In this document: piece after piece, positions 1 to 64,000 of the stretch
Layout: the number at the start of each line of letters is the position of its first letter
Position numbering within the stretch: position 1 is the stretch's first letter
From: a virus
Taxonomy: Duplodnaviria; Caudoviricetes
Reading direction: 5' to 3' (one strand)
Virus record (IMG/VR): IMGVR_UViG_3300025784_000006
Location: 96,001 to 160,000 of that record
Length of the DNA: 64,000 nt
Notes under the pieces: generated by a model
The model's database searches: none
The model's input: only the letters and a program-made list of their open reading frames with translations
What the model was told of the DNA's origin: nothing
Program-made: the position numbers and the translations under genes

Positions 1-1752
1 AGTCGACTTAGGAGCTTCCACCTCGATGATGTACTTGGACCGACGCTTCTGCTGTAGCTCCAGGAGCTCCTGGATGTAACCGCAGTGCTCCCCCTTGGTA
101 GGGTCCATAGGGAGGGGCCAGTCGTACAGGACGATCTTTCGGTCGAGCAGGTGGTCCTTGAAGTTGCGGTACACCTGTGAGGAGACCGGGCCCGTGAAGA
201 AGATCGCCTCGATCTGCCGTAGCCCCCGGCGTAGAAGCGCCTGCTCGAAGGGCACGCCGGCCCACTGGTCCGCGATGCCGCGCGCGATGAGGAACTTGTC
301 GCAGTAGCTCGCCACCCAGTCGGCGACCTGCTCGAAGTCCAGACGGTTGAGCTCGGCAAAGTCCCCCTCGCCCGCACGGATCTCATCCACGACGTCGACG
401 ACGATCCGCTCCTCGTCGTCGTAGTGTCCTATGGCCACCGCGCTCCCGTCGCCGGACAGGGCGACGTCGACCCCCATGTAGTGTTCCTGTCGCGGGATGC
501 CTCGCACCGCGGGCCGGCGGTCGGGCTGCACGCAGTTGAGCAGGTCGTCCTTGTTCTCGATCCACCCACGGGTTTGATCCGAGAACTGCGCGCCATACTC
601 CGTGAAGAAGACTGTAGCGTCCTTGACGAACTCCTTCTCAAGCTCGGAGACCTCCAAGGTGGGATTGACCTCCCAGGAGGGGGCCTGGATGGCCAGCATC
701 TTGGAGGCTGCCGCCCCACCGAGCATGGCGATCTGGTACATCTCGAAGAAGTGTCCCTGCCGACCAAGCGGGGACGAGATGTGGATGAACCGCCCTTCGA
801 CGGGACCGACCGGCCGGCGCGACACGGGGTCTTTGGGACTGAAGGCAGACATCGAGGGGGCCAGCGCGCGGTAGACTTCCTCCGCCGAGGACTGACCCCC
901 GTCGTTGAAGTGGGCCTCCTCGTCGAGGATGACGACGAGGTTGCCGTGACCACGAAGTCCCTTGGCGCGGCAGGGGTTGAAGGTGATCTTCAGGGTCGCC
1001 CCCGCCTTGTCGTCATCCGCGTAGCGCCCGTACTGCCGGATGTCGGCCGGCGTCTGGAGCCGCGCGTAGCTCATCGTGCTGTTGGCGAGGTAGGGGGCGT
1101 AGAAGTCGCGCAGCTTGAGGTAGCCGTTCGCCTTGTTGAAGAGGATGCCCGCCTGATCCTCACCGGTAGCCACCGTAGTGAGGAGGATCTCCTCCCCCTT
1201 AGGGAGGCCGTAGTAGACCTGCGGGTCGTCTAGCGCGATGAGTCGGGCCACCTCGTAGGCGGTCACGATGGCGCTCATCTGAGTCTTGCCGGCGCGGCGA
1301 CCGATGGCGAGCACCAGCTCACGACGCTGCACACCCGGGGTGACCTCCCGGATGTTGCAGCGGCCCTGCTCGTAGAGCATGCGCAGGTAGCCTGCCTCGG
1401 TGAGGACGCGCCGACTCTTGCTGGAGCGTCGGAAGTCGGTGACCACCACCCGGTACCGGTAGGTCCCGTACTCAGGGTCGTCCGGACGCAGGCGCGTCTC
1501 CGCGATCTCCGCGTAGGCCGGGTGCTTCGGGTCGATGGGGGCGTCGAGGTCGACTCCGTACGGGTTGTCGTCGAGCGGGAGGCCATAGTACGCCTTGAGG
1601 ATCACCCGCTGGACGGGATAGAGCGGCTGGTCGAGCCCGAACGGCCCCTCCACGAACGTGATGATGTCTGAGAACGACTGGGACCCCGCGAGGTTCTTAG
1701 GCCCGTGCAGGACGTCGTGTACCAGAGACCCGTACTCGCTCTTGCGCGCCAT
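1..1752 (-). CDS. terL: Terminase large subunit (3' end runs off the window)
   Basis: Not in the ORF track. Frame open from ATG at 1752 to the edge: MARKSEYG...; Walker A LAIGRRAGKT, Walker B VVILDEEAHF, ISSPLGRQG coupling motif, RNase-H-like nuclease YMGVDVALSGD. Confidence 0.9.
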   Translation of the reverse strand, partial: MARKSEYGSLVHDVLHGPKNLAGSQSFSDIITFVEGPFGLDQPLYPVQRVILKAYYGLPLDDNPYGVDLDAPIDPKHPAYAEIAETRLRPDDPEYGTYRYRVVVTDFRRSSKSRRVLTEAGYLRMLYEQGRCNIREVTPGVQRRELVLAIGRRAGKTQMSAIVTAYEVARLIALDDPQVYYGLPKGEEILLTTVATGEDQAGILFNKANGYLKLRDFYAPYLANSTMSYARLQTPADIRQYGRYADDDKAGATLKITFNPCRAKGLRGHGNLVVILDEEAHFNDGGQSSAEEVYRALAPSMSAFSPKDPVSRRPVGPVEGRFIHISSPLGRQGHFFEMYQIAMLGGAAASKMLAIQAPSWEVNPTLEVSELEKEFVKDATVFFTEYGAQFSDQTRGWIENKDDLLNCVQPDRRPAVRGIPRQEHYMGVDVALSGDGSAVAIGHYDDEERIVVDVVDEIRAGEGDFAELNRLDFEQVADWVASYCDKFLIARGIADQWAGVPFEQALLRRGLRQIEAIFFTGPVSSQVYRNFKDHLLDRKIVLYDWPLPMDPTKGEHCGYIQELLELQQKRRSKYIIEVEAPKST

Positions 1753-1755
1753 CGA

Positions 1756-2430
1756 CTAAGCCCCCTGGGCGGCCTTCTGCATGCGCGCACGCAACTGCGT
1801 CTCCCAGCTTGGGTCAGACATCGCGCGCCCAAGGATGGAGAACATGGAGTCAACAGCCTCCTGACGCATGCCGGCCTTCGTCATGCTCTCCCGCACACAC
1901 TCCAGCGTGGCGCGAACCACCTCCTTGACCGCAGGAGACTTGGGGTCGAGCTGCGCTCCCCCGCTCACCTGGTCAAAGCGATGCGCGAGCTTCTCGTGCA
2001 GGTTGGCGAGCGCCCGAATGCGCTTCACGGTGAGGTCGGCCGCCTCCGACCGACGTGTAGGGTCGACCTTACTGCGCAGGAAGTCGAGGCGCGCGATGTC
2101 GGAACCGATCTCCTGGGCCACCTGCGCGAGGATGCGCGGATCGTCCGGGTCGCGACGGATCATCGCGACGATCCCGTCTTTCCGCACGTGGTCCCCCATC
2201 TGGATCTGATAGGCGGCCCCCTGATCGGTAGCAGATGTCGCGGCCGTCTTGGACGGTCGCCCTCCGTCCCCCAGCCACACGGTAGCGGCACCATCAGACG
2301 GGCGGGTCTGGATGTCGTCGTCCTCGGTCACCTCCGCGATCGGCTTGTACTGGCGGCGGCCGTCCTTCCCGATGACGAGGACGCGGGTCGTCCCTGGAGG
2401 GAGCGTCGTTAGGATGTCTGCGTTGCTCAT
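1756..2430 (-). CDS. Hypothetical protein, candidate terminase small subunit
   Basis: 224-aa helical protein immediately upstream of terL; functional call is positional only. Confidence 0.5.
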   Translation of the reverse strand: MSNADILTTLPPGTTRVLVIGKDGRRQYKPIAEVTEDDDIQTRPSDGAATVWLGDGGRPSKTAATSATDQGAAYQIQMGDHVRKDGIVAMIRRDPDDPRILAQVAQEIGSDIARLDFLRSKVDPTRRSEAADLTVKRIRALANLHEKLAHRFDQVSGGAQLDPKSPAVKEVVRATLECVRESMTKAGMRQEAVDSMFSILGRAMSDPSWETQLRARMQKAAQGA

Positions 2431-2894
2431 CGCGCGAAGACCTCAGGCTTTGGGGGACTCGGCGGAGCGACCGCCTCCCCCGTGGACGGGTTGACGGTCA
2501 GGCACGGAGGTCCCCAGTTGTACGGTGCCGCGACGCGCAGACTCTCCTCCGGGGTGCGCGCGCGAACGAACAGGGTCGTTCCCGTCGCGGAGACGCGATA
2601 CCCACGCAACGCCAGAGCCTTCAGGAGGTTCTGAGCCGTATCCGTCGCACCCGCTCCCACGATGAAGTCTACGTGAGGGGCCAGTATGAGGTCGTCAACC
2701 TCCAACCACGTCCGCACCTTGTCGAAGGCATTCGAGGTGACGACCACCTGCACGTAGGGGTCGAAGCTCGACGGGAGACCCACTAGGTCGGTCACCCCGC
2801 GCTCAAAACCAAGCGCGAGGTGCTCGGCCGCGAGGAGGAGGCCGTTCGGAAGGACGCGCCCGCGCGCCGCATGGACTATAGCCCCAAACCTCAC
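2427..2894 (-). CDS. Hypothetical protein
   Basis: GTG at 2894 overlaps the upstream stop (GTGA); the longer ORF-track start overlaps the neighbour and is unlikely. Confidence 0.65.
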   Translation of the reverse strand: MRFGAIVHAARGRVLPNGLLLAAEHLALGFERGVTDLVGLPSSFDPYVQVVVTSNAFDKVRTWLEVDDLILAPHVDFIVGAGATDTAQNLLKALALRGYRVSATGTTLFVRARTPEESLRVAAPYNWGPPCLTVNPSTGEAVAPPSPPKPEVFAR

Positions 2895-4501
2895 GACGTC
2901 TTGTCCTTGGGGGCCGTCGCCACCTTGAGCCCGTACACGAGACACGTAGGTCCCTTGCCCGGAAGGTTCGCCAGGTTCGTGCAGCCCACGCAGCGAGAGC
3001 TGGCCAGGACCACCTGAGGGCGGGGGCCCTCGACCACGCGCAGCCGTCGCGCCTCCGCCACGCATCCCTTGATGCTGTTAGGCGTGAGGTGCGCGTCCGC
3101 GTAGACGTACTCAACGCCAGCCCGTCCCTCATGGACGGCTCGAAGCGACCGAACGACGGGCGCACACGCCTGGACGAGGCGAGGAGCCCAACGTGATGCC
3201 GTCTCGGCCTCAAGGGTCGACCCCGAGAGGCCCCGAGCGACGGCGGTTCGAGCCCACTGTAGGTAGGCACGCACGTCCGCCGCAAACAGACCATGCGTGG
3301 ATGCGATGCGCTCCACCGCACTCGGCCCCGGAGCCTCCACCTGCACGGTGTGCATGGGTAGCGCCGAGTAGACGGGGCCCTCATACGCCTTGGGAGCCTT
3401 GGGAGCGGTTGGGGCTGGAACCGTTGAAGCCGCCTTCGACCGTGGGGGCGGACTGGCGGGCGTGGGCTTCATCGCTGGGCGTGGAGCCGTGGAGGCCCCG
3501 CGCAGCCTGACCCCTTCCCCCTGGTACGTAGTCCCTCGCGCCGCGGCCGTCGTGATGTCGCGCACAGCCTTCGCCACCACCTCCTCGCGGAGCAGGGGCT
3601 GGGAGAGGAGAGTAGCCGCCGTCTTCTGGTCGATGATGCGGTTCTCGGCAAGCGCGGCCACCTGCCGACGGATCCGCATGTCGGGGCGGGCCGCCGCAGG
3701 AGTCGGAGGGGGGGCAGGCGGGGGTGTCCACGAGCTCCCCTCTCGCTGGTAGATCGAGACGACAGGTCCTCGACCACGTGGGTCAACGCGACCCCGCTCC
3801 ACGAAGAGGAACGCGGCCTGGAGAGCGCGCGCGGGGTCCTGCGTGACGGGTGGGAGGGATGCACCCTCCGCGCTAAGGCGCGGGGCGTACTCCCGGTACG
3901 CCTCGTTCCAGGGCACGCTTGCTACGACCCGGAGGATGTTGCCGGCCGCCTCCGCCTTACGGAGAGCGCGAGCCTCCTTGTCGATCACGTAGCGCGCCTG
4001 CGGGCAACGCCGCCGCAGGATCTTCGCCCACTTGACCAGGCCACCTGGAAAGGCGGCCAGCCGGATGAAGACGCGCCCCGCCAGGCCGTCATCCGCTCGC
4101 AGCACGGAGGCGACCGAAGCGGCGCGTGTCGCCCCAAACCTCTCCCCGAGGTCGTGGAGTATCTGCTCAGCCGACTCTCCGAAATGGATCCGCTGGGAGG
4201 CCAGACGAAGCGCCTGCTGGAAAGCTGCGGGGTTCTTTGGCGTCTCCAGGTCCGGGGAGTACTCCGCGGGGTCGACGACCGGCCCCATGCGGGGCAGGTT
4301 CTTGTCCCAGAAGGCGCGCAGCGTAGCCGCGGTGTCGAGCGGGGGCTCCCCCTGCCGGCGCTGCCCGAACACGACCGCGCTCGGCACGTCCATCCAGGAC
4401 AGGTCCGACAGGCCCGCCTGCCGCTGGAAGTGCGTGGGGTCGGAGAGGAACGAGTCGTCCTGGGTCTCGTGAAGGAATCCAGGTAGGTCGCGAATGCTCA
4501 T
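2891..4501 (-). CDS. Hypothetical, probably virion-associated protein with Pro/Ala-rich linkers and C-terminal Cys cluster
   Basis: 536 aa, coupled to both neighbours; internal similarity DDGLAGRVFI / HEGRAGVEYV; CVGC...CLVYG. Confidence 0.7.
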   Translation of the reverse strand: MSIRDLPGFLHETQDDSFLSDPTHFQRQAGLSDLSWMDVPSAVVFGQRRQGEPPLDTAATLRAFWDKNLPRMGPVVDPAEYSPDLETPKNPAAFQQALRLASQRIHFGESAEQILHDLGERFGATRAASVASVLRADDGLAGRVFIRLAAFPGGLVKWAKILRRRCPQARYVIDKEARALRKAEAAGNILRVVASVPWNEAYREYAPRLSAEGASLPPVTQDPARALQAAFLFVERGRVDPRGRGPVVSIYQREGSSWTPPPAPPPTPAAARPDMRIRRQVAALAENRIIDQKTAATLLSQPLLREEVVAKAVRDITTAAARGTTYQGEGVRLRGASTAPRPAMKPTPASPPPRSKAASTVPAPTAPKAPKAYEGPVYSALPMHTVQVEAPGPSAVERIASTHGLFAADVRAYLQWARTAVARGLSGSTLEAETASRWAPRLVQACAPVVRSLRAVHEGRAGVEYVYADAHLTPNSIKGCVAEARRLRVVEGPRPQVVLASSRCVGCTNLANLPGKGPTCLVYGLKVATAPKDKTS

Positions 4502-5166
4502 GGGGTGTCCCCTTCGTCGGTATCTTCTTCGTCAGTGTCCTCGTCCGCGATGTCCCCTTCGCTCTTCTCCTCCTCGTCGCGAGCCCACCCCTCCGGGTCC
4601 TCCCGGATGTGGTTGACGTCCTGCATGATCTCGCGGACGCGCCGTCGCTCACGCGGGCTGATCTCGCCCTGGTCCTGCCAGTGAGGGGCGTAGATCTCGT
4701 CGTGGAGCGTGTCCATAAGCGACGAGAGCGCCTCGGTGCAGTTCATGTAGAGCTTCCGCATGTCGGGGATCTTCTGGATGTATCCCCGACCCCCAAGGTT
4801 GCCGTCCGGACTGATGAGCCGGCTCTTGAGCTTGGAGAAGTCGTTGTGCGCGGAGAGCGCGTGCCCGAGCGCCATCGCGGTCGACCTCAGGCAGCGAATG
4901 AGGGGCTTGAGGTTCGCGGTGTCGAACGCGTAGCCCGTCGCGATCTCGCGACGGCTCGGGTTCTGGTTCGGCCAGGCCCACTGGTTGTCGTCGCCCGAGC
5001 GGTCCTTAATGAATCGAACTTCACCTGCCGTACGTGTCTTGCCGCGACGATCTCCCGATTCGAGGGCGTCGCAAAGACGCAGGATCGCCGCCACACGGCC
5101 TCGCCAGCAGCGCTGCTGGTGCTGCGCAACGAGCCGAGCAACTACGTGCTTGTCAGGTGACTTCAT
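4498..5166 (-). CDS. Hypothetical protein with acidic tail
   Basis: 222 aa, ATGA coupling, GGAG SD; N-terminal RVA/RTA motifs. Confidence 0.75.
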   Translation of the reverse strand: MKSPDKHVVARLVAQHQQRCWRGRVAAILRLCDALESGDRRGKTRTAGEVRFIKDRSGDDNQWAWPNQNPSRREIATGYAFDTANLKPLIRCLRSTAMALGHALSAHNDFSKLKSRLISPDGNLGGRGYIQKIPDMRKLYMNCTEALSSLMDTLHDEIYAPHWQDQGEISPRERRRVREIMQDVNHIREDPEGWARDEEEKSEGDIADEDTDEEDTDEGDTP

Positions 5167-5214
5167 GGACTCCGCCTCAATGGTGGGCGGTATATAGCGG
5201 CGGTATGGTGGGCC

Positions 5215-5370
5215 ATGCCGTTATCTCCCGCAGAGCGAGCCAGACGACAACGTGCCCGCAGGATGGCCCACGGTTGGAAGGAAGTGAAGGTATGGGTACC
5301 TTCCGAGAAGGACGCAGAGGCGATCAGGAAGCTGGCAGCCCAGAAACGAGCCAAAGCTCCTAGACCTTGA
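5215..5370 (+). CDS. Small ribbon-helix-helix / DUF3018 (MazE-like) DNA-binding protein, 51 aa
   Basis: Own translation MPLSPAERARRQRARRMAHGWKEVKVWVPSEKDAEAIRKLAAQKRAKAPRP; below ORF-track cutoff; fills the intergenic gap; preceded by CGGTATGGT. Confidence 0.75.
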   Translation: MPLSPAERARRQRARRMAHGWKEVKVWVPSEKDAEAIRKLAAQKRAKAPRP

Positions 5371-5773
5371 GCGGATGACCCGCGGGGTCGAACAGGCGGC
5401 AGAGCACCACGCGGCCCTCGTCATCCTGCTCGAACCCCCACAAGTCGCGCGTGGCCCGATGCACGAGTTCTCCAGGTTCTGCGCGCAGCGTGAAGCCCTG
5501 GTCAACTACGTCGGCAACAGAGGCGGCCAGCCTCGACAGGTGAGGTGGAGGAGTCGATCGTGGGTCTCCAGCGATGAACTGCGGGTTCATGAGCTTGAGG
5601 CCACTATCCGTGAAGGTTGCCACGAGGCCCTGCTCGAGGAACGTGATGGGGCGGCCAGGCTGACGCAGCCCAACGACCGTAGCGGTTCGTGGCAGCAGGC
5701 GGGTCAACGGGAGGCGAAGCGGGACCCCCATGCGAAGATCTGGGCGTCCTGGCAGCAGAATACGGTTTGGCAT
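5360..5773 (-). CDS. Hypothetical protein
   Basis: 137 aa, follows the upstream gene directly. Confidence 0.7.
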   Translation of the reverse strand: MPNRILLPGRPDLRMGVPLRLPLTRLLPRTATVVGLRQPGRPITFLEQGLVATFTDSGLKLMNPQFIAGDPRSTPPPHLSRLAASVADVVDQGFTLRAEPGELVHRATRDLWGFEQDDEGRVVLCRLFDPAGHPLKV

Positions 5774-5774
5774 G

Positions 5775-6926
5775 TCACCCTCTCTTTGTGAGAGTCCATG
5801 CGACGTCTAGCGACTGGGTGCTGAGGAAGCGAACGGTGAACCCCTTCTCGTCCGCTCCGAACACCCAAGGCACCTCGTCGCCAGCAGGTCGATCGTTGAC
5901 GGTGAGGTTGACGACGTAGTTGGTCGCGAGCCGAGGATTCGCGAAGTCGAACCTCTTGTCCGCCTCGCTCAGGAACGAGAGCACACCACTCGCGCGGTCC
6001 GTGTCGAAGACTGCGGTGGAGTCACCCCCCACAGCATCCACACGAGACCCCTCAGAGGTAACCGTCGCGCCGGCTTCCAGCGATAGCCCATTAACGACGG
6101 AGTTGCACAAGGACACGGTCGACCCGCGCATCACGTACATCGAGGTGATGCGAGAACCAAAGACCTGCACGTTTCCCTGCACGATGAGTGTCCCGTCCAC
6201 GCGGCTGCCCTCCAGCAGTAGCGTCGACCCAGGACCGACCACCGACACGTTGCCACGAACCTGCGTGTCCCGCAGCGTCACGAAGGACTCGCGCGTGTCG
6301 ATCAGGGCGGGCCCCGCCAGCGAGCAGGAGGCGACCTCCACGGTCGCCTGCACGGCGACGAGGAATGCCGCACGACCTGGGGGAGCAGACTCTAGGGTCT
6401 CGCAGCGTACCAGGCGAAGATGCCCTGTGCGGCCCCCCTCCCCTCCAACGGAGATGACAGGGACGTCAGGGTCTGCCCCAAACACGACCCCGCCGAAGGA
6501 CACGAAGGTGGCACGAATGGCCGTCCCGTTCACCTGGACCGTAGGAAGACCAGACCCTGGCTTCGCCCGCACCACGTGCGCACCCACCGCGCTCACCGCG
6601 ACGCGCTGCCCCGGGATTACCCTCGCGGGCGCTTCGGACACCCCAGGCAGCAGGATGAGCGACTGCGGGCCCGCGGCCGGGTACGGCTTGTCGGTGAGGA
6701 GGACGAACCCCCCGGCCAGGTCGACCGCGTCCCCGCCCTGCCCGACGATCGAGTAGGTGGGACCGGGACGCACTCCTCCCAGGGCAGAGAGCGGGAGACG
6801 GCCGAGGACGGGGTCCTCGAAGACCAGCGACCCCGTGGCAGGGTCGCCGTAGATGCGGCGCACCCCGGACAAGCCGGGCGCGACCTGGACCTCATCCGCC
6901 TCAAACGGTAGGGGATCGTCACTCAT
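5775..6926 (-). CDS. Putative tail/virion protein with beta-helix-like region
   Basis: 383 aa, V/G/S-rich strand repeats (TQVRGNVSV, SRVDGTLIV); C-terminal YVVNLT...GFTVRF module resembling tail-fibre accessory domains. Confidence 0.6.
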   Translation of the reverse strand: MSDDPLPFEADEVQVAPGLSGVRRIYGDPATGSLVFEDPVLGRLPLSALGGVRPGPTYSIVGQGGDAVDLAGGFVLLTDKPYPAAGPQSLILLPGVSEAPARVIPGQRVAVSAVGAHVVRAKPGSGLPTVQVNGTAIRATFVSFGGVVFGADPDVPVISVGGEGGRTGHLRLVRCETLESAPPGRAAFLVAVQATVEVASCSLAGPALIDTRESFVTLRDTQVRGNVSVVGPGSTLLLEGSRVDGTLIVQGNVQVFGSRITSMYVMRGSTVSLCNSVVNGLSLEAGATVTSEGSRVDAVGGDSTAVFDTDRASGVLSFLSEADKRFDFANPRLATNYVVNLTVNDRPAGDEVPWVFGADEKGFTVRFLSTQSLDVAWTLTKRG

Positions 6927-7630
6927 CGCAGTACGACTCCGTAGCGGACGCGCCTCTCCGAGAATCGCCGAACAGCGGCCCCGATGGTCACGTCGAAGTA
7001 GTTGGTGTCTCGGGTCGCTCGAACGGGGAACGCCCCCACAGGATCCACCACCACGCGGTAGGCCCCCACGGGCAGCGCCAGCGGTGTTAGGGTGACCCGC
7101 TGGGTCGTGGGGTCTCCGTACCGAAAGACGAGCTCGCCGGCCAGGGGGGCGGACGGAACCAGGGGGACCACGACCATCACGTCCACCGTGACCGGGACGG
7201 TTAGGGTTCCGAGCTTGCTAACCGGACGAAGAACGAAGCCCGTCAGGGTCCTGTCGGTCGCCGCGACCGCGACCCCGTTCGCAGCGGTCGCCCCCACCAA
7301 GTAGAGCGGAGTGGTCAGCGCGCCCGTGATGTCCACGCGCTGCGACGCCTCCCCGCGGAACACCACACGCCCGGACCAGGCCACGTACGTCTGGGACAGC
7401 ACGCGCGCCGCGTCCACCACCTCACGAAGGTCCTCGGCCAGCTCGGAGGGGAGGTCGGTGGGGCAGTCGCACCCGTAGGCGTCGACGTACCCCACAGCGT
7501 TCGACTGCTCAGACCTGACCGAGCGTACTGTCACGACCCCGTACATGTCGACGACCACCTCGATGCTGTAGGTGGTCCCAGCACCAGTGCGAGACCGAAA
7601 ACGATACACGCGGTCGACGAGCTCGATCAT
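6923..7630 (-). CDS. Putative virion protein, beta-rich
   Basis: 235 aa, two similar beta modules (YLVGAT...GFVLR; YRVVVD...YFDVT), ATGA coupled. Confidence 0.6.
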   Translation of the reverse strand: MIELVDRVYRFRSRTGAGTTYSIEVVVDMYGVVTVRSVRSEQSNAVGYVDAYGCDCPTDLPSELAEDLREVVDAARVLSQTYVAWSGRVVFRGEASQRVDITGALTTPLYLVGATAANGVAVAATDRTLTGFVLRPVSKLGTLTVPVTVDVMVVVPLVPSAPLAGELVFRYGDPTTQRVTLTPLALPVGAYRVVVDPVGAFPVRATRDTNYFDVTIGAAVRRFSERRVRYGVVLR

Positions 7631-7657
7631 CCTGCCTGGGCCGCGTCCATCAATCCC

Positions 7658-8287
7658 TTACCAGGCGACGACTCGGAACCCCTCGGAGGGGGAGACCCCG
7701 CTCTTGAGGAGGTTGGGACTATCGGCGATCTGCCGCATCACGCGCAAGTAGGCACCCACCGCATCGCGCCCGCAGGACAGGATGGGCGATTTAGACTCAC
7801 TCTCAATCCACTGAGCGAGTCGTCGGATCGTCTTGTGGAACCTGTAGCGCACCAGGCCCTGCGTGACCCGCAAGCGCTCGCCCGTCTCGCTCTGGCACGT
7901 GGTGTCCCACATGTGACGGAGGATCGCCAAGTCCATCTCGTCGGGAACGAGGGGGCGTACATCCTCACATACACGGTTCGCGTCGACCCCATCGGGGATT
8001 GACATGAGGAAACGAAGACGCTGCTCAGCGCGTCTGAGACGATAGCACACCGTCGGCTGACTGACGTTGAACAGGGCCGCGATCGTGTCCTGGCTCCACC
8101 GGTCGAAGAAGAACAGGTGCACCCAGTCCGCCTCCACTGGAGGGAGCCGGTCAAGGAGTCGGATGACGCGCGCGGCGAGCTTCTCGGTCTCGGGTGACAT
8201 GCCCCCATCCGACGGGTCTCCGAACAACGCAAACCCATCCTCCACCGAGTAGCAGCGCTCTATAGAGTCAGACGAGCGGATCGCCAC
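7658..8287 (-). CDS. Sigma70 region-4-like protein with two HTH units
   Basis: WSQDTIAALFNVSQPTVCYRLRRAEQRL and CQSETGERLRVTQGLVRYRFHKTIRRL; AGGAGG SD. Confidence 0.75.
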   Translation of the reverse strand: MAIRSSDSIERCYSVEDGFALFGDPSDGGMSPETEKLAARVIRLLDRLPPVEADWVHLFFFDRWSQDTIAALFNVSQPTVCYRLRRAEQRLRFLMSIPDGVDANRVCEDVRPLVPDEMDLAILRHMWDTTCQSETGERLRVTQGLVRYRFHKTIRRLAQWIESESKSPILSCGRDAVGAYLRVMRQIADSPNLLKSGVSPSEGFRVVAW

Positions 8288-8295
8288 GATACCTC

Positions 8296-8961
8296 CTAAA
8301 AGAACGACATCTGCTTGTAGCTCTCGTACTTGGCCGCAGGTACGGGCGGAACGGGAGCTGCCGGCTTCGGTTTGCTGTTCTTGAAGCGTCGCAGGTCTGG
8401 AACGAAGAGGGGAGGAACGGTGCGGTCATCGACCATCGAGACGTTGGTGCGGTTGACGACCAGCAAGCGCAACAACGTGCGCGTCCGCACCTGGAGGAGC
8501 AGCTCGCGCGAAGAGAAGGCCGACATGACGCGCCCACGAACCCTCAGGTAAGGCCCCGACACCACCTCAACAACCTGCCCGCGAGGTAGTCGGGTCGAGC
8601 GGGGGTGATCTACCGTGTGGAGCATCGCCTCCACCTCTTTCCCGCCCACCAGATAGACCGTGCGCAGAGACCCCACTTGTCGGGACAACACCCGCTCTGC
8701 GTACCCCCTCCGCTCCAGGGCAAAGTACCGACTCGACGACAGCCCCCCGCGGATGAAGACGTAGCTCAACGCAGAGGCTGATCCGCTCCCCTGCGAGGGC
8801 ACGATGATCGGGTACGTCTTCGACACACCGAGGTCCCCCCGAATCTGCGCGCTTAGCCGCCCAGAACCCGCAAGGTCCTCCCCCTCTGGAGACAGCTCCA
8901 ATACCACCCACGTAGATCGACCCGCTTGGGCGCGGTTGTCCCCTGCCTCCATAGGAGGCAT
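8296..8961 (-). CDS. nusG: NusG-like transcription elongation/antitermination factor (NGN+KOW)
   Basis: N-terminal WVVLE...SYVFI; KOW motif GQVVEVVSGPYLRVRGRV. Confidence 0.75.
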   Translation of the reverse strand: MPPMEAGDNRAQAGRSTWVVLELSPEGEDLAGSGRLSAQIRGDLGVSKTYPIIVPSQGSGSASALSYVFIRGGLSSSRYFALERRGYAERVLSRQVGSLRTVYLVGGKEVEAMLHTVDHPRSTRLPRGQVVEVVSGPYLRVRGRVMSAFSSRELLLQVRTRTLLRLLVVNRTNVSMVDDRTVPPLFVPDLRRFKNSKPKPAAPVPPVPAAKYESYKQMSFF

Positions 8962-9040
8962 AGACGCGAGGGACCTGCGATCGTGCGTAGAGCCGATGGG
9001 GGCAATCTACACGATTAGGGCGGAGAAGGAGATAGCGACT

Positions 9041-10339
9041 TTAACGAAGTTGCGCTGCACGCATGTCGCGCACCCGGTCGCGCACTCGAGCTGCGAACTG
9101 CGCTGCGGTCCAGCCCGCAACCGGGTCGACTGTCGCGGCCAGGGTCGCGCGGTCTGCATGCGGGTGATAGTGGACCCAGCCGTTGTTGACCCCGCGACTC
9201 GCGGCGGGTGCGCTGCTGGAGGGTGGCGGGCTGCTAGGTTGGGGCGAACTGGGAGAGGAGGTGAGGCGCGCCGCAGGGCGACGATCCTCCGTCTGCGTAC
9301 CCAGAGCGAGGTCGCAGTACAGGGTGGCGCGCGACACCTTGGAGGGCCGCGAGCCAAACCGATCCGCCAGCGTCAAGAGGGTCAGACCAAGAGGAGCCAC
9401 TCGACGCAGAGTGACCTCCTCCCAGGCCCCCTCCTGCACTTCACCGCCCGCGTGGACCTGGAAGGCCGCCACGCAGAAGTCCGCCAGGTACCGGTACGCG
9501 GTCGAGGGTGAGATCTTCTCGATGAGGGCATCCACGCGCCTTCCCATGCCAGACAGGTCATGCAGGTTGAGGAGCAGGCCCGCCAGGTCCTCTCCCACAT
9601 CGGAACCCAGGTAGGAGGCTATCGCCTCCCGTGACACACGACCAGAAGCCGCCGTCGCTTCGATCGCCTTGATGGCGTCCCGGAAGTGACCTCCCGTCGC
9701 GCGCGCGACCAGGTCGAGCGCCGCAGCGTCGAACGGGATCTCCTCGGTCTCACAGATGTAGGCGAGGCGAGAGGCGATCGCTCGGTACCCTGGAGACCGC
9801 ACACGGAACGGAGGAGCACAGCGAGACAAGATGGTGGGGCGGACCTCGTCGGGCTCCGTGGTACAGAACAGCACAACGAGACGCTTCTCCCGCGTCCCAG
9901 GCCGGCAGTCCTCCATCGGCTTGAGGAGGGCGTCCTCGGCCTCAGGAGACAGCCGGTGGCACTCGTCGAACAAGTAGATGCGCCGGCGCCCCGCGTGCTC
10001 GTCGAACCGGAGGTCTTCCAGCAGCATCATCACGTCGGCCTTTCCTGAACGGGTCGCCGCGTCGACCTCAACGAAGTCGGGCGACCCATGATCGGACAGC
10101 ATCGCGATGCAGGACTCACAAGCGTCGCACGGGTCCCCCCCAACCGGGCGGGCACAGAGCAAGGCTCGGGCGAGGATCCTCGCCAGGGTGGTCTTCCCGC
10201 TGCCCCAAGGGCCTCCGAACAGGTAGCTCTGGAGGTGGCCAGAGCCACCAGCCACCAGATGGCGAAGGATCGTCTTGACGACTTCTTGTCCCGCTACGTC
10301 CTCATAGCGGGTCGGTCTGTACTTGTTGTCTAGGCCCAC
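9041..10339 (-). CDS. dnaX: DNA polymerase III gamma/tau clamp-loader ATPase
   Basis: KYRPTRYEDVAGQE, GPWGSGKTTLARI, Zn motif PCDACESC, EVDAA, LFDECH, LLKPME, TILSRC, GHFRDA. Confidence 0.95.
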   Translation of the reverse strand: MGLDNKYRPTRYEDVAGQEVVKTILRHLVAGGSGHLQSYLFGGPWGSGKTTLARILARALLCARPVGGDPCDACESCIAMLSDHGSPDFVEVDAATRSGKADVMMLLEDLRFDEHAGRRRIYLFDECHRLSPEAEDALLKPMEDCRPGTREKRLVVLFCTTEPDEVRPTILSRCAPPFRVRSPGYRAIASRLAYICETEEIPFDAAALDLVARATGGHFRDAIKAIEATAASGRVSREAIASYLGSDVGEDLAGLLLNLHDLSGMGRRVDALIEKISPSTAYRYLADFCVAAFQVHAGGEVQEGAWEEVTLRRVAPLGLTLLTLADRFGSRPSKVSRATLYCDLALGTQTEDRRPAARLTSSPSSPQPSSPPPSSSAPAASRGVNNGWVHYHPHADRATLAATVDPVAGWTAAQFAARVRDRVRDMRAAQLR

Positions 10340-10354
10340 GAGGGCCTCTACCCG

Positions 10355-10879
10355 CTAGGGCTCGTCGTCCTCTTCGTCTTCGTCTTGTCCGTGGTCATCC
10401 CCGAAGACACGCTCGATCATGCTGGCCAGCGTGGAGACGTCTGGCTTCTCCGGCGAGTAGATCCAGAACCCGTGACGCGCGACCTCATCGCGGTAGTACG
10501 ACACGTCAGGCTTGAGGACCTTGTAGGAGTTCCCGCCGTCTGGGTTCTCCTTGGACTCCATGGCGCAGAGGCAGCGGTCGATGAGCGCGATCTGCTGGAG
10601 GTTGGTGAGCTTCTCCCAGCGGTTATAGCCAATCTCGACCGTGAAGATGCACGGCGAGGCGGCCAGGACGGAGAGCTTGGGGCTCGCCTTCGCGACGACC
10701 GCGATGCGATCCTCCGGGGCGGTGTCCTTGAACAGGACCACGATCTGGTCGACGATGTGCATCAGGTCGTGGTGGTACTGCTTGACGAGGTCTCGCAGCA
10801 GGTCGTGGACGTCCGGTCCAGCCTTGTAGAGCTTGTTGCTTACTTTCTCGATGTTCTGATCAGGGACCTTCTTGGGCAT
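10355..10879 (-). CDS. Phage metallopeptidase-like protein with degenerate HExxH
   Basis: WEKLTNLQQIALIDRCLCA...KPDV...EVARHGFW resembles the putative phage metallopeptidase family (ALIDHELxH...HD...RHG); AAGGAG SD. Confidence 0.65.
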   Translation of the reverse strand: MPKKVPDQNIEKVSNKLYKAGPDVHDLLRDLVKQYHHDLMHIVDQIVVLFKDTAPEDRIAVVAKASPKLSVLAASPCIFTVEIGYNRWEKLTNLQQIALIDRCLCAMESKENPDGGNSYKVLKPDVSYYRDEVARHGFWIYSPEKPDVSTLASMIERVFGDDHGQDEDEEDDEP

Positions 10880-10899
10880 CGGAACTCCTTTCCCTCGTT

Positions 10900-11640
10900 T
10901 TACCCGAGGATGTGCATCCCGAACGCACGCTGAAGGGCTGTTCGACCCCCTGAGTCCCACAGGGCCCCCGGGTCCTTGGCGGAGTACCTCACGTCAACCA
11001 CCCGAACCCCACGCGACCGCAGGCGATCTACGGCCCCTCTGTGGTACTTGCCTGTCTTGGGGTCGATACCACCTACGGCCCCTCTACGCCCCGCTTCGTC
11101 CTCGTCGAACACCACGAACACGGCCGCGGTCGGAGACAGCAGGCGCTGGACAAGCAGGTCCTGCTGCTGGGACAGGGCGGCCCGGCCGCAGCCGAGAACG
11201 ACCCCGCGGTCGCCCACGACCCAGTCGAGGGCGAACATGTCGAACAGGCCCTCGACGAGCCACAGGTCTGCCCCCGACCACAGGAGGTCGGCCGCGCGGC
11301 TTGTGAGTCCGACGAACGTCGGGCACCAGGCCGCCTCGGGAAGCAAGTGGCGCAACACGGTCTTCTTGTCGACCCATGTCGTGCGAAAGTCTGCACCTAC
11401 CACGACCCCTCGTGCCGATCGGAGCGGGACGGTCAACATCCCGTTGACGCGGGACCCACACCCTTCTCGGCCGAGACGAGCCCATTCGGTGTCCTGCGGG
11501 CGCGCCTCGCACACCTGCGAACGCCACGTCGTGATCCCAAGCTCGTGGACGCGGTCCTCTCGCGCACCCCGCGCGAGCAAGTAGCCGAGGTCGTCAGGAT
11601 CAAGGTCACAGCGTGCTATCGCTTCAGAGAGCCAGGACAT
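10900..11640 (-). CDS. DnaG-type primase, TOPRIM core without Zn-binding domain
   Basis: LTVPLRSARGVVVG, LVEGLFD, VFDEDEAG, KDPG. Confidence 0.8.
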   Translation of the reverse strand: MSWLSEAIARCDLDPDDLGYLLARGAREDRVHELGITTWRSQVCEARPQDTEWARLGREGCGSRVNGMLTVPLRSARGVVVGADFRTTWVDKKTVLRHLLPEAAWCPTFVGLTSRAADLLWSGADLWLVEGLFDMFALDWVVGDRGVVLGCGRAALSQQQDLLVQRLLSPTAAVFVVFDEDEAGRRGAVGGIDPKTGKYHRGAVDRLRSRGVRVVDVRYSAKDPGALWDSGGRTALQRAFGMHILG

Positions 11641-12081
11641 CTAGGTGGAGGCGACGACGAACCGATCTGGGTCGTAGACGACCAGAGCAACGCGGTCGCA
11701 CAGCTGCCAGATCGAACCCACGTCGCAGGTATTGGGGGTGATGACGACGAGGCCCGCAGGGATTATCGCGTCGACCATCACCGATACGGGACTCCGCACC
11801 GCGGTACGCGCGAAGACGCGCACGAAGGACTCGGCGATACTCCCCTCGGGCGCTGCCTGCGTGAGCTTCTGCATCCCCTCTTTAAGAGAGAGGCGGCCGT
11901 GCAGGTCATGTGCAGCCCACAGGAGGTCCCGAACCACCTCTTTCACGAGTCGCGAGGAGAAGGCAGCGGTCACGACGGTCCCATGTGCGGTGTTGTCGAA
12001 GCGTCGTATGACGCCGTTTGAGTCCGTCACGAACCGAGGACCCACGGGTCGCTTGAGGTCCAGCCGGGCACAGAGAGGCAT
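11641..12081 (-). CDS. Hypothetical protein (start uncertain)
   Basis: ORF abuts the primase start; ATG at 12081 chosen to avoid overlap. Confidence 0.55.
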   Translation of the reverse strand: MPLCARLDLKRPVGPRFVTDSNGVIRRFDNTAHGTVVTAAFSSRLVKEVVRDLLWAAHDLHGRLSLKEGMQKLTQAAPEGSIAESFVRVFARTAVRSPVSVMVDAIIPAGLVVITPNTCDVGSIWQLCDRVALVVYDPDRFVVAST

Positions 12082-12145
12082 GCGAGGCCCCTCTACCCCC
12101 TCACCATCCTCAACGAAGAGACCAGCCACCCAGGGAGAGGCGACC

Positions 12146-12730
12146 TTACCTCCAGGGGGGCTGGAATCGTTGAAGCGCCAGGACGAACCCTCGCCAGTAG
12201 TACCGCCACCTAGCCTCCACGACGGGTTCGGGCGGTTTGACGAGTTCGGTTGGCTTGACGTGCTCGTCAAACCGCTCTTGGCTGGGGGGTACGTCCTGGA
12301 CGTCATCGGCCTCCTCCGTAACCTCTACAGGATCCTTCAGGACCCAGGCGAGCGCGGCGAGGTCCGGGTACTTCGCCGCCAGATCCCCTAGCGACTGGCT
12401 GGCGAGCTGACGAAACTCTTCCTTGACGTCCTCTGGTGTCTTGACGGGACGATAGTGTGGGCAGGTGCGCGCGCAGACACCACTCAGACCCTCCGCGTAG
12501 TGCGAGTCGCAGATGACCCCCGCGATACCAGCCTCGACGTTCTTACAGACGCGAAGTTGAACCAGAGGCCCCCTCGCCCCTCCAGACGCAACCCAACCTG
12601 GATGGGTCGGGGCGATCCCGTTGTGCGCGCAGTTCTCTGGTGTTGGCTTGAGGACAGCCTCAATCGCCCGCTTACGGTGCCGGTACAGCACCTGCTTGAA
12701 CTTCTGGTGAATCTCCCCGGGTCGACGCAT
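12146..12730 (-). CDS. Hypothetical Cys-rich protein
   Basis: MRRPGEIHQKF...; CAHN, CKN, CDS, CARTCPHY; GGGTA motif 10 nt upstream. Confidence 0.7.
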   Translation of the reverse strand: MRRPGEIHQKFKQVLYRHRKRAIEAVLKPTPENCAHNGIAPTHPGWVASGGARGPLVQLRVCKNVEAGIAGVICDSHYAEGLSGVCARTCPHYRPVKTPEDVKEEFRQLASQSLGDLAAKYPDLAALAWVLKDPVEVTEEADDVQDVPPSQERFDEHVKPTELVKPPEPVVEARWRYYWRGFVLALQRFQPPWR

Positions 12731-12734
12731 GAGA

Positions 12735-13400
12735 CTAGCGTACCCCTCGATCGAGGACGAGCCGTGAGGAACGTGCTCCTCGCAGCACGCGATACCTCCG
12801 GGGACTCGCCTCCCACAACGCGTGGGAGTGAGTGATGACGAGCACGTCGAAGTTGAGCCGACGGCACAAGTCCGCGAATACGCTCGCGAACGCGCGAGCG
12901 TACGCCTCGTCAAGCGGAGCCAGAGTCTCGTCCAGAACCATGAAGCGACGAAGACCACGCCTCAGGATGCAGGCTACTCGCAGGAAGACGGCCTGGATGG
13001 TCGTGATGGACCCTCCAAACAGGTCCGACGCCTGCCCCTCGACTCGACCCCCCTCACACGGAACGGAGGTCACCACGTCGACCGCGATGCGGCCTCGCTC
13101 CTGCCCCACGCGCGCCTCTACTCCGATCTGCTGGTCTGCGAACACCACGCGCATCGCCTCGCGCAGCAGGTTCTCCACGAGAGAGAACCCGTTGCGCACC
13201 TCCGCGTCCGTGAGACCCGCGACGACCGAGATCGCTTCGGTGAGGATCTCGTCCTCAAGCGACAGGTCCTGCTCGTCGATGATCGAGGTAGCTATCGTCA
13301 TGCGTGCCTGGGTACACGATGCCTGGAGACGCAGGGCGCGGTCGCGTACCTGCTCGGACCTGTCCCGTAGGCGTGCGACCTCGGCCCGCAGCGAGCTCAA
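12735..13400 (-). CDS. Rad50/SbcC-like ABC-ATPase, C-terminal half
   Basis: TTG overlapping the dnaN stop; short coiled coil, signature-like DLFGG, Walker B FMVLDE, D-loop-like APLD, H-switch VITHS; no Walker A. Confidence 0.8.
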   Translation of the reverse strand: MSSLRAEVARLRDRSEQVRDRALRLQASCTQARMTIATSIIDEQDLSLEDEILTEAISVVAGLTDAEVRNGFSLVENLLREAMRVVFADQQIGVEARVGQERGRIAVDVVTSVPCEGGRVEGQASDLFGGSITTIQAVFLRVACILRRGLRRFMVLDETLAPLDEAYARAFASVFADLCRRLNFDVLVITHSHALWEASPRRYRVLRGARSSRLVLDRGVR

Positions 13401-14572
13401 CCGACGATCCCGCCGTTGAGGAGGTAGACGTAGCGGAGAGACTTCGCCGGGTCCTGCGGCTCCGACACGCGGGCCATGAGGACCTTGCGGCTGGACGTGG
13501 ACGACTTGCTCCCGATGAGGTCGAACGTGATCTTGGTGTCGCTCCACACCGACAGGACCGCGTCGAGCGCTTCCTTGGAGAAGCGCCCCGTCTCGTCAGA
13601 TCCCGTCGCCTCGACCGACACCGGGATCGAGTGAGGTTTGCTGGTGGCTCGGAGCTGCGTGGCCAGGTGTACGGTCTTGTGCCCCACGTCGAGCTGAAAC
13701 CCAACGAACTTCTCCGTCGGAGCAGCGGCCGTAAAGAGGAAGTCGACCGCCCGTCGCACCTGGTCGCGCGACGCGGTGAAGGAGTTCGTCGAGGTCTCAT
13801 CGACCGCCAGCGCAGGGAGCGAGGTGACGTTCTGGAACCCCTGCTGCACCAGGACTCCAAAGATCCCCCCGTCCTGACGACGGAACGTCGTCATGTTGGC
13901 GTGCTTGAGGACGGTGAAGGTGTCGCCTCCGGAACGCAGGAAGTCGCTGAGCGGTCGGATGGCCGCGGACGGAACGATGAACCGCCCCGAGAAGGGCCCG
14001 ATCGCGATCCCGTAGGCGAGCTTCGAGTTGGCCACGACCCGTCCATCCCAGCAGTAGACAGCGCACCTGTGCGGCTCGTGCGACTCGTCCTTGCTGGCAA
14101 AGAGGGACACCCGCGTGATGGCGTCCACGAAGGGAGCCGTCTCCAGGGTGGCCTCCTCCTTCGAGGCCGCGACCCGCTCGTCCCAGAAGGGCCACTGGTC
14201 CGCCTTGCAGGCCGAGAGGTGGTTGGTCCACAGCCCCGCCGTGATGGAGCTATGCTTCCCGTCGTAGCTGATCGACGTCACCGCGTCCCCGTCGGGGACC
14301 GCCTGTAGGCACTGGAGCAGCGCATGTGCGTCAGCGGTGAAGTACCCGTCCTTCAGGCCCTCCGGCACGGTAACCCCCTGGATAGGGACCTGCGACACGG
14401 AGACCCGATTGAAGGACAGCACGCTCACAGGGGAGTGGGTGTCGTCGCGCTTGACTCGAAACAGCACGAACCCTGAGAGGTCATCCGTACCAGACTTGGG
14501 ACCGACGCTCTTGGACGCCGACACGAGCGCGCTGTGAAGGTTATTCCTGGAACACTCGAACTGCATAGGCAC
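13397..14572 (-). CDS. dnaN: DNA polymerase III beta sliding clamp
   Basis: 391 aa, clamp-like pattern (FECSRNNLHSAL, DAITRVSLFASKDESH, FIVPSAAI, FSKEALDAVL); replication context. Confidence 0.75.
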   Translation of the reverse strand: MPMQFECSRNNLHSALVSASKSVGPKSGTDDLSGFVLFRVKRDDTHSPVSVLSFNRVSVSQVPIQGVTVPEGLKDGYFTADAHALLQCLQAVPDGDAVTSISYDGKHSSITAGLWTNHLSACKADQWPFWDERVAASKEEATLETAPFVDAITRVSLFASKDESHEPHRCAVYCWDGRVVANSKLAYGIAIGPFSGRFIVPSAAIRPLSDFLRSGGDTFTVLKHANMTTFRRQDGGIFGVLVQQGFQNVTSLPALAVDETSTNSFTASRDQVRRAVDFLFTAAAPTEKFVGFQLDVGHKTVHLATQLRATSKPHSIPVSVEATGSDETGRFSKEALDAVLSVWSDTKITFDLIGSKSSTSSRKVLMARVSEPQDPAKSLRYVYLLNGGIVG

Positions 14573-14583
14573 CTCGGGGAGGT

Positions 14584-14847
14584 CTAGTGGTTTACGGACT
14601 GGAGGGTCGTCGATACGTGGTCGATTTGGGCTGAGATTCGAGACACCTCGGACGCGATCTGCGCCTCTATCGCCTGGATCTCCTCGTCGATGCGGTCAGG
14701 ATCTACTCCGAGGTCCACGGCGCGCTGCCGCGCCGCCTCCCACTCCTGCTCGCTCGCCTGCGCGGCACCCTCCGCACGGGACAAGCGCGCCTTCGTCTCG
14801 TCTAGTCGACGCAGGACACCTTGTGCTCGTGTATCGATCTCAGCCAT
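14584..14847 (-). CDS. Small coiled-coil protein
   Basis: 87 aa with heptads flanking LGVDPD turn; AGGAGG SD. Confidence 0.75.
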   Translation of the reverse strand: MAEIDTRAQGVLRRLDETKARLSRAEGAAQASEQEWEAARQRAVDLGVDPDRIDEEIQAIEAQIASEVSRISAQIDHVSTTLQSVNH

Positions 14848-14855
14848 CGCCCCTC

Positions 14856-16010
14856 CTACCCGCTCGCGCGGTTGACCAAACTCGCCAGGCCGGCGAGGCC
14901 GTCCAGATCAGATTCCTGGGCGAGGTTCTCCTCCGCCACGAAGGGTGCGGTCACGACGGGCTTCCGCTTGGCTCGTAGTTCCGCGAGCTGCACCTGCCGA
15001 GGCTCACAGATTGACTCGTAGTCACAGATCCGACACTGCCCCCCCACCCTGGCCGGAAAGTCGTCGGCCACCACCGCGGCCTGCGTATCTGGGGGCATGG
15101 GGAGCGGAGACTTCCGCTCGATCCGTAGCATCTCGTCCGCGAACCGGATAGCCCGCGCGGCGATCTGTTCGACCCGCTCCTGGTCGCAGTCGTACCACAC
15201 GATCCCCTTGGATGGACCCCGGGCCTCATAGGCCGCGAGCGCGCGCTTGCGACTATCTGTCGCGTCAGGAGCTCGAACTACGTCACGCAGGAACCCCACC
15301 TCTGCCTCCCAGTCGTAACCCGCAGGGTAGCGGTAAGGGACGACCCCGAGGCGCTTGGGCACCTGCCCATAGACTAGGGAGACTGCGAGTGCGTAGAACA
15401 CGAGCTGGTCAACGTCGACGTGCATACGGAACGCGCGCGCGTCATCGTCCCAATACTCCCGCCCGTTCTTCCCGTCCAGCACGAACGGACCCGTCTCGGT
15501 GCTCTGAACAAGGTATAGGTCCAGCCGGCCGCTCACCACGACCTCGGGGTCCACGCGGAGCCGGCCAGCCAGCTTGTGCTCCGGCAGCGCGACGTCCCCG
15601 TAGAGCTTGTTCGCATGACAGGTCGCCACGAACCCCTGCGCGGACCGGATGACGTCAGCGCGCAGGGCCGCTAGGTCGGCTCGCGGGGCGAGCCGGAAGT
15701 TCGGCTTCCGCCCCTGCTTAGGAGGTTCGGACGCCTTCCGAACTTCCTTGTCAAACTCATCGTTGGCGACCATCCGCAGGATCTGACGAGCGTCGTCCTC
15801 GTCCCGCTCCCACCCTCGCATGTTGTAGAAGACCTCAACGGCCTTCTGCACCACCGTACCAACAAGCGCGTGCTCGTCGGTCTTTCCCTCAGGAAAGGGC
15901 TTCTGCCTACCCTCTCCACCTCCAACGTCGATACCAGGGAATCCACGCCGCCACAGGTACTGTCGCGGACACTCCTCCCAGGACGACATGCTGGGCCAGT
16001 AGACGATCAT
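14856..16010 (-). CDS. PD-(D/E)xK nuclease, Cas4/AddB-like with Fe-S Cys
   Basis: WEECPRQY, GTVVQ, GRLD...VLDGK, QLVFYA, CRICDYESIC; ATGA coupled to mre11. Confidence 0.85.
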   Translation of the reverse strand: MIVYWPSMSSWEECPRQYLWRRGFPGIDVGGGEGRQKPFPEGKTDEHALVGTVVQKAVEVFYNMRGWERDEDDARQILRMVANDEFDKEVRKASEPPKQGRKPNFRLAPRADLAALRADVIRSAQGFVATCHANKLYGDVALPEHKLAGRLRVDPEVVVSGRLDLYLVQSTETGPFVLDGKNGREYWDDDARAFRMHVDVDQLVFYALAVSLVYGQVPKRLGVVPYRYPAGYDWEAEVGFLRDVVRAPDATDSRKRALAAYEARGPSKGIVWYDCDQERVEQIAARAIRFADEMLRIERKSPLPMPPDTQAAVVADDFPARVGGQCRICDYESICEPRQVQLAELRAKRKPVVTAPFVAEENLAQESDLDGLAGLASLVNRASG

Positions 16011-16996
16011 GATTGCATCCTCGCGCTCTCGGAGCGCCTGAATACGTCGAGTACCCGCTCGCGCGCCTCTGGCGACACGTTGGGGAGCGCACGCACCAGG
16101 GCGTCCAGCGTCTGGTCCCTCCCCTCCTCTGCCACCGCGGTCGCCACCTGCGCGAGACACGCGACGTCGACCGTGGGTCGATCAGCGACCTCCTCCCGGT
16201 CCTTGAACACCTCCGCAGGAGACCGGACGTCGATCGCGATGGTGCGCACAGTAGCGGGCTGTCCGCGCAGCAGGTGCAGGTCTGCAACCTGCGGAATGCG
16301 CTGCACGTCGTCCTCCGCGAGGGTCCCCCGCGTAAGGGACCCGATGTTGACGACCCACTGGCCCGGCGCGAACTCACGCACCCCCTGATCCTTGTGCCAG
16401 TGCCCCACACACACGACGCTTGCCGACGGGAATAGGGAAGGGAAAAGCCCGTAAGGCAGGACGTCCTCCCCAGGGAAGAAGGCCAGGCTCGGGTCCGCCG
16501 ACGCGAGCTGGTGGAGCATCACCACCAGGTGATCTTCCGGTCCCGGGGGGACGTAGAGGGAGGCGGGGTCGAAGCGAGCTCCCTGATACGGACGACCCAC
16601 CACCCGAACCGTGGTGCCATCAGGGTTGGTGAGCACGGCCTCATGCGGCCCGTAGCAGGGACGAAAGATCCCGCTCTCGAAGCAGACGGCGAGCGGACTC
16701 TCATCCAGGTGAGCAAGTGAGCCGTACCGGACGTCATGGTTCCCGATGTTCGCGTAGACCGGACAGGGATAGCTGCGGTGGACCTTGGCGGTCCTCCGCA
16801 CGAGGTCGTGCGAGTTGTTGTCGGGGTTCTTCTCGTCGAAGAAGTCACCGCCGTCGAGGACGGCGGTAGCCTTGATGTCGCGGGCGATCTCGCCCACCTG
16901 GCAGAGCTTGTCGGTGACCGTCTCCGTCCAGTCGTCCGAGCGTCCCCGAGGTGCTCGGTCGCGCATGTGGACGTCTGTTCTCCAGAGAAGGTGCAT
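16007..16996 (-). CDS. Mre11/SbcD-like metallophosphoesterase nuclease
   Basis: TDVH, GGDFFD, GNHD, MLH, GHWH, NIGSL. Confidence 0.9.
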   Translation of the reverse strand: MHLLWRTDVHMRDRAPRGRSDDWTETVTDKLCQVGEIARDIKATAVLDGGDFFDEKNPDNNSHDLVRRTAKVHRSYPCPVYANIGNHDVRYGSLAHLDESPLAVCFESGIFRPCYGPHEAVLTNPDGTTVRVVGRPYQGARFDPASLYVPPGPEDHLVVMLHQLASADPSLAFFPGEDVLPYGLFPSLFPSASVVCVGHWHKDQGVREFAPGQWVVNIGSLTRGTLAEDDVQRIPQVADLHLLRGQPATVRTIAIDVRSPAEVFKDREEVADRPTVDVACLAQVATAVAEEGRDQTLDALVRALPNVSPEARERVLDVFRRSESARMQS

Positions 16997-17060
16997 CGAG
17001 GAGATTATACCCCTCGGTCTGACACCCCCTCGAAGGAAGACGACCCAGAGCGAATCTACT

Positions 17061-17393
17061 TCATGGCCTCAACCTCTCGCAGGCACGCAGCACTCCAGCA
17101 CGGCACGCCATCTGGTAGTAGCTCGTGATGCGGGAGGTCTCGCGCGCACGTGCGACCCCTCGCTCAAGCAGGTGCGCAGCGTGGTAGCAGGCCATCGCTT
17201 CCTGGTCCCTCGTGCAGGCAGGCGTCACCTTGACGGTGAGAATCACGCAGCTTACCGTGCCACCAGCATCGCAGGCATTATGTAGACGATTCCACTCACG
17301 CTCGCGCTGGACCCGTTGTAGGACTGGGCTCACGAGCGCAATCAGGACGATGAGGGTCCCCAGGACCCCCAGCAGCTTGGCGGTCGACCTCAT
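17061..17393 (-). CDS. Membrane-anchored Sel1-like repeat protein
   Basis: N-terminal TM; ACDAG...SC, ACYHAA...YYQMACRAG...AC. Confidence 0.65.
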   Translation of the reverse strand: MRSTAKLLGVLGTLIVLIALVSPVLQRVQREREWNRLHNACDAGGTVSCVILTVKVTPACTRDQEAMACYHAAHLLERGVARARETSRITSYYQMACRAGVLRACERLRP

Positions 17394-17860
17394 GCGACCC
17401 TCCTTGGAGGGCGAAGTAGGGCAGGGGGGCCGGAGTTCCCCGGAGCGAGGACCCAGTAGTAGACGGTCTCGATCCCGGCCAGGCCAATCGCAGTGTAGAC
17501 GTTAGGGAGGAGGTCGAGGTGACCTCGGTACCGCTCCCCTGGAGGAAGGCGCTTGGTGCGCATGTGCCAAACCCCCTTGCGGTTCAACGTCCCCCACGGC
17601 CCTCTGTCGACCACGTAGGCGACCGTACATCGACCCGTTCTGGCCAGGCAGACCCCAACGCGGGTTCCACAGGGAAGGGTACGGTGTGCGACGCCACTGT
17701 CGCGCATCTTCTCCCACTCGCGGGAACCATACTTCGTCTGAAGTCGATCCTTGCAGGCGAAGGTGCCCACGTTGTCGTAGCGGTCCCCAACGAATCCGTA
17801 CTGGGAAGCGTTACCGACCTGTGCCCCCATCAACAGCATAATGGCAAGTAGTAGGGTCAT
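17390..17860 (-). CDS. RlpA-like double-psi beta-barrel protein (putative lytic transglycosylase)
   Basis: Signal peptide; ASQYG, VAHRTLPCGTRV, VVDRGPW, LDL. Confidence 0.8.
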   Translation of the reverse strand: MTLLLAIMLLMGAQVGNASQYGFVGDRYDNVGTFACKDRLQTKYGSREWEKMRDSGVAHRTLPCGTRVGVCLARTGRCTVAYVVDRGPWGTLNRKGVWHMRTKRLPPGERYRGHLDLLPNVYTAIGLAGIETVYYWVLAPGNSGPPALLRPPRRVA

Positions 17861-19067
17861 GAGAGTGTGTCTCCGGTCGCCGCTCGTTCGGAGCTGTAGA
17901 CCCGCAGAACGGGCAAGCTCCCACGTCATTGACCACCTCGTCTCGACACCGTGTCGCAAGGGTGAGTGCGGCACGACTCTCCTCCACGTCACGACGAGCG
18001 TCTCGCAGGCGCTCGCCCGCATTCCTCAGGTGGTCCCTCGTGGATCGAAGAACGCGCAGACGGTCGAGGGAGGACCGAAGGACCTGCGCGTCAGGTAGCG
18101 TGATCTTCTGGAGGACCTTCTGGGCCTCTCGCTTGGCGCTAAGGTGCTGGATGTGGTCCCGAGCGCGCAGGACGGCCGCATGACGCTGAACCCTGTCGCG
18201 CAGCCCCTCCCCTTCTGGGAGTCGCAGGGCAGTGATGACCTTCAGCGCCTCGCACTGCCTGGCAGATCTTCCCAGGCGATCTCGCGCGGCGCGCAGGTGG
18301 TCGAGACGCGCCACGAGCTCCCGCAACAGGTCTCCATGCGGAAGCCTCAAGTCTCGCACCCCCGCCAGCCGCCTTGCGCGGGCCGCTAGGGCGGTGATCT
18401 GGTCGCGCAGGCCCTGGAGGCGCTCCACCTCCTGAAGACGGGCCTCTACGCGTGCGAGGTGCCCTGGGACATGCGTGGCCTCCTCCGCGCTCGACTCTGC
18501 TGGGCTGAGGTAGGCCAACCAACCTCGCGCGTTTCGCAGCGCTTCCTGGGCCGTAGACAACCGACCCCGCACGCTACGACGGTCCGACTCAAGGAGTCGA
18601 GCGGCCTGCGCGAGGAGCTCCGCCCGTCCGGGGTCGCATACCGCCTCCGCGAGGTAGGCTCCCGTGCGATCCACCAGGAAGGCGGACTCACCCTGGCGCG
18701 CGAACTGCGGCCACACCGCTTCCCCTCCCACCTCCACAGACCGAATCCCCGCCTCACGCACCTGGGGAGGAACCTCGCGTCCAGGGTACAAGGTTGCCCC
18801 TCCAACACGATACATGGGACGACCCTTGGACCCCCCGTCCCTCCCCCACGTGAAGCGGGAGTCCCCGAGGTCGACTTCGACCTCCATCTGGGGAGCGCCA
18901 CGACGAACCAGGTGGGCGGACGGGGTGTTCTGGAAGCTGGCGCGAATCGCGCGAGCGAGGGCGGACTTGCCCCCGTTGTTGGGGCCGGCGACTGCCGTAA
19001 GGCCGGAGACTTCGACCTCTGCGTCCTCGTAGGCTTGGAAGTTCTTGAGGCGGAATCGGACGGGCAT
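17811..19067 (-). CDS. Rad50/SbcC-like ABC-ATPase, N-terminal half with zinc hook
   Basis: LKNFQAY, Walker A GPNNGGKS, Q-loop FARQ, coiled coil, CPFCG near C-terminus; no Walker B. Confidence 0.85.
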   Translation of the reverse strand: MPVRFRLKNFQAYEDAEVEVSGLTAVAGPNNGGKSALARAIRASFQNTPSAHLVRRGAPQMEVEVDLGDSRFTWGRDGGSKGRPMYRVGGATLYPGREVPPQVREAGIRSVEVGGEAVWPQFARQGESAFLVDRTGAYLAEAVCDPGRAELLAQAARLLESDRRSVRGRLSTAQEALRNARGWLAYLSPAESSAEEATHVPGHLARVEARLQEVERLQGLRDQITALAARARRLAGVRDLRLPHGDLLRELVARLDHLRAARDRLGRSARQCEALKVITALRLPEGEGLRDRVQRHAAVLRARDHIQHLSAKREAQKVLQKITLPDAQVLRSSLDRLRVLRSTRDHLRNAGERLRDARRDVEESRAALTLATRCRDEVVNDVGACPFCGSTAPNERRPETHSHDPTTCHYAVDGGTGR

Positions 19068-19102
19068 CTTAACCTAAGCTACCCGAACCCTCTGACAGAG
19101 AC

Positions 19103-20398
19103 CTAGTCGAGGTTGCGGATCGTCTCGGCGAGATCCTCCTCAGACCCCTCCTCAGCAGCCTCCGCGTCACTTTCGGCCATCTTGACCTCGGTCTGGATGA
19201 GCCCACGAGCCTCCGCCGAGAAGGCGGCCTCGTAGCCCTTACCTCGAATCTCGGAGAAGAACGCCTTCTTGCCCTGGCCCTTGACCACCGTCCCATCTGG
19301 GGAAACCCAGTCGTAGAAGGCCCCGTTCTGTCGAATGCGCTTGTTGCGCAGCAGCATGTCGAAGGCCGACCGGATGTTGTCGACCCCGATCCCGAAGCTG
19401 ATCATGAAGCTCGCCTTGCGGCCCTGGCTCGACCCGATCTTCGTCTTGTCGATCTTCGCCTCGATCTCGGTCGACACGGTCATGTTCTCCGAGATCCCCT
19501 TGAGGGGGTTGAAGCGCGCCTCCTCTTCCACGCGGATCTTCTTGAACCGAATGCGGAGGCTCGACACGTACTTCCACACCATGCCGCCCTGAATGGTGTC
19601 GGCGGGTCCCATACCACCCGCGTTGATGCTGCTGCGAAGCTGCGAGATCGCGATGAGCAACGTCTTGGCGTTGTAGAGCTCCGCCGATAGCTGCGGAAGC
19701 TCTCGCGACCACGCACGCGCCACGATGCCTGGCTGCCCGGCACTACCATCGCGGTCAGCGAGGGCACGGTCGTGCTCGATTGTCGGGACGGCGAACCCGA
19801 CCGAGTCGAACACCATCACGGGCACCTTGAAGCTGGCGAACACGTACGCGATCTGGATCCCGTCCTCCAGGGTGTTCGGCTGGTAGAGACGGAACAGGGA
19901 CTCGTCGTCGATCGGCACCCCGAGGCGACGCGCGTAGTCGGGAACGATGGCGTGCTCCCAGTCAATGTAGACTGAAGGCCAGCCCCTGCGGGCCGCCTCC
20001 GCGCACGCCATGAGGGCGAACGTCGTCTTGCCACACGACTCCGGGCCGTAGATCTGCACGACGCGCCCGAGCGGCCAGCCGGGACACGGGGGCACCCCGA
20101 GGTCGTTCGGCTCCCCGCCAATGAGGTAGTCGAGGATGAAGCTGCCCGTCGAGATGTGCGGGAGCGACTCCCTCATCTCTCGGGATGAGATCGGCACGTA
20201 GGGAGCCGGCTTCTTCGCCTTGGCGAAGACGCTATCGACCATCTTACCGGCCGCCGCGAACCCGCTCGCGAAGGCAGGGTCCCGCTTGACGGGGGACTTT
20301 GCCTTGGGCTTGGGTGGCGCATGGGTCTTGATCGCGGCCTCTGGCTCCTCGGCAAGGGTCTCGTCGCTATCCTTCTCCCGTTCCTTCTTCTTCGTCAT
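19103..20398 (-). CDS. recA: RecA recombinase
   Basis: ISTGSFILD, GRVVQIYGPESCGKTT, YIDWEHA, FDSV, ISQLR, GGMVWKYVSSLRI, GAFY. Confidence 0.95.
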   Translation of the reverse strand: MTKKKEREKDSDETLAEEPEAAIKTHAPPKPKAKSPVKRDPAFASGFAAAGKMVDSVFAKAKKPAPYVPISSREMRESLPHISTGSFILDYLIGGEPNDLGVPPCPGWPLGRVVQIYGPESCGKTTFALMACAEAARRGWPSVYIDWEHAIVPDYARRLGVPIDDESLFRLYQPNTLEDGIQIAYVFASFKVPVMVFDSVGFAVPTIEHDRALADRDGSAGQPGIVARAWSRELPQLSAELYNAKTLLIAISQLRSSINAGGMGPADTIQGGMVWKYVSSLRIRFKKIRVEEEARFNPLKGISENMTVSTEIEAKIDKTKIGSSQGRKASFMISFGIGVDNIRSAFDMLLRNKRIRQNGAFYDWVSPDGTVVKGQGKKAFFSEIRGKGYEAAFSAEARGLIQTEVKMAESDAEAAEEGSEEDLAETIRNLD

Positions 20399-21035
20399 GG
20401 TCTCCCCACAGGAAGAAGCGCTTGTCCTCCTTGTGGAGAGCGCCCTTCCGCTCGATGGTTCCGGCGAGCGCACCCTTCTTGCGCACTCGCACATCGGTAA
20501 ACTGCTCACGCTCCAGCGTGGTGAGGTCTTGCTCTGCTACCTCACCACGCTGGAGCAACCAGAATCGACAGCCTGTGCGCGCGGCCCACCAGGCGTCTGC
20601 CTGGTGTTCACTCCAGCCGCGCTTCTGCCCCGTGTCTCGCTTGGCGGCCTCCACCATGTCAGCCTTCGTCATCGACCACTTGGGTGGACGCCGAAGGAAG
20701 GCCCGTGCCTGCGCCTTGAGGTGCAGGGGCGACCATAACACGAGGGGGCACCGCTCCTGCCGTAGAGCCTCGCACATGTACAAGAAGACCCCGTACATCC
20801 CCTCCGAGTACGTCTCCCCGAATACCGAGTACTCGGCGGACACGAGGAGGTCCGGGTGCGCACGTACCAACACCCGGAGGCGCTCTCGCAGGTCCACGTA
20901 GCGGTCTACGAACAACGTCGATGACGACGTGCGTAGCTCTCCGCGATCGAGACAGGTGGGGACTCGTCCCGCCTCACACTCCGCTAGTGCCCAGCCGAAG
21001 TGGGTGAGGCTGGGATCGAGACCCAGGACCCTCAT
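20367..21035 (-). CDS. ruvC: RuvC-like Holliday junction resolvase
   Basis: MRVLGLDPSLTHFGWA, SAE, TKADM, HQADA. Confidence 0.85.
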   Translation of the reverse strand: MRVLGLDPSLTHFGWALAECEAGRVPTCLDRGELRTSSSTLFVDRYVDLRERLRVLVRAHPDLLVSAEYSVFGETYSEGMYGVFLYMCEALRQERCPLVLWSPLHLKAQARAFLRRPPKWSMTKADMVEAAKRDTGQKRGWSEHQADAWWAARTGCRFWLLQRGEVAEQDLTTLEREQFTDVRVRKKGALAGTIERKGALHKEDKRFFLWGDHDEEEGTGEG

Positions 21036-21039
21036 CGAG

Positions 21040-21822
21040 CTACTTGAGGCTGCCGATGAGGTTGTCGATCTCCTCCGAGGAGGGAACCGCACCCGCTGCC
21101 GCCGCCGCCGCACCCGCCGCGCCACCACGGCCGCCCGCCGCCGCGCCGCGGATCTTGGCGTCGACCTCAGCAGCGGTGAGCTTGTGGGCGATCTCGCCGT
21201 TGTTCAGCTTCTGGGCGAGCCGCTTGATCCGGTCGAGCATCCCACCCACGATGCGAGCCGCCGCCCCGCCCGGCTCCGAAGCCGCCTTGGTCACGAGCTG
21301 CTCGAACATGTTGCCCTTGGTGTTCCGCACGGTGATCTTCTGGAAGTTGGTGTCCGTGCAGGTCACCATGAGGTCGTTGTCCCCGAGGGGGAACTCGTCC
21401 TGAAGGGCCTTGATGTTGGCGTACTTGTCCTTGTCGAGCAGGACGTACCCGACCTTGGAGTCGGTCTCAATACGGGACGGATCGAGCTTGCCCTTCTGGT
21501 CGGTCGGCCACTGGATGACGATCGTCGCCGCGCTGTGACGCGCCTTGTCGGTACCGGACAGGAACCGACGGTGCGTGTCGTCGTACACGACGTACTGCTT
21601 GATGTGGCTGTTCCAGTAGCGCTCCGCCTGCCACCAGCGAGGAGGCTGCTTGAAGTCGGGGCGCTTCTCAGGCGTCGGGGGGAAGATGACGAACGAGAGC
21701 CGGTAGCTGCGTCCTGACTCGAACTTGATCCGGTCGCCCGAGGCGTCAAGGTCGCGGTCGCCCTGGTCGAAGGTGATCGTGTTCTCGATGGGAACTTCAT
21801 ACGTGAGGCTGAGGTCAGACAT
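21040..21822 (-). CDS. Putative single-stranded DNA-binding protein (gp32-like)
   Basis: DLMVTCTDTNFQKIT, Ala/Gly linker, tail EEIDNLIGSL; recombination context; AGGAG SD. Confidence 0.6.
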   Translation of the reverse strand: MSDLSLTYEVPIENTITFDQGDRDLDASGDRIKFESGRSYRLSFVIFPPTPEKRPDFKQPPRWWQAERYWNSHIKQYVVYDDTHRRFLSGTDKARHSAATIVIQWPTDQKGKLDPSRIETDSKVGYVLLDKDKYANIKALQDEFPLGDNDLMVTCTDTNFQKITVRNTKGNMFEQLVTKAASEPGGAAARIVGGMLDRIKRLAQKLNNGEIAHKLTAAEVDAKIRGAAAGGRGGAAGAAAAAAGAVPSSEEIDNLIGSLK

Positions 21823-21951
21823 GGGGTCTCCTGGCCCGCTCGGGTCGCAGTGAAGGGTTTATGTCACTGAGACGAGGTTCGGTGCGCCCGAAAGCGGTGC
21901 AGAAGACCCTACCCGCGGGGTGAGCGGTTGAGACGACCCTTGTCGTCGACC

Positions 21952-22593
21952 CTAGTAGTTAGGGTCCGCTGGGTCAGCGAGGTTTCCAGAGGGGGGTGGA
22001 AGGGGATACCGAGAGGCGTGAGAACCAGTCCCCCCAGTACCTGATGGAGTGCTGTCGGTCAGGTCCCGGAGCTGCGCGCGTAGGTGGATCCTCAGGTCCT
22101 TGAGGTGCGCGAGCTTGGCGGTGGCGATCTGAAGGATCGTCTCGGCCTCCGTACGGTCCCCGTCCGCCTCCCGCACCATGAGGTGCTCGGCCTGGAGCTT
22201 GATCGACGCGAGCGCGTTTCGATCCGCGATGTTGCGCCCGTTCTTTACTTCCGGGTCGTTAGACACGAGGAGGTCTGTCGCGAGCTTGAGGCCAAGCTGG
22301 AGGTCTCGGTGCCGACTGCGCGCGTGCTGGACCCGCACGCGGGTCGCGCTGACCATCGCGAGACACGAGGAGAGGAACGCCTCGACCTGCGCGATCTTCC
22401 TGCGCAGCACAGGAGCCCCTCCGCTCACTGCGGGGTCCGGGTCGAGGTCTACCGTCATGCCGTCGAGGTCCTTGACGATCTTCTCCGTGGCTTCCCGGTC
22501 CGCCTTAATAGGCGCTGGCGTAGCCTTAGCGAACAGCGCCTGGGCCTTGTCGAGAGGAGTCTCTGGAGCGGGAAGAGTCGTGTCGTCAGACAT
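21952..22593 (-). CDS. Hypothetical coiled-coil protein
   Basis: 213 aa helical. Confidence 0.7.
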   Translation of the reverse strand: MSDDTTLPAPETPLDKAQALFAKATPAPIKADREATEKIVKDLDGMTVDLDPDPAVSGGAPVLRRKIAQVEAFLSSCLAMVSATRVRVQHARSRHRDLQLGLKLATDLLVSNDPEVKNGRNIADRNALASIKLQAEHLMVREADGDRTEAETILQIATAKLAHLKDLRIHLRAQLRDLTDSTPSGTGGTGSHASRYPLPPPSGNLADPADPNY

Positions 22594-22604
22594 GAGGGTC
22601 CCCG

Positions 22605-22919
22605 CTAGGTGCTCTGCGCCGCCCGATTCTGGCGTCGGCGTCCCATGTAAGCTCGGTACAACTCCGTGAGACCCTTGAGACCCGCGGTCAACAGGTCTGG
22701 GGGCATCGTGCGAGAGACGAATCCTCGCTCAAGGATGACCTTGTCTAGCTCGTGCCCTACCTCCATGAGAGCCTCGCAACCCTCCTCGATGGTGAGCCCC
22801 GTGTCTTCCTTCGTCCCACACGACAGACTGACGAAGTGCCCATCGACGGTACGACTGGCCGTTACCTTGTGTACAACAAGACGTGACTTCACGTCGCTGC
22901 TTGGTTGACTCATCCGCAT
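22605..22919 (-). CDS. Hypothetical protein
   Basis: 104 aa, AGGAGG SD. Confidence 0.65.
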   Translation of the reverse strand: MRMSQPSSDVKSRLVVHKVTASRTVDGHFVSLSCGTKEDTGLTIEEGCEALMEVGHELDKVILERGFVSRTMPPDLLTAGLKGLTELYRAYMGRRRQNRAAQST

Positions 22920-25285
22920 GCCTCCTGCGGGGGACTTACCCCGCCCACAGGCAGGACGGACGATCGACGTGCGTCGATCTGCTGGAGGACCCGATCCTTG
23001 AGGTAGGTGGTCCGCGTGTCGTCCCCCGTGCGATAGATCGCAGAGGCGATCGCCTCGTGCGTTCCAACGATGACTACGCGCTTCTTGGCTCGCGTCACTG
23101 CCGTGTACAGGAGACGACGCGTCACCTGGTTTCCGAAGGACGGGAGCAGAACGATCACGACCACCTCGTACTCCATCGCCTGCGACTTGTGGTAGGTGAC
23201 CGCGTAGGCGAGGCGAAGGTACGTAGTGGGCTGGTCCCTGGTGAGCGTCACGATGTGAGGCGGGGACCCGTCGAGTCGAACCTCAACGATGCGCCCTCCA
23301 CCGGTCGTCGTGGCCTCTCGTACCTCCCCCACGTCCCCGTTGTAGACCCCGAGCTCTGCGTCGTTCTTCACGATCATCACTCGGTCGCCCTGTCGGATGA
23401 CTCCGGACGCGACCTTAACCTCCGAGACGTCAGGACCCTTGGGGTTGAGGCGTGTCCGCAGCACCTCGTTGAACCGCGTGACCCCAGCCTCTCCTCCGTG
23501 TCGAGGAGAGAGAAGCTGGACGGCACCGACCCCCTTAGCACCCCGGTACAAGGGGTCGACGACCTCACAGGCCAGGTGCAACGCCTCCTCGTCCGATCCT
23601 GCGTGCAGAAGGCACACGTCGTCCTCCTGCGCTGGGTTGAGCGCCTCCTCCGGCGTCAACACCTCCCGGACGGCCGGAGACCGTCCCTCGTAGATCGCGT
23701 GGGCTGCGAGCACCACCGGACTGGCCATCGTCTGACGGAAGATCCCGTTGAGGTGGACCCGCGGAACCTCATCGACCTGTAGCAGGTCCCGCAGCACGGA
23801 CCCTGGTCCAACGGACGGGATCTGCGCGGGGTCCCCCACGAGGATGATGCGACACTCTGGCCGCGTGGCCGCCAGCGCCCGATAGAAGAGCGACAGGTCC
23901 ATCATCGAGGACTCATCAACAATGAGGACGTCGGCGTCAACGGGGTTAGTAGGCCCGTGCCGCCAGTCGTCCGAGAAGGCGTCGGCAGCGCGCGAGCGAT
24001 TCCCACCCTCCAGACCCACGTAGTCTCCTCCTCGGTCAAGGTTGCGGGAGGGCTGGTACCCAAAAGCTGCGTGGAAGGTGTGCGCGGGAACTCCACACAA
24101 CTGCCGCACACGACGCGCCGCCACGCCGGTCGGAGCCACCGCCAGGACGTTCGCACCGACCTGGTGCAGGGTCGCAACGAGCGCCCGCAGCGTGGTGGTC
24201 TTGCCCGTACCGGGAAGGCCGGTCAACAGGAAGACCGCACACACCAGCGCGTCCCGCAGGCCGGCGCGCTGGGCTGGTGACAAGTGCAGGTGCTCCTGCG
24301 ACAGGACCTCCGCAGCGTCCTCCAAGGTCGCCTTCCCGCTGATCCGCAGCATCGCCTGCCCGATTGGGCTCGCGGGGTGAGGCTTCGCGGTGACGAGGCG
24401 ATCCGCAAGGAGTCGTGCGGACTCCACCTCCCAGTGATGGAGCACCGGCGCGTACACCACAGCCTCTCCGCTTGGTGGGCGAGACAAGATTGCAATCCCC
24501 TGAGAGGGAAGCTGTCGGAGGAGCTCCACGCAACGCTTGGTGTCCCACTCGGGGATCTCGCGCAGCATCTCGGCCACGACCTCCTGCACGCGGACGCAAG
24601 TGTCCCCAGCGTCCGCGTACCGGTCGAGCAACTCCCGCACGAGGATGCGCGCTCGCACCTCAGGCGTAGGGGTGATGCCAAGCGCCTCGGCGAGCCCATC
24701 TACTCGCGGAAGAGAAAGGATCCGCTTCTCCGCGAGGGCCCAGGGGTTCTGGAGGACGATCCCAAGGTCAAGCCCACTCCGCATCGCGGACCAGATCTCC
24801 GAGGTGGACACGTGCGCTCGCCGCATGGCCGCGGTGAGCTTGGCGGCCGTGACGAACCGCTGCCACCCCCGAACGGTGTGCTCCGCAACCTTCGCGCTCA
24901 CACCGGACAACTTCTCGACCTCCTTAGGGTCCCCCCGAAGGATCGCCGTGCTGAGCAACGCGGCGTCCGCGTGGCGTGCCACGAGCAGCATAGCAAGGTA
25001 CTGGACCTCAGAGCCGATCTCGGCCCCGTGAAGCACGACCCTGGGATCCGCAGCGAGCGGTAGCAGGACCGGACCGGGTCGAAGCTGTCGACCCCACTTG
25101 GGGTCCATCGTCTCGGTCGCGTGGATGGCGAGCACGGTCCCCTCTCGAACCTGAGCGGACCCAAACGGCAGGGAACCCACCACGCTGATGGGCCCGTGAA
25201 GGGATGAGGTCGTCTGAAGGACGCAGAAGTCGTCCTTACGATACTGCACGCGATCGACGACGATCGTGATGGGTTTGTTGTCCAC
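22910..25285 (-). CDS. recD2: RecD2-like SF1B helicase
   Basis: QNPWAL, TGLPGTGKTT, APTGVAARR, VDESSM, GDPAQIPSVGPG, FRQ, GDRVM..KND, NGDVG, AYAVTYHKSQ, LLYTAVTRAK. Confidence 0.95.
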   Translation of the reverse strand: MDNKPITIVVDRVQYRKDDFCVLQTTSSLHGPISVVGSLPFGSAQVREGTVLAIHATETMDPKWGRQLRPGPVLLPLAADPRVVLHGAEIGSEVQYLAMLLVARHADAALLSTAILRGDPKEVEKLSGVSAKVAEHTVRGWQRFVTAAKLTAAMRRAHVSTSEIWSAMRSGLDLGIVLQNPWALAEKRILSLPRVDGLAEALGITPTPEVRARILVRELLDRYADAGDTCVRVQEVVAEMLREIPEWDTKRCVELLRQLPSQGIAILSRPPSGEAVVYAPVLHHWEVESARLLADRLVTAKPHPASPIGQAMLRISGKATLEDAAEVLSQEHLHLSPAQRAGLRDALVCAVFLLTGLPGTGKTTTLRALVATLHQVGANVLAVAPTGVAARRVRQLCGVPAHTFHAAFGYQPSRNLDRGGDYVGLEGGNRSRAADAFSDDWRHGPTNPVDADVLIVDESSMMDLSLFYRALAATRPECRIILVGDPAQIPSVGPGSVLRDLLQVDEVPRVHLNGIFRQTMASPVVLAAHAIYEGRSPAVREVLTPEEALNPAQEDDVCLLHAGSDEEALHLACEVVDPLYRGAKGVGAVQLLSPRHGGEAGVTRFNEVLRTRLNPKGPDVSEVKVASGVIRQGDRVMIVKNDAELGVYNGDVGEVREATTTGGGRIVEVRLDGSPPHIVTLTRDQPTTYLRLAYAVTYHKSQAMEYEVVVIVLLPSFGNQVTRRLLYTAVTRAKKRVVIVGTHEAIASAIYRTGDDTRTTYLKDRVLQQIDARRSSVLPVGGVSPPQEACG

Positions 25286-25289
25286 AGTT

Positions 25290-25910
25290 CTACCTTGCTA
25301 TAGCTATTCGGCTGCTCGACGGAACGAGCACCTCCCGCAGGTTGCGGATCGACCTGACCCAAGATGGTACCTGTCGCCCTGACAGGATGACCCGCGACCC
25401 TTGCGCGATCGAGCGCGAGACGACCTCTCTCGCAGCCGAGCCCCACGTGTCCACCGAGGGCGCGAGCAGCATACCTGACGACACACTACCCATGAGGGGG
25501 CAGTCCCAACCCCCCAGAAAGAGATCCCCCGCGGGGTTGCAGAGGACTCCGCGCGCACCCGAGTCGTCGGGCTGGAAGTCGCACCCGACCCCCCACAGGC
25601 GCACGGATGCGCCCCCAAGCTCCACGATGGCCGGGTTCTTCCAGCACGTTGCGGACGCGAGGTCTGGTCCTATGAGCTTCCCGTACGTGTAGGCGGTCAC
25701 CGCGCAGGGCGCGATGCGCATCCACATCGGATCAACCTTGCGGATGTGGTGTGGAAGCTCCAGCATCGCGGCCAGCAGCAGGAGCAGCGCGTCGCGTCGC
25801 GGTCCGTCAGCCCCAACCACGAAGGTGACTGTCCCGGCCTGCCATACGGCCTCCACCGAGGGTTGTATGTGGGTCCGAGGTACACGGACCCGTACGTGCA
25901 GGGGTGTCAT
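25290..25910 (-). CDS. Hypothetical protein
   Basis: ATGA coupled to the holA-like gene. Confidence 0.6.
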   Translation of the reverse strand: MTPLHVRVRVPRTHIQPSVEAVWQAGTVTFVVGADGPRRDALLLLLAAMLELPHHIRKVDPMWMRIAPCAVTAYTYGKLIGPDLASATCWKNPAIVELGGASVRLWGVGCDFQPDDSGARGVLCNPAGDLFLGGWDCPLMGSVSSGMLLAPSVDTWGSAAREVVSRSIAQGSRVILSGRQVPSWVRSIRNLREVLVPSSSRIAIAR

Positions 25911-26926
25911 CTCGGTGGGGTCGAGATGGCCCCTCCGGTCCGAGCTGCGGCATGAAGGATCCCCGCGCTCAAGACAGCCCACGGCGCGCGCGCCCCTGAC
26001 CGAAGAGCGCGGTCAGCCCTCGCAGCCACCTCGACGAGGTCTCTTCCACCCGCGACACCCCATCGCAGGGCCGCGGGCCGAACGCGTATCTTCACTACGT
26101 AGGGGTGCGCACCGACGGCCTCTCCGACCTCCTGGTCGTTCCCCTTGTGGGCCGCCGCACACATCCACTGGTAGCCGCACCTCGACACGACCGCGGCGAC
26201 GCGCGCGACCGGCGGGGTCCGCGACGCCCTCCGCAGCCCCGCTAGGGTGTGCGCGATCCGGCGGACGTCACGATCCGCCAGGGCCCCTACGAAGTCCTCG
26301 ACCTCCGACCGACCTCCCAGGGGGTCCACCGCGCGCGCGTCCTCCGCCCCCGCCCCCCTGTGCCCGCGCGCCGCGCAGTACCACGCGACCTTCTGGCACT
26401 CCATCCCGAGCCGCCCGAGATCCACCAGCCCACCGTCCACCAGGGCCTCCGCCGCACCCTCATCCCGCAGTCCGAGCCGCCCAAACTCGGTCTTGGCGAA
26501 CTGTACGGCCCTCGCACGCGCCTCCCAGGGCTTCCCGGCCGGGAAGCAGAACCTCCGCCCCTTGGGGATCTTCTCTGCGACTCGCCCGAGCGGCGAGTCC
26601 TTGGGCACGTCCCCCTGGAACTCCACGAGCAGCACCCGCACGTCCTTGGCGAACGCCTGAAGTGTGCCCCACCCGGGTGCCGGGTCGACCTCCGTGAGGT
26701 GCAGCGACACCCGGTCCTCACCGTCGAAGTCCGGTGCGGTGACCTCCTCGATCGTCCCTACAGCCGTCCCTGGACCCAGACGCACCCAAGGAGTGCGCAC
26801 CCGCGCCACGATCCCATCGACGGCACGCACGCGCAACGCCGCCTCCATCCCCTCCACGAGAATGAGGTTGTCAGGCGGGTCCCCAAGCTCTGAGATGACC
26901 GGAGCCTTCTTCCTTGGCTTCTTCAT
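25907..26926 (-). CDS. holA: DNA polymerase III delta-like clamp-loader subunit
   Basis: AAEALVD...DLGRLGMECQKV, EDFVGAL, GAHPYVVK, ADRALRSG match the HolA pattern. Confidence 0.75.
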   Translation of the reverse strand: MKKPRKKAPVISELGDPPDNLILVEGMEAALRVRAVDGIVARVRTPWVRLGPGTAVGTIEEVTAPDFDGEDRVSLHLTEVDPAPGWGTLQAFAKDVRVLLVEFQGDVPKDSPLGRVAEKIPKGRRFCFPAGKPWEARARAVQFAKTEFGRLGLRDEGAAEALVDGGLVDLGRLGMECQKVAWYCAARGHRGAGAEDARAVDPLGGRSEVEDFVGALADRDVRRIAHTLAGLRRASRTPPVARVAAVVSRCGYQWMCAAAHKGNDQEVGEAVGAHPYVVKIRVRPAALRWGVAGGRDLVEVAARADRALRSGARAPWAVLSAGILHAAARTGGAISTPPR

Positions 26927-27540
26927 GCGCCTACCAGAACCCACAGGAGCTCGACGCGGCTCGTCCGCGCCCCGCGCAGCGCTTGCCTCGCGCGCCGCCA
27001 CACCTCCAAGTCCGCCGGGTCTCCAGAGCACGCTACCTCCGCGACCCCCAGGAGAAGGTCACGGGGCTCCAGTCCCTCTACGATCTTCCCCACCTCCCAT
27101 GGCTCCGTGCGGGCCACTCCCATAGCCCGCCTCACCGCCGCCTCCACCTCCGGGGAGGGCCCCGTTGGTCCAGGCGCGTAGGCCACCAGCGCCCGCGAAC
27201 GTAGCGCCGGAGGAACCGACGCGACGTCGTTCGCCCACGCGAACACCGACACCCCGCCCGTCAGGTCTTCGGTCGCCTTGAGCAGCGCGTCCCCCGCCCG
27301 AGGCAGCGTGTCGTCCAGCGGACCCACCACCACCGCGCTCGGCCGGTCCCCCGGCGGAGACCCCGACAACAGGTCCGCCAGGTCGCGGGCAGCCTCTGCC
27401 TTGAGCCCACCCTCTGGGCGCACCTCGGCCCGCACGACGTACTTCGACTCGACCAACCGACGCACATGCACCTCCGCGCCAGGCCCATGCACGAACACGA
27501 AGCGCGCACCCCGTCGATCCTGCGTGTGATCCATCATCAC
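26923..27540 (-). CDS. holB: DNA polymerase III delta-prime-like subunit (short)
   Basis: LKAEAARDL, AGDALLKATED, VPPALRSRA; adjacent to holA. Confidence 0.65.
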   Translation of the reverse strand: MMMDHTQDRRGARFVFVHGPGAEVHVRRLVESKYVVRAEVRPEGGLKAEAARDLADLLSGSPPGDRPSAVVVGPLDDTLPRAGDALLKATEDLTGGVSVFAWANDVASVPPALRSRALVAYAPGPTGPSPEVEAAVRRAMGVARTEPWEVGKIVEGLEPRDLLLGVAEVACSGDPADLEVWRRARQALRGARTSRVELLWVLVGA

Positions 27541-27617
27541 GCACGACTACCCGTCCGACCCATCGGGTCGGACCTGGTCGCGTCGAGAAGCGACCCTACC
27601 AGCGATGTCAAAGAACA

Positions 27618-27641
27618 TGTCTGACCCGCGCGGGTCAGACA
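27618..27641. repeat. Perfect 24-bp palindrome
   Basis: TGTCTGACCCGCGCGGGTCAGACA. Confidence 0.95.
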
Positions 27642-27776
27642 CCCCGTACTGCTTCGTGGTGAGCTCGTCAGGCTCGGGCACTGGACGGAGCAGGGTCAAT
27701 TTGCCGTTACGGCGCGGACAGGCTCGGTCATCGTGCAGACGATCGTATGGTGTCTTGGCCTCCACGTTGGCACGTT

Positions 27777-27834
27777 CCTTGCTACTACTGTTGGAGGTAG
27801 TGGGGGTGGTGAGGATCGTGGTGATCGTGGTGGT
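27777..27834. repeat. 58-bp direct repeat, copy 1
   Basis: CCTTGCTACTACTGTTGGAGGTAGTGGGGGTGGTGAGGATCGTGGTGATCGTGGTGGT, identical to 28397-28454. Confidence 0.95.
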
Positions 27835-28340
27835 TGCGGTGGGGACGGGGAGGTGTTGGTTCGTCCATTCGGGCTCTTGGACCACAGCCCTGTGACGCTT
27901 GCTCCACTCACCTCGAAGGGGCAACTCGCTACCACGGCCGCTAGAGACGGAATCGGCCGGAGCTCCCCTCCTGGGTCCTCCTCCTGGAGCTCAACGCCCT
28001 GGTAGTGCGGGGTTGGGCGAGGTAGGACACGCCGTAAGGAGCGATCATGTTCCGCCCAGAGGGGTCCGTCCAATCTCGGACCTGCTTGGGTGGTCTGCCC
28101 TCCATGAGGGCGGTGCGGCATCTCCTTCCTGGGAGATGCCGCGGGCCTCGACTATTCGGTTGGCAGATGGACGGGAACCGGCAGCTCGCTCTCAGCTCAA
28201 CGGCTTCTGCACCCTCTCGGGCTGCCCTCGGCGTCGCCGCGCCCCGTGGTCTGGGGGTCGGTCTTGACAGGTCCTCTCCGCCCTTCGGGAAAGAGGATGC
28301 CGGGCACTACGGACCTTTTACGGCCCGCGGTTCGCGTCTG
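27835..28340 (-). ncRNA. Candidate large structured non-coding RNA (strand tentative)
   Basis: No convincing ORF; many stems, a long-range CCGCGGGCC/GGCCCGCGG pair, an H-type pseudoknot, GGGTA box at 28352-28348. Confidence 0.35.
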
Positions 28341-28396
28341 CCCTTCTTACCCAGAACACGCACAAGGTGCAAGCGATCGATCGCCGGCCTGTCGCC

Positions 28397-28454
28397 CCTT
28401 GCTACTACTGTTGGAGGTAGTGGGGGTGGTGAGGATCGTGGTGATCGTGGTGGT
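28397..28454. repeat. 58-bp direct repeat, copy 2
   Basis: Identical to 27777-27834, 620-bp offset. Confidence 0.95.
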
Positions 28455-28590
28455 GCAGAGAGTGAGATAAATCTCACTCTCCTCCAAGATCTAGTACGAG
28501 GGAGGGAAGCATCAAGCGGGGAGGAAGGTCTCGAAGCCTAGTGAAGGTGCGAAGCACCTTCCGTCATCGCTGCGACAGCAGCCCTACGAG

Positions 28591-28682
28591 GAGGGCCGCT
28601 AGGGGAGGAGAACCGGAGGGCCGCTAGGGGAGGAGGAAGGGAGAGCCGCTAGGGGAGGAGGAAGGGAGGGCCGTTAGGGGAG
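28591..28682. repeat. 25-bp tandem repeat x3.7, iteron-like, purine-rich
   Basis: Consensus GAGGGCCGCTAGGGGAGGAGGAAGG at 28591, 28616, 28641, 28666. Confidence 0.9.
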
Positions 28683-28684
28683 AC

Positions 28685-29893
28685 CTAGTCCTCGTCGCGG
28701 TACTGAGGATCGACGATCTTGATCGTCGGACTGCCGTGGGTCACGCTGGTCACTCCAAACGGGTTCGGACGATCGAAGAACTCCTGGATGTCCTCCCGCG
28801 AGTAGCCCCGCCGGTCTAGCTCCTTGGCGATCGTCGACTTGATCTTCGGGTCGGTGCGCAGCCGCTCGGTAAACTTCATGAGCATCGGTAGCGCATGCCG
28901 CTGCTTGACGGTCGATCGCGCCACACCGAGGTCGTCGGCAACGTCTCGCAGCTTGGGGATCACGAGGCGACGCACCGGGCCGTCAGGGCCGTCGACCACG
29001 ACGTGGTTCTCCGGGTCCTCCATCTTGTCGAGCAGGTGCAGCATGGGGGGCTTCTCAGCCCGCGCACGCCCGTTCTCGCTGGGTGCACGCCTCTGAGCAC
29101 GTCCGCCGTAGGCGTCCTCAAACGTCTGACGCATCTCCGACCTGATGAACTTCCCGAGCGGGTCGTGTGGGTCGTGGAAGCTCGCCCGCACGACCTCGTT
29201 GATGGTCGGCTTCTCGTCGTCGGACTGAAGCTGGTCGAGCGGACTACGCTCCTTCCCCTCATCATCCCGCGACGGACCCTCCCGTCGCGTCTCATCCTGC
29301 TTACGCTGCTTGGCGATGTCCTGCACGCGACGCCTGACCATCTTGGTCAGCAGCGCGAACGCACGCCTGACGGGCACCTCCCCCTTCATGAGGTCGTTCG
29401 CCAGCAACTCACCAGCCGACCGCGCGTTCGACTTCAGTACCTGCCCGTCTTGACCAGGCTGCCGGCCGGGCTTGGCCATGAGCTCCGCTACCGCGTCCTC
29501 GCCCTGTGCGTCCCCCATCCCGTACTGCTTGGCGAGACGGATCGCCCCCTCCGTCAGGTAGCGGTACATGTTGATGTACCCACTCGTCCCAGGTCGAGTG
29601 AACCACCCCGACTCGCGTAGTTGGCGGGCCACATCGGGTTCGATCCCGTTCTCCACGGCCTGCATGGGGTTCATCTTGTTCGACCAGGACCCAAACGGCT
29701 TACCAAACGCCCCCTCCATCAGGATCGCACGCAGCGTCGCGTCAAGCCGCGCATCCATCGAGGTGGACGCCGCGACGGCCCAGGAGGCCGCGACGCGTGC
29801 TGCCATCGACTGGGCTGCGTTTGGCGACGCCTCTTGGAGGACTGCGTGGGCCACGCGCCTTCGATGGCAAAGAGCAGCGACGGGGTGTGTCAT
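28685..29893 (-). CDS. Divergent sigma-factor-like protein
   Basis: Region-2-like GEDAVAELM...LTKMVRRRVQDIAK; HTH LRDVADDLGVARSTVKQR; AGGAG SD. Confidence 0.6.
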   Translation of the reverse strand: MTHPVAALCHRRRVAHAVLQEASPNAAQSMAARVAASWAVAASTSMDARLDATLRAILMEGAFGKPFGSWSNKMNPMQAVENGIEPDVARQLRESGWFTRPGTSGYINMYRYLTEGAIRLAKQYGMGDAQGEDAVAELMAKPGRQPGQDGQVLKSNARSAGELLANDLMKGEVPVRRAFALLTKMVRRRVQDIAKQRKQDETRREGPSRDDEGKERSPLDQLQSDDEKPTINEVVRASFHDPHDPLGKFIRSEMRQTFEDAYGGRAQRRAPSENGRARAEKPPMLHLLDKMEDPENHVVVDGPDGPVRRLVIPKLRDVADDLGVARSTVKQRHALPMLMKFTERLRTDPKIKSTIAKELDRRGYSREDIQEFFDRPNPFGVTSVTHGSPTIKIVDPQYRDED

Positions 29894-30108
29894 CCAGATT
29901 CTCCTAGTCAGACTCGTGTGATAAGCGATCCATCACCGATTGATGTGGACTTGCCTGGGTCGGGAGCCTCGATATTGCAACCCTATTAGATCTCCTGTCA
30001 ATCAGGACCTTCACACCGTCGCGGACAAATCCTCGCCAGGGGTGCGGGGAACTCAGCTCCAGGGGTACCTCCCAGGGAACCCCTGGGGGCTTGTTTACTG
30101 GAGGTTCC

Positions 30109-31614
30109 ATGAAGAAGTGTTCGCGTTCAGTCTTGCCAGCTATCGCCGCCTTGTCCATGTGCCCCCAGGAGACCGTATCTCCTGTTGCTGCTGCTTTCCG
30201 ACACGTACGCGCTGAGGGGTTGAGCCTGGTTGAAGACCAGGGCGCGCGCGCGGCTTCGCTGCGCAGGGCGGTCACCACAGCGATCGCCCGCGAGTCCTCG
30301 GACCAGCTGTACGTGCGGCGCGCTGGGGAGGGGGTTTCGCTCACGCGTGCCGGTGCCGCGTTGGCTATCTACCAGACCGGTCGCCCACCCGTTCCGCTAG
30401 GCCCCTTCGAGATGCCCCGCGCCACCTTGCTGGCCGATCGGTTACAGCACCTGGCGGAAGCCGGCGCAGAACCCCGCGTCTTGACCGTCTCAGACCTCGG
30501 CCTGACGGTCATCGACGACCTCGTGGAGGTAGATCGACCCCCGCGGACTCCCGACGACGTGCGTCGCGTCGAGAGCGCGACCTTCGATGCAGTCGCGCGC
30601 CTGCGCCTGAGTCGAGGGGTCGCGCTGCGTCGGGTGGGGCGCACCCACGTGTCCATCGGAGGGACGGCCGACCCGCTCGCTGACGCCTCCGCGAGGGTTC
30701 TCACGGCGACGACAGCCCATCCTGCGGGCCTGACGCGCCGTGAGATGCAGGGGGTGATCTCGTCCGCCGGGATCCCCGCAGGGCGCATGGCCGACCGCGT
30801 GCTGCGAGCCCTGCGGTTGACTCCGGGGGGCCCGTGGATCGAGCGGTCCTCGTCGAAGTCCCTCGTCTGGACGCTGACCGATGCAGGTCGCGACGCCCTG
30901 GCGGCCGTTCGCGCGGAGGTCGTTCCCGTCCTGGAGGTCGAGCGCAACGCGACCGCCCGCTGGTTCGACACCCACATGGCGGCTCTGTACCCGATCCTGG
31001 AACGCAAGATCCGGCAGCGGTGCCAGGTGTCTCACTACATCGGGACCACGATGGACCATGTGCAGGAGTACCTACACCGCGCCATTCGTCGAGATGCGTT
31101 CCGGTCTCGTCTGGAGGCGGGGCAGTCGATCCCCCTGTCCCAAGTGGCCGTGTACGCGCTGCGTAGCGCACAGAACGACATTCGCAACTCTGGGTCCGAA
31201 CCCGTGTGCCGCGAGCTCTACGGGGCGCGCACGGAGAAGGAGGTGAAGGGCGGCGAGGGGCCGGATCGAGACCGCAACACCTGGCGCAAGTCCGCGCGCG
31301 GGCGCGGCGTACGATCCGACGAGGGGTCGGTCGTCGACATGGCGGAAATGGCGGACGGAGGCACGACCACACCGAACCTTGACGAGACGCTCGCCTTCCA
31401 GCAGGTGTGGTCTCGCCTAGAGGTCCACATCCGCAAGACCTTCGCACCCAGCGAGATCGACCTCATCCTCGCGTTCCTCCGCGCGCGCGTCGAGGGGGCC
31501 TCGATCGCTGAGACCGCCTCCTCCCTCCACATCGAACCCGGTCGCGCCCAGGTGCTCCACCGCCGCATCCGCAGCGAGCTAGGGGACGTGGTCCGCTCGC
31601 TTACCTCCGCCTAG
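30109..31614 (+). CDS. Sigma-factor-like protein with N-terminal winged-helix-like extension
   Basis: GGAGG SD; MDHVQEYL...VYALRSAQNDIRN; GASIAETASSLHIEPGRAQVLHRRIR; wHTH-like WTLTDAGRDAL. Confidence 0.65.
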   Translation: MKKCSRSVLPAIAALSMCPQETVSPVAAAFRHVRAEGLSLVEDQGARAASLRRAVTTAIARESSDQLYVRRAGEGVSLTRAGAALAIYQTGRPPVPLGPFEMPRATLLADRLQHLAEAGAEPRVLTVSDLGLTVIDDLVEVDRPPRTPDDVRRVESATFDAVARLRLSRGVALRRVGRTHVSIGGTADPLADASARVLTATTAHPAGLTRREMQGVISSAGIPAGRMADRVLRALRLTPGGPWIERSSSKSLVWTLTDAGRDALAAVRAEVVPVLEVERNATARWFDTHMAALYPILERKIRQRCQVSHYIGTTMDHVQEYLHRAIRRDAFRSRLEAGQSIPLSQVAVYALRSAQNDIRNSGSEPVCRELYGARTEKEVKGGEGPDRDRNTWRKSARGRGVRSDEGSVVDMAEMADGGTTTPNLDETLAFQQVWSRLEVHIRKTFAPSEIDLILAFLRARVEGASIAETASSLHIEPGRAQVLHRRIRSELGDVVRSLTSA

Positions 31615-34600
31615 TCCTCGTCGTCCTCATCAGGCATCGCGTACGCCAGCAGAGCCGCACGCGGGCACTCCGCGCGACTCGCGTGCTCGCGCAGGAAGCT
31701 CGCAACCTTGCTGGCGTCCTTCTTGTCGAGCAGGTCGCTCGCGATCGTGCCAGCCTCCCGCTCGAGGTCCGCACACGCGCGCAGCCCGAGGTCCGAAGCG
31801 CGTTCCCCCCACCCGTAGAGACCACCCGACTCGCCGGCCCGGCGCGGGGCCCCCTTGCCGTTGAGCGCACCGGCCTCCTCAAGCTCGTGGGCCAGCAGCC
31901 CCGCCGCCCGGCACCCCTTGCGGGCACGGGCGCGCAGGAAGGCGAGCACCCGCGGGTCCCGGTCGTAGGCCGCCCGCGCCAGCCGCGCCGCCGCCTTGGC
32001 GACGCGCTTGCTCGCCGTCTCGATCGTCTTCTCGACCCGCTTGGGGTAGCCGTAGAGCCCCGAGGCGGCCTCGCGGTCCGTGGTGAGGTCGCTCGCCACC
32101 GGCGCCGGCCGCTCCATCATGAGCGCTAGGTCGATCGCCATCGCGGCGACGCGCGGCCCCATGGGGTCCTCGGCGACCTCGGACGCCACGAACCGATGCT
32201 GCGGCATCCGAACCGCGCGGTGGAGTTTCGCGCCCGCGTTGGACGCCTCAATCAGTGCGTCCAACGCGCGACCGATGATCTTGTGCAGAGCCTGCTCCCC
32301 CGCATCGGAACTTTTCTTGAGAACCTCGTCTGCTCGCATAACCTTCGCGCGCCACTCGGCCTTCCAGCGTTCGGCGAGCTTGTCGAGCTCCAAACCAAAC
32401 AGAATGAGCGGCGTGAGGTCCACCTGCATCTCGGCACCGGCCGCCTTGAAGTTGTCCTTGTGGATCTCGTGCTGCTTCTTCCACTCGGCCTTGTCCTCGG
32501 GGGACATGTCCTGCGTGGGGTCAGCGGGCTTGCCCTCCTCGAACTTCGCCAGCTCCTCGAGGGCGGCCATCTCGTCGACGGGTTCCGTCGTGCGTTGTCC
32601 TTCCTGCATCTTCTTGATCTCCTCTGTGGGGTCGAGCGTGGGGTCCACGCCATCCGTCCCTGTCTTCGGGAGAGAGGTGCGCAGCCACGACGGGCGGACG
32701 GAGTCAGGTCCCTTCTGGTAGGTCTGCGCGTACGACAGCGCCATCTTGAGCGCGTGCGCCTGGCGCAGCCTCTTGAGGACTCCCTGGTCCTCCGACCCGA
32801 GGTCCATGCTCAGCCGGCTGAGGCTCAGGTTGTACTCGAAGGCAGCCGCGAACGCGCTGTGAAGCGCCGTGGGGCTCATCCCTACAGCCTCCGTGATGAT
32901 CCCTCGGACCGTCTTGTCGCGCAGCAGCTGGTTGTCCGTGATGTTCTTGACGGCGGGAAGCGGTCGGCCGAGGAACTCCTTGATCGCAGCGGGTACGGGC
33001 GGAGGCTGCGTGGACGCGCTCCGGCTCGACACGGGCTCGACGCGGTCGCGGGTCACCCCTCCGTCCCTGGTGAGGTCGCGCACCCACTCCCCGACCTCGT
33101 AGACGAACGAGGGGCCTGACATCTTCCCCAGGTCCCCAAGGCCCATCGACTTCGCGTTGTCCCGGACGAGGTCGTCCGGGTTCCTCCCGTGCACGATGTA
33201 GACGTTCTTCGCCTCGAACCACACGCGGGTCACCCCGTCGGGGGTCGTGGCGAACGGGGGGTCGGAGTCGGTGTCGACCTCCCACCGCTCCTGCCGCAGG
33301 TGGTCGAGGATCCGCTGACGCTCCGGGTCGAGACTCTTGGCGACGCGCGCCGTGAACTCGCTCCGGTGGATCGCGTTCTGCTTCTCCCACTCCGCCTTGT
33401 CCTCCTCGGACATCTGCTCCGTGGGGTCGGCGGGCTTCCCCTCCTCGAACTTCGCCATCTCCTCCAGCGCGAGGAGCGGGTCGTCCCCGCCAGCCTTGGG
33501 CTTCGAGTCCCTGATGATTCCCTTGGCCCAGGCGGGACGCTTCTCGGGCTTCGCGCTTCGGACGAGGTGCGCCCCAGAGAGTGCCCGGTGCACTGCGTCG
33601 GCCTGCTTGAGGGCGCGGACGAGCTCAGGGTCTGGGTTCCCCTCGTTACGTACCTTGTTCTTCAGGGTGATGAAGTAGTCGAAGGCGACCCCGTACGCGT
33701 CGGTGAGATCCTCCACGGACAGCGTCTTCAGCGCGTCGACCATGAGGGCCTTCAGGACCGGGTCATGGTCCGGCACTAGGTTCCCGGCCCCATGGGGTCC
33801 CGCATCCTCGGGCGTGTTGGGGTGGAAGAAGCGTCGGATCTTCTGCGGGGCCATGACGCGGTGGATGCTCATGGCGTCCGCGCTATCTTGAGCCAGTACC
33901 TCCAGCGCGACGAGCGGGTCCTCCTCAGCCGTCTTGGTCAGCCAGTCGGGACGCCCATCCGGTTTGTCGCGCAGCTTCTGCGCCTGCACGAGGGTCTGGA
34001 ACAGGGCGTTTGCCTGCTGGAACGCGTGCGCGATTTCTCTGTCTGGCTTGTCCTGCTCGCTCCGCTTGTGGAGGTCCGTCACGTAGTCGAGCGCGTCCCG
34101 GTAGGTCTTCCGGAACCCCTGCGGGGAGAGCTTGACGGCCTCTCGGATGACCCCCTGGAGCTTCGGGTCCGTAGGGAGCTTGGTGGCGTCGAACCGCTGG
34201 ATAGCTGGCATCCCCTTGTCCAGGAACTCCTTGAGAGTCTTGGGTGCGTAGGAGTGGTGGATCATGAACGCCTTGGTGCCGGGGCGTACGTGCTCGATTC
34301 CTGTCCCCTCGCCCTTGGACCCACCTCCCCCCGAGGGACGCGAGACCGTGTGGTTCGCAGGGTCGGCGTTCGGGTGCTCCTTGAGGTACTTCTGCTTGTC
34401 CTGCTCGCTCGGGTGCTCCATCGCGGTGCGGTGGGACAGGTCCCGCTCGTCGAGCGCTACTCGTAGCCACTCGGGTAGCTGCGAGTGGCGGTAGTTCATC
34501 ACCAGGTTGGCCGCCGTGTACAGGTTCGAGAGCTTGTTCTTGGCCACCTCGCGCCCCTTCTTGTCCTGGACGTCGATGTCGGCCTCCTGCCAGAAGTCGA

Positions 34601-35357
34601 TCGCCTGGTCGTACACGTTGCCCACCGACACCTTGAAGCGACGCGCCTCCGGCTCGGTGACGTAGTCCTTGCCCATCTCGATCATGACTTCCCGAACGTC
34701 AGCGTCCCGCTCGAGCTGGGACGCGTTACGCGCGTCCTTGGGCATCCGGTCGGCGCGGCGCTGGATGATCGCGTCCGTGGTGAGCTCTCGCACCACCTGA
34801 ATGGCCCGGTCCTCCGGGGTCAGGGCGGCCGTCTTGAGTGTGTATCCACCCTTGCGCAGGAGCGGCATGAGCCATCGCTTGGTGGAGTCGTCTAGCTTCC
34901 CGTCCTCGACCTCCGGGGCGATCTGGCGGGCCTGGTTCGCCGCAGAGAAGAACACCTGGGCGCGCCTCGCCGCGGCGAGAAGCCCGCTCTCTGGGCTCGC
35001 CTCCTTGCGGACCTCAAGCCACCGCTCAAGAAGCGGCTGCTGGTAGTCCTTGAACGCCACCTGGGTCAAGCGGAACATCGTGTCAGGATGGTTGAGGTAG
35101 TCGGCGACGAGGTCCGCGACAAGGGGTCTGGTCAGGTTCGACCGCAGGACCTCTGCGGCCCCCCAGTTTTTCGCGGGAATGGTGTGCTTCTGGAAGTAGG
35201 GTCGTAGCGCCTGGGGGAGGTGCGCGTTCTCGATGTCGAGGTTGGACATCTCGGGCGTGACGGCGTCGGCCCATGAGGGTCCAAAGTGGCCCGCCGTCTT
35301 GACGCGGGGGTCCTTGTGGAGCGTTGCGATCTCGGTCGTCAGGGCTGCGATGGTCAT
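31611..35357 (-). CDS. 1248-aa modular protein, probably virion-associated, with repeated domains
   Basis: ATGA coupling, GAGGAG SD; five copies of a helical module, two AKFEEGKPADPT repeats, two GLYG repeats. Confidence 0.85.
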   Translation of the reverse strand: MTIAALTTEIATLHKDPRVKTAGHFGPSWADAVTPEMSNLDIENAHLPQALRPYFQKHTIPAKNWGAAEVLRSNLTRPLVADLVADYLNHPDTMFRLTQVAFKDYQQPLLERWLEVRKEASPESGLLAAARRAQVFFSAANQARQIAPEVEDGKLDDSTKRWLMPLLRKGGYTLKTAALTPEDRAIQVVRELTTDAIIQRRADRMPKDARNASQLERDADVREVMIEMGKDYVTEPEARRFKVSVGNVYDQAIDFWQEADIDVQDKKGREVAKNKLSNLYTAANLVMNYRHSQLPEWLRVALDERDLSHRTAMEHPSEQDKQKYLKEHPNADPANHTVSRPSGGGGSKGEGTGIEHVRPGTKAFMIHHSYAPKTLKEFLDKGMPAIQRFDATKLPTDPKLQGVIREAVKLSPQGFRKTYRDALDYVTDLHKRSEQDKPDREIAHAFQQANALFQTLVQAQKLRDKPDGRPDWLTKTAEEDPLVALEVLAQDSADAMSIHRVMAPQKIRRFFHPNTPEDAGPHGAGNLVPDHDPVLKALMVDALKTLSVEDLTDAYGVAFDYFITLKNKVRNEGNPDPELVRALKQADAVHRALSGAHLVRSAKPEKRPAWAKGIIRDSKPKAGGDDPLLALEEMAKFEEGKPADPTEQMSEEDKAEWEKQNAIHRSEFTARVAKSLDPERQRILDHLRQERWEVDTDSDPPFATTPDGVTRVWFEAKNVYIVHGRNPDDLVRDNAKSMGLGDLGKMSGPSFVYEVGEWVRDLTRDGGVTRDRVEPVSSRSASTQPPPVPAAIKEFLGRPLPAVKNITDNQLLRDKTVRGIITEAVGMSPTALHSAFAAAFEYNLSLSRLSMDLGSEDQGVLKRLRQAHALKMALSYAQTYQKGPDSVRPSWLRTSLPKTGTDGVDPTLDPTEEIKKMQEGQRTTEPVDEMAALEELAKFEEGKPADPTQDMSPEDKAEWKKQHEIHKDNFKAAGAEMQVDLTPLILFGLELDKLAERWKAEWRAKVMRADEVLKKSSDAGEQALHKIIGRALDALIEASNAGAKLHRAVRMPQHRFVASEVAEDPMGPRVAAMAIDLALMMERPAPVASDLTTDREAASGLYGYPKRVEKTIETASKRVAKAAARLARAAYDRDPRVLAFLRARARKGCRAAGLLAHELEEAGALNGKGAPRRAGESGGLYGWGERASDLGLRACADLEREAGTIASDLLDKKDASKVASFLREHASRAECPRAALLAYAMPDEDDED
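32515..33456 (-). repeat. Intragenic duplication encoding AKFEEGKPADPT...MS.EDKAEW
   Basis: Near-identical 36-bp cores at 32515-32550 and 33421-33456. Confidence 0.9.
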
Positions 35358-36205
35358 CGTGTACTCCTCGGTAGGCGGGCGGCCTCGTCGGCGACGTACC
35401 ACGCGACGCGCGCCTGCTCTCCGGCCCTCACCCGCACCGCGGGCGAGGCTGTCTTGTGTGTGACGAGGGACTCCAGGTAGTCGCGCGTCGTCCCCGCTAG
35501 CTCCCGCAGCGCCGCCGGCTCATGCTGTGCGCGCAGGTCGCGGACCACCTTGGCAACCTGCGGGTCGCGCAGGATGCGCCACCGCTGGGGCCCCGCATGA
35601 TCTACAGGGGGCAGGCAGGCCAGCAGCGTGAGCACCTCCGGCGGGGCGGACCCCAGGTGCAGGACCTCCACCCGGTTGGGTAGGTCCCTCGTCGATGCAA
35701 CCTTCCCTCCGCGGGGGATGTCGCGCTCGACGGCCATCGCGGTCCGTCGTACCAGGTACTTCTCTCCCGGCTCGTACCACTTCCGGTAGAAGTCCTCGCG
35801 CGGCACCTCTCGCACGACCTCCTCCGGGTTTGGGATGTTGGGGTCCGCGACCATGACAGTCCCGTCGTCGCTCACGTCGAACACGCAGGAGGCGTGCCCC
35901 CACGGCCGCCCCTCCGGGCACCACGCGATGAGGACCGGGATGCCCTGGTCCGTCCACTCCTTGATTCGGTCGACCGTGCAGGGGCACACGAGCGTCACGC
36001 GCGCTCCGAAGTACTGGGCGGTGGCGATCGCCTGGTCCCACGCGGCCCCGCGTCCTGGAACGGCCCCAAGGATCTCGTCGACCGAGTCCTCGTCGCACCG
36101 CACTCCAACCGCCTTGAGCGCCATCGCGAGGGATGCGGCTACGCACGAGTACTGCGTGCGCTGGCGCACCGGATCGACGTTCGCTCTTGCTGCCTTGGAC
36201 GTCAT
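35354..36205 (-). CDS. Peptidase C39-like cysteine protease fused to the repeated helical module
   Basis: VRQRTQYSCVAASLAM (Q...C), WGHASCV (H), VADPN (D), VPREDFYRKW; AGGAG SD. Confidence 0.85.
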   Translation of the reverse strand: MTSKAARANVDPVRQRTQYSCVAASLAMALKAVGVRCDEDSVDEILGAVPGRGAAWDQAIATAQYFGARVTLVCPCTVDRIKEWTDQGIPVLIAWCPEGRPWGHASCVFDVSDDGTVMVADPNIPNPEEVVREVPREDFYRKWYEPGEKYLVRRTAMAVERDIPRGGKVASTRDLPNRVEVLHLGSAPPEVLTLLACLPPVDHAGPQRWRILRDPQVAKVVRDLRAQHEPAALRELAGTTRDYLESLVTHKTASPAVRVRAGEQARVAWYVADEAARLPRSTR

Positions 36206-36213
36206 CGCGACTC

Positions 36214-37533
36214 CTAGTGGTGGTTCATCGCGACGCCCGTCTCGCGGTGGATGGCGCCCCACAGTTCTGGCCAGGTTAGGTCCTTCATGCGGTCGCGGTT
36301 CCCCAGGATCCACTGATACACCTTCTGGGTCTCCCGACCCGTGTTGGGACCTCCCTTGAGGTCGTTGATCCCGCTGCGCCAGGAGAACAGGATGCTCGTG
36401 GGGGACACGGTGACCTCACCGCGCTCCTCGTTGAAGTGGGCCTTGAACCGGCTGGACTTGGGGTCCACGTCGACGCCACGAACGACCGTCTCCTCGATGG
36501 GGTCGCGCCAGCCGTACACCTGCGTCCCGTAGGTGTCGTAGAACTTCTTGAACCAGTGGACTGCACCCTCGTAGTGAGCGTGCTCGCTGAGCATGAGCCG
36601 CAGGAACTTCGCGAGCTCCACGTAGGCCGCCTTCGGGAGCGCGCGGTCGGGCAGGAACAAGCGGACCCGTCGGGGGCGCTTGCCGGGCTTCCCTGCGCCC
36701 GCAAGCTCGGTGACCTCGATGTTTCCTCGGTAGGCGTGCCAGCGCAGCTTCTCACCCTCACCGGTCCGCCCCACGACCTCCCGGTCAAACAGGGCCTGGG
36801 CCGCGCGGTCCTCATCCGAAGGCTCTTTGCGGGGTGTCGGGTTCATTCGGGGACCTTCCTCCTCGTCTCGCACGAGGCGCAAGTGGGGGGGACCCGCTGC
36901 GTCCCGGTAGTGACGCGGGTTATCCTCGTCGGTCTCGAACGGAGGGTCCTGAAGGTGGAGAATCGCGCGCAGTACCGTCGTCACCGTACCGTCTGACGAC
37001 GCGGACGACGTGACGCGAGGTTGATCTACACCCTCCACACGCCAGCCCTCTGGTCCCGTCTCTAGGCCGACCGTGTGGTCGTCAAGCGTCTTGTCGAGGT
37101 CGCCGTTGTCGATCTCTTCCTGCCACGCGGTCGGCGAACGCACGTCGTCGGCGAACGCGGCGCCATGCAGTTTGGCGATCTCATCGAGAACGTGGGTGTC
37201 CTTCTCGGACCACTTGACCACAGCAGGGTCAACCTTGGCGCTGCGGCCCGCCTTCTCCAGCACCTCGCGCGCAGGCAGCATGTAGTGGGACTCCACCTGC
37301 ACTTCGTAGGGGAAGTGCCGCCACCCTTCCTTCTCCGTCTTTCGTACCTGGAGGGATGCCTTCACCCACTCAGTGGGGTCCTCACGAGTCTCCAGCACGT
37401 GACGAATCGCTGCGGCCCATTGATGAGCCGCAGCCTTGGGGTCGGCGTGGTCCTTGGCTTGACCCTGAAACCCCTTCTCTAGGGCGTTTTCCAGAGAGTG
37501 AAGGTCGAACGCGATGCGTATGCGGGACACCAT
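36214..37533 (-). CDS. Hypothetical, probably virion-associated protein
   Basis: 439 aa; first gene of the peptidase/large-protein unit. Confidence 0.75.
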   Translation of the reverse strand: MVSRIRIAFDLHSLENALEKGFQGQAKDHADPKAAAHQWAAAIRHVLETREDPTEWVKASLQVRKTEKEGWRHFPYEVQVESHYMLPAREVLEKAGRSAKVDPAVVKWSEKDTHVLDEIAKLHGAAFADDVRSPTAWQEEIDNGDLDKTLDDHTVGLETGPEGWRVEGVDQPRVTSSASSDGTVTTVLRAILHLQDPPFETDEDNPRHYRDAAGPPHLRLVRDEEEGPRMNPTPRKEPSDEDRAAQALFDREVVGRTGEGEKLRWHAYRGNIEVTELAGAGKPGKRPRRVRLFLPDRALPKAAYVELAKFLRLMLSEHAHYEGAVHWFKKFYDTYGTQVYGWRDPIEETVVRGVDVDPKSSRFKAHFNEERGEVTVSPTSILFSWRSGINDLKGGPNTGRETQKVYQWILGNRDRMKDLTWPELWGAIHRETGVAMNHH

Positions 37534-37573
37534 CTGTACGGGGGTGTCTCATACCCACGCTATCGGGGAAGCG

Positions 37574-37777
37574 TCAGGCGGATATGCGTTGAACCTCGTC
37601 ACGGCCAGTCGCCCGCGCGAGCAGGGCACGCAGGGCAATACGTACGCCGTCCTCTACTCCCTGGAGGTAGGTCCGCGCGTTTCGCCCGGTTCCCTTGGCT
37701 GCGTTGACCCCGCAGGCGGCGGCAGCGTCCCGCTGGATGTCCTCGATGATCTTGTCGATGTTGGCTTGGCCGCTCAT
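37574..37777 (-). CDS. Small hypothetical protein
   Basis: 67 aa, ATGA coupled to groEL, GGGTA motif upstream. Confidence 0.6.
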   Translation of the reverse strand: MSGQANIDKIIEDIQRDAAAACGVNAAKGTGRNARTYLQGVEDGVRIALRALLARATGRDEVQRISA

Positions 37778-39270
37778 GCCCCGACCCTACCCCGAGAAGG
37801 CCGCGCTTGGATGGCATGTTCGCATTCGATCCCCGACGCGGCTGCCGCGACCCCGTTCTGAATCGCCTCCGTAACAGAGGCCACACTGTCGAGGACTTCC
37901 TCTCCCGTCCAGGAAGCGCCAACCTCCGTCATGCGCTGCTGGGCTTGGTCCCAGCTGATCCCCAGAGCGTCCGCGATCGCACGTCCCGGGGCCTCCAGGG
38001 CCGCGTTCACCACAAGGTCCCCGAGGGTCTTTGCGACAGGCCGAGCCGCCAGGAACGCGCACCCAGCACCAAGCGCGTAGCCGTCTCGCAGGGCGGCCTG
38101 GCTCGCCCGTACAGCATCCTCCACGCGCGTGCGCCGCTCCCGGGCCTCGGGCTCCGTCGTACCCCCAGCCTTGAGGACACACAGTGCTCCTGACAAGGAG
38201 GCGAGACGCTCCGCGTGTCGGTCCCGGTCGTACGCGGAGCTCGACGCGTCAAGCTCCGCGCGCACCTCGGCCTGCCTCTGGAACAGCTCCGGGCTGTCCT
38301 CCATGGCTGGGCGCACGAGCGTCCTCTTGGACGTCACCGAGCAGCGCCGAGCCACACCGAACCACTCGGGGTTCCAGTTCGACGCGTGCCGGCCTAGCAG
38401 GGGGTCACACACCTCGGCGGCCGTAGCCGCCGCGACATCCAGAAGCCCTCGCGTCTTCCATTCCCCCACGCCAGGCACCTCGACCGCCACGCACCGAACG
38501 ACAGCCTTCTTGTCGTTCAGCACCAGGGTGGCGAGCGCCCGCCCCTCTACCTGAGGGGCAAAGACCACGACCGTCTGTCCGAGCTCGGCGGCCACCTCCA
38601 GCAGCTTCATCACGTCTCGCTCCGACAGGAGCGGGTGCGCGCACACCGCAACGAGCGGGTCCTCCATCGTGCGCTCTCCGTCCGGAGGGATCATCTCGGG
38701 GGACCGAGATCCCGACCGGAGGAGGACGCCCTCGGTGAAGGTCACCTCGACGTCGCGCCCCATGCCAGCCTCAACGAGGATGGTACCGTTCTCTCCCGCC
38801 GCCTCAAGACCCCTGCGGATTCCCTGGGCGACCAGGTGGTCGCCTCCGCTCGCGCGGAGCGCGATCGTTTCGACCTGGTCGTAGGAGTCCACGCGCCGTG
38901 CGCTAGCGCGCACCCTGTCCACGGCCTCCCTCGCGGCCTCCCGCATCTGACGCCCAACGAGGCTAGGGGAGTGACCCGCTGCGACCAGGCGGAGCGCCGT
39001 GCGCGCGGCGGCGGCGGCGAGCAGGGCGGTCGCCGAGGTTCCGTCCCCTGCGCGCTCGTTGGTGCGCGCGCAGGCCTCGAGCACGAGGTCCGCTCCGAGC
39101 CGTGCTGGACCCTCTGGGCGCACCTCCCGCACGACCGTCAACCCGTCCCGCGTGAAGGTGAGGCCCGCGGCTCGGTCCAGCGCCGCAGGCTTTCCTTGGG
39201 GTCCGTACGTGGTGCGTACAGCGCGCGCGACGATCTCCATTCCCTCTACAAGACTTGTCCGAGTGCTCAT
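37774..39270 (-). CDS. groEL: GroEL-like chaperonin
   Basis: TTYGPQG, TRDGLTV, AGDGTSATA, ERLASLSG, AGGTTEPEARERRTRVEDAV. Confidence 0.92.
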   Translation of the reverse strand: MSTRTSLVEGMEIVARAVRTTYGPQGKPAALDRAAGLTFTRDGLTVVREVRPEGPARLGADLVLEACARTNERAGDGTSATALLAAAAARTALRLVAAGHSPSLVGRQMREAAREAVDRVRASARRVDSYDQVETIALRASGGDHLVAQGIRRGLEAAGENGTILVEAGMGRDVEVTFTEGVLLRSGSRSPEMIPPDGERTMEDPLVAVCAHPLLSERDVMKLLEVAAELGQTVVVFAPQVEGRALATLVLNDKKAVVRCVAVEVPGVGEWKTRGLLDVAAATAAEVCDPLLGRHASNWNPEWFGVARRCSVTSKRTLVRPAMEDSPELFQRQAEVRAELDASSSAYDRDRHAERLASLSGALCVLKAGGTTEPEARERRTRVEDAVRASQAALRDGYALGAGCAFLAARPVAKTLGDLVVNAALEAPGRAIADALGISWDQAQQRMTEVGASWTGEEVLDSVASVTEAIQNGVAAAASGIECEHAIQARPSRGRVGA

Positions 39271-39359
39271 CCTGTTGGCAGGATACCCGCGGCCGGCGTC
39301 CAGCTCCGACTCCCTCTATCACCAGAGATGTAGTAGGACGTGCGGGAGAGGCCGCCCCC

Positions 39360-39944
39360 TTGCTCCAAAGCTCTTACTACTACATCAAGACCGAGTCTGG
39401 TGCCGTTCACGCGGCTGCCGCCTGCCGTCTTGGCGACACGGACGGATACCTCGTCGTGTCTCCTGACCAACGGGTTGCGCAGTTCACACGGTCCGTCGCC
39501 CACATGCGCAGCGACACTCCAACCCTTGCGCTCCTGCTGTACTGGAAGGCGGTGCAGACTTTTGGTCGGAACCTCCCGGTCGTGCGCGAGGCCCGTATGC
39601 CGTGCACCGCATGTGGAACGTGGGCCCCTACGGGTGTGTTCGACCCCACGCAACTGTGCCCCGCGTGCAAGGTACGTCGCACTGTCACCTGCACGTCGTG
39701 TGGGACCGAGGTGAGGGCCGAGGCGTGTTTGGAGGACCGTTGCCTGTCCTGCTGGACTGTCACCTCGTTGCTGCGCAGGTTCGGGGAGGCCCCAAACGCG
39801 CCGCGCGGGAGCTTCGACGAGACGGGTCGGATAGAGGAGGTAGGCAAGCGGACGCCCGCCCCTCGTCGACGACGCGTCGTGATGATGACGTCGGCGATCG
39901 ACCCTGAGTCCTCCGACTCAGAGTCAGAATCCTCCGACGACTAG
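39360..39944 (+). CDS. Zn-ribbon protein (start uncertain)
   Basis: CTACG, CPAC, CTSCG, CLSC; TTG start after GGAG. Confidence 0.6.
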   Translation: MLQSSYYYIKTESGAVHAAAACRLGDTDGYLVVSPDQRVAQFTRSVAHMRSDTPTLALLLYWKAVQTFGRNLPVVREARMPCTACGTWAPTGVFDPTQLCPACKVRRTVTCTSCGTEVRAEACLEDRCLSCWTVTSLLRRFGEAPNAPRGSFDETGRIEEVGKRTPAPRRRRVVMMTSAIDPESSDSESESSDD

Positions 39945-41659
39945 GGTGCGGTGCGAAGCTGAACTACGCGGTCGCCCTGCACGCTTGCGACGCGACCCCC
40001 CAGGTTGAGCAGCGGTCCCTGTACGCCAGGGGGGAGGTCCCAGGCAGCTTCCTGCGAGGCCCCCACACGCGAGGACATGAGGCGCACGCCGTCATCCGTT
40101 CGGACCGCTACCGCTCCGCTCGCACCGACCACAAGGTCGGCCTCGCTGCCCGCGTCGGAGATGACGCGAACGTCATAGAGGCTCGGCTGGTCTGGATTGA
40201 CGCGCACCAGGATGAGGTCGCGCTGGCCCGTCTTCTTGCGCACCACCCCCAGCACCGCGACGTGCTTGTCCGCGCGCACCGACACGACGCGGGAGTCGTC
40301 GAGGTCGGGCAGGGGGATCTCAATACACTTCTGCGCGTCAGGCAGAAGGAGAAGAACAACGCGACCGAGCCCCCGAATGACCGCGGCCCCATCCCCCAGC
40401 AGGGTCGCGCGCGGCAGGCAGTTCGCCACCCGGTCCAGACCCACGATGGGAGGTCCGCCGACCTTCTCGATCCAGCTCAGGCGGTGGATCCCACCGCCTA
40501 CGCGGACGAGGATGTTGGGACCCGCCTCGGCCAGGTCGTCGGCTTTGATGTCCGTGACCGCGCCAGCTCCCGACTGGGCGTCGAACACCACGAGTCGGTC
40601 CTCCGATCCACCAGGGGTGATCGTGCGCTCGACCCACGCGAGCAGGGGCGCGCCCGACCTCGGGTGCACCGCGAGGCGCGCGGAAGACGGGATGCCCTTG
40701 ACGAGGCGGCCCTCGTACCACAGGCCCTCCATGGTGAGGACCACGAGCTTGGTCCCTACCATCCAGGCGCGCAGCACCTGGCCGCTCGCGACCTTCCCGA
40801 GCTCGACCGCGACGAGCACACGCCCCTGCGCCGCGTAGGCGGCGACCTGGACGGGCATCGCGGCGATCGGCGTCGATCCGGGGGCGGCGCGCAGCTTGTG
40901 GGACAGCGTGAGCCGCATCCAGTCGCGGTACCGCTGGGGGATCACGTCGAGCGGGAAGGCGCTGGCCGGCAGCCGTGCGCCGACGTCGAACGCCGACTGG
41001 CCCTTGTCCTTGCGGTCGAGCTCCCGACCGCCCTGTGGGTGGTGACCCCGGTAGGGTCCGCTCCCCGTGAAGGCGCGGAAGGCGAGCACCGCGAACGCGA
41101 ACCAGTCGCTCTCCGGCTTGTAGCGGCCGGGCGGGGCAACGGGGTCGCGGACGATGTCCATGATGGCCGTCACGTTGAAGGAGGGGGTCTGGGCGCTGTC
41201 GAGGTCGATGAGCACTACCTCGCGGTGCGACGACCGAACGAGCACGTTGAGGTCGTTGAAGTCTACGACCACGACGCCAGCCTCGTGGACCTTGTGGAGG
41301 ATCTCCTCCATGTCGCCGACGATGGCCTCCATGTGGGCACCGATCATACCGTGGCGATCTCGGTAGGCTCGCGTCGAGACCTCGCAGAGCGTCTTGCAGT
41401 TGGAGGCGAACGCCGTGCGATACCCCACCACAACCCCCTTGGAGTTGGTGATGGGACGCTCCGGCTTGTTGACGTGGGTGTGCGAGATCCGGCTGAGCTC
41501 CACGATCTTGGCGACCGGCAGCGCGCGAGCCACATCGTGATAGATCTTGTACGCGACGGGGCCCACCGCGTACACCGCACCCTCACCGCCCGCTCCGATG
41601 AGCTCCTGGTCGGTGAGGCGAACGAGGGTACCGTCGTCGTACACGCGGTGGGTCGTCAC
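39941..41659 (-). CDS. YegI-like Ser/Thr protein kinase with C-terminal beta-rich domain
   Basis: GAGGEGAVY, AYKIY, VVDFNDLNVLV, LIDLDS, SDWFAFAV; GTG overlaps the PP2C stop. Confidence 0.9.
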   Translation of the reverse strand: MTTHRVYDDGTLVRLTDQELIGAGGEGAVYAVGPVAYKIYHDVARALPVAKIVELSRISHTHVNKPERPITNSKGVVVGYRTAFASNCKTLCEVSTRAYRDRHGMIGAHMEAIVGDMEEILHKVHEAGVVVVDFNDLNVLVRSSHREVVLIDLDSAQTPSFNVTAIMDIVRDPVAPPGRYKPESDWFAFAVLAFRAFTGSGPYRGHHPQGGRELDRKDKGQSAFDVGARLPASAFPLDVIPQRYRDWMRLTLSHKLRAAPGSTPIAAMPVQVAAYAAQGRVLVAVELGKVASGQVLRAWMVGTKLVVLTMEGLWYEGRLVKGIPSSARLAVHPRSGAPLLAWVERTITPGGSEDRLVVFDAQSGAGAVTDIKADDLAEAGPNILVRVGGGIHRLSWIEKVGGPPIVGLDRVANCLPRATLLGDGAAVIRGLGRVVLLLLPDAQKCIEIPLPDLDDSRVVSVRADKHVAVLGVVRKKTGQRDLILVRVNPDQPSLYDVRVISDAGSEADLVVGASGAVAVRTDDGVRLMSSRVGASQEAAWDLPPGVQGPLLNLGGRVASVQGDRVVQLRTAP

Positions 41660-42618
41660 TAGGGTGCTCCGATGTAGATGGCCGCGCCAGACAGGTCGTC
41701 CGCGTGCGCCCAGTTCTTGCAAGCCTGGAAGGCCCTTCGATGAAGGAATCGTCCCTGCGGGCGGACGATCCGAGACAGGTCGTACAGTAGCGGCCCCACG
41801 CCCTCCGGAGGTCGGTCGTGGAAGCTGGACCACTCGGGGTGCAGGGGGCTGGGCCGCCATGACCCGGTACCACATCCGTCTGACCACGCCGCGACGAGGT
41901 CGAACCCTTCAGCCCGGATCGCCACGGTCGGTCGTGGCCATGGGAACTCCTGCACGGGACTTTGTAGGACCCGTAGAACGCAGGTGTCGTCGACCTTCAT
42001 CTGGTCCGCAAGGGTGGGGTCGAGGTCATCGACCGCTACGACTCGGCCGTTCTCGTCCATGTAGGTGAGGCGCACCCTCGATGGAACGTGGTCCGTCCTG
42101 TCGAGGTAGTGGGCGATGTGGATGGGGTCGTAGGTGGGGTAGGCCGGCATGCTCCCCGTCTCGGTCGAGGGGGGGACGACCTCGACGACGATGAGTCGCC
42201 CATCTACCGTGCGGAGCGAGATTGCTCCGTCTCCGAAGATCGCCCCGCGCACCTCCCGCGGGGCCTCCGCGTGGTGCTCGATGAGCACCGTGGTCGCGGT
42301 GACCCCGCAGGCAGGTACCCCGACGTGCAGGCAGGCTGCTCGTGCTACGCTCACCCCGTAGCTCACCTCGATGCTCTTCCGCTCGACCCAACCCTCTAGG
42401 TCGAGCAGCGCGTCTACCTGGGTCCACTGGTTTGCGGTTCCGTGCAGGACGAGCCGCGACCCAATGTCCGTGTGGGGCTCCCCGGAGCAGCCGTCCCCGA
42501 CGATCGCGAGGGTCCGCGTGGCGCTCGCCTCGTCCCGCCTGTGCTGGACCGCCAGGGCGTAGTCCTGGCACACATCGTGGGTGCTGCCGATCCGGTAGAA
42601 GCTGTCGCAGGTGAGCAT
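41659..42618 (-). CDS. PP2C-like protein phosphatase (YegK/TerY-P type)
   Basis: IGSTHDVCQDY, IVGDGCSG, FGDG, AWSDG, HADDLS. Confidence 0.85.
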   Translation of the reverse strand: MLTCDSFYRIGSTHDVCQDYALAVQHRRDEASATRTLAIVGDGCSGEPHTDIGSRLVLHGTANQWTQVDALLDLEGWVERKSIEVSYGVSVARAACLHVGVPACGVTATTVLIEHHAEAPREVRGAIFGDGAISLRTVDGRLIVVEVVPPSTETGSMPAYPTYDPIHIAHYLDRTDHVPSRVRLTYMDENGRVVAVDDLDPTLADQMKVDDTCVLRVLQSPVQEFPWPRPTVAIRAEGFDLVAAWSDGCGTGSWRPSPLHPEWSSFHDRPPEGVGPLLYDLSRIVRPQGRFLHRRAFQACKNWAHADDLSGAAIYIGAP

Positions 42619-42627
42619 GGGGTGGCC

Positions 42628-43461
42628 TTAGATCGACAGCGAGGCGGTGGGGTCGAGGTCCTGCGGGACCGTGATGGTCGCGGCCTGCCGCGAGCCCGCC
42701 TGCCGGCTCTGGCTGGAGGTCGACTGCGAGACGAAGTGCGCGAACTTGGCCAGCCGCTGCGGGGTCGCGTCCGCGAGCTTGACGTACAGCATCCCGGCGT
42801 TGGTCGCGAAGCGCCGCTGACGAGCCTCGGTCTCCGGGTTGGGCCGGAATCCGACGAGGATCGGGATGATGCTGTTGAGCTTCTCGCTCTTCTGGACGCG
42901 ATCGATCTCCGCCTTGACCTTCGCGGACGCCGCGTCGATGCGGTAGTTGAGCTCTTCGTCGTAGCTCAGGCCGGCGGGCGCCGACTCGACCGTCTCCTCC
43001 CCGTCGGTCAGGACGAAGAAGATCCCGTTGCTCTGGTAGTCGCCGTTGCTGAGCAGGTGCTCCGCGTAGGTCTCGATGCTGCGGATCGCGTCGAGGCAGG
43101 CCGCCCCGATCGCGGTGTAGCCGCCCGTCGTGAAGGTCGGACGCAGCGCGTTGGCCGGCGGGACGAAGCCGCGAAGCTCGCGGACCTGCGAGTTGAACTC
43201 GGTCAGGCGGAACAGGATGGCGTCGCGGTTGGGGGCCTTGTCGCACGCGGCTAGGACGTTGGCGAAGCAGTCGGCAAGGTTCTGCTCCTCGCCCGACTGA
43301 GATCCGGACACGTCGATGGCCGCGACCGCCAGGCAGTAGGCGTCCGCGCCGTGCTGTAGCAGCGAGAGGCCCGCGCCGGAGAAGTGGTAGCCCATGCCCG
43401 AGAGGTTGATGGTGTCAGCGGACTCGCCGCCCTGGTTTCCCGTGGGGGTGCTGGTCGTCAT
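42628..43461 (-). CDS. vWA-domain protein (TerY/YegL-like)
   Basis: MIDAS AIDVSGS, GGYTAIG, VLTDGEE; C-terminal FVSQSTSSQS. Confidence 0.85.
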   Translation of the reverse strand: MTTSTPTGNQGGESADTINLSGMGYHFSGAGLSLLQHGADAYCLAVAAIDVSGSQSGEEQNLADCFANVLAACDKAPNRDAILFRLTEFNSQVRELRGFVPPANALRPTFTTGGYTAIGAACLDAIRSIETYAEHLLSNGDYQSNGIFFVLTDGEETVESAPAGLSYDEELNYRIDAASAKVKAEIDRVQKSEKLNSIIPILVGFRPNPETEARQRRFATNAGMLYVKLADATPQRLAKFAHFVSQSTSSQSRQAGSRQAATITVPQDLDPTASLSI

Positions 43462-43485
43462 GATGGTCTGTGCCTTCCTTGGGTG

Positions 43486-43507
43486 GACGGCCCCGCGCGG
43501 GGCCGTC
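43486..43507. repeat. Perfect 22-bp intergenic palindrome/hairpin
   Basis: GACGGCCCCGCGCGGGGCCGTC between the pncA-like and vWA genes. Confidence 0.9.
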
Positions 43508-43512
43508 GCGGA

Positions 43513-44343
43513 TTACAGGGTGACTTCGGTGCTCTTGCAGATCCGCATGCCTCGCGCCTTCATGTCGCGGAGGAAGCTGTCCATGCGTGTCGAGAACAGA
43601 CCCGGTACCGGTACCGGGTCTGTTCTCGACACGCATGGGTCGAGCAGCAGCGTGGTCTTGCGGATGGCCTGCGGGTCGGAGAAGTTGTTGACGAGGTCCG
43701 TCACGGTCTCCAGCACGCAGTGCGTCGTGGCCTCGCCGAACAGGATCACCTGGTCGGCCTCCTCGATGTCGCGCACGAGGTCCGTGTTCATGAGGGTGCT
43801 GGGGTCCTCGGGGTCGGCGACCTCGGAGCGGAAACCACTGAAGTGCTCGACCTTCGGGTTGGAGCCCTTCGAGACGCACCGCGCGATGTTGGTGCGGGCC
43901 TCCTCCCACTCGCCGATCGCCTGCTGGAGGCGCGCTGACAGCGCGTGCCCGTCCGTCCCGATCAAGCAGTGCGGCGGCCAGATGGTGTGGATCTTGCCCG
44001 CCTTCTCCAGCGCTTCCAGGTAGTAGATCGTCCACTTCAGGAACTCGGGACGCGTCGTCGTCCAGATGCCGGTCTTCACGTCGTCCGCACGAATGACCGT
44101 GAAGGGCTTGGGGTGATGCGACCGGGTCGCGCCGTCGACGAGCCACAGCGGGTTGCCGATGTGCAGCCGGTAGTGGCTGTCGAGCGTGGCGGTGATCTTG
44201 GTGATGGCCTGTCGGTTGTGGTCAATGAACAGGGCCGCGCGGTCCACGTCCGCCTCGGCCCCCGGCACGTAGAGGGAGCCGTTCCGGTCGCAGAAGTCCT
44301 TCTGCATGTCGATACAGAACAGGTGAATGAGGGGTTTTCGCAT
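43513..44343 (-). CDS. pncA: Nicotinamidase/isochorismatase-family cysteine hydrolase
   Basis: IDMQKDFC, GSLYVPGA, TLDSH, WPPHCLIGT.GH, SKG, GEATTHCV (D-K-C triad). Confidence 0.85.
   Translation of the reverse strand: MRKPLIHLFCIDMQKDFCDRNGSLYVPGAEADVDRAALFIDHNRQAITKITATLDSHYRLHIGNPLWLVDGATRSHHPKPFTVIRADDVKTGIWTTTRPEFLKWTIYYLEALEKAGKIHTIWPPHCLIGTDGHALSARLQQAIGEWEEARTNIARCVSKGSNPKVEHFSGFRSEVADPEDPSTLMNTDLVRDIEEADQVILFGEATTHCVLETVTDLVNNFSDPQAIRKTTLLLDPCVSRTDPVPVPGLFSTRMDSFLRDMKARGMRICKSTEVTL
43581..43638. repeat. Perfect 58-bp palindrome inside the pncA-like CDS
   Basis: CCATGCGTGTCGAGAACAGACCCGGTACC|GGTACCGGGTCTGTTCTCGACACGCATGG. Confidence 0.95.
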
Positions 44344-44358
44344 GGGGGCTGGGTCTCC

Positions 44359-44529
44359 TTACTCTTCGAGCGAGGTCGTAGTGATCCTGGTGATCACCCG
44401 TCGATGGCGAAGGATAAACAGGGTCGCACGGTCCACGTCTTCCTTGGTTCTCGTCGAGAGAAGGGGACCGTTCGTGTGAACGAAGTCCTCCTGTACGTCG
44501 ATAGGACCTGGGGGGCGGTGTTCTCGCAT
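44359..44529 (-). pseudogene. Truncated 56-aa paralog of the nicotinamidase N-terminus (pseudogene or microprotein)
   Basis: MREHRPPGPIDVQEDFVHTNGPLLSTRTKEDVDRATLFILRHRRVITRITTTSLEE; 22/43 identities to the downstream gene; GAGGAG SD. Confidence 0.75.
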
Positions 44530-44653
44530 GCGCCGTGTCTCCTCTACGTCCTGTGCGCAGGGTCTGCGCGGGCCGGAGCTGATATTTTGTCAACCTGCCC
44601 GCTGGGCCACAGGCGTACAGCTCTCACCTTGGCCTGCTGGCCAGCTTTCCCGC

Positions 44654-47008
44654 ATGATTGCGAACGACCTTCACTTCGGGGGATCAAGACGACGAGCGCG
44701 AGCACAGGCGCTCGTCAACAGCATCCTGGGGGCCCAGGCCCCACGCGTGTACGTTCAGGGGACCCAGTTCGCGCATCGCGCGACCTGGATGGACCGCGTG
44801 ATCATTGGGATCGTGTGTGCCTGGGCTCGCCTCAACCCAGGCAAGCGTCCAGGCGAGATGGAGGCGGCCTCGTGGGCTGCGGAGACGCAACGGCTGCACC
44901 GAAACCTAGAGCTTCAGGGGCAGGACTGCATCGTCCTTGCGGCGCTTCCCCCCATGGGGGATCAGGACCTGGAGGTCGTGTCCGATGGCGGGGCGCTGCA
45001 TGAGACCGCGCACGGCCTCTACACGCGACGCCATGCGTACACAACCAAGGAGGTGATGGACCTCATCGTAGACCGCTGGGACGAGGTCCCTGACTGGGGG
45101 TACTGCGAGCGCGCGCTCCTCGACATCACCAACGTCGTCAACGACCCTCAGATCGAGCGCGCCCTCATGGGCGAGTACCCTGGCACGACCTCCTACATCT
45201 TCGCGCTGCGTCGCTGGTCGTGGAACCGTGAGGCGCGTGCTCTTGAGACCGCACACGCCAACCCGGAGCATGACAAGCTGATCAGCCCCTACCAGGTAGC
45301 TACCTCCCTGCTCATAGCGCTTGGCCACGACGACGTGGACGTGCCCGAGCGGACCGAGTATATCGAGGTGGTACGCAAGGTGCGGCCCGCCGTAGCCCAC
45401 ATGGTCGAGCACGGCCGCCTGCGAGAGGTGGCGGAGTCGATGCGGACCATCGCGGTCGACGACTGTGACGAACCCCTCCGCATCGCGATCCGATTCGTCT
45501 CCCTCGTGTCTGAGGCGCTTGGCGAGGACGGGGAGGCCGGGATACGTATGCCAGGCGTGCCAGGCGCAATCACCTGCCCACAGTGCGGGTCGGCGAACGT
45601 GCGCGCCATCCTGCTTCCATCAACGGCGGATGACCGCGCACGAGGAACACGACGCGCACGCTGCTCCTGCGGGAGTTGTGGGACGCTCTGGAGCACCCGA
45701 GTTCAACCTAGCGAGGGTGATTCCGAAGGGTGCACCGTCGTAGACCTCGATGAGGTCGCTGGCGCGATTCAGTCCCTTGCCGCCGCCGCCAAGACGCAGC
45801 GAGACCAGAAGTCCAACCACAAGAAGCCGGGGAAGGGACAGCCGGGGAGCGAGAAGGGTGAGAAGGGCGAGAAGGGCGAGAAGGGCGAGGAGGCGGATAA
45901 TGCAGCCGGGCAGGAGGCCGGTGCAGGAGGTCCGCAGGACCCCGACAAGGACGAGTCGGATGCGGGCAATCCAGCCGAAGCTGACCCCTCATTCGAGGTC
46001 GCCACCGAGGTGCTCGGGAAAACCAAAGAAGACGAGACGCCTACCCAGGTGGTCACGAACGTCCTTGACGACTTCGTGCAGGAGGTATGGAAGGAGCAGG
46101 AGCAAGCTGCCGTAGGGGCGGCTTATCGTCCCTACGCGCCAGGCTGCGATGAGGTCGTCGTGCCGGAGCCGAGGGACCGATCGGCCGCGATTGAGTGTAT
46201 CAGCAAGCTCCGCGACACGGCGGCGTCTGAGACTCAGGTGCTTCGGGAGGGGCTGCGTCGTCTCGTCGTGGGGATGCGGCGCACACGCGTCCTCCACGGG
46301 GTGGAGAACGGGGTTGACCTGTCCGAGCGCATGCTCGCCGACGTCGGCGCGGCCATCTCTGTCGGTGAGCCCCCGCAGCGGCCCTGGAAGCGACGCATGA
46401 ACCGCGTCGACCCTCGCTTCTCCGCCATCGTCGTGTTGGACCAGTCGTTCTCCATGGAGAACTGGATGAGCCGGGCGGTTCAGACGATGCTAGCGATCGT
46501 AGACCCCATCGACGACCTGGGTTACCCCGTCGCGGCGATAGGCTTTCAGGACAAAGAGTACCACCAAGAAGACGTGCTCCCCCTCGGGGACAACGCCAGC
46601 GAGTGTCACCGCTCGGGGTCGGGGGTGCGGGTCTTCGCCTACAAGCGGTTCGAGGAGCCGCTCAGCCTCGTGCAGCATCGCTTCGCGTCCGCCAAGGCGG
46701 ACGGAGGGACCCCTATGGCCGAGGGCATCCAGGCGGCCCTAGAGTGGATGGCCGTGCGTCGCGAGACAACCCGCTTCATCTTCGTCGTGACCGACGGGTG
46801 TCCTAATCGCGGTACAGAGAGCGTCATCGTGTCCCAGGTCGCGGAGACCGTGCGACGAGGAATCCTCATCGTCGGAGTTGGGGTCGGAGCGGGTACCGAG
46901 AAGACGATCAAGCTCTTCCATCCGACCGGCGTGAGCGTCAAGACGTTCTCAGAGGTTCCAGACGTGCTCCTCAACGTCATCTCGGACCGACTGCGCGCCA
47001 TGCACTGA
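44654..47008 (+). CDS. CobT-like protein: HExxH domain + Zn ribbon + acidic linker + vWA
   Basis: LHETAH, NVVNDPQIE, CPQCG/CGSCG, (EKG)x4, MIDAS VLDQSFS, GGTP, VVTDG; alternative start 44528. Confidence 0.85.
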   Translation: MIANDLHFGGSRRRARAQALVNSILGAQAPRVYVQGTQFAHRATWMDRVIIGIVCAWARLNPGKRPGEMEAASWAAETQRLHRNLELQGQDCIVLAALPPMGDQDLEVVSDGGALHETAHGLYTRRHAYTTKEVMDLIVDRWDEVPDWGYCERALLDITNVVNDPQIERALMGEYPGTTSYIFALRRWSWNREARALETAHANPEHDKLISPYQVATSLLIALGHDDVDVPERTEYIEVVRKVRPAVAHMVEHGRLREVAESMRTIAVDDCDEPLRIAIRFVSLVSEALGEDGEAGIRMPGVPGAITCPQCGSANVRAILLPSTADDRARGTRRARCSCGSCGTLWSTRVQPSEGDSEGCTVVDLDEVAGAIQSLAAAAKTQRDQKSNHKKPGKGQPGSEKGEKGEKGEKGEEADNAAGQEAGAGGPQDPDKDESDAGNPAEADPSFEVATEVLGKTKEDETPTQVVTNVLDDFVQEVWKEQEQAAVGAAYRPYAPGCDEVVVPEPRDRSAAIECISKLRDTAASETQVLREGLRRLVVGMRRTRVLHGVENGVDLSERMLADVGAAISVGEPPQRPWKRRMNRVDPRFSAIVVLDQSFSMENWMSRAVQTMLAIVDPIDDLGYPVAAIGFQDKEYHQEDVLPLGDNASECHRSGSGVRVFAYKRFEEPLSLVQHRFASAKADGGTPMAEGIQAALEWMAVRRETTRFIFVVTDGCPNRGTESVIVSQVAETVRRGILIVGVGVGAGTEKTIKLFHPTGVSVKTFSEVPDVLLNVISDRLRAMH

Positions 47009-47051
47009 CCCGCTCAGCTCCCATTCCCGTCGTTGCCTAGCTCATCCTCTG

Positions 47052-48263
47052 ATGACGAACGTGTCCCAAGTATTGTGTCTTGAGTGCGGTTATCCACAGG
47101 ACTACGCACTACACGACCACCTGATCCACAGCCATGCGATGACGGTACGCCAGTACCTCGCGCAGCACCCAGACGCCACGACGGTATCTCCAAGACTCGC
47201 GGCGAAGATTGCATCCCAGGTAGACCCGACCAGGCCCCGCAAGGCCGTCCGCGGCTCCCTGTCCATCAACCTAGCTGGGATACAATTCCCTGTCGACCTT
47301 CGAGTACCCTTGTCTGCGTGCCTTCCGCCGCCAGAAGACTACGTCTTACCGGACACCGGCGCGTCGAAGGTCTCCGTTCAGCACATCCTGACCTCGATCC
47401 GCAAGCGTCGCACCACGTGGGTCTATGGCCCTACGGGCTCGGGCAAGGATGCGATCATCCACTTCGTGAGTGCCCTGTGTCGTATTCCCGGCCTGTTCGT
47501 GGAGTTTCGACCAGACAGCGACTCGTCAGCCAAGATCGCGTGCCGCAGCTTCCACAACGGGTCCACCGTGTGGGAGGAGGGGGAGGTCCTGCGCGCGATC
47601 TGCGACGGGTACGTGATTCGGGATGCGGACGGCAGCGTCGTGGATCGTGTGCCCTACCTCATCCTGCTATCGGACCTGGACCGCGCGAGCCCCGACCAGA
47701 TGGAGATCTTCCGACCCATCATCGACTCCATCTCTGGGCGCGTGCCGATGCCGAACGGGAAGATCCGTACCGTCCTCCGCGGAACCCAGTTCATCGCGAC
47801 GGCTAACACCGTCGGATCTGGCGAGCGGACAGTCGACTACGTGACGGCTCAGCCGCAGGACATCTCGATGCTCAATCGCTTCGAGTGCTTCCATCGCCTC
47901 GACTACCCTGAATGGAACATCACCGCGGAGGCTCTACGGCGCCACTTTCCTGACCTCCTCGGAAAGTGTCCCGAGCTCGTCGATCGCCTCGGAGAGTTCG
48001 TCAAGGCGCTGCGCAAGGAGAATGGACGCGTCCTCAAGACGCCGTTCAGCCATCGCGACGCGGTGGCGTGCTTCAACCACATCTCAGACCTCATCGAGGT
48101 GGCCGGCTGGACGGCGGTCACCGGAGACAAGAAGATCATCTTCGCCGGCATGCGGTCCTGGTTCCATCGCCTCCCCCCTGACGCGGTCTCCATCGCGCTT
48201 GGGATCGCCAACACCCACATGAAGGACGTCGACGTCCCCAAGACGCTTGAAGCCTTCCCCTAG
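47052..48263 (+). CDS. MoxR/CobS-like AAA+ ATPase with N-terminal C2H2 finger
   Basis: CLECG...HDHLIHSH; GPTGSGKD; ILLSDLD; ATANT; LNRF. Confidence 0.88.
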   Translation: MTNVSQVLCLECGYPQDYALHDHLIHSHAMTVRQYLAQHPDATTVSPRLAAKIASQVDPTRPRKAVRGSLSINLAGIQFPVDLRVPLSACLPPPEDYVLPDTGASKVSVQHILTSIRKRRTTWVYGPTGSGKDAIIHFVSALCRIPGLFVEFRPDSDSSAKIACRSFHNGSTVWEEGEVLRAICDGYVIRDADGSVVDRVPYLILLSDLDRASPDQMEIFRPIIDSISGRVPMPNGKIRTVLRGTQFIATANTVGSGERTVDYVTAQPQDISMLNRFECFHRLDYPEWNITAEALRRHFPDLLGKCPELVDRLGEFVKALRKENGRVLKTPFSHRDAVACFNHISDLIEVAGWTAVTGDKKIIFAGMRSWFHRLPPDAVSIALGIANTHMKDVDVPKTLEAFP

Positions 48264-48272
48264 GAGACGTCC

Positions 48273-48608
48273 ATGGCCCAATCAGAACCCAACCTGCGCG
48301 TCGTCGCGCAGCTACAACCCGACACCGACGCTCCCGACCTCGGGCCCCTGTTGTCCAGCGAGCTCGCCAAGCGGAGCAACTGCCCGAGCTTCGGGGCTTT
48401 CCTGGAGGGGCATCCCGAATGTTCGGACTGCTGCGTGAGGCGCGCGTGTGAGGTGCGCCTCACGCAGCACCTGTTGACCGAAGCGAGCGCGCTCCAGCGT
48501 CTGGACAACATCTCAAGCGCAGCGAACGTGTCGGACCTCGTCGGCCCGGCCGCCGCTACGGGGCTGCGGATACCTACCGCCGTGAGACGTGGACTAAAGA
48601 CCTCCTAG
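48273..48608 (+). CDS. Small Cys-rich hypothetical protein
   Basis: CPSFG...CSDCCVRRAC; AGGAG SD. Confidence 0.7.
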   Translation: MAQSEPNLRVVAQLQPDTDAPDLGPLLSSELAKRSNCPSFGAFLEGHPECSDCCVRRACEVRLTQHLLTEASALQRLDNISSAANVSDLVGPAAATGLRIPTAVRRGLKTS

Positions 48609-48859
48609 CGGCGCAGGTACGCAGCGGCCACCTTGAACCCCTGCGCGGTCAGGGCGTCACGTCGCGTGGTCACCCACCCCTTGGAGGCCGCGTGGTCCAG
48701 GTAGGGAGATCCTCGCTCCTCGTCTGGGATGACGGGCTGCACGCGACACACCTGCCGGTTGGCCCACTCGGTGAGGCGCTGTCGCGTCATCTCGGCCACG
48801 AAGTCTGCTTCTCCGGTGAGGGTTTTCTTCGGTTTCGTTTCGATCTTGTCGTTCTGCAT
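48605..48859 (-). CDS. Small hypothetical protein (winged-helix-like end)
   Basis: KGWV...LTAQGFKVA. Confidence 0.6.
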   Translation of the reverse strand: MQNDKIETKPKKTLTGEADFVAEMTRQRLTEWANRQVCRVQPVIPDEERGSPYLDHAASKGWVTTRRDALTAQGFKVAAAYLRR

Positions 48860-48861
48860 GG

Positions 48862-50103
48862 TTAGGCTCGCATGGGCATGAGGGCTGTGACAGCGTCGTT
48901 GGGGTCCGTGTCTTCCTGGTCGAACAGGTCTCCAAAGGGCACGTCCCTCACGTACAGGGGGCTGAGCTCGGGGTCGTTGGACCTGGAGGACGACGCGCGC
49001 TCGATGCGCGTCGTCACGGCATTCTCGGTGATGGATCGCACCACCTGCGACAAGTAGCGTACTCCCACGACGGAGTGGAAAGGCTCCAAGTCCCCCTTCG
49101 TCCACTCGATGGGGATTGTCCAGCGCAGTGCCGTGTCGCCGATGTTGATCGTCAGCACCCCGTTGTTCACGTCGAGGACGACGGAGCTCTTCTCCGTCTT
49201 AGCGGCCTGGGTGACGACCTCCGCCACCGTGCTTCGGAGCAGGGGAGCGCTCATGTCGAACCCGATGTACTCCCCTGTTGCTGACGGCAGGAGGGCGTCG
49301 TACGGGGGGAACGAGTCTACGTGCGACATGAACACGTTCTGCCCCCCGCAGCGGGCCATCCACGTCATGCTGTCGCGGGCAGGGTTCTTGAGCAGGTAGG
49401 TCGTAGGTTCCTGGAACCGGGTCAGCGCCCGCATGGCCTTGCGCGGGATGCCGAACTTTTCAACCTTGGTGGCGGTGATGAGGGGGGATCGCAGACGACG
49501 GACCACGAGGATGTGTCCGTTCGTTGCGACCCCCTGCACGAGGCCCGGAGACACCTCGACGGGAGCCCAGCCGATCTGACTGCGCGTTTCGTCCTCTCCC
49601 ACGAAGGGCTGCATCATGTCGATGAGCCCACGAAGCAGGGGGGTGGGTAGGTGGCCCACCTCCTCGAGGGGCGCGACCCTCTCGTTCCAGAGAGCGGCTG
49701 GGTCATCGCTCGTGGTGATTCCCGCGCCTCCGACACCCTCCGCAACCTCCCCGTCCTCCCTGAGGATGAACACCTTGCTCCCGTCGAACTGGATCGCGGA
49801 GGGTCGCGTGGTCTTGAGGATTTCTGCGCTGAGCTCGTCCACCTTCCCCGCGACACGAACCCCCGTGCTGTTGACGACGGGCACGTCGGTACGAGTCATG
49901 TAGACGTTGTCGGGATCCGCCGAGCAGGCGGTAGAGAACACGGAGATCGCGTCCCCCTCGACGAGGAAGAGCGGAGGAATGTAGCGGTCCTTGACGTGGT
50001 TCGCCGCCTCAACGAGGGTCTGCGCGGTTCGCTTTCCAGGCAGGAAGCGAACCAGCCCCTTCTTCAGACGAGACCGAGACGGTTCGGGTGGGGTCTTCTT
50101 CAT
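48862..50103 (-). CDS. Second beta-clamp-like protein
   Basis: GEDETRSQI, VATNGHIL, IPRKAM, FPPYDALLP, VRYLSQV, C-terminal LMPMR. Confidence 0.8.
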   Translation of the reverse strand: MKKTPPEPSRSRLKKGLVRFLPGKRTAQTLVEAANHVKDRYIPPLFLVEGDAISVFSTACSADPDNVYMTRTDVPVVNSTGVRVAGKVDELSAEILKTTRPSAIQFDGSKVFILREDGEVAEGVGGAGITTSDDPAALWNERVAPLEEVGHLPTPLLRGLIDMMQPFVGEDETRSQIGWAPVEVSPGLVQGVATNGHILVVRRLRSPLITATKVEKFGIPRKAMRALTRFQEPTTYLLKNPARDSMTWMARCGGQNVFMSHVDSFPPYDALLPSATGEYIGFDMSAPLLRSTVAEVVTQAAKTEKSSVVLDVNNGVLTINIGDTALRWTIPIEWTKGDLEPFHSVVGVRYLSQVVRSITENAVTTRIERASSSRSNDPELSPLYVRDVPFGDLFDQEDTDPNDAVTALMPMRA

Positions 50104-50177
50104 GGGATGGGGTGTCCTGAGCGTGAGAGTTAGGTATCGTTCAGCTCCACTGATACCCGTTAGAGCTATTGATCCCC

Positions 50178-51359
50178 ATGAACCAGACCCCGCTATCAGA
50201 GCTGATCGACTCTTCCCGTGCCTGTATCCCAGCACACGGGCGTGTTCCGACCGTCATCTACGCCGCAGGGGGTGGGGCGGAAGCTGCCGCCGTCCTCCAG
50301 CGAACGATCGGCTGCACGAACGTCCTCATGGACGCAGGATCTCCCTACAGTCGGGAGGCTGTCACGCAGGTCGTGGGCCAGCGCATGCAGACCCGCATGG
50401 AGAATGGTGTTCGAGTCGGTGGGGCAACGAGCTTCGCGGCCTCGCACCTCTTGGCCTCGGCCGCTTGGGTCCGCGCGAGCTCGTGCGCGACTCTGGAGGA
50501 GCAGGCGCGGGGCCTTCCCGTAGGAGCCGCGGTGACCTGCACGCTCTCCGGCGTGACCTCGACTCGTGACCACGGGGACGAGGCGTACGTGGTGGTCCGG
50601 TTCGGCCCGAGCGGCCATAACACCATCGAGGCACACATCTTGTGGCAGCACGGGCAGAAGGTGTGCGACCGGGCTCAGCAGTCCGAGATCGCAGGGCTCG
50701 CAGTGCTCCGTGCCCTCCTAGGGGCGCGTGAGCGCGTCGAGGGGATCATCGACTCGGGTCTGTGGTCCGCCTGGGGGATCGAGTCCATCTCGTGGCGCGG
50801 CCACTACAAGCGCGTCGTCTCCCTGCCCCCCGAGGGTCAGGATGCCTACCTGCCTGCGTTCGGGACGGAGTGGATCCCGCTACCCAAGCTCGACCCCACG
50901 ACCCACTACCTCTTCTCGGGGTCGTTCCGGCCGCTGCACTACGGTCACCTGCACAACCGCACCCAGGTGGACCTCCACACGGGCCGGCGCGGCATCCTCC
51001 AGTTGTCGCGCAACCACCCGAAGAAGGGTCCCATCGAGCCTGAGCGCATCCAAGAGGTCGCTGCCGCTACCTACGGGGTATGTGACCTGCTGGTCGGAGA
51101 GGATGACGGGCGCTACGCGGACAAGGTGGCCCGTTGGGGTCTGGACGTGGCACTCGGGACGGACGTGTACCCCCATATCTCCAGAACCGACTGCGCACAG
51201 ATTGCTGGAATGGGGCGCAATCTCCTCCTCATCGATCGCCTCTGCGACGACACTGAGATGCCACGCAAGCTCAAGGGGATCGCGGACGCCGCCTCCTTCG
51301 GGTTCCCGCTGGTCTACTGCTCGCCCTACAAGGTGAGCTCGACGATCCTGCGCCCTTAG
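50178..51359 (+). CDS. CinA/PncC-like + HxGH nucleotidyltransferase (NMNAT/NadD-like) fusion
   Basis: N-terminal AAGGG...GCTNVL...PYSREA; C-terminal FSGSFRPLHYGH and KVSSTILR. Confidence 0.7.
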   Translation: MNQTPLSELIDSSRACIPAHGRVPTVIYAAGGGAEAAAVLQRTIGCTNVLMDAGSPYSREAVTQVVGQRMQTRMENGVRVGGATSFAASHLLASAAWVRASSCATLEEQARGLPVGAAVTCTLSGVTSTRDHGDEAYVVVRFGPSGHNTIEAHILWQHGQKVCDRAQQSEIAGLAVLRALLGARERVEGIIDSGLWSAWGIESISWRGHYKRVVSLPPEGQDAYLPAFGTEWIPLPKLDPTTHYLFSGSFRPLHYGHLHNRTQVDLHTGRRGILQLSRNHPKKGPIEPERIQEVAAATYGVCDLLVGEDDGRYADKVARWGLDVALGTDVYPHISRTDCAQIAGMGRNLLLIDRLCDDTEMPRKLKGIADAASFGFPLVYCSPYKVSSTILRP

Positions 51360-51398
51360 CATGCGTGCGTGCCCCGTAGGTCAAGCTTCCGGAGGAAG

Positions 51399-52175
51399 CT
51401 ACGCCCCCGGATGTCGGACGCACAGGACTTGACCATCAACCCTGGCGACCGGGACGATCCCGCTTCCGATCGCTAGCGCCAGGCGCGCGGCCTCGTCGAG
51501 CGGCCAGCCCCCCGCCGCGCACATCCCCGCCCACGCGAGGACTTCAACCCCCTGCTCGTACACGTCGATCCCGTGCTCCCCCGCGACCGCCGCTAGCACC
51601 GACAGCGCTGAGTAGTCCTCCCACCTGGCGGTCAGGCGTCGGAGGGTGCGCCTGACCCACCCAGGAGCGCGCAGCAGCCACCAGGAGTGCGGGGGCACGA
51701 CGTGCCTGACCTCCCGGCCCACCTCGTGCAGCGCCCGCAGGACCGCGCGGCAGGACTGCACCTGCACGCCCCCACAGCACCAGGCGGCCTGGTGCCGCAG
51801 CGCCCCGCGCATGAGGCTCCAGGCCACGGGACCTCCGAGGTCGGGAAGCCGCTGGAGCACGACCGCGGAGATCGACAGCCCCCCGGGTCGCCAGGAGGGC
51901 ACGGTCGCGCGTACGACCCCCACCGCCTGGCGCGGGTCCTTCCTCGTGGTGTAGTGGAGCATCGCGCGTTGAACGGTCGTGACGCTGTGCGCCCTGACGT
52001 CGCGCAGGATGGCCTGCATGCACGCAGGAAGGTCGTCGCAGGGCACGGGGACGTCCCAGGGGATGGGCGAGGTGCTCGGAGCCCAGTCGGCCTGCCCGAA
52101 GACCCCGAAGAGCTCCAGGGCGCGCGTCCGGCGGCCAAGTGCCGCCACCTCGTCAGGTGTCCACCGCAGCGTCAA
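51399..52175 (-). CDS. Hypothetical protein
   Basis: 258 aa, TTG start. Confidence 0.55.
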   Translation of the reverse strand: MTLRWTPDEVAALGRRTRALELFGVFGQADWAPSTSPIPWDVPVPCDDLPACMQAILRDVRAHSVTTVQRAMLHYTTRKDPRQAVGVVRATVPSWRPGGLSISAVVLQRLPDLGGPVAWSLMRGALRHQAAWCCGGVQVQSCRAVLRALHEVGREVRHVVPPHSWWLLRAPGWVRRTLRRLTARWEDYSALSVLAAVAGEHGIDVYEQGVEVLAWAGMCAAGGWPLDEAARLALAIGSGIVPVARVDGQVLCVRHPGA

Positions 52176-52995
52176 TCAGCACCATGCGACGCGCGCCCGG
52201 CACGTACCCGAGGGGAAAGAAGCCACCCGCGCTCGCCACCAGGCCCCACCAGACCGGAGTGTGCGGGGCGATCCCCATCACGACCTCGGTGGCCGCGTAG
52301 ATCAGGAGTCTTGAGGCCCAGTCGCCGCCGAGGGTGGTGTCCACCCAGGACAGGACGTCCGTCAGGATCTGGTTCAGCTGGACGGTGAGCAGGAGGAGGT
52401 GCTTCCACGTCACCTCGTACAAGGGTGACAGGACGATGGTTCGGCTCGCCGCGGGCCACGGACGTACCCGCTCGGTGCGCGCGAGGCGTGCGGCCTTGCG
52501 CAGGGAGGCCACCTCGACCTCCACACCCCACTCGACGCGCAGCGTGCTGCGCACGATGGCGAGGACGCGGTTGCGGTCCCTGCGCTGCCCGTGGACCTGC
52601 TGGAGCCACGAGAGCGCGTAGGCCGTACGCTGCTGAAGGAACAGGACGAGCGCGTTGGGGGGCGGGTCCGACGCCTCGTGCAGGTGGGCGACCCCCCAGG
52701 GGGGAGGCCCCTCCTCGGTCACGGGCACCACGTACGGGACGACGGGGACCCGCTTGTGTACCTCGTTCGTGCCCGCGCGCCTGCGGACCTCCTCCTCGGT
52801 GGGCTTGCGCGCCTTCGCGGGGCAAAGGTCGCACGTCTCGCGGTGCGCCCGCACCGCGTCTAGCAGGCTCCGCGTCGCGGAACTGCTCCAGCAGAGGGGC
52901 TTGTCCCGACAGGCCCAGACGTACCCGACCCCGCGGTAGCTGCCCCTGCTGCGCGAGAACAGGTCGGGGCGTGGGGGAAGGTCAGGCCACAACAT
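52153..52995 (-). CDS. Hypothetical protein
   Basis: MLWPDLPP...; the ORF-track upstream extension overlaps the methylase. Confidence 0.55.
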   Translation of the reverse strand: MLWPDLPPRPDLFSRSRGSYRGVGYVWACRDKPLCWSSSATRSLLDAVRAHRETCDLCPAKARKPTEEEVRRRAGTNEVHKRVPVVPYVVPVTEEGPPPWGVAHLHEASDPPPNALVLFLQQRTAYALSWLQQVHGQRRDRNRVLAIVRSTLRVEWGVEVEVASLRKAARLARTERVRPWPAASRTIVLSPLYEVTWKHLLLLTVQLNQILTDVLSWVDTTLGGDWASRLLIYAATEVVMGIAPHTPVWWGLVASAGGFFPLGYVPGARRMVLIDAAVDT

Positions 52996-53030
52996 GCGGG
53001 GAGGTTCGCGGTCGAAGGGCGCGGGAGCTG

Positions 53031-53882
53031 TCAGGCCGTCAGGAAGGGCTGCTTGTCGGCCTCGCGGAGGAGCCGCAGCCCAGGCTCCCGCCACTGGGGG
53101 TCCTTGTCGATGCCGACGAACCGGCGGCCCGACTCGACCGCCGACGCCCCCACGGTGACCATCCCGCAGAACGGGTCGAGAATGATCCCTCCAGGCGGGC
53201 ACAGGTAGCGGACGAGCCGGTCGCAGAGCTCCCGGGGGATCCCGGCCCCGTGCCCCTCCTCCCCGGAGGACCGGTGCGAGGCCGTGTTCGCGGCGAAGAA
53301 GCAGTTGAAGGGCGTGGTCCCCCCGCGCTCGTCGAACGCCTCGCGCGTGCGCCCCTGGACGACGTGGTGGCCAGAGGGCCGGCGCTGGAAGCTCCGGTCC
53401 TCGAGCGACACCTGGAGGATGCGGTCGGAGGGAGCCCACAGGATCTCGTCCTGCGCGCGGTAGCAGTCGGGGGGACCGACCCACACGAGCCACTTCATCC
53501 CGCACCGCAGGAGCCCCACGGTGCGCCGCGAGTGGACCGTCGGCATGGCGGCTCGGTTGAACCAGTAGACGTCCTGCACGAGGTTCCACCACCGGCCCAC
53601 CCACAGGACGAACTCGTGCGCCCACAGGCGCATCTTCCCCGGCGTCTCGGCGTTCGGCTGGATGACCATGAGGATCGATCCCCGGGGGGTGAGGCGGTCG
53701 CGGCACAGCGGGAGCAGGGTCTGCATCATCGCGTGCCAGTCGGCCTCGGTCATCCGGCCGTAGGGGCGGTCGATCTCCGGGTACGGCGGGTCGGTGAGCA
53801 CGAGGTCGAAGCGCTGGTCGGCGGGAAGCTGGGGCAGCACGTCGACGCAGTTTCCCGTCAGCAGGGAGTAGGAGGGGGGCAT
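53031..53882 (-). CDS. DNA N6-adenine/N4-cytosine methyltransferase (beta class)
   Basis: GNCVDVL, LTDPPY, ILDPFCG, RRFVGID. Confidence 0.9.
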   Translation of the reverse strand: MPPSYSLLTGNCVDVLPQLPADQRFDLVLTDPPYPEIDRPYGRMTEADWHAMMQTLLPLCRDRLTPRGSILMVIQPNAETPGKMRLWAHEFVLWVGRWWNLVQDVYWFNRAAMPTVHSRRTVGLLRCGMKWLVWVGPPDCYRAQDEILWAPSDRILQVSLEDRSFQRRPSGHHVVQGRTREAFDERGGTTPFNCFFAANTASHRSSGEEGHGAGIPRELCDRLVRYLCPPGGIILDPFCGMVTVGASAVESGRRFVGIDKDPQWREPGLRLLREADKQPFLTA

Positions 53883-53904
53883 CCCAGCAACGTACCCAGC
53901 GGCC

Positions 53905-54579
53905 CTACTTGCAGCAGAGAATCCCGTTGCTGGGGCTGTCCCCCGACGCCTGGCGCACGTCCGAACCCGGACACCCGAGCCCGATGTTCAAGCACGCCAT
54001 GCCGCGCGTGAACCCCCCGCAGGCCGGCGAGAGCGGCACCGAGACGCGCGTGTTGTTGAGCCCTCGCTGCCCGCAGCCGATGAGCGCCGGCAGGTAGCTC
54101 CCCGCGGGGGGCGTGCAGGTCACCTTGTCGTAGGGGGGCGCGTCCACCACGTACCCCGGCACGGTCGAGGCGAAGAACCCCATCCCGATCGGCATCGCGC
54201 AGATCTGCGGGAAGTTCGAGCTCGGCGGCCGGCTCCCGCAGAGCGAGAACCCGGCCGGGCACTTGTTGGCGAGCGGGTTGAGGACGGGGTCGAACGTGTT
54301 GACCTCGCACGCGATCGTCTGGGTGTCCAGGTAGTAGCAGCCGCCAGGGACCGCCGGCCCCGCCGGGGTCTTGGCGGCGCAGTACCCGTCCGCCTCGCAC
54401 CGCGTGGTCGCGCAGTCCGCGTCGACCTTGCAGGGCGGGATACAGAAGCCCTCGGCACACTTGCTGCCGTCAGGGCACACCAGGTAGTTGCCGCTCGCCC
54501 CGCAGAGGTTCGTCGGGAGCGACGAGGAACATCCTGACAAGGTGCTGACCAAGGTCACGCAGCACAAGGACAGCCGCAT
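53905..54579 (-). CDS. Cys-rich putative lipoprotein
   Basis: Lipobox LSGC; CPDGSKCAEGFC, CKVDADC, terminal GILCC; AGGAGG SD. Confidence 0.8.
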   Translation of the reverse strand: MRLSLCCVTLVSTLSGCSSSLPTNLCGASGNYLVCPDGSKCAEGFCIPPCKVDADCATTRCEADGYCAAKTPAGPAVPGGCYYLDTQTIACEVNTFDPVLNPLANKCPAGFSLCGSRPPSSNFPQICAMPIGMGFFASTVPGYVVDAPPYDKVTCTPPAGSYLPALIGCGQRGLNNTRVSVPLSPACGGFTRGMACLNIGLGCPGSDVRQASGDSPSNGILCCK

Positions 54580-54590
54580 TCGCGCCTCCT

Positions 54591-54631
54591 AAAAAAACAA
54601 GGCGCAGAGACCTTTCGGTCCCTGCGCCTTG
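54591..54631 (-). terminator. Rho-independent terminator
   Basis: CAAGGCGCAG...CTGCGCCTTG stem followed by T7 on the minus strand; second hairpin at 54646-54669. Confidence 0.85.
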
Positions 54632-54695
54632 AGGAGTCCAGGGTCAGGGGTGAGCTCAAGCTCACCCCTCGGCTGGTGCGGGTGTCCGCCCCGAA

Positions 54696-55289
54696 CTAGC
54701 CGTTGCCGCCGTCGCAGCCGCCGGTGATGCTGACGAACTGGACGAGGATCTGATCCCAGCGCGAGAACACGCTGTCGGCGAGCGCCTGGAGCGCGCTCTT
54801 GGTGGCCGGGTCGGTCACCGCCGCGATCAGCGTGTCGACGCGGACGCGGTCGTCGCGGATGCCGCAGTGGATCGCGGCGAGCGCGCGCGCCAGGTGGGTC
54901 AGGCGCTTGTCGTAGCAGGGCTCGCAGCCCGAGTCGTTGCCGGCCAGGGTCGCGATGTTGTTCGTGATGCCCTGCACCGAGCCCGAGAGCGCCTGCACCT
55001 CGTACTTGAGGGCGAACGCCGACTGGCCGCTGGCGATCGCCGCGACGCTGTCCTGGGTGCGGACGAGGTCGCACTTGTCCGCCTTGCGGGCAAGCTCGGC
55101 CTGGATGCCGGCGATCTGCGCCTGGACTGCGCAGAACTCGGCCTGGTTGGCCTTGTGCGACAGCGCGCCCTGGAGCGCGATGAGGTCTTCCTTGCTGGCC
55201 TTGCCGTGCACGGCGCAGCGGAGGTCGCGCAGCTCCATCATCTGGGCCTGCGCAGAGTCGATCTGGGTGCTGTACTGAAGGTCACTCAT
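54696..55289 (-). CDS. Coiled-coil hypothetical protein
   Basis: MSDLQYST...; KASKEDL/KANQAEF/KADKCDL repeats. Confidence 0.75.
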   Translation of the reverse strand: MSDLQYSTQIDSAQAQMMELRDLRCAVHGKASKEDLIALQGALSHKANQAEFCAVQAQIAGIQAELARKADKCDLVRTQDSVAAIASGQSAFALKYEVQALSGSVQGITNNIATLAGNDSGCEPCYDKRLTHLARALAAIHCGIRDDRVRVDTLIAAVTDPATKSALQALADSVFSRWDQILVQFVSITGGCDGGNG

Positions 55290-55384
55290 GGTAACGCCCT
55301 CGAGGAGAGTTCTTTTTCGGTTCGTGAGGCCGCCCGCACCAGCGCGGGTCATGAGGTAACCTTCGGGCAGGAGCCGGTCGGAAT

Positions 55385-55942
55385 CTACGGGTTGGACCGG
55401 TTAGGGATCGGTGCAGGATCTGCGAGGGACTCGGTTGAGGGCTTGGCGGGGGCGGAGGGAGAGGTGGGGCTGCCCGTCGGCACGTGCGTGGGCCAGTCGA
55501 CCTGGCGTGACCGGGCCAGGTCGGACAGCGCGCGGATGACGGTCTCTTGTTCTGTGGGGAGGTTGGCGTGTCCGGTTCGCTTCTCCGAGCTCTTCTGGAG
55601 GGCCTCGCGCAGGGCCTCCAGCGCGGTCTTCTGCCCCTCGGTGAGGGTGGCGCGCACCGAGTAGAGACGGTCCGCGCTGAACTTCTCCGGTCGACGAGGA
55701 GGGTTCCCCTTCGACTTTCGCGGGTCGGAGGGCCACGAGATCCGTTGCTTGCGGCACAGCAGCGCGATCGCGCGTATGACTACGTCCTGCTCCGTCGGGA
55801 CCAGGGCGTACCCACGCTCTACCTCTTCCTCACGCTGGATCCTCTCTCGAAGGTGATACATCACCTCCTTCTGAGGTGCAGTGAGCATCGCGCGCACCGC
55901 GAACGGTTTGACCGCCAGGTCGGCATGACGGCTGCTGCTCAT
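55385..55942 (-). CDS. Tandem-repeat, RHH-like DNA-binding protein
   Basis: Two ~58-aa repeats: VRAMLT...PTEQDVVIRAI...WP and VRATLT...PTEQETVIRAL...WP. Confidence 0.7.
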   Translation of the reverse strand: MSSSRHADLAVKPFAVRAMLTAPQKEVMYHLRERIQREEEVERGYALVPTEQDVVIRAIALLCRKQRISWPSDPRKSKGNPPRRPEKFSADRLYSVRATLTEGQKTALEALREALQKSSEKRTGHANLPTEQETVIRALSDLARSRQVDWPTHVPTGSPTSPSAPAKPSTESLADPAPIPNRSNP

Positions 55943-55972
55943 CGGGACTCCTCTCCTGAGAGGGTCCCGATG
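55940..55972. promoter_or_regulatory. Inverted repeat over the SD and start codon
   Basis: CATCGGGAC...GTCCCGATG with an inner CCTCT/AGAGG stem. Confidence 0.55.
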
Positions 55973-56029
55973 TATCACCCCGCTAGTGGGTCAGGACGCG
56001 CCGAAACCAGCCCGCCGCGCTCCTCACCC

Positions 56030-57016
56030 TCAAGGGATGGGTCGCGGCAGGATCGACACGGACCACGCGCGCAACGTCACCGGGTCGGCTACGAGCGCGT
56101 GCGGAACACCCTGCGTGAGGATGACGGCCCCGATCGGGTCGTCCGCGAGCGGGCTACCCCACGTCGGGAGCGGGTCCGCCTTCTGGGGGAGCAAGCCCCA
56201 CCCACCCTTGGCGGTCGGGGCCACCAGAACGCCGGACTGGAGCCCGAGCAGGCAAGACCCCTTGGCCGTCCATGTCCCGCGCTTGCCGCCACCGGCCCAC
56301 GCGAAGTTTGACCCCATCGATCCCGCGAGGTCCAGCGCCCCGTCACGGTTCACGTCGAGGAGGGCCAGCGGGGTGAAGTCCACCTGACTCGACACCACGT
56401 CCTTCTCTCCCCACGAGGACGAGAGGGTCTTCCACGTCTGCGGGTCGGCGTCGCTCGCGCACGCCACGTCCACCCCGTCCCCCACGCAGTCGCTGGCGGC
56501 CCACGCGATCTCCTTGAGGTCGTTCCCCTTGGGCGACCACCGGAAGGGGTGCGCCCCGAAGCCCCACAGCACGACCTCGTAGGCGGCGTCGCCGTCCGCG
56601 TCGATCCGCGCCGCGCGCACGCCGTCGCCCACAAGGGCCGCGATGCTGTAGGGGCCTGCCTGAAGCCAACCCTCGGACAGGACCACGAGGGCGTTCTTCA
56701 GGTTCCCCTCCACGTCGGCGCACGCGAGGACCCGGCCCCGCACCTTCCGCTCACTCGTTCCCGAGAGGATCGAGGAGGTTCCGTCGTCGCACACCACGAT
56801 GGTCTCCTCGTTCACGTCCCCGTCGAGGTCGCACCCGAGAACTTGCAGGGGGCGGCAGGGCAGGGACGGAGCGGTCTCGACGCGGAAGTACATGCTGTCC
56901 CCGACCGGGGCGGGGGCGGTGGTCTCGGGTTCGGCCTCGGTCGTGTCGGGGGCTCCACCGCGAGAGCAGGCCAGCAGGAACGAAACGAGCACGTACAGGA
57001 CGACCGAGCGAGTCAT
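56030..57016 (-). CDS. FG-GAP/VCBS-repeat lipoprotein
   Basis: Lipobox LLAC; DLDGDVNEE, DADGDAAYE, DVNRDGALDL. Confidence 0.8.
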   Translation of the reverse strand: MTRSVVLYVLVSFLLACSRGGAPDTTEAEPETTAPAPVGDSMYFRVETAPSLPCRPLQVLGCDLDGDVNEETIVVCDDGTSSILSGTSERKVRGRVLACADVEGNLKNALVVLSEGWLQAGPYSIAALVGDGVRAARIDADGDAAYEVVLWGFGAHPFRWSPKGNDLKEIAWAASDCVGDGVDVACASDADPQTWKTLSSSWGEKDVVSSQVDFTPLALLDVNRDGALDLAGSMGSNFAWAGGGKRGTWTAKGSCLLGLQSGVLVAPTAKGGWGLLPQKADPLPTWGSPLADDPIGAVILTQGVPHALVADPVTLRAWSVSILPRPIP

Positions 57017-57025
57017 AGCGTCACC

Positions 57026-57799
57026 TCATCGGGTTTCTAGCCACTCGCGGGCACGCTCCCTGACTCGGAGTACGAGGCGCTTGGTGTCGCCAGAGGACAG
57101 CCCCAGCTTGGAGGCTACCTCCTTCTCCGTGCATCCCTGAGCGAGAAGCTCAGCCGCGCGAGCTACTTCGTCCCCCTCCCCGTTCTTGAGGAAGTGGACC
57201 AGACCCTCTACGATCGAGGTGTCCAGCGCCGAAGGAGCTGAAGAAGCGACTTCCTCCTGCGGATTTCTCTCGTCGGTGGATAACACTTCGCGGTTCCAGC
57301 GATTCTGCTTGCGCCGGTTTTGGTAGAGCACCGTACGGGACACCAGGTGTACGTAGTGACTCATCGTGGACCGCTTCGGGTCGAAGCCGCCCGTGAGCCG
57401 GTTGCGCGACAGGATCGCCACGTAGAGATCTTGCAGCGAGTCCTCGGGGTCGACGGCACTCGTGCGCCCCTGCGCGAGCTGCGGGTGGAAGCCGTGGAAG
57501 AAGATCCGGCGCACGTCGAGGTGCTTGTCGACGAGGTTGATCCCCGGCGCGCGCGGCCGGGGAGGGGGTTCCCCGAGCAGCGCCCACGGGTCGTCGTCCC
57601 CCGTGAGGGACGGGTCCTCCAGCCGGAAGTAGCGGGACAACGTCCAGTTCCTCCCCCTGGGGTGCCCCGTAACGTGCGCGATGAGCGCGCGCCGGCTCGT
57701 GTATACGAACGGGCCCCCCGGAGCGTGGAGGAGGTACCTGTCCCCCTCGACGTCAACGCGGTAGCCCCCATCTCGTGCCCGACAGTAAAGGATCGCCAC
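57026..57799 (-). CDS. ECF-like sigma factor
   Basis: DPEDSLQDLYVAIL...FDPKRSTMSHYV; GCTEKEVASKLGLSSGDTKRLVLRVR. Confidence 0.8.
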   Translation of the reverse strand: MAILYCRARDGGYRVDVEGDRYLLHAPGGPFVYTSRRALIAHVTGHPRGRNWTLSRYFRLEDPSLTGDDDPWALLGEPPPRPRAPGINLVDKHLDVRRIFFHGFHPQLAQGRTSAVDPEDSLQDLYVAILSRNRLTGGFDPKRSTMSHYVHLVSRTVLYQNRRKQNRWNREVLSTDERNPQEEVASSAPSALDTSIVEGLVHFLKNGEGDEVARAAELLAQGCTEKEVASKLGLSSGDTKRLVLRVRERAREWLETR

Positions 57800-57875
57800 G
57801 ATACCTTCTTACCCGGAGACGACCTGATCCAGACCGTCTCAGCTCCTGCGGGTCGTCACCGAGTGGTCCTACCGC

Positions 57876-58904
57876 ATGGACTTGCAGACCGTGCTGGACT
57901 GGTACCGATCGGCGCTGAGCGCCGTGATGCCCGACATCGCCGAGTGGCGAGTCGAGCAGGGCGTGTACTGGCTCCCCTTCTCCTCGGGCGTCGGGTTGTG
58001 CGCCACGAGCGACGGGGAGCGCGTGCAGGTGGAGCTGTGCAGGGGGCTCTCGGGGGAGAGCCTGCTGGCCGTGTCCCACAAGCTGGGTTCCCCGTTCCCG
58101 GCCAAGGAGGCGACCCGTTGGGTCGCGGACTGCGCGAGCCGCCTGCTCCAGGAAGTCGGCGAGGTGCTCAAGGGGTTCGGGGTCGAGATCCCCATCGAGC
58201 TCGGCCCCCCGACGAGCCCCGCGATCCTCATCCCCTCCGAGGCGCGCCTGCTCAAGCACCCCGTCGACGCTTCAGGGTGGGAGGTACGTAAAGCCCCCTT
58301 GTTCTACGAGTCCGCGACGGAGCTCGTGCAGGACCACCGCGTGTTCCCGTGCGGGAGCGTCGTGGTCTTCCTGCATCGAGACCATGAGGCGGCCTTCAAC
58401 CTCACCGCCAACCTCATCGTGGGGAACCAGACGAGGAGCGTGCCGACCCGAAACCCCCTCTACTACGTCACCGAAGCGGACGCGCCGCGCCTGGTGGGTG
58501 CGATGCGTCGAGCCGGACTGCCCCAGGCAGCGATCGACACGATCCGCGTCCAGCCAGACCACGCGACCAGCGACCTTGGGATCTTCGCTCGGGACCCGCA
58601 GTTCGTGGTCGTGTCGCTGCGGGACACCGTCGGGACGAGCCGCTTCGACGCCCACCTGCGTGAGGTCATCGGGACCGAGGACGAGGAGCGCATCCCGCTG
58701 TACCATGTGCTGTTCGCCGAGGTTCCGGACCAGGTAGACCTCGCCATCAAGACCATTTGCCAGGTGGACACCACGCCCGTCATCTCCCACATGTTCTTCG
58801 TCGAGAAACCATACCGCTTTCGGTTGGTATGGTCGGACAGCAAGATCAAGCCCGACAAGCGCCCCCTGCGGGACACCATCCACCTGCCCCCCTTCGCCCT
58901 ATGA
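57876..58904 (+). CDS. Hypothetical protein
   Basis: 342 aa with typical codon usage. Confidence 0.75.
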   Translation: MDLQTVLDWYRSALSAVMPDIAEWRVEQGVYWLPFSSGVGLCATSDGERVQVELCRGLSGESLLAVSHKLGSPFPAKEATRWVADCASRLLQEVGEVLKGFGVEIPIELGPPTSPAILIPSEARLLKHPVDASGWEVRKAPLFYESATELVQDHRVFPCGSVVVFLHRDHEAAFNLTANLIVGNQTRSVPTRNPLYYVTEADAPRLVGAMRRAGLPQAAIDTIRVQPDHATSDLGIFARDPQFVVVSLRDTVGTSRFDAHLREVIGTEDEERIPLYHVLFAEVPDQVDLAIKTICQVDTTPVISHMFFVEKPYRFRLVWSDSKIKPDKRPLRDTIHLPPFAL

Positions 58905-59359
58905 GCCCCATGAGTCCCAAGGAGATCAAGGAGCAGATCGCGAGGGCCTTCCCCGGCACGGAGGTGCGCGTGCGGAAGAGTCGCCTTGGAGACCAGGTCG
59001 TGTACCGCGCCAGCTCCCCCTCGGGGCACATCGAGGTGGAGGTGGCGGTCGGAGGGCGCCGCGACTACGTCCAGGGGACCGTGGACCTACAGGGCGACAG
59101 GATCACCCTCAACATCCCGTCCACTGACCTCATCGCCCTGCGCGAGACCCTGCTCTCCTTCTGGGGAGACCTCGGGATCGCGCTCGGGATGCTCGACGAC
59201 GTCCTCGGACGCCAGGCGAATCGCCCGCCGCAGCTGACTCGCGAAGACCCGCATGGCAACCTCGTAGGCGTCAGCCCCCTCGCTCCGCTTGCGCAGGATG
59301 TAGGAGGGGTGGTAGCAGGCCACGATCGGCACCTCCCGCCCCCCGACCGTGACCCGTAG
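58901..59359 (+). CDS. Hypothetical protein
   Basis: ATGA coupled; 3' end overlaps the UDG gene. Confidence 0.6.
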   Translation: MSPMSPKEIKEQIARAFPGTEVRVRKSRLGDQVVYRASSPSGHIEVEVAVGGRRDYVQGTVDLQGDRITLNIPSTDLIALRETLLSFWGDLGIALGMLDDVLGRQANRPPQLTREDPHGNLVGVSPLAPLAQDVGGVVAGHDRHLPPPDRDP

Positions 59360-59866
59360 GTCCTCGCGGGGGATGAAGGCGGACACGGCCCCGTGCTCGC
59401 CCGTCAGGGCGGACAGGGCCGTGGAGCCCAGGGCCAGGATCGCCCTGAACCGTCCCGCCGCGAGCTCCGCCTCCAGGTGAGGTCGACAGCTCGCGACGAA
59501 CGGACGCTTGGGCTTCTCGTTGCCTGGTGGCCGACACTTCACCACGTTCGACACGTAGCAGCGGCTCCGCGCCCAGCCCAGGGCGACCAGCGTCCGGTTG
59601 AGCAGCAGGCCGGACGGACCCTGAAACGGCAGCCCCTCCGCGTCCTCCACCCCACCAGGAGCCTCCCCGAACACCCCAAGGGGCGCGTCCAGCGGGCCGT
59701 CAAACGGGACCGGAGCGCGGCAGCCTGACCGCAGGGAGCAGGCCGCGCAGGAGGTCACAGCCGCTCGGATCTGATCCGATACCTCCCCGAAGCTCGACTT
59801 ACCTGTAGAAGCTACAGAGGCTACAGAATCGAGGGTGAGGTCCATAGTTGATTGCTTATCTTGCAT
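59087..59866 (-). CDS. Family-4 (Fe-S) uracil-DNA glycosylase
   Basis: CAACSL, GEAPG..ED..G.PF.GPSG, NVVKCRPPGN, CRPHL, YHPSY. Confidence 0.92.
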   Translation of the reverse strand: MQDKQSTMDLTLDSVASVASTGKSSFGEVSDQIRAAVTSCAACSLRSGCRAPVPFDGPLDAPLGVFGEAPGGVEDAEGLPFQGPSGLLLNRTLVALGWARSRCYVSNVVKCRPPGNEKPKRPFVASCRPHLEAELAAGRFRAILALGSTALSALTGEHGAVSAFIPREDLRVTVGGREVPIVACYHPSYILRKRSEGADAYEVAMRVFASQLRRAIRLASEDVVEHPERDPEVSPEGEQGLAQGDEVSGRDVEGDPVAL

Positions 59867-59927
59867 AGGGGCAGGATAGATTACCCTGGTCGGGTCCCTA
59901 GAACCGACCGGCAAAGGGAGTGTGCTC

Positions 59928-62219
59928 ATGCGGGTTACAGTTTTGGCTCTGGCGATCTGGTTGTGCCTACCCCTCGCAGCCCGCGCTGCGCCGGCCGTCG
60001 AGGTTCGATTCCAGCCCGACCAGCACGTGTACGTCCTTCCCCACACCTGGCACCCGAGCTCGATGAGCCCCGCCGGGCTCGCCAAGCTGGGTGAAACCCT
60101 GGGGAAGATGTCCATACCGAGCTACGTCATCGTGGCGCGAGGGGAGGGGGTCGCGGCGGGGATCCCCGCCGTCCGAGCGCTCGACGACCTCATCGACACC
60201 TGGCTCCAGCAGGGGCTCCCCGACCGTCACTCCGTGATGCTGCTGCTGTGGTCGGACGACTGCTCCGTCTCCGTGCGGAGGCCCGAGCACTCGAGGTGCG
60301 ACTACGCGATCGGCGTCGGAGCGGCCGTGCGGGCGGCTGGTGTGACGCCGGCCAGCGCGGGCGCCGGCGACCTGTTCGAGCGTGCGACCTCCAAGCGTCC
60401 CGTCGACCCTGTCTACGGGATGCAGCAGGCGCTACGGGCGATCTCTGAGGCGGAGCAGGAGGCAACGGCGCGTGAGACGTTGGACCGTGCGCGCGCGGAG
60501 GCCGACCTCGACAGCGCGATCTCCCTGCTGAGGCTCCTCGCGCAGGACCCCGCAGCGAGTCGGGAGGAGCGCAACATGCTCGACGCGACGGCGGACCAGG
60601 CCGTCAGTGCACGCACCGCAGGATCCACTCGCCTGATGCGAGACGCTCAGAGCCTCGTGGAGTCGCAGGTTCGCCTGTGGGTCCGTCTCCAGGAGGAGCG
60701 ACGCCGCGTCCAGACGTTCCGATGGGCCGCAGCGTCCGCCCTCGGAGCGGCTCTTTTCCTGTTCCTCGTGTTTCTCTGGTACCGCGCTCGTCGCCGTCTG
60801 GGGACGATGAACGAGGCGATGGACCCGTCGGTTCGAGACTTCGACCACTACCAGACGCGGTTCAGCCGCGCGGCGGCGGCGGTCCGGGAGCTCAAGGAAC
60901 GGATCGAGAGGGTACGCAGCCAGCTCCCCTTGACCGCCACGAGCGCCCATGACCAGGTCGCGGAGGCGTGCAAGCAGGCCGACCAGGCCGATCGACACGT
61001 CAAGGCCGCGTCCGCCCACCTTCACACCTGCGCGCCCCTGGCAGGGCGTACCGCGAAGGTCGTAGCCCTCATCACGGGGTCCTGCCCCGGGTCAGACCTC
61101 GGTCGTAGGCTGCGCGCGACGTACCGCGTGGACATGGCTGAGTCGGTGAGCCTGCACGACGCTCACGTGTTTGGCTCGGCGACGCGCACGCGCTTCTTCA
61201 GCCTGGAGCACGCAGAGGCGGAGGTGTCGAGGCTGTATGACGAGGCAAACAAGTGTGTTGCCGACGTCGAGTCCGCTATCCACTCGGTCATGACCTGCAT
61301 CCAGGTCCACCGCTCTGGGCTTGAGTTCGAGGCTCTGTCGCGTCGAACCGAGACGATGCACGTACCCATGGTGTGGCTCTCGCAGCACCCCTTCCTCGCG
61401 GAGGGCCCGCAGTTCTTCCTGGAAGCGGAGACGCTGGCCTACAAGAACCCAGTCGCCGCGATGCACATGATCCGGGACTACGAGCGGCGACATGCTGCGT
61501 GCGCGGCCGTCATCGACCGGATCGCCAGGACCATCACGAGGGTCATCAACGTCCGCGTCGCGGACCTGACCCTGCCGGCCGACCTCACGATCGACCCTGC
61601 CGACAACCCTCGCAACACGCTTGTCCTCGCGCAGCACGCGGAGGAGGAGCTCCTTCGCCTCATCGAAGCCCCCATCGACGCGACTTCCGCGTCTCCCGTC
61701 GAGGTAAAGGCCAACGAGACGGTCGGTCTCTACGAGAAGGCGATCGCGCAGCACGGGGTGGTGCTCCACGCGACGCGTGACGCCCATAGTGTGTACGGAG
61801 AGGCGGAGCGACGCCTCACGGCCATCCTCTTGCGCCTTCCCAGCTCCACTCAGGGGAGCTCGCTTCGCGAGGTTCCCTCGAAGGATAGCCACCTGCTGCT
61901 CGCCTACCTGCGAGTGCAGGTCATCAAGCGCGACCTCGCCGCCGCGGGCGGTGCGCTCGTTCACAAGAACTGGGTCAGCGCGATGCGGGCCCTGGACCTC
62001 GTCATGTCAGAGATCGAGCGCGTGGAGGTCCTGCTCGACGAGGTTCGCCAAACTCCGGAGGACACGATCATGAGCGACCAGATCAACGAGAGCGAGAGCG
62101 AGGATGCGGACGCGAAGAAGGATGACGCGAAGTCATCAGGAGGTTCCGTCCCACCGCCCAAGGACAGTTCCTCTTCGGGCGGGAGCGTACCTCCGCCCCC
62201 GCCCCCGCCCCCGACCTAG
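59928..62219 (+). CDS. Membrane protein: signal peptide, TPM-like domain, TM, long helical cytoplasmic region
   Basis: Signal ...AARA; TM ALGAALFLFLVFLWY; coiled coils; Pro/Ser tail. Confidence 0.7.
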   Translation: MRVTVLALAIWLCLPLAARAAPAVEVRFQPDQHVYVLPHTWHPSSMSPAGLAKLGETLGKMSIPSYVIVARGEGVAAGIPAVRALDDLIDTWLQQGLPDRHSVMLLLWSDDCSVSVRRPEHSRCDYAIGVGAAVRAAGVTPASAGAGDLFERATSKRPVDPVYGMQQALRAISEAEQEATARETLDRARAEADLDSAISLLRLLAQDPAASREERNMLDATADQAVSARTAGSTRLMRDAQSLVESQVRLWVRLQEERRRVQTFRWAAASALGAALFLFLVFLWYRARRRLGTMNEAMDPSVRDFDHYQTRFSRAAAAVRELKERIERVRSQLPLTATSAHDQVAEACKQADQADRHVKAASAHLHTCAPLAGRTAKVVALITGSCPGSDLGRRLRATYRVDMAESVSLHDAHVFGSATRTRFFSLEHAEAEVSRLYDEANKCVADVESAIHSVMTCIQVHRSGLEFEALSRRTETMHVPMVWLSQHPFLAEGPQFFLEAETLAYKNPVAAMHMIRDYERRHAACAAVIDRIARTITRVINVRVADLTLPADLTIDPADNPRNTLVLAQHAEEELLRLIEAPIDATSASPVEVKANETVGLYEKAIAQHGVVLHATRDAHSVYGEAERRLTAILLRLPSSTQGSSLREVPSKDSHLLLAYLRVQVIKRDLAAAGGALVHKNWVSAMRALDLVMSEIERVEVLLDEVRQTPEDTIMSDQINESESEDADAKKDDAKSSGGSVPPPKDSSSSGGSVPPPPPPPPT

Positions 62220-62953
62220 TGCCCGCCAGCCTTCTGGGCCCCGTGCCCAGAGGACCAGTCCCTGATCATCTCCATCTTGCCCGGCTGTAGGGCGTTGATC
62301 CCCACGACGACAGACGCCAGGAGGACCAGGATCGCAAGGAACACCGCCATCGCGAGGATGGGGTGCTCCACGACCCACTTGAGTCCTTCCTGAACGCGAC
62401 TCAGGGGTCCCTCGCCGATCTTGGCCACGATGGCGTCCCGCTGCTTGTCCGCGTAGTGACGGAACTCATCGACCTTGCTCCCGAGCTCCCGGATGTCCTC
62501 GCGCAGGCCGGTGCGAAGCTCCGATATCTGACGACTCATGTTGGACACCTCAGCGGCCATATGCGTCTGGGCGGCCACACTGTCCTTGGTGAGGATGATG
62601 AGTTCCTGCACGTTGCCAGGAGGCCACTCGCCGCTCATCTCGCTGCTACGCGGTACCTGGCGGAAGTAGGACTCCAGCACCTCCGTCGTAGCCTCCTTCG
62701 TATGCAAGCAGGCCAGCGCGTCAGCCTCCTGTGGAACAACGTCTCCGACGAGGATGGCAGGGATACGCCATCCTGCGGCCCGCACCCAGTCGAGTACGCG
62801 AGCGGCTGGCGTCTCGGGTAGGTCCGTGACGAGGATGACGTCGTAGTTGGTACGCCGGAGCATCTGAAGGATCTCCGTGCGCGTCGTGGCAAAGTCCGTC
62901 TCAGTCAAGCGATGCCGAGGGACGATCGCGGGATTCGTAGATAAAATGCGCAC
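62216..62953 (-). CDS. Pseudo-receiver domain + coiled coil + C-terminal TM
   Basis: YDVILVTDLPE...IPAILVG; TM ILAMAVFLAILVLLASVVVGI; GGAGG SD. Confidence 0.65.
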   Translation of the reverse strand: MRILSTNPAIVPRHRLTETDFATTRTEILQMLRRTNYDVILVTDLPETPAARVLDWVRAAGWRIPAILVGDVVPQEADALACLHTKEATTEVLESYFRQVPRSSEMSGEWPPGNVQELIILTKDSVAAQTHMAAEVSNMSRQISELRTGLREDIRELGSKVDEFRHYADKQRDAIVAKIGEGPLSRVQEGLKWVVEHPILAMAVFLAILVLLASVVVGINALQPGKMEMIRDWSSGHGAQKAGGH

Positions 62954-62992
62954 GCTAGCCTCCGGTCTATGAGTGTTCTAACGCACCATGAA

Positions 62993-63028
62993 TCACAGGC
63001 CAACCAGTTGACCCTGGTTGGCCTGTGA
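62993..63028. promoter_or_regulatory. 15-bp-stem inverted repeat between divergent genes
   Basis: TCACAGGCCAACCAG-TTGACC-CTGGTTGGCCTGTGA. Confidence 0.6.
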
Positions 63029-63134
63029 AGGGTTCCTTCCGCTCTAAACCCCCGAAACTGGTGTCGAACCACAGCTCCACCTTTGGAGCTCCCTATCTCC
63101 CTGTGTAGACCTACAGGAAAACAGGAGAACCACC

Positions 63135-64000
63135 ATGAGTGGCAACTTTGGATGGAGGGGAGAGTCTCGCGACCGCGACGACGCGGCCCCCAGCGCCTTC
63201 AGCGACGCACACAGCGCCTACTCCCCCGGAACCTCATATACCCGATCCATGCCGTCTGCGGATCCGGGTACCGTGGGGCCTGCCCCCTTCTCCCGACGAG
63301 TCGACCCCGACCCCGTGCCGCCCAGCCCCGCGTACCCTCCCGTCGACCTGACTGTACGCCCCCATACGATCTCGGCCCTGAACTACCTCGGGGTTGCCAT
63401 CGACACCACGGGGTCCGTGGGGCCGTGGCGACCGGAGCTGTTCAAGCGGCTCGCGTTCCTGTTCCTGAAGAGCTTGGACTTCCTCGGAGGAAAGTCAGGC
63501 CACAAGCATGACCCGACGGTCGACAACGACCCCCCCGACTCGGCTCCTGTCACCATGATCGACGGCCGCAAGATCTTGGAGCTCCAGTTCGTGGGCTTCG
63601 GGGACGCCTCCGTGAATGGGCGCTATGGACGGTCCGACACCATCGAGGTCGCTCCTCCCGGCTCGGGGCCCGAGCTCGAGGGGTACCTCCACCACATGCG
63701 CAAGGACTGCGACGGGGGAGGGAACGACTGCGAGTCGAGCGACATGGCCCTGCTCTACGCGGACCGGATGCTCAACTTCCCTCACAGCATCCGACAGAAG
63801 CTGTTCGTCATCGTGACGGACGAGCCGTACCCGGAGGTCATCGACCCGGAGCACGCCATGCGCTGGCTCGGCATCACCCTCCAGGCCCCCACCCCGCTGC
63901 GCAAGGTGGTCGACTCGCTCCGCACTCGCGGCTGGTCCGTCTGGTGCGTCCAGAAGCCCTACGGGAGCTACCCGTCGGACCCCACGACTCAGGCGACCCG
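63135..64000 (+). CDS. vWA-domain protein (runs off the window)
   Basis: Not in the ORF track; AGGAG SD; MSGNFGW..., AIDTTGS, FGD, GGGNDCES, IVTDE. Confidence 0.85.
   Translation, partial: MSGNFGWRGESRDRDDAAPSAFSDAHSAYSPGTSYTRSMPSADPGTVGPAPFSRRVDPDPVPPSPAYPPVDLTVRPHTISALNYLGVAIDTTGSVGPWRPELFKRLAFLFLKSLDFLGGKSGHKHDPTVDNDPPDSAPVTMIDGRKILELQFVGFGDASVNGRYGRSDTIEVAPPGSGPELEGYLHHMRKDCDGGGNDCESSDMALLYADRMLNFPHSIRQKLFVIVTDEPYPEVIDPEHAMRWLGITLQAPTPLRKVVDSLRTRGWSVWCVQKPYGSYPSDPTTQAT

Follow-up and report, generated by a model that had tools for sequence, protein, structure and literature searches.

Of the gene-free gaps in the window (the whole stretch of phage DNA analyzed here, 64,000 nt), the largest is non-coding, and in the left half of its central segment one variant strain gives limited but real support for a conserved RNA secondary structure at 27850-28028, on the minus strand, i.e. 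on the strand of the genes that lie on both sides of the gap. This gap (27541-28684, ~1.1 kb; the next largest in the window are 365 and 310 nt) contains two exact 58-bp direct repeats, DR1 (27777-27834) and DR2 (28397-28454), that enclose a segment of 562 bp, termed X below; both copies of the repeat have changed together in a relative, and promoters of known types are absent. We hold with moderate confidence that the gap represents a structured, untranslated sense-strand RNA, which probably controls transcription into the replication genes. The case for such an RNA is drawn from one lineage with one informative variant, and is thin.

The window comprises bases 96001-160000 of a 202,778-bp IMG/VR virus record (66% G+C; completeness of 83% by CheckV) from a very large, ~203-kb wastewater phage. 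Metagenomes of activated sludge and wastewater contain near-identical DNA that covers the stretch in whole or in part (20 run rows, 13 studies; none of the 20 is an RNA run), and a 155-kb contig that had been binned in a Verrucomicrobiota metagenome-assembled genome (MAG) matches 11,953 bp around the locus at 100% identity. The genome carries an array of 44 tRNA genes, and nearly all genes around the locus are without a family.

The gene upstream of the gap (28685-29893, minus strand) encodes a protein of 402 aa with no match in Pfam, PHROGs or NCBIfam and with relatives of 56-70% identity only on short Logan contigs. Language-model leads for this protein to sigma-70/HTH-like proteins are weak (Atlas feature scores of 0.84-0.86, below the 0.9 bar), its AF2 model is of low confidence (pLDDT 54) and found no meaningful fold match in a wide VIA search (best Z 5.8, a single helix pair), and a search of its profile against PDB sequences returned chance Rab matches only (E 0.03). 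The gene downstream of the gap (26923-27540, minus strand; 205 aa) is weakly holB-like by family matches, and is followed by a weak holA-like gene, a RecD-like helicase gene and RecA. The gap had been predicted to stand at the head of the replication module, upstream of holB; it does lie just upstream of the weak holB/holA-like genes, and with the weakly holB-like 205-aa gene this is a fair description.

A gene call based on codon usage left 27886-28684 open, or 27541-28684 if the weak ORF at 27547-27885 is dropped, and bears out the large gene-free stretch that had been noticed, as the largest in the window; genome-wide, other large gaps exist, mostly the 44-tRNA array. The non-coding status of the stretch was borne out as well. 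The relatives were available as gene-caller predictions, i.e. the minus-strand ORFs P0008 and P0011 across DR1 and the plus-strand ORFs P0009, P0012 and P0013 from ~28148 across DR2. The sole ORF called in the gap (P0007, 27547-27885) is frameshifted and truncated in P0008, which departs from the reference frame after '...LTLL' and then stops; the plus-strand ORF switches frame twice in P0009, which starts in one reference frame, continues in a second one, and reads DR2 in yet another. A 36-aa minus-strand ORF (28307-28197) would lose its GTG start codon in a relative, as read by hand from an H-to-L change. Furthermore, the variant strain (run X5 record 18) carries 1-nt indels at 27912, 28005 and 28010, its substitutions are spread evenly over the three codon phases (11/12/9 inside X, n = 32; 14/15/11 over the whole range, for the 40 listed of 44), and GC3 periodicity is absent over 28050-28330.

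The four longest ORFs of the gap had no family match, and a phmmer search with a 141-aa minus-strand ORF against 1.84 billion representatives returned a single, uninformative low-complexity match, to 34 residues of a 1361-aa protein. Read-through of a TAG codon, which would fuse the ORF at 27547-27924 to the holB-like gene, was also considered; the frame is shared, but the ORF is not conserved.

The prediction that the locus belongs to no known RNA family was upheld by covariance-model search and ARAGORN. With Rfam 15, whose families include tmRNA, RNase P, group I/II introns, GOLLD, ROOL, 6S and riboswitches, no match was obtained in the 64-kb window at the gathering score, and at E <= 10 only three chance-level matches (15.7-19 bits; a CRISPR repeat and two miRNA models) were obtained in 27400-28800; ARAGORN predicted no tRNA or tmRNA in the window. 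Related loci were scarce. Viral contigs held none for the 402-aa, the 205-aa or a 1248-aa protein; a family profile of the 402-aa protein (five-sequence alignment) found no relative in viral or metagenome contigs and, among genome contigs, only the 100% identical MAG contig; and the exact 28-nt core of the direct repeat had no match in viral and metagenome contigs. Similarly, neither a blastn search with 27500-28800 nor a tblastn search with the 402-aa protein matched cultured phages, and matches did not exceed 46% identity for the 1248-aa protein and stayed <30% for the helicase, with no close cultured phage. Segment X itself is kept in every strain seen.

The variant strain is ~85% identical to the reference over 27687-28101 (44 differences and 21 gap letters), and a second, partly known variant contig shares 11 of the changes. 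For a pair test, the 32 substitutions within 27835-28062 were mapped onto the minimum-free-energy (MFE) structure of the reference, which had been folded without the variant. On the minus strand, 14 pairs are changed, of which 10 still pair and four are broken; up to four more pairs could break, as 40 of the 44 differences in 27687-28101 are listed. Five of the six two-sided changes keep the pairing, namely an A-U to G-C change at 27857/27906, U-A to C-G changes at 27917/27969, 27993/28014 and 27994/28013, and a G-C to U-G change at 27997/28011. The one-sided changes include five (of eight) that switch between G-U and G-C or A-U, and these would be mismatches on the other strand. The plus-strand MFE structure retains 6 of 17 changed pairs and loses 11, which is no better than chance. 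This strand-specific pair conservation agrees with the minus strand that had been chosen in the original prediction.

The changes support three hairpin domains within 27850-28028 on the minus strand (28028-27975, 27971-27915 and 27914-27850). The first domain includes the helix 28018-28009/27999-27989, in which four consecutive pairs are changed and all are still paired; the other supported helices are 27971-27954/27934-27915 and 27906-27904/27859-27857. Energies are in line with this strand preference: a two-sequence alifold gave a z-score of -2.85 for the minus strand and -1.4 for the plus strand, and the left part of X gave -2.36 and -1.97 when folded as the minus strand, with the MFE structure making up 24-28% of the ensemble, vs +0.24 and +0.41 as the plus strand. 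A structure of single-stranded DNA would fit the same data, since G-T pairs form in single-stranded DNA as well. The predicted structured RNA is retained for the left half of X (27850-28030), where minus-strand covariation is seen in one variant, and the covariation proposed as its check was found for five of six two-sided changes at 27850-28028, essentially in one relative; the supported helices differ from the stems first put forward.

A functionless spacer, i.e. a decayed gene or recombination scar in which the hairpins are only terminators and the pair conservation arose by chance in hairpin-rich GC sequence, would be in keeping with several features: the z-score of the whole 562 nt is modest (-1.77 for the minus strand, with 3 of 100 shuffles as good, and -0.22 for the plus strand), the left part of X shows ~15% divergence with many indels, the two strongest hairpins are replaced wholesale in the variant, and the distribution is narrow, with no relatives found in three collections. 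We nevertheless regard such a spacer as unlikely. Five kept two-sided pairs were reached in none of 20,000 position permutations (P <5e-5) and in 3 of 227 circular shifts that preserve the clustering of the substitutions (P ~0.01, a conservative control), so that the pair-preserving double changes exceed 20,000 of 20,000 permutations and 224 of 227 shifts; four or fewer broken pairs were rare among the permutations (P = 1e-4), and sliding the 3' partners by 1-3 nt left 0-2 pairs kept and 8-12 broken. Also against a spacer, the core at 28174-28305 is far more conserved than its surroundings, and both lineages of this phage, which has a RecA gene, have retained X between exact, recombination-prone repeats.

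Outside the covarying domains, the structural elements of the gap are of mixed standing. The hairpins predicted at 28097-28111, 28115-28142 and 28272-28297 are all present in the MFE fold. Two strong, adjacent hairpins occupy 28097-28142 (a 6-bp stem and a perfect 11-12-bp stem), and for 28090-28180 either strand is much more stable than its shuffled versions (z -4.7 and -4.1; 0 of 200 as good). Two properties of these strongest hairpins speak against a sense-strand RNA: they are no better on one strand than on the other, and the variant does not keep them, 28102-28173 (72 nt) being exchanged there for 70 unlike letters. The proposed long-range pair 28139-28147/28322-28330 is not used by the MFE fold, and by our estimate (not computed) chance alone would give about one complementary pair of 9 nt in a GC-rich stretch of 562 nt. 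The proposed GAGCTCC/GGAGCTC stem has two uncompensated changes in the variant (27986 and 27988), the minus-strand pseudoknot loses a terminal pair, and the CTACCA/TGGTAG and CGGCCG/CGGCCG stems do not vary.

Two further hairpins lie outside X on the minus strand. One is a near-perfect palindrome (28458-28481; 11-bp hairpin) that is kept in the translations of P0009, P0012 and P0013, in a region (28440-28580) whose minus-strand fold has a z-score of -3.89 (0 of 200 shuffles as good); the other, at 27551-27584, has a stem of 9 bp and closely precedes the next start codon, and gave a chance-level match to a CRISPR direct repeat (E 0.8).

The part of X that is most conserved among relatives is a core at 28150-28305 (minus strand), which contains two plus-strand CAGCTC words (28182 and 28193). 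The variant differs here at 4 of 98 nt over 28174-28271 (~96% identical), and over 28176-28304, read in an arbitrary frame, a relative shares 41 of 43 residues and has a 1-nt indel at ~28174-28176; two G>A changes in the core, at 28219 and 28230, read by hand from P0009, would convert C-G pairs to U-G on the minus strand. The core is not more stable than shuffled sequence (z -0.19 to +1.67), which speaks against a sense-strand RNA; conserved as it is without unusual folding energy, it may be a DNA site or a protein-binding site. Next to it lies a variable segment (28306-28396, minus strand) with the GGGTAAGAAGG box (28342-28352) and a 12-bp palindrome (28373-28384), which is diverged in the relative and ~56 nt longer there (our count from two translations).

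The direct repeats that had been predicted to bracket X were confirmed by repeat search as 58 bp exact on both sides, 620 bp apart from start to start. This is the only perfect long direct repeat of the genome, and it occurs twice in the 202,778 bp. Unitigs of independent runs span 27499-28004 (left flank, DR1 and X; run X4) and 28219-28588 (X, DR2 and right flank; run X8), and the MAG contig, a k = 141 assembly, has the same order of repeats and X in its 11,953 identical bp; the order is therefore not an assembly artefact. In run X1, unitig coverage agrees with a single copy of X and two repeat copies (depth of 9.6-13.9 for the flanks, 14.7 for X and 33.2 for the repeat).

With two 9-nt insertions and two substitutions compared with the reference, the DR1 of the relative measures 76 nt. 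Translated, it equals P0008/P0011 at the position of DR1 (25 of 25 codons) and P0009/P0012/P0013 at the position of DR2 (24 of 24 codons), and the reference repeat shares only 9-residue runs with these five. The same derived changes in both copies indicate concerted evolution, and the comparison suggests that the copies are held identical by gene conversion or by a common constraint.

The repeat has a marked strand bias. Its minus strand (C 26, G 7, A 18 and U 7 in 58 nt) is among the top 0.5% of all 58-nt windows of the genome for C-rich, G-poor composition, and the mean pairing probability in a partition-function fold is 0.49 for DR1 and 0.44 for DR2, vs 0.60-0.82 for the rest of the gap. 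A third tract of this kind is an array of 25-nt tandem repeats that begins immediately behind the 402-aa gene's stop codon (28590-28682; 3.7 copies, 91% matches), which is GGAGG-rich on the plus strand and C-rich and G-poor on the minus strand (C/G ratio up to 4.25). The termination factor Rho uses C-rich, G-poor, unstructured and untranslated RNA of ~60-80 nt. DR1 and DR2 have the composition and low pairing listed for a rut site, and by analogy a rut-like role of the repeats may be proposed; dependence on Rho is a prediction.

At the downstream end of the gap, a terminator scan identified an 11-bp hairpin followed by GUUCUUUGAC (27642-27617, minus strand), which is terminator-like, with a T-rich, boxA-like tail. 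It is the only terminator-like site in 27000-29200 and ends 77 nt ahead of the start of the holB-like gene; over 18001-38000, seven terminator-like patterns were found vs 7.2 expected by chance. The 12-nt tail word after the hairpin is unique in the genome and resembles the boxA word of antitermination sites; a literature search for a printed boxA consensus that contains the tail word returned unrelated primer matches only.

The layout of the gap suits a cis-acting leader, attenuator or antitermination RNA: untranslated, on the sense strand, and upstream of candidate controlled genes. In the reading that we prefer, the whole of 27541-28684 would be an untranslated minus-strand stretch, the RNA would be made by read-through from the 402-aa gene, and the transcript would fold into the conserved secondary structure. 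The three C-rich, G-poor and poorly paired tracts (tandem repeats, DR2 and DR1) would alternate with structured parts, and the region would end in the U-tailed hairpin 77 nt before the clamp-loader-like genes. Such an arrangement could serve as a cis-acting control region for elongation or termination of transcription, acting as an insulator or as a conditional terminator/antiterminator by which the reading of the replication genes would be timed.

Control regions of this kind are familiar from other phages. The nut/tR1 region of phage lambda, with its rut sites, is an antitermination/terminator control region. The put RNA of phage HK022 (PMC9378689) belongs to the same group of elements. The put element is ~70 nt long. 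As in these two systems, the gap would form part of a long phage transcription unit as an untranslated element of sense-strand RNA, with stem-loops, C-rich unstructured tracts and a terminator-like hairpin before later-expressed genes. Unlike put, the region is >0.7 kb long and without a sequence or model match, and unlike both nut and put it has flanking direct repeats; a control of read-through is putative here.

A discrete, trans-acting non-coding RNA of ~0.5-0.75 kb, with an unrecognised promoter near 28340-28400 and its 3' end at 27642-27617, is essentially what the original prediction had proposed. It would draw on the same structure evidence, on the terminator-like hairpin downstream on the same strand, and on the retention of the segment in every strain seen; moreover, the accessible C-rich repeats with their CCUCC-like words could pair with purine-rich targets. 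We consider this reading improbable in view of the promoter searches. A scan for sigma-70-like promoters was negative in 27000-29200. The phage also has its own, very clear promoter-like motif, in which CAGCTC precedes ATG with exactly 30 nt between them and of which the genome has 45 copies (other spacings of 26-35 nt occur 0-7 times each; ~1.7 expected by chance), with the consensus gTCAGCTCC, ~16 nt, tCGACta, ~6 nt and C-ATG, and its spacing to the ATG implies leaderless mRNAs. True sites mostly score >10 with a position weight matrix (PWM) of this motif; the best scores reached in the gap are 2.5 on the plus strand and 3.7 on the minus strand. Contrary to the prediction of an own promoter, the gap is probably without one. 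The two CAGCTC words of the core were rejected as a plus-strand promoter, having no -10 part and a PWM score of 2.5.

The GGGTAAGAAGG box, for which a promoter role had been proposed, indeed has an identical second copy, at 57804-57814 (minus strand), in addition to that at 28342-28352 (minus strand). The second copy sits 4 nt ahead of a GTG at 57799 and, at this distance, looks like a Shine-Dalgarno site, which does not support a promoter role and counts against a discrete RNA, as does the divergence of the box-bearing segment, ~56 nt longer in the relative; no start codon follows the copy in the gap. The gene at 57799 had been taken for a sigma-factor gene, an identity not confirmed by Pfam.

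GOLLD and ROOL are reported as large ornate non-coding RNAs associated with phages and prophages (bioRxiv 10.1101/2024.12.08.627333). The gap resembles them as a candidate non-coding RNA of several hundred nt with multiple helices in a phage genome rich in tRNAs; it differs in giving no match to an Rfam covariance model even at E <= 10, and in its occurrence in one narrow lineage, with a part that is poorly conserved. A bolder reading, which we rate as unlikely, is that of a new class of large structured RNA that would act on the transcription machinery and time the replication genes, with the repeats as functional loading or pairing sites. RNA-based processive antitermination, or a decoy for a sigma factor or for Rho, would be examples; the co-evolving C-rich repeats would then bracket the RNA and not be recombination scars.

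Little is understood of huge phages, and an RNA structure that is conserved, strand-specific and placed ahead of the replication genes would, if true, offer an entry into the timing of their programme. The RNA would further be a large class without a counterpart in Rfam, and exact repeats that co-evolve are unusual.

A replication origin or priming region, which had also been suggested, appears quite unlikely. Here, the 25-nt tandem repeats would be iterons for an initiator encoded next to them, and the hairpins would be structures of single-stranded DNA or of an R-loop primer. Iteron-like repeats are indeed present directly beside the 402-aa gene with its HTH/sigma-like leads, which are all sub-threshold, replication genes lie downstream, and a conservation of pairs in which G-T is tolerated would be compatible with single-stranded DNA of that strand, too. 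The origin role was not borne out, however: the GC content across the gap is 0.61-0.67 with no AT-rich unwinding stretch, the cumulative GC skew has no turning point at 123-125 kb, no repeated binding words were found in the gap besides the tandem array and the direct repeat, and the 402-aa protein matches no initiator family. RNA-primed origins are known from ColE1 (RNA II) and from the R-loop origins of T4. The gap shares with these a candidate structured transcript beside replication genes, but not a promoter, an AT-rich region or a skew signal.

Least probable, and very unlikely in our view, is a small mobile or excisable cassette, in which X and one repeat would form a 620-bp unit (attL/attR, or a mini-circle as with PeSLs): exact direct repeats on both sides of X would suit it, repeated excision and re-insertion or gene conversion would give the observed co-evolution, and T4-type phages make mini-circles by exchange between nearby repeated cassettes (PMC2839356), but none of the contigs in four runs joins across X (absence being beyond what contigs can show), an X-less, empty-site ORF was not found in protein collections, neither Phage_integrase nor Resolvase has a match in the record (83% complete), the genome contains just two copies of the repeat, X encodes nothing, and the unitig depths fit one copy of X. 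The PeSLs of T4-type phages (PMC2839356; PMC4122927) have a sigma-70-like promoter and terminator stem-loops, occur many times per genome, and flank ORFs. The repeats resemble PeSLs as repeated non-coding motifs that flank a short segment, with recombination between the copies plausible; they differ in having no promoter or terminator features, in their number of two, and in flanking non-coding sequence.

Two other ideas on the origin of the repeats were dropped. Template and variable repeats of a DGR were discarded in view of the identity of the copies in both lineages; and for X as an insertion in a small gene that recombination between the repeats would restore, the flanking ORF proved to be frameshifted in the relative.

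The genome of the phage carries a phage-specific promoter-like motif with the whole-genome consensus gTCAGCTCC, approximately 16 nt, tCGACta, approximately 6 nt, and then C-ATG. Genome-wide, an ATG separated from the word CAGCTC by exactly 30 nt was found 45 times, compared with 0 to 7 times at other spacings; examples in the window are located at 17891 and 53025 (minus strand) and at 44618, 47015, 50142 and 57840 (plus strand). This pattern implies that many mRNAs of the phage would be leaderless, and that the recognition pair would be of a non-sigma-70 type.

A total of 44 tRNA genes were predicted in the whole genome using ARAGORN (genome positions 171311-189437, outside the window, and 3092-3167), most of them forming a single array on the minus strand, and the majority of the large 'gene-free' gaps elsewhere in the genome are explained by these genes. 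Two more gaps, each 0.8-1.0 kb long, are free of both called genes and tRNA genes (genome positions 10124-11149 and 169754-170580, outside the window).

Near the downstream end of the gap under study, the terminator-like hairpin 27642-27617 (minus strand) is followed on its 3' side by a U-rich tail (27605-27617, minus strand; UGUUCUUUGACA), a word that occurs only once in the genome. We take this tail to resemble boxA as it occurs in the antitermination sites of rRNA and phages; literature searches yielded no printed boxA consensus to match it. A weak ORF (27547-27924, minus strand), which spans the DR1 copy of the 58-bp direct repeat, shares its frame with the holB-like gene (26923-27540, minus strand) and is separated from it by only one TAG and two codons. 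Read-through of this TAG into the holB-like gene seems unlikely, since the weak ORF is frameshifted in a relative.

A 155-kb contig (L002) from a MAG labelled Verrucomicrobiota is 100% identical to the phage across the entire fetched stretch (L002 1-11953). A phage contig that was placed in a bacterial bin is the probable explanation, and its label is therefore not evidence of the host.

Other predicted genes in the window, all on the minus strand, include those for RecA (19103-20398), a GroEL-like chaperonin (37774-39240), and a protein that matches lanthionine-synthetase models weakly, in the kinase domain (39941-41659). A perfect 58-nt palindrome (43581-43638) lies within a predicted minus-strand gene. 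Furthermore, the gene for a 1248-aa protein contains a direct repeat of 125 nt (83% identity; 32442-32565 and 33348-33471, 906 nt apart), which suggests an internal repeat in the predicted protein.
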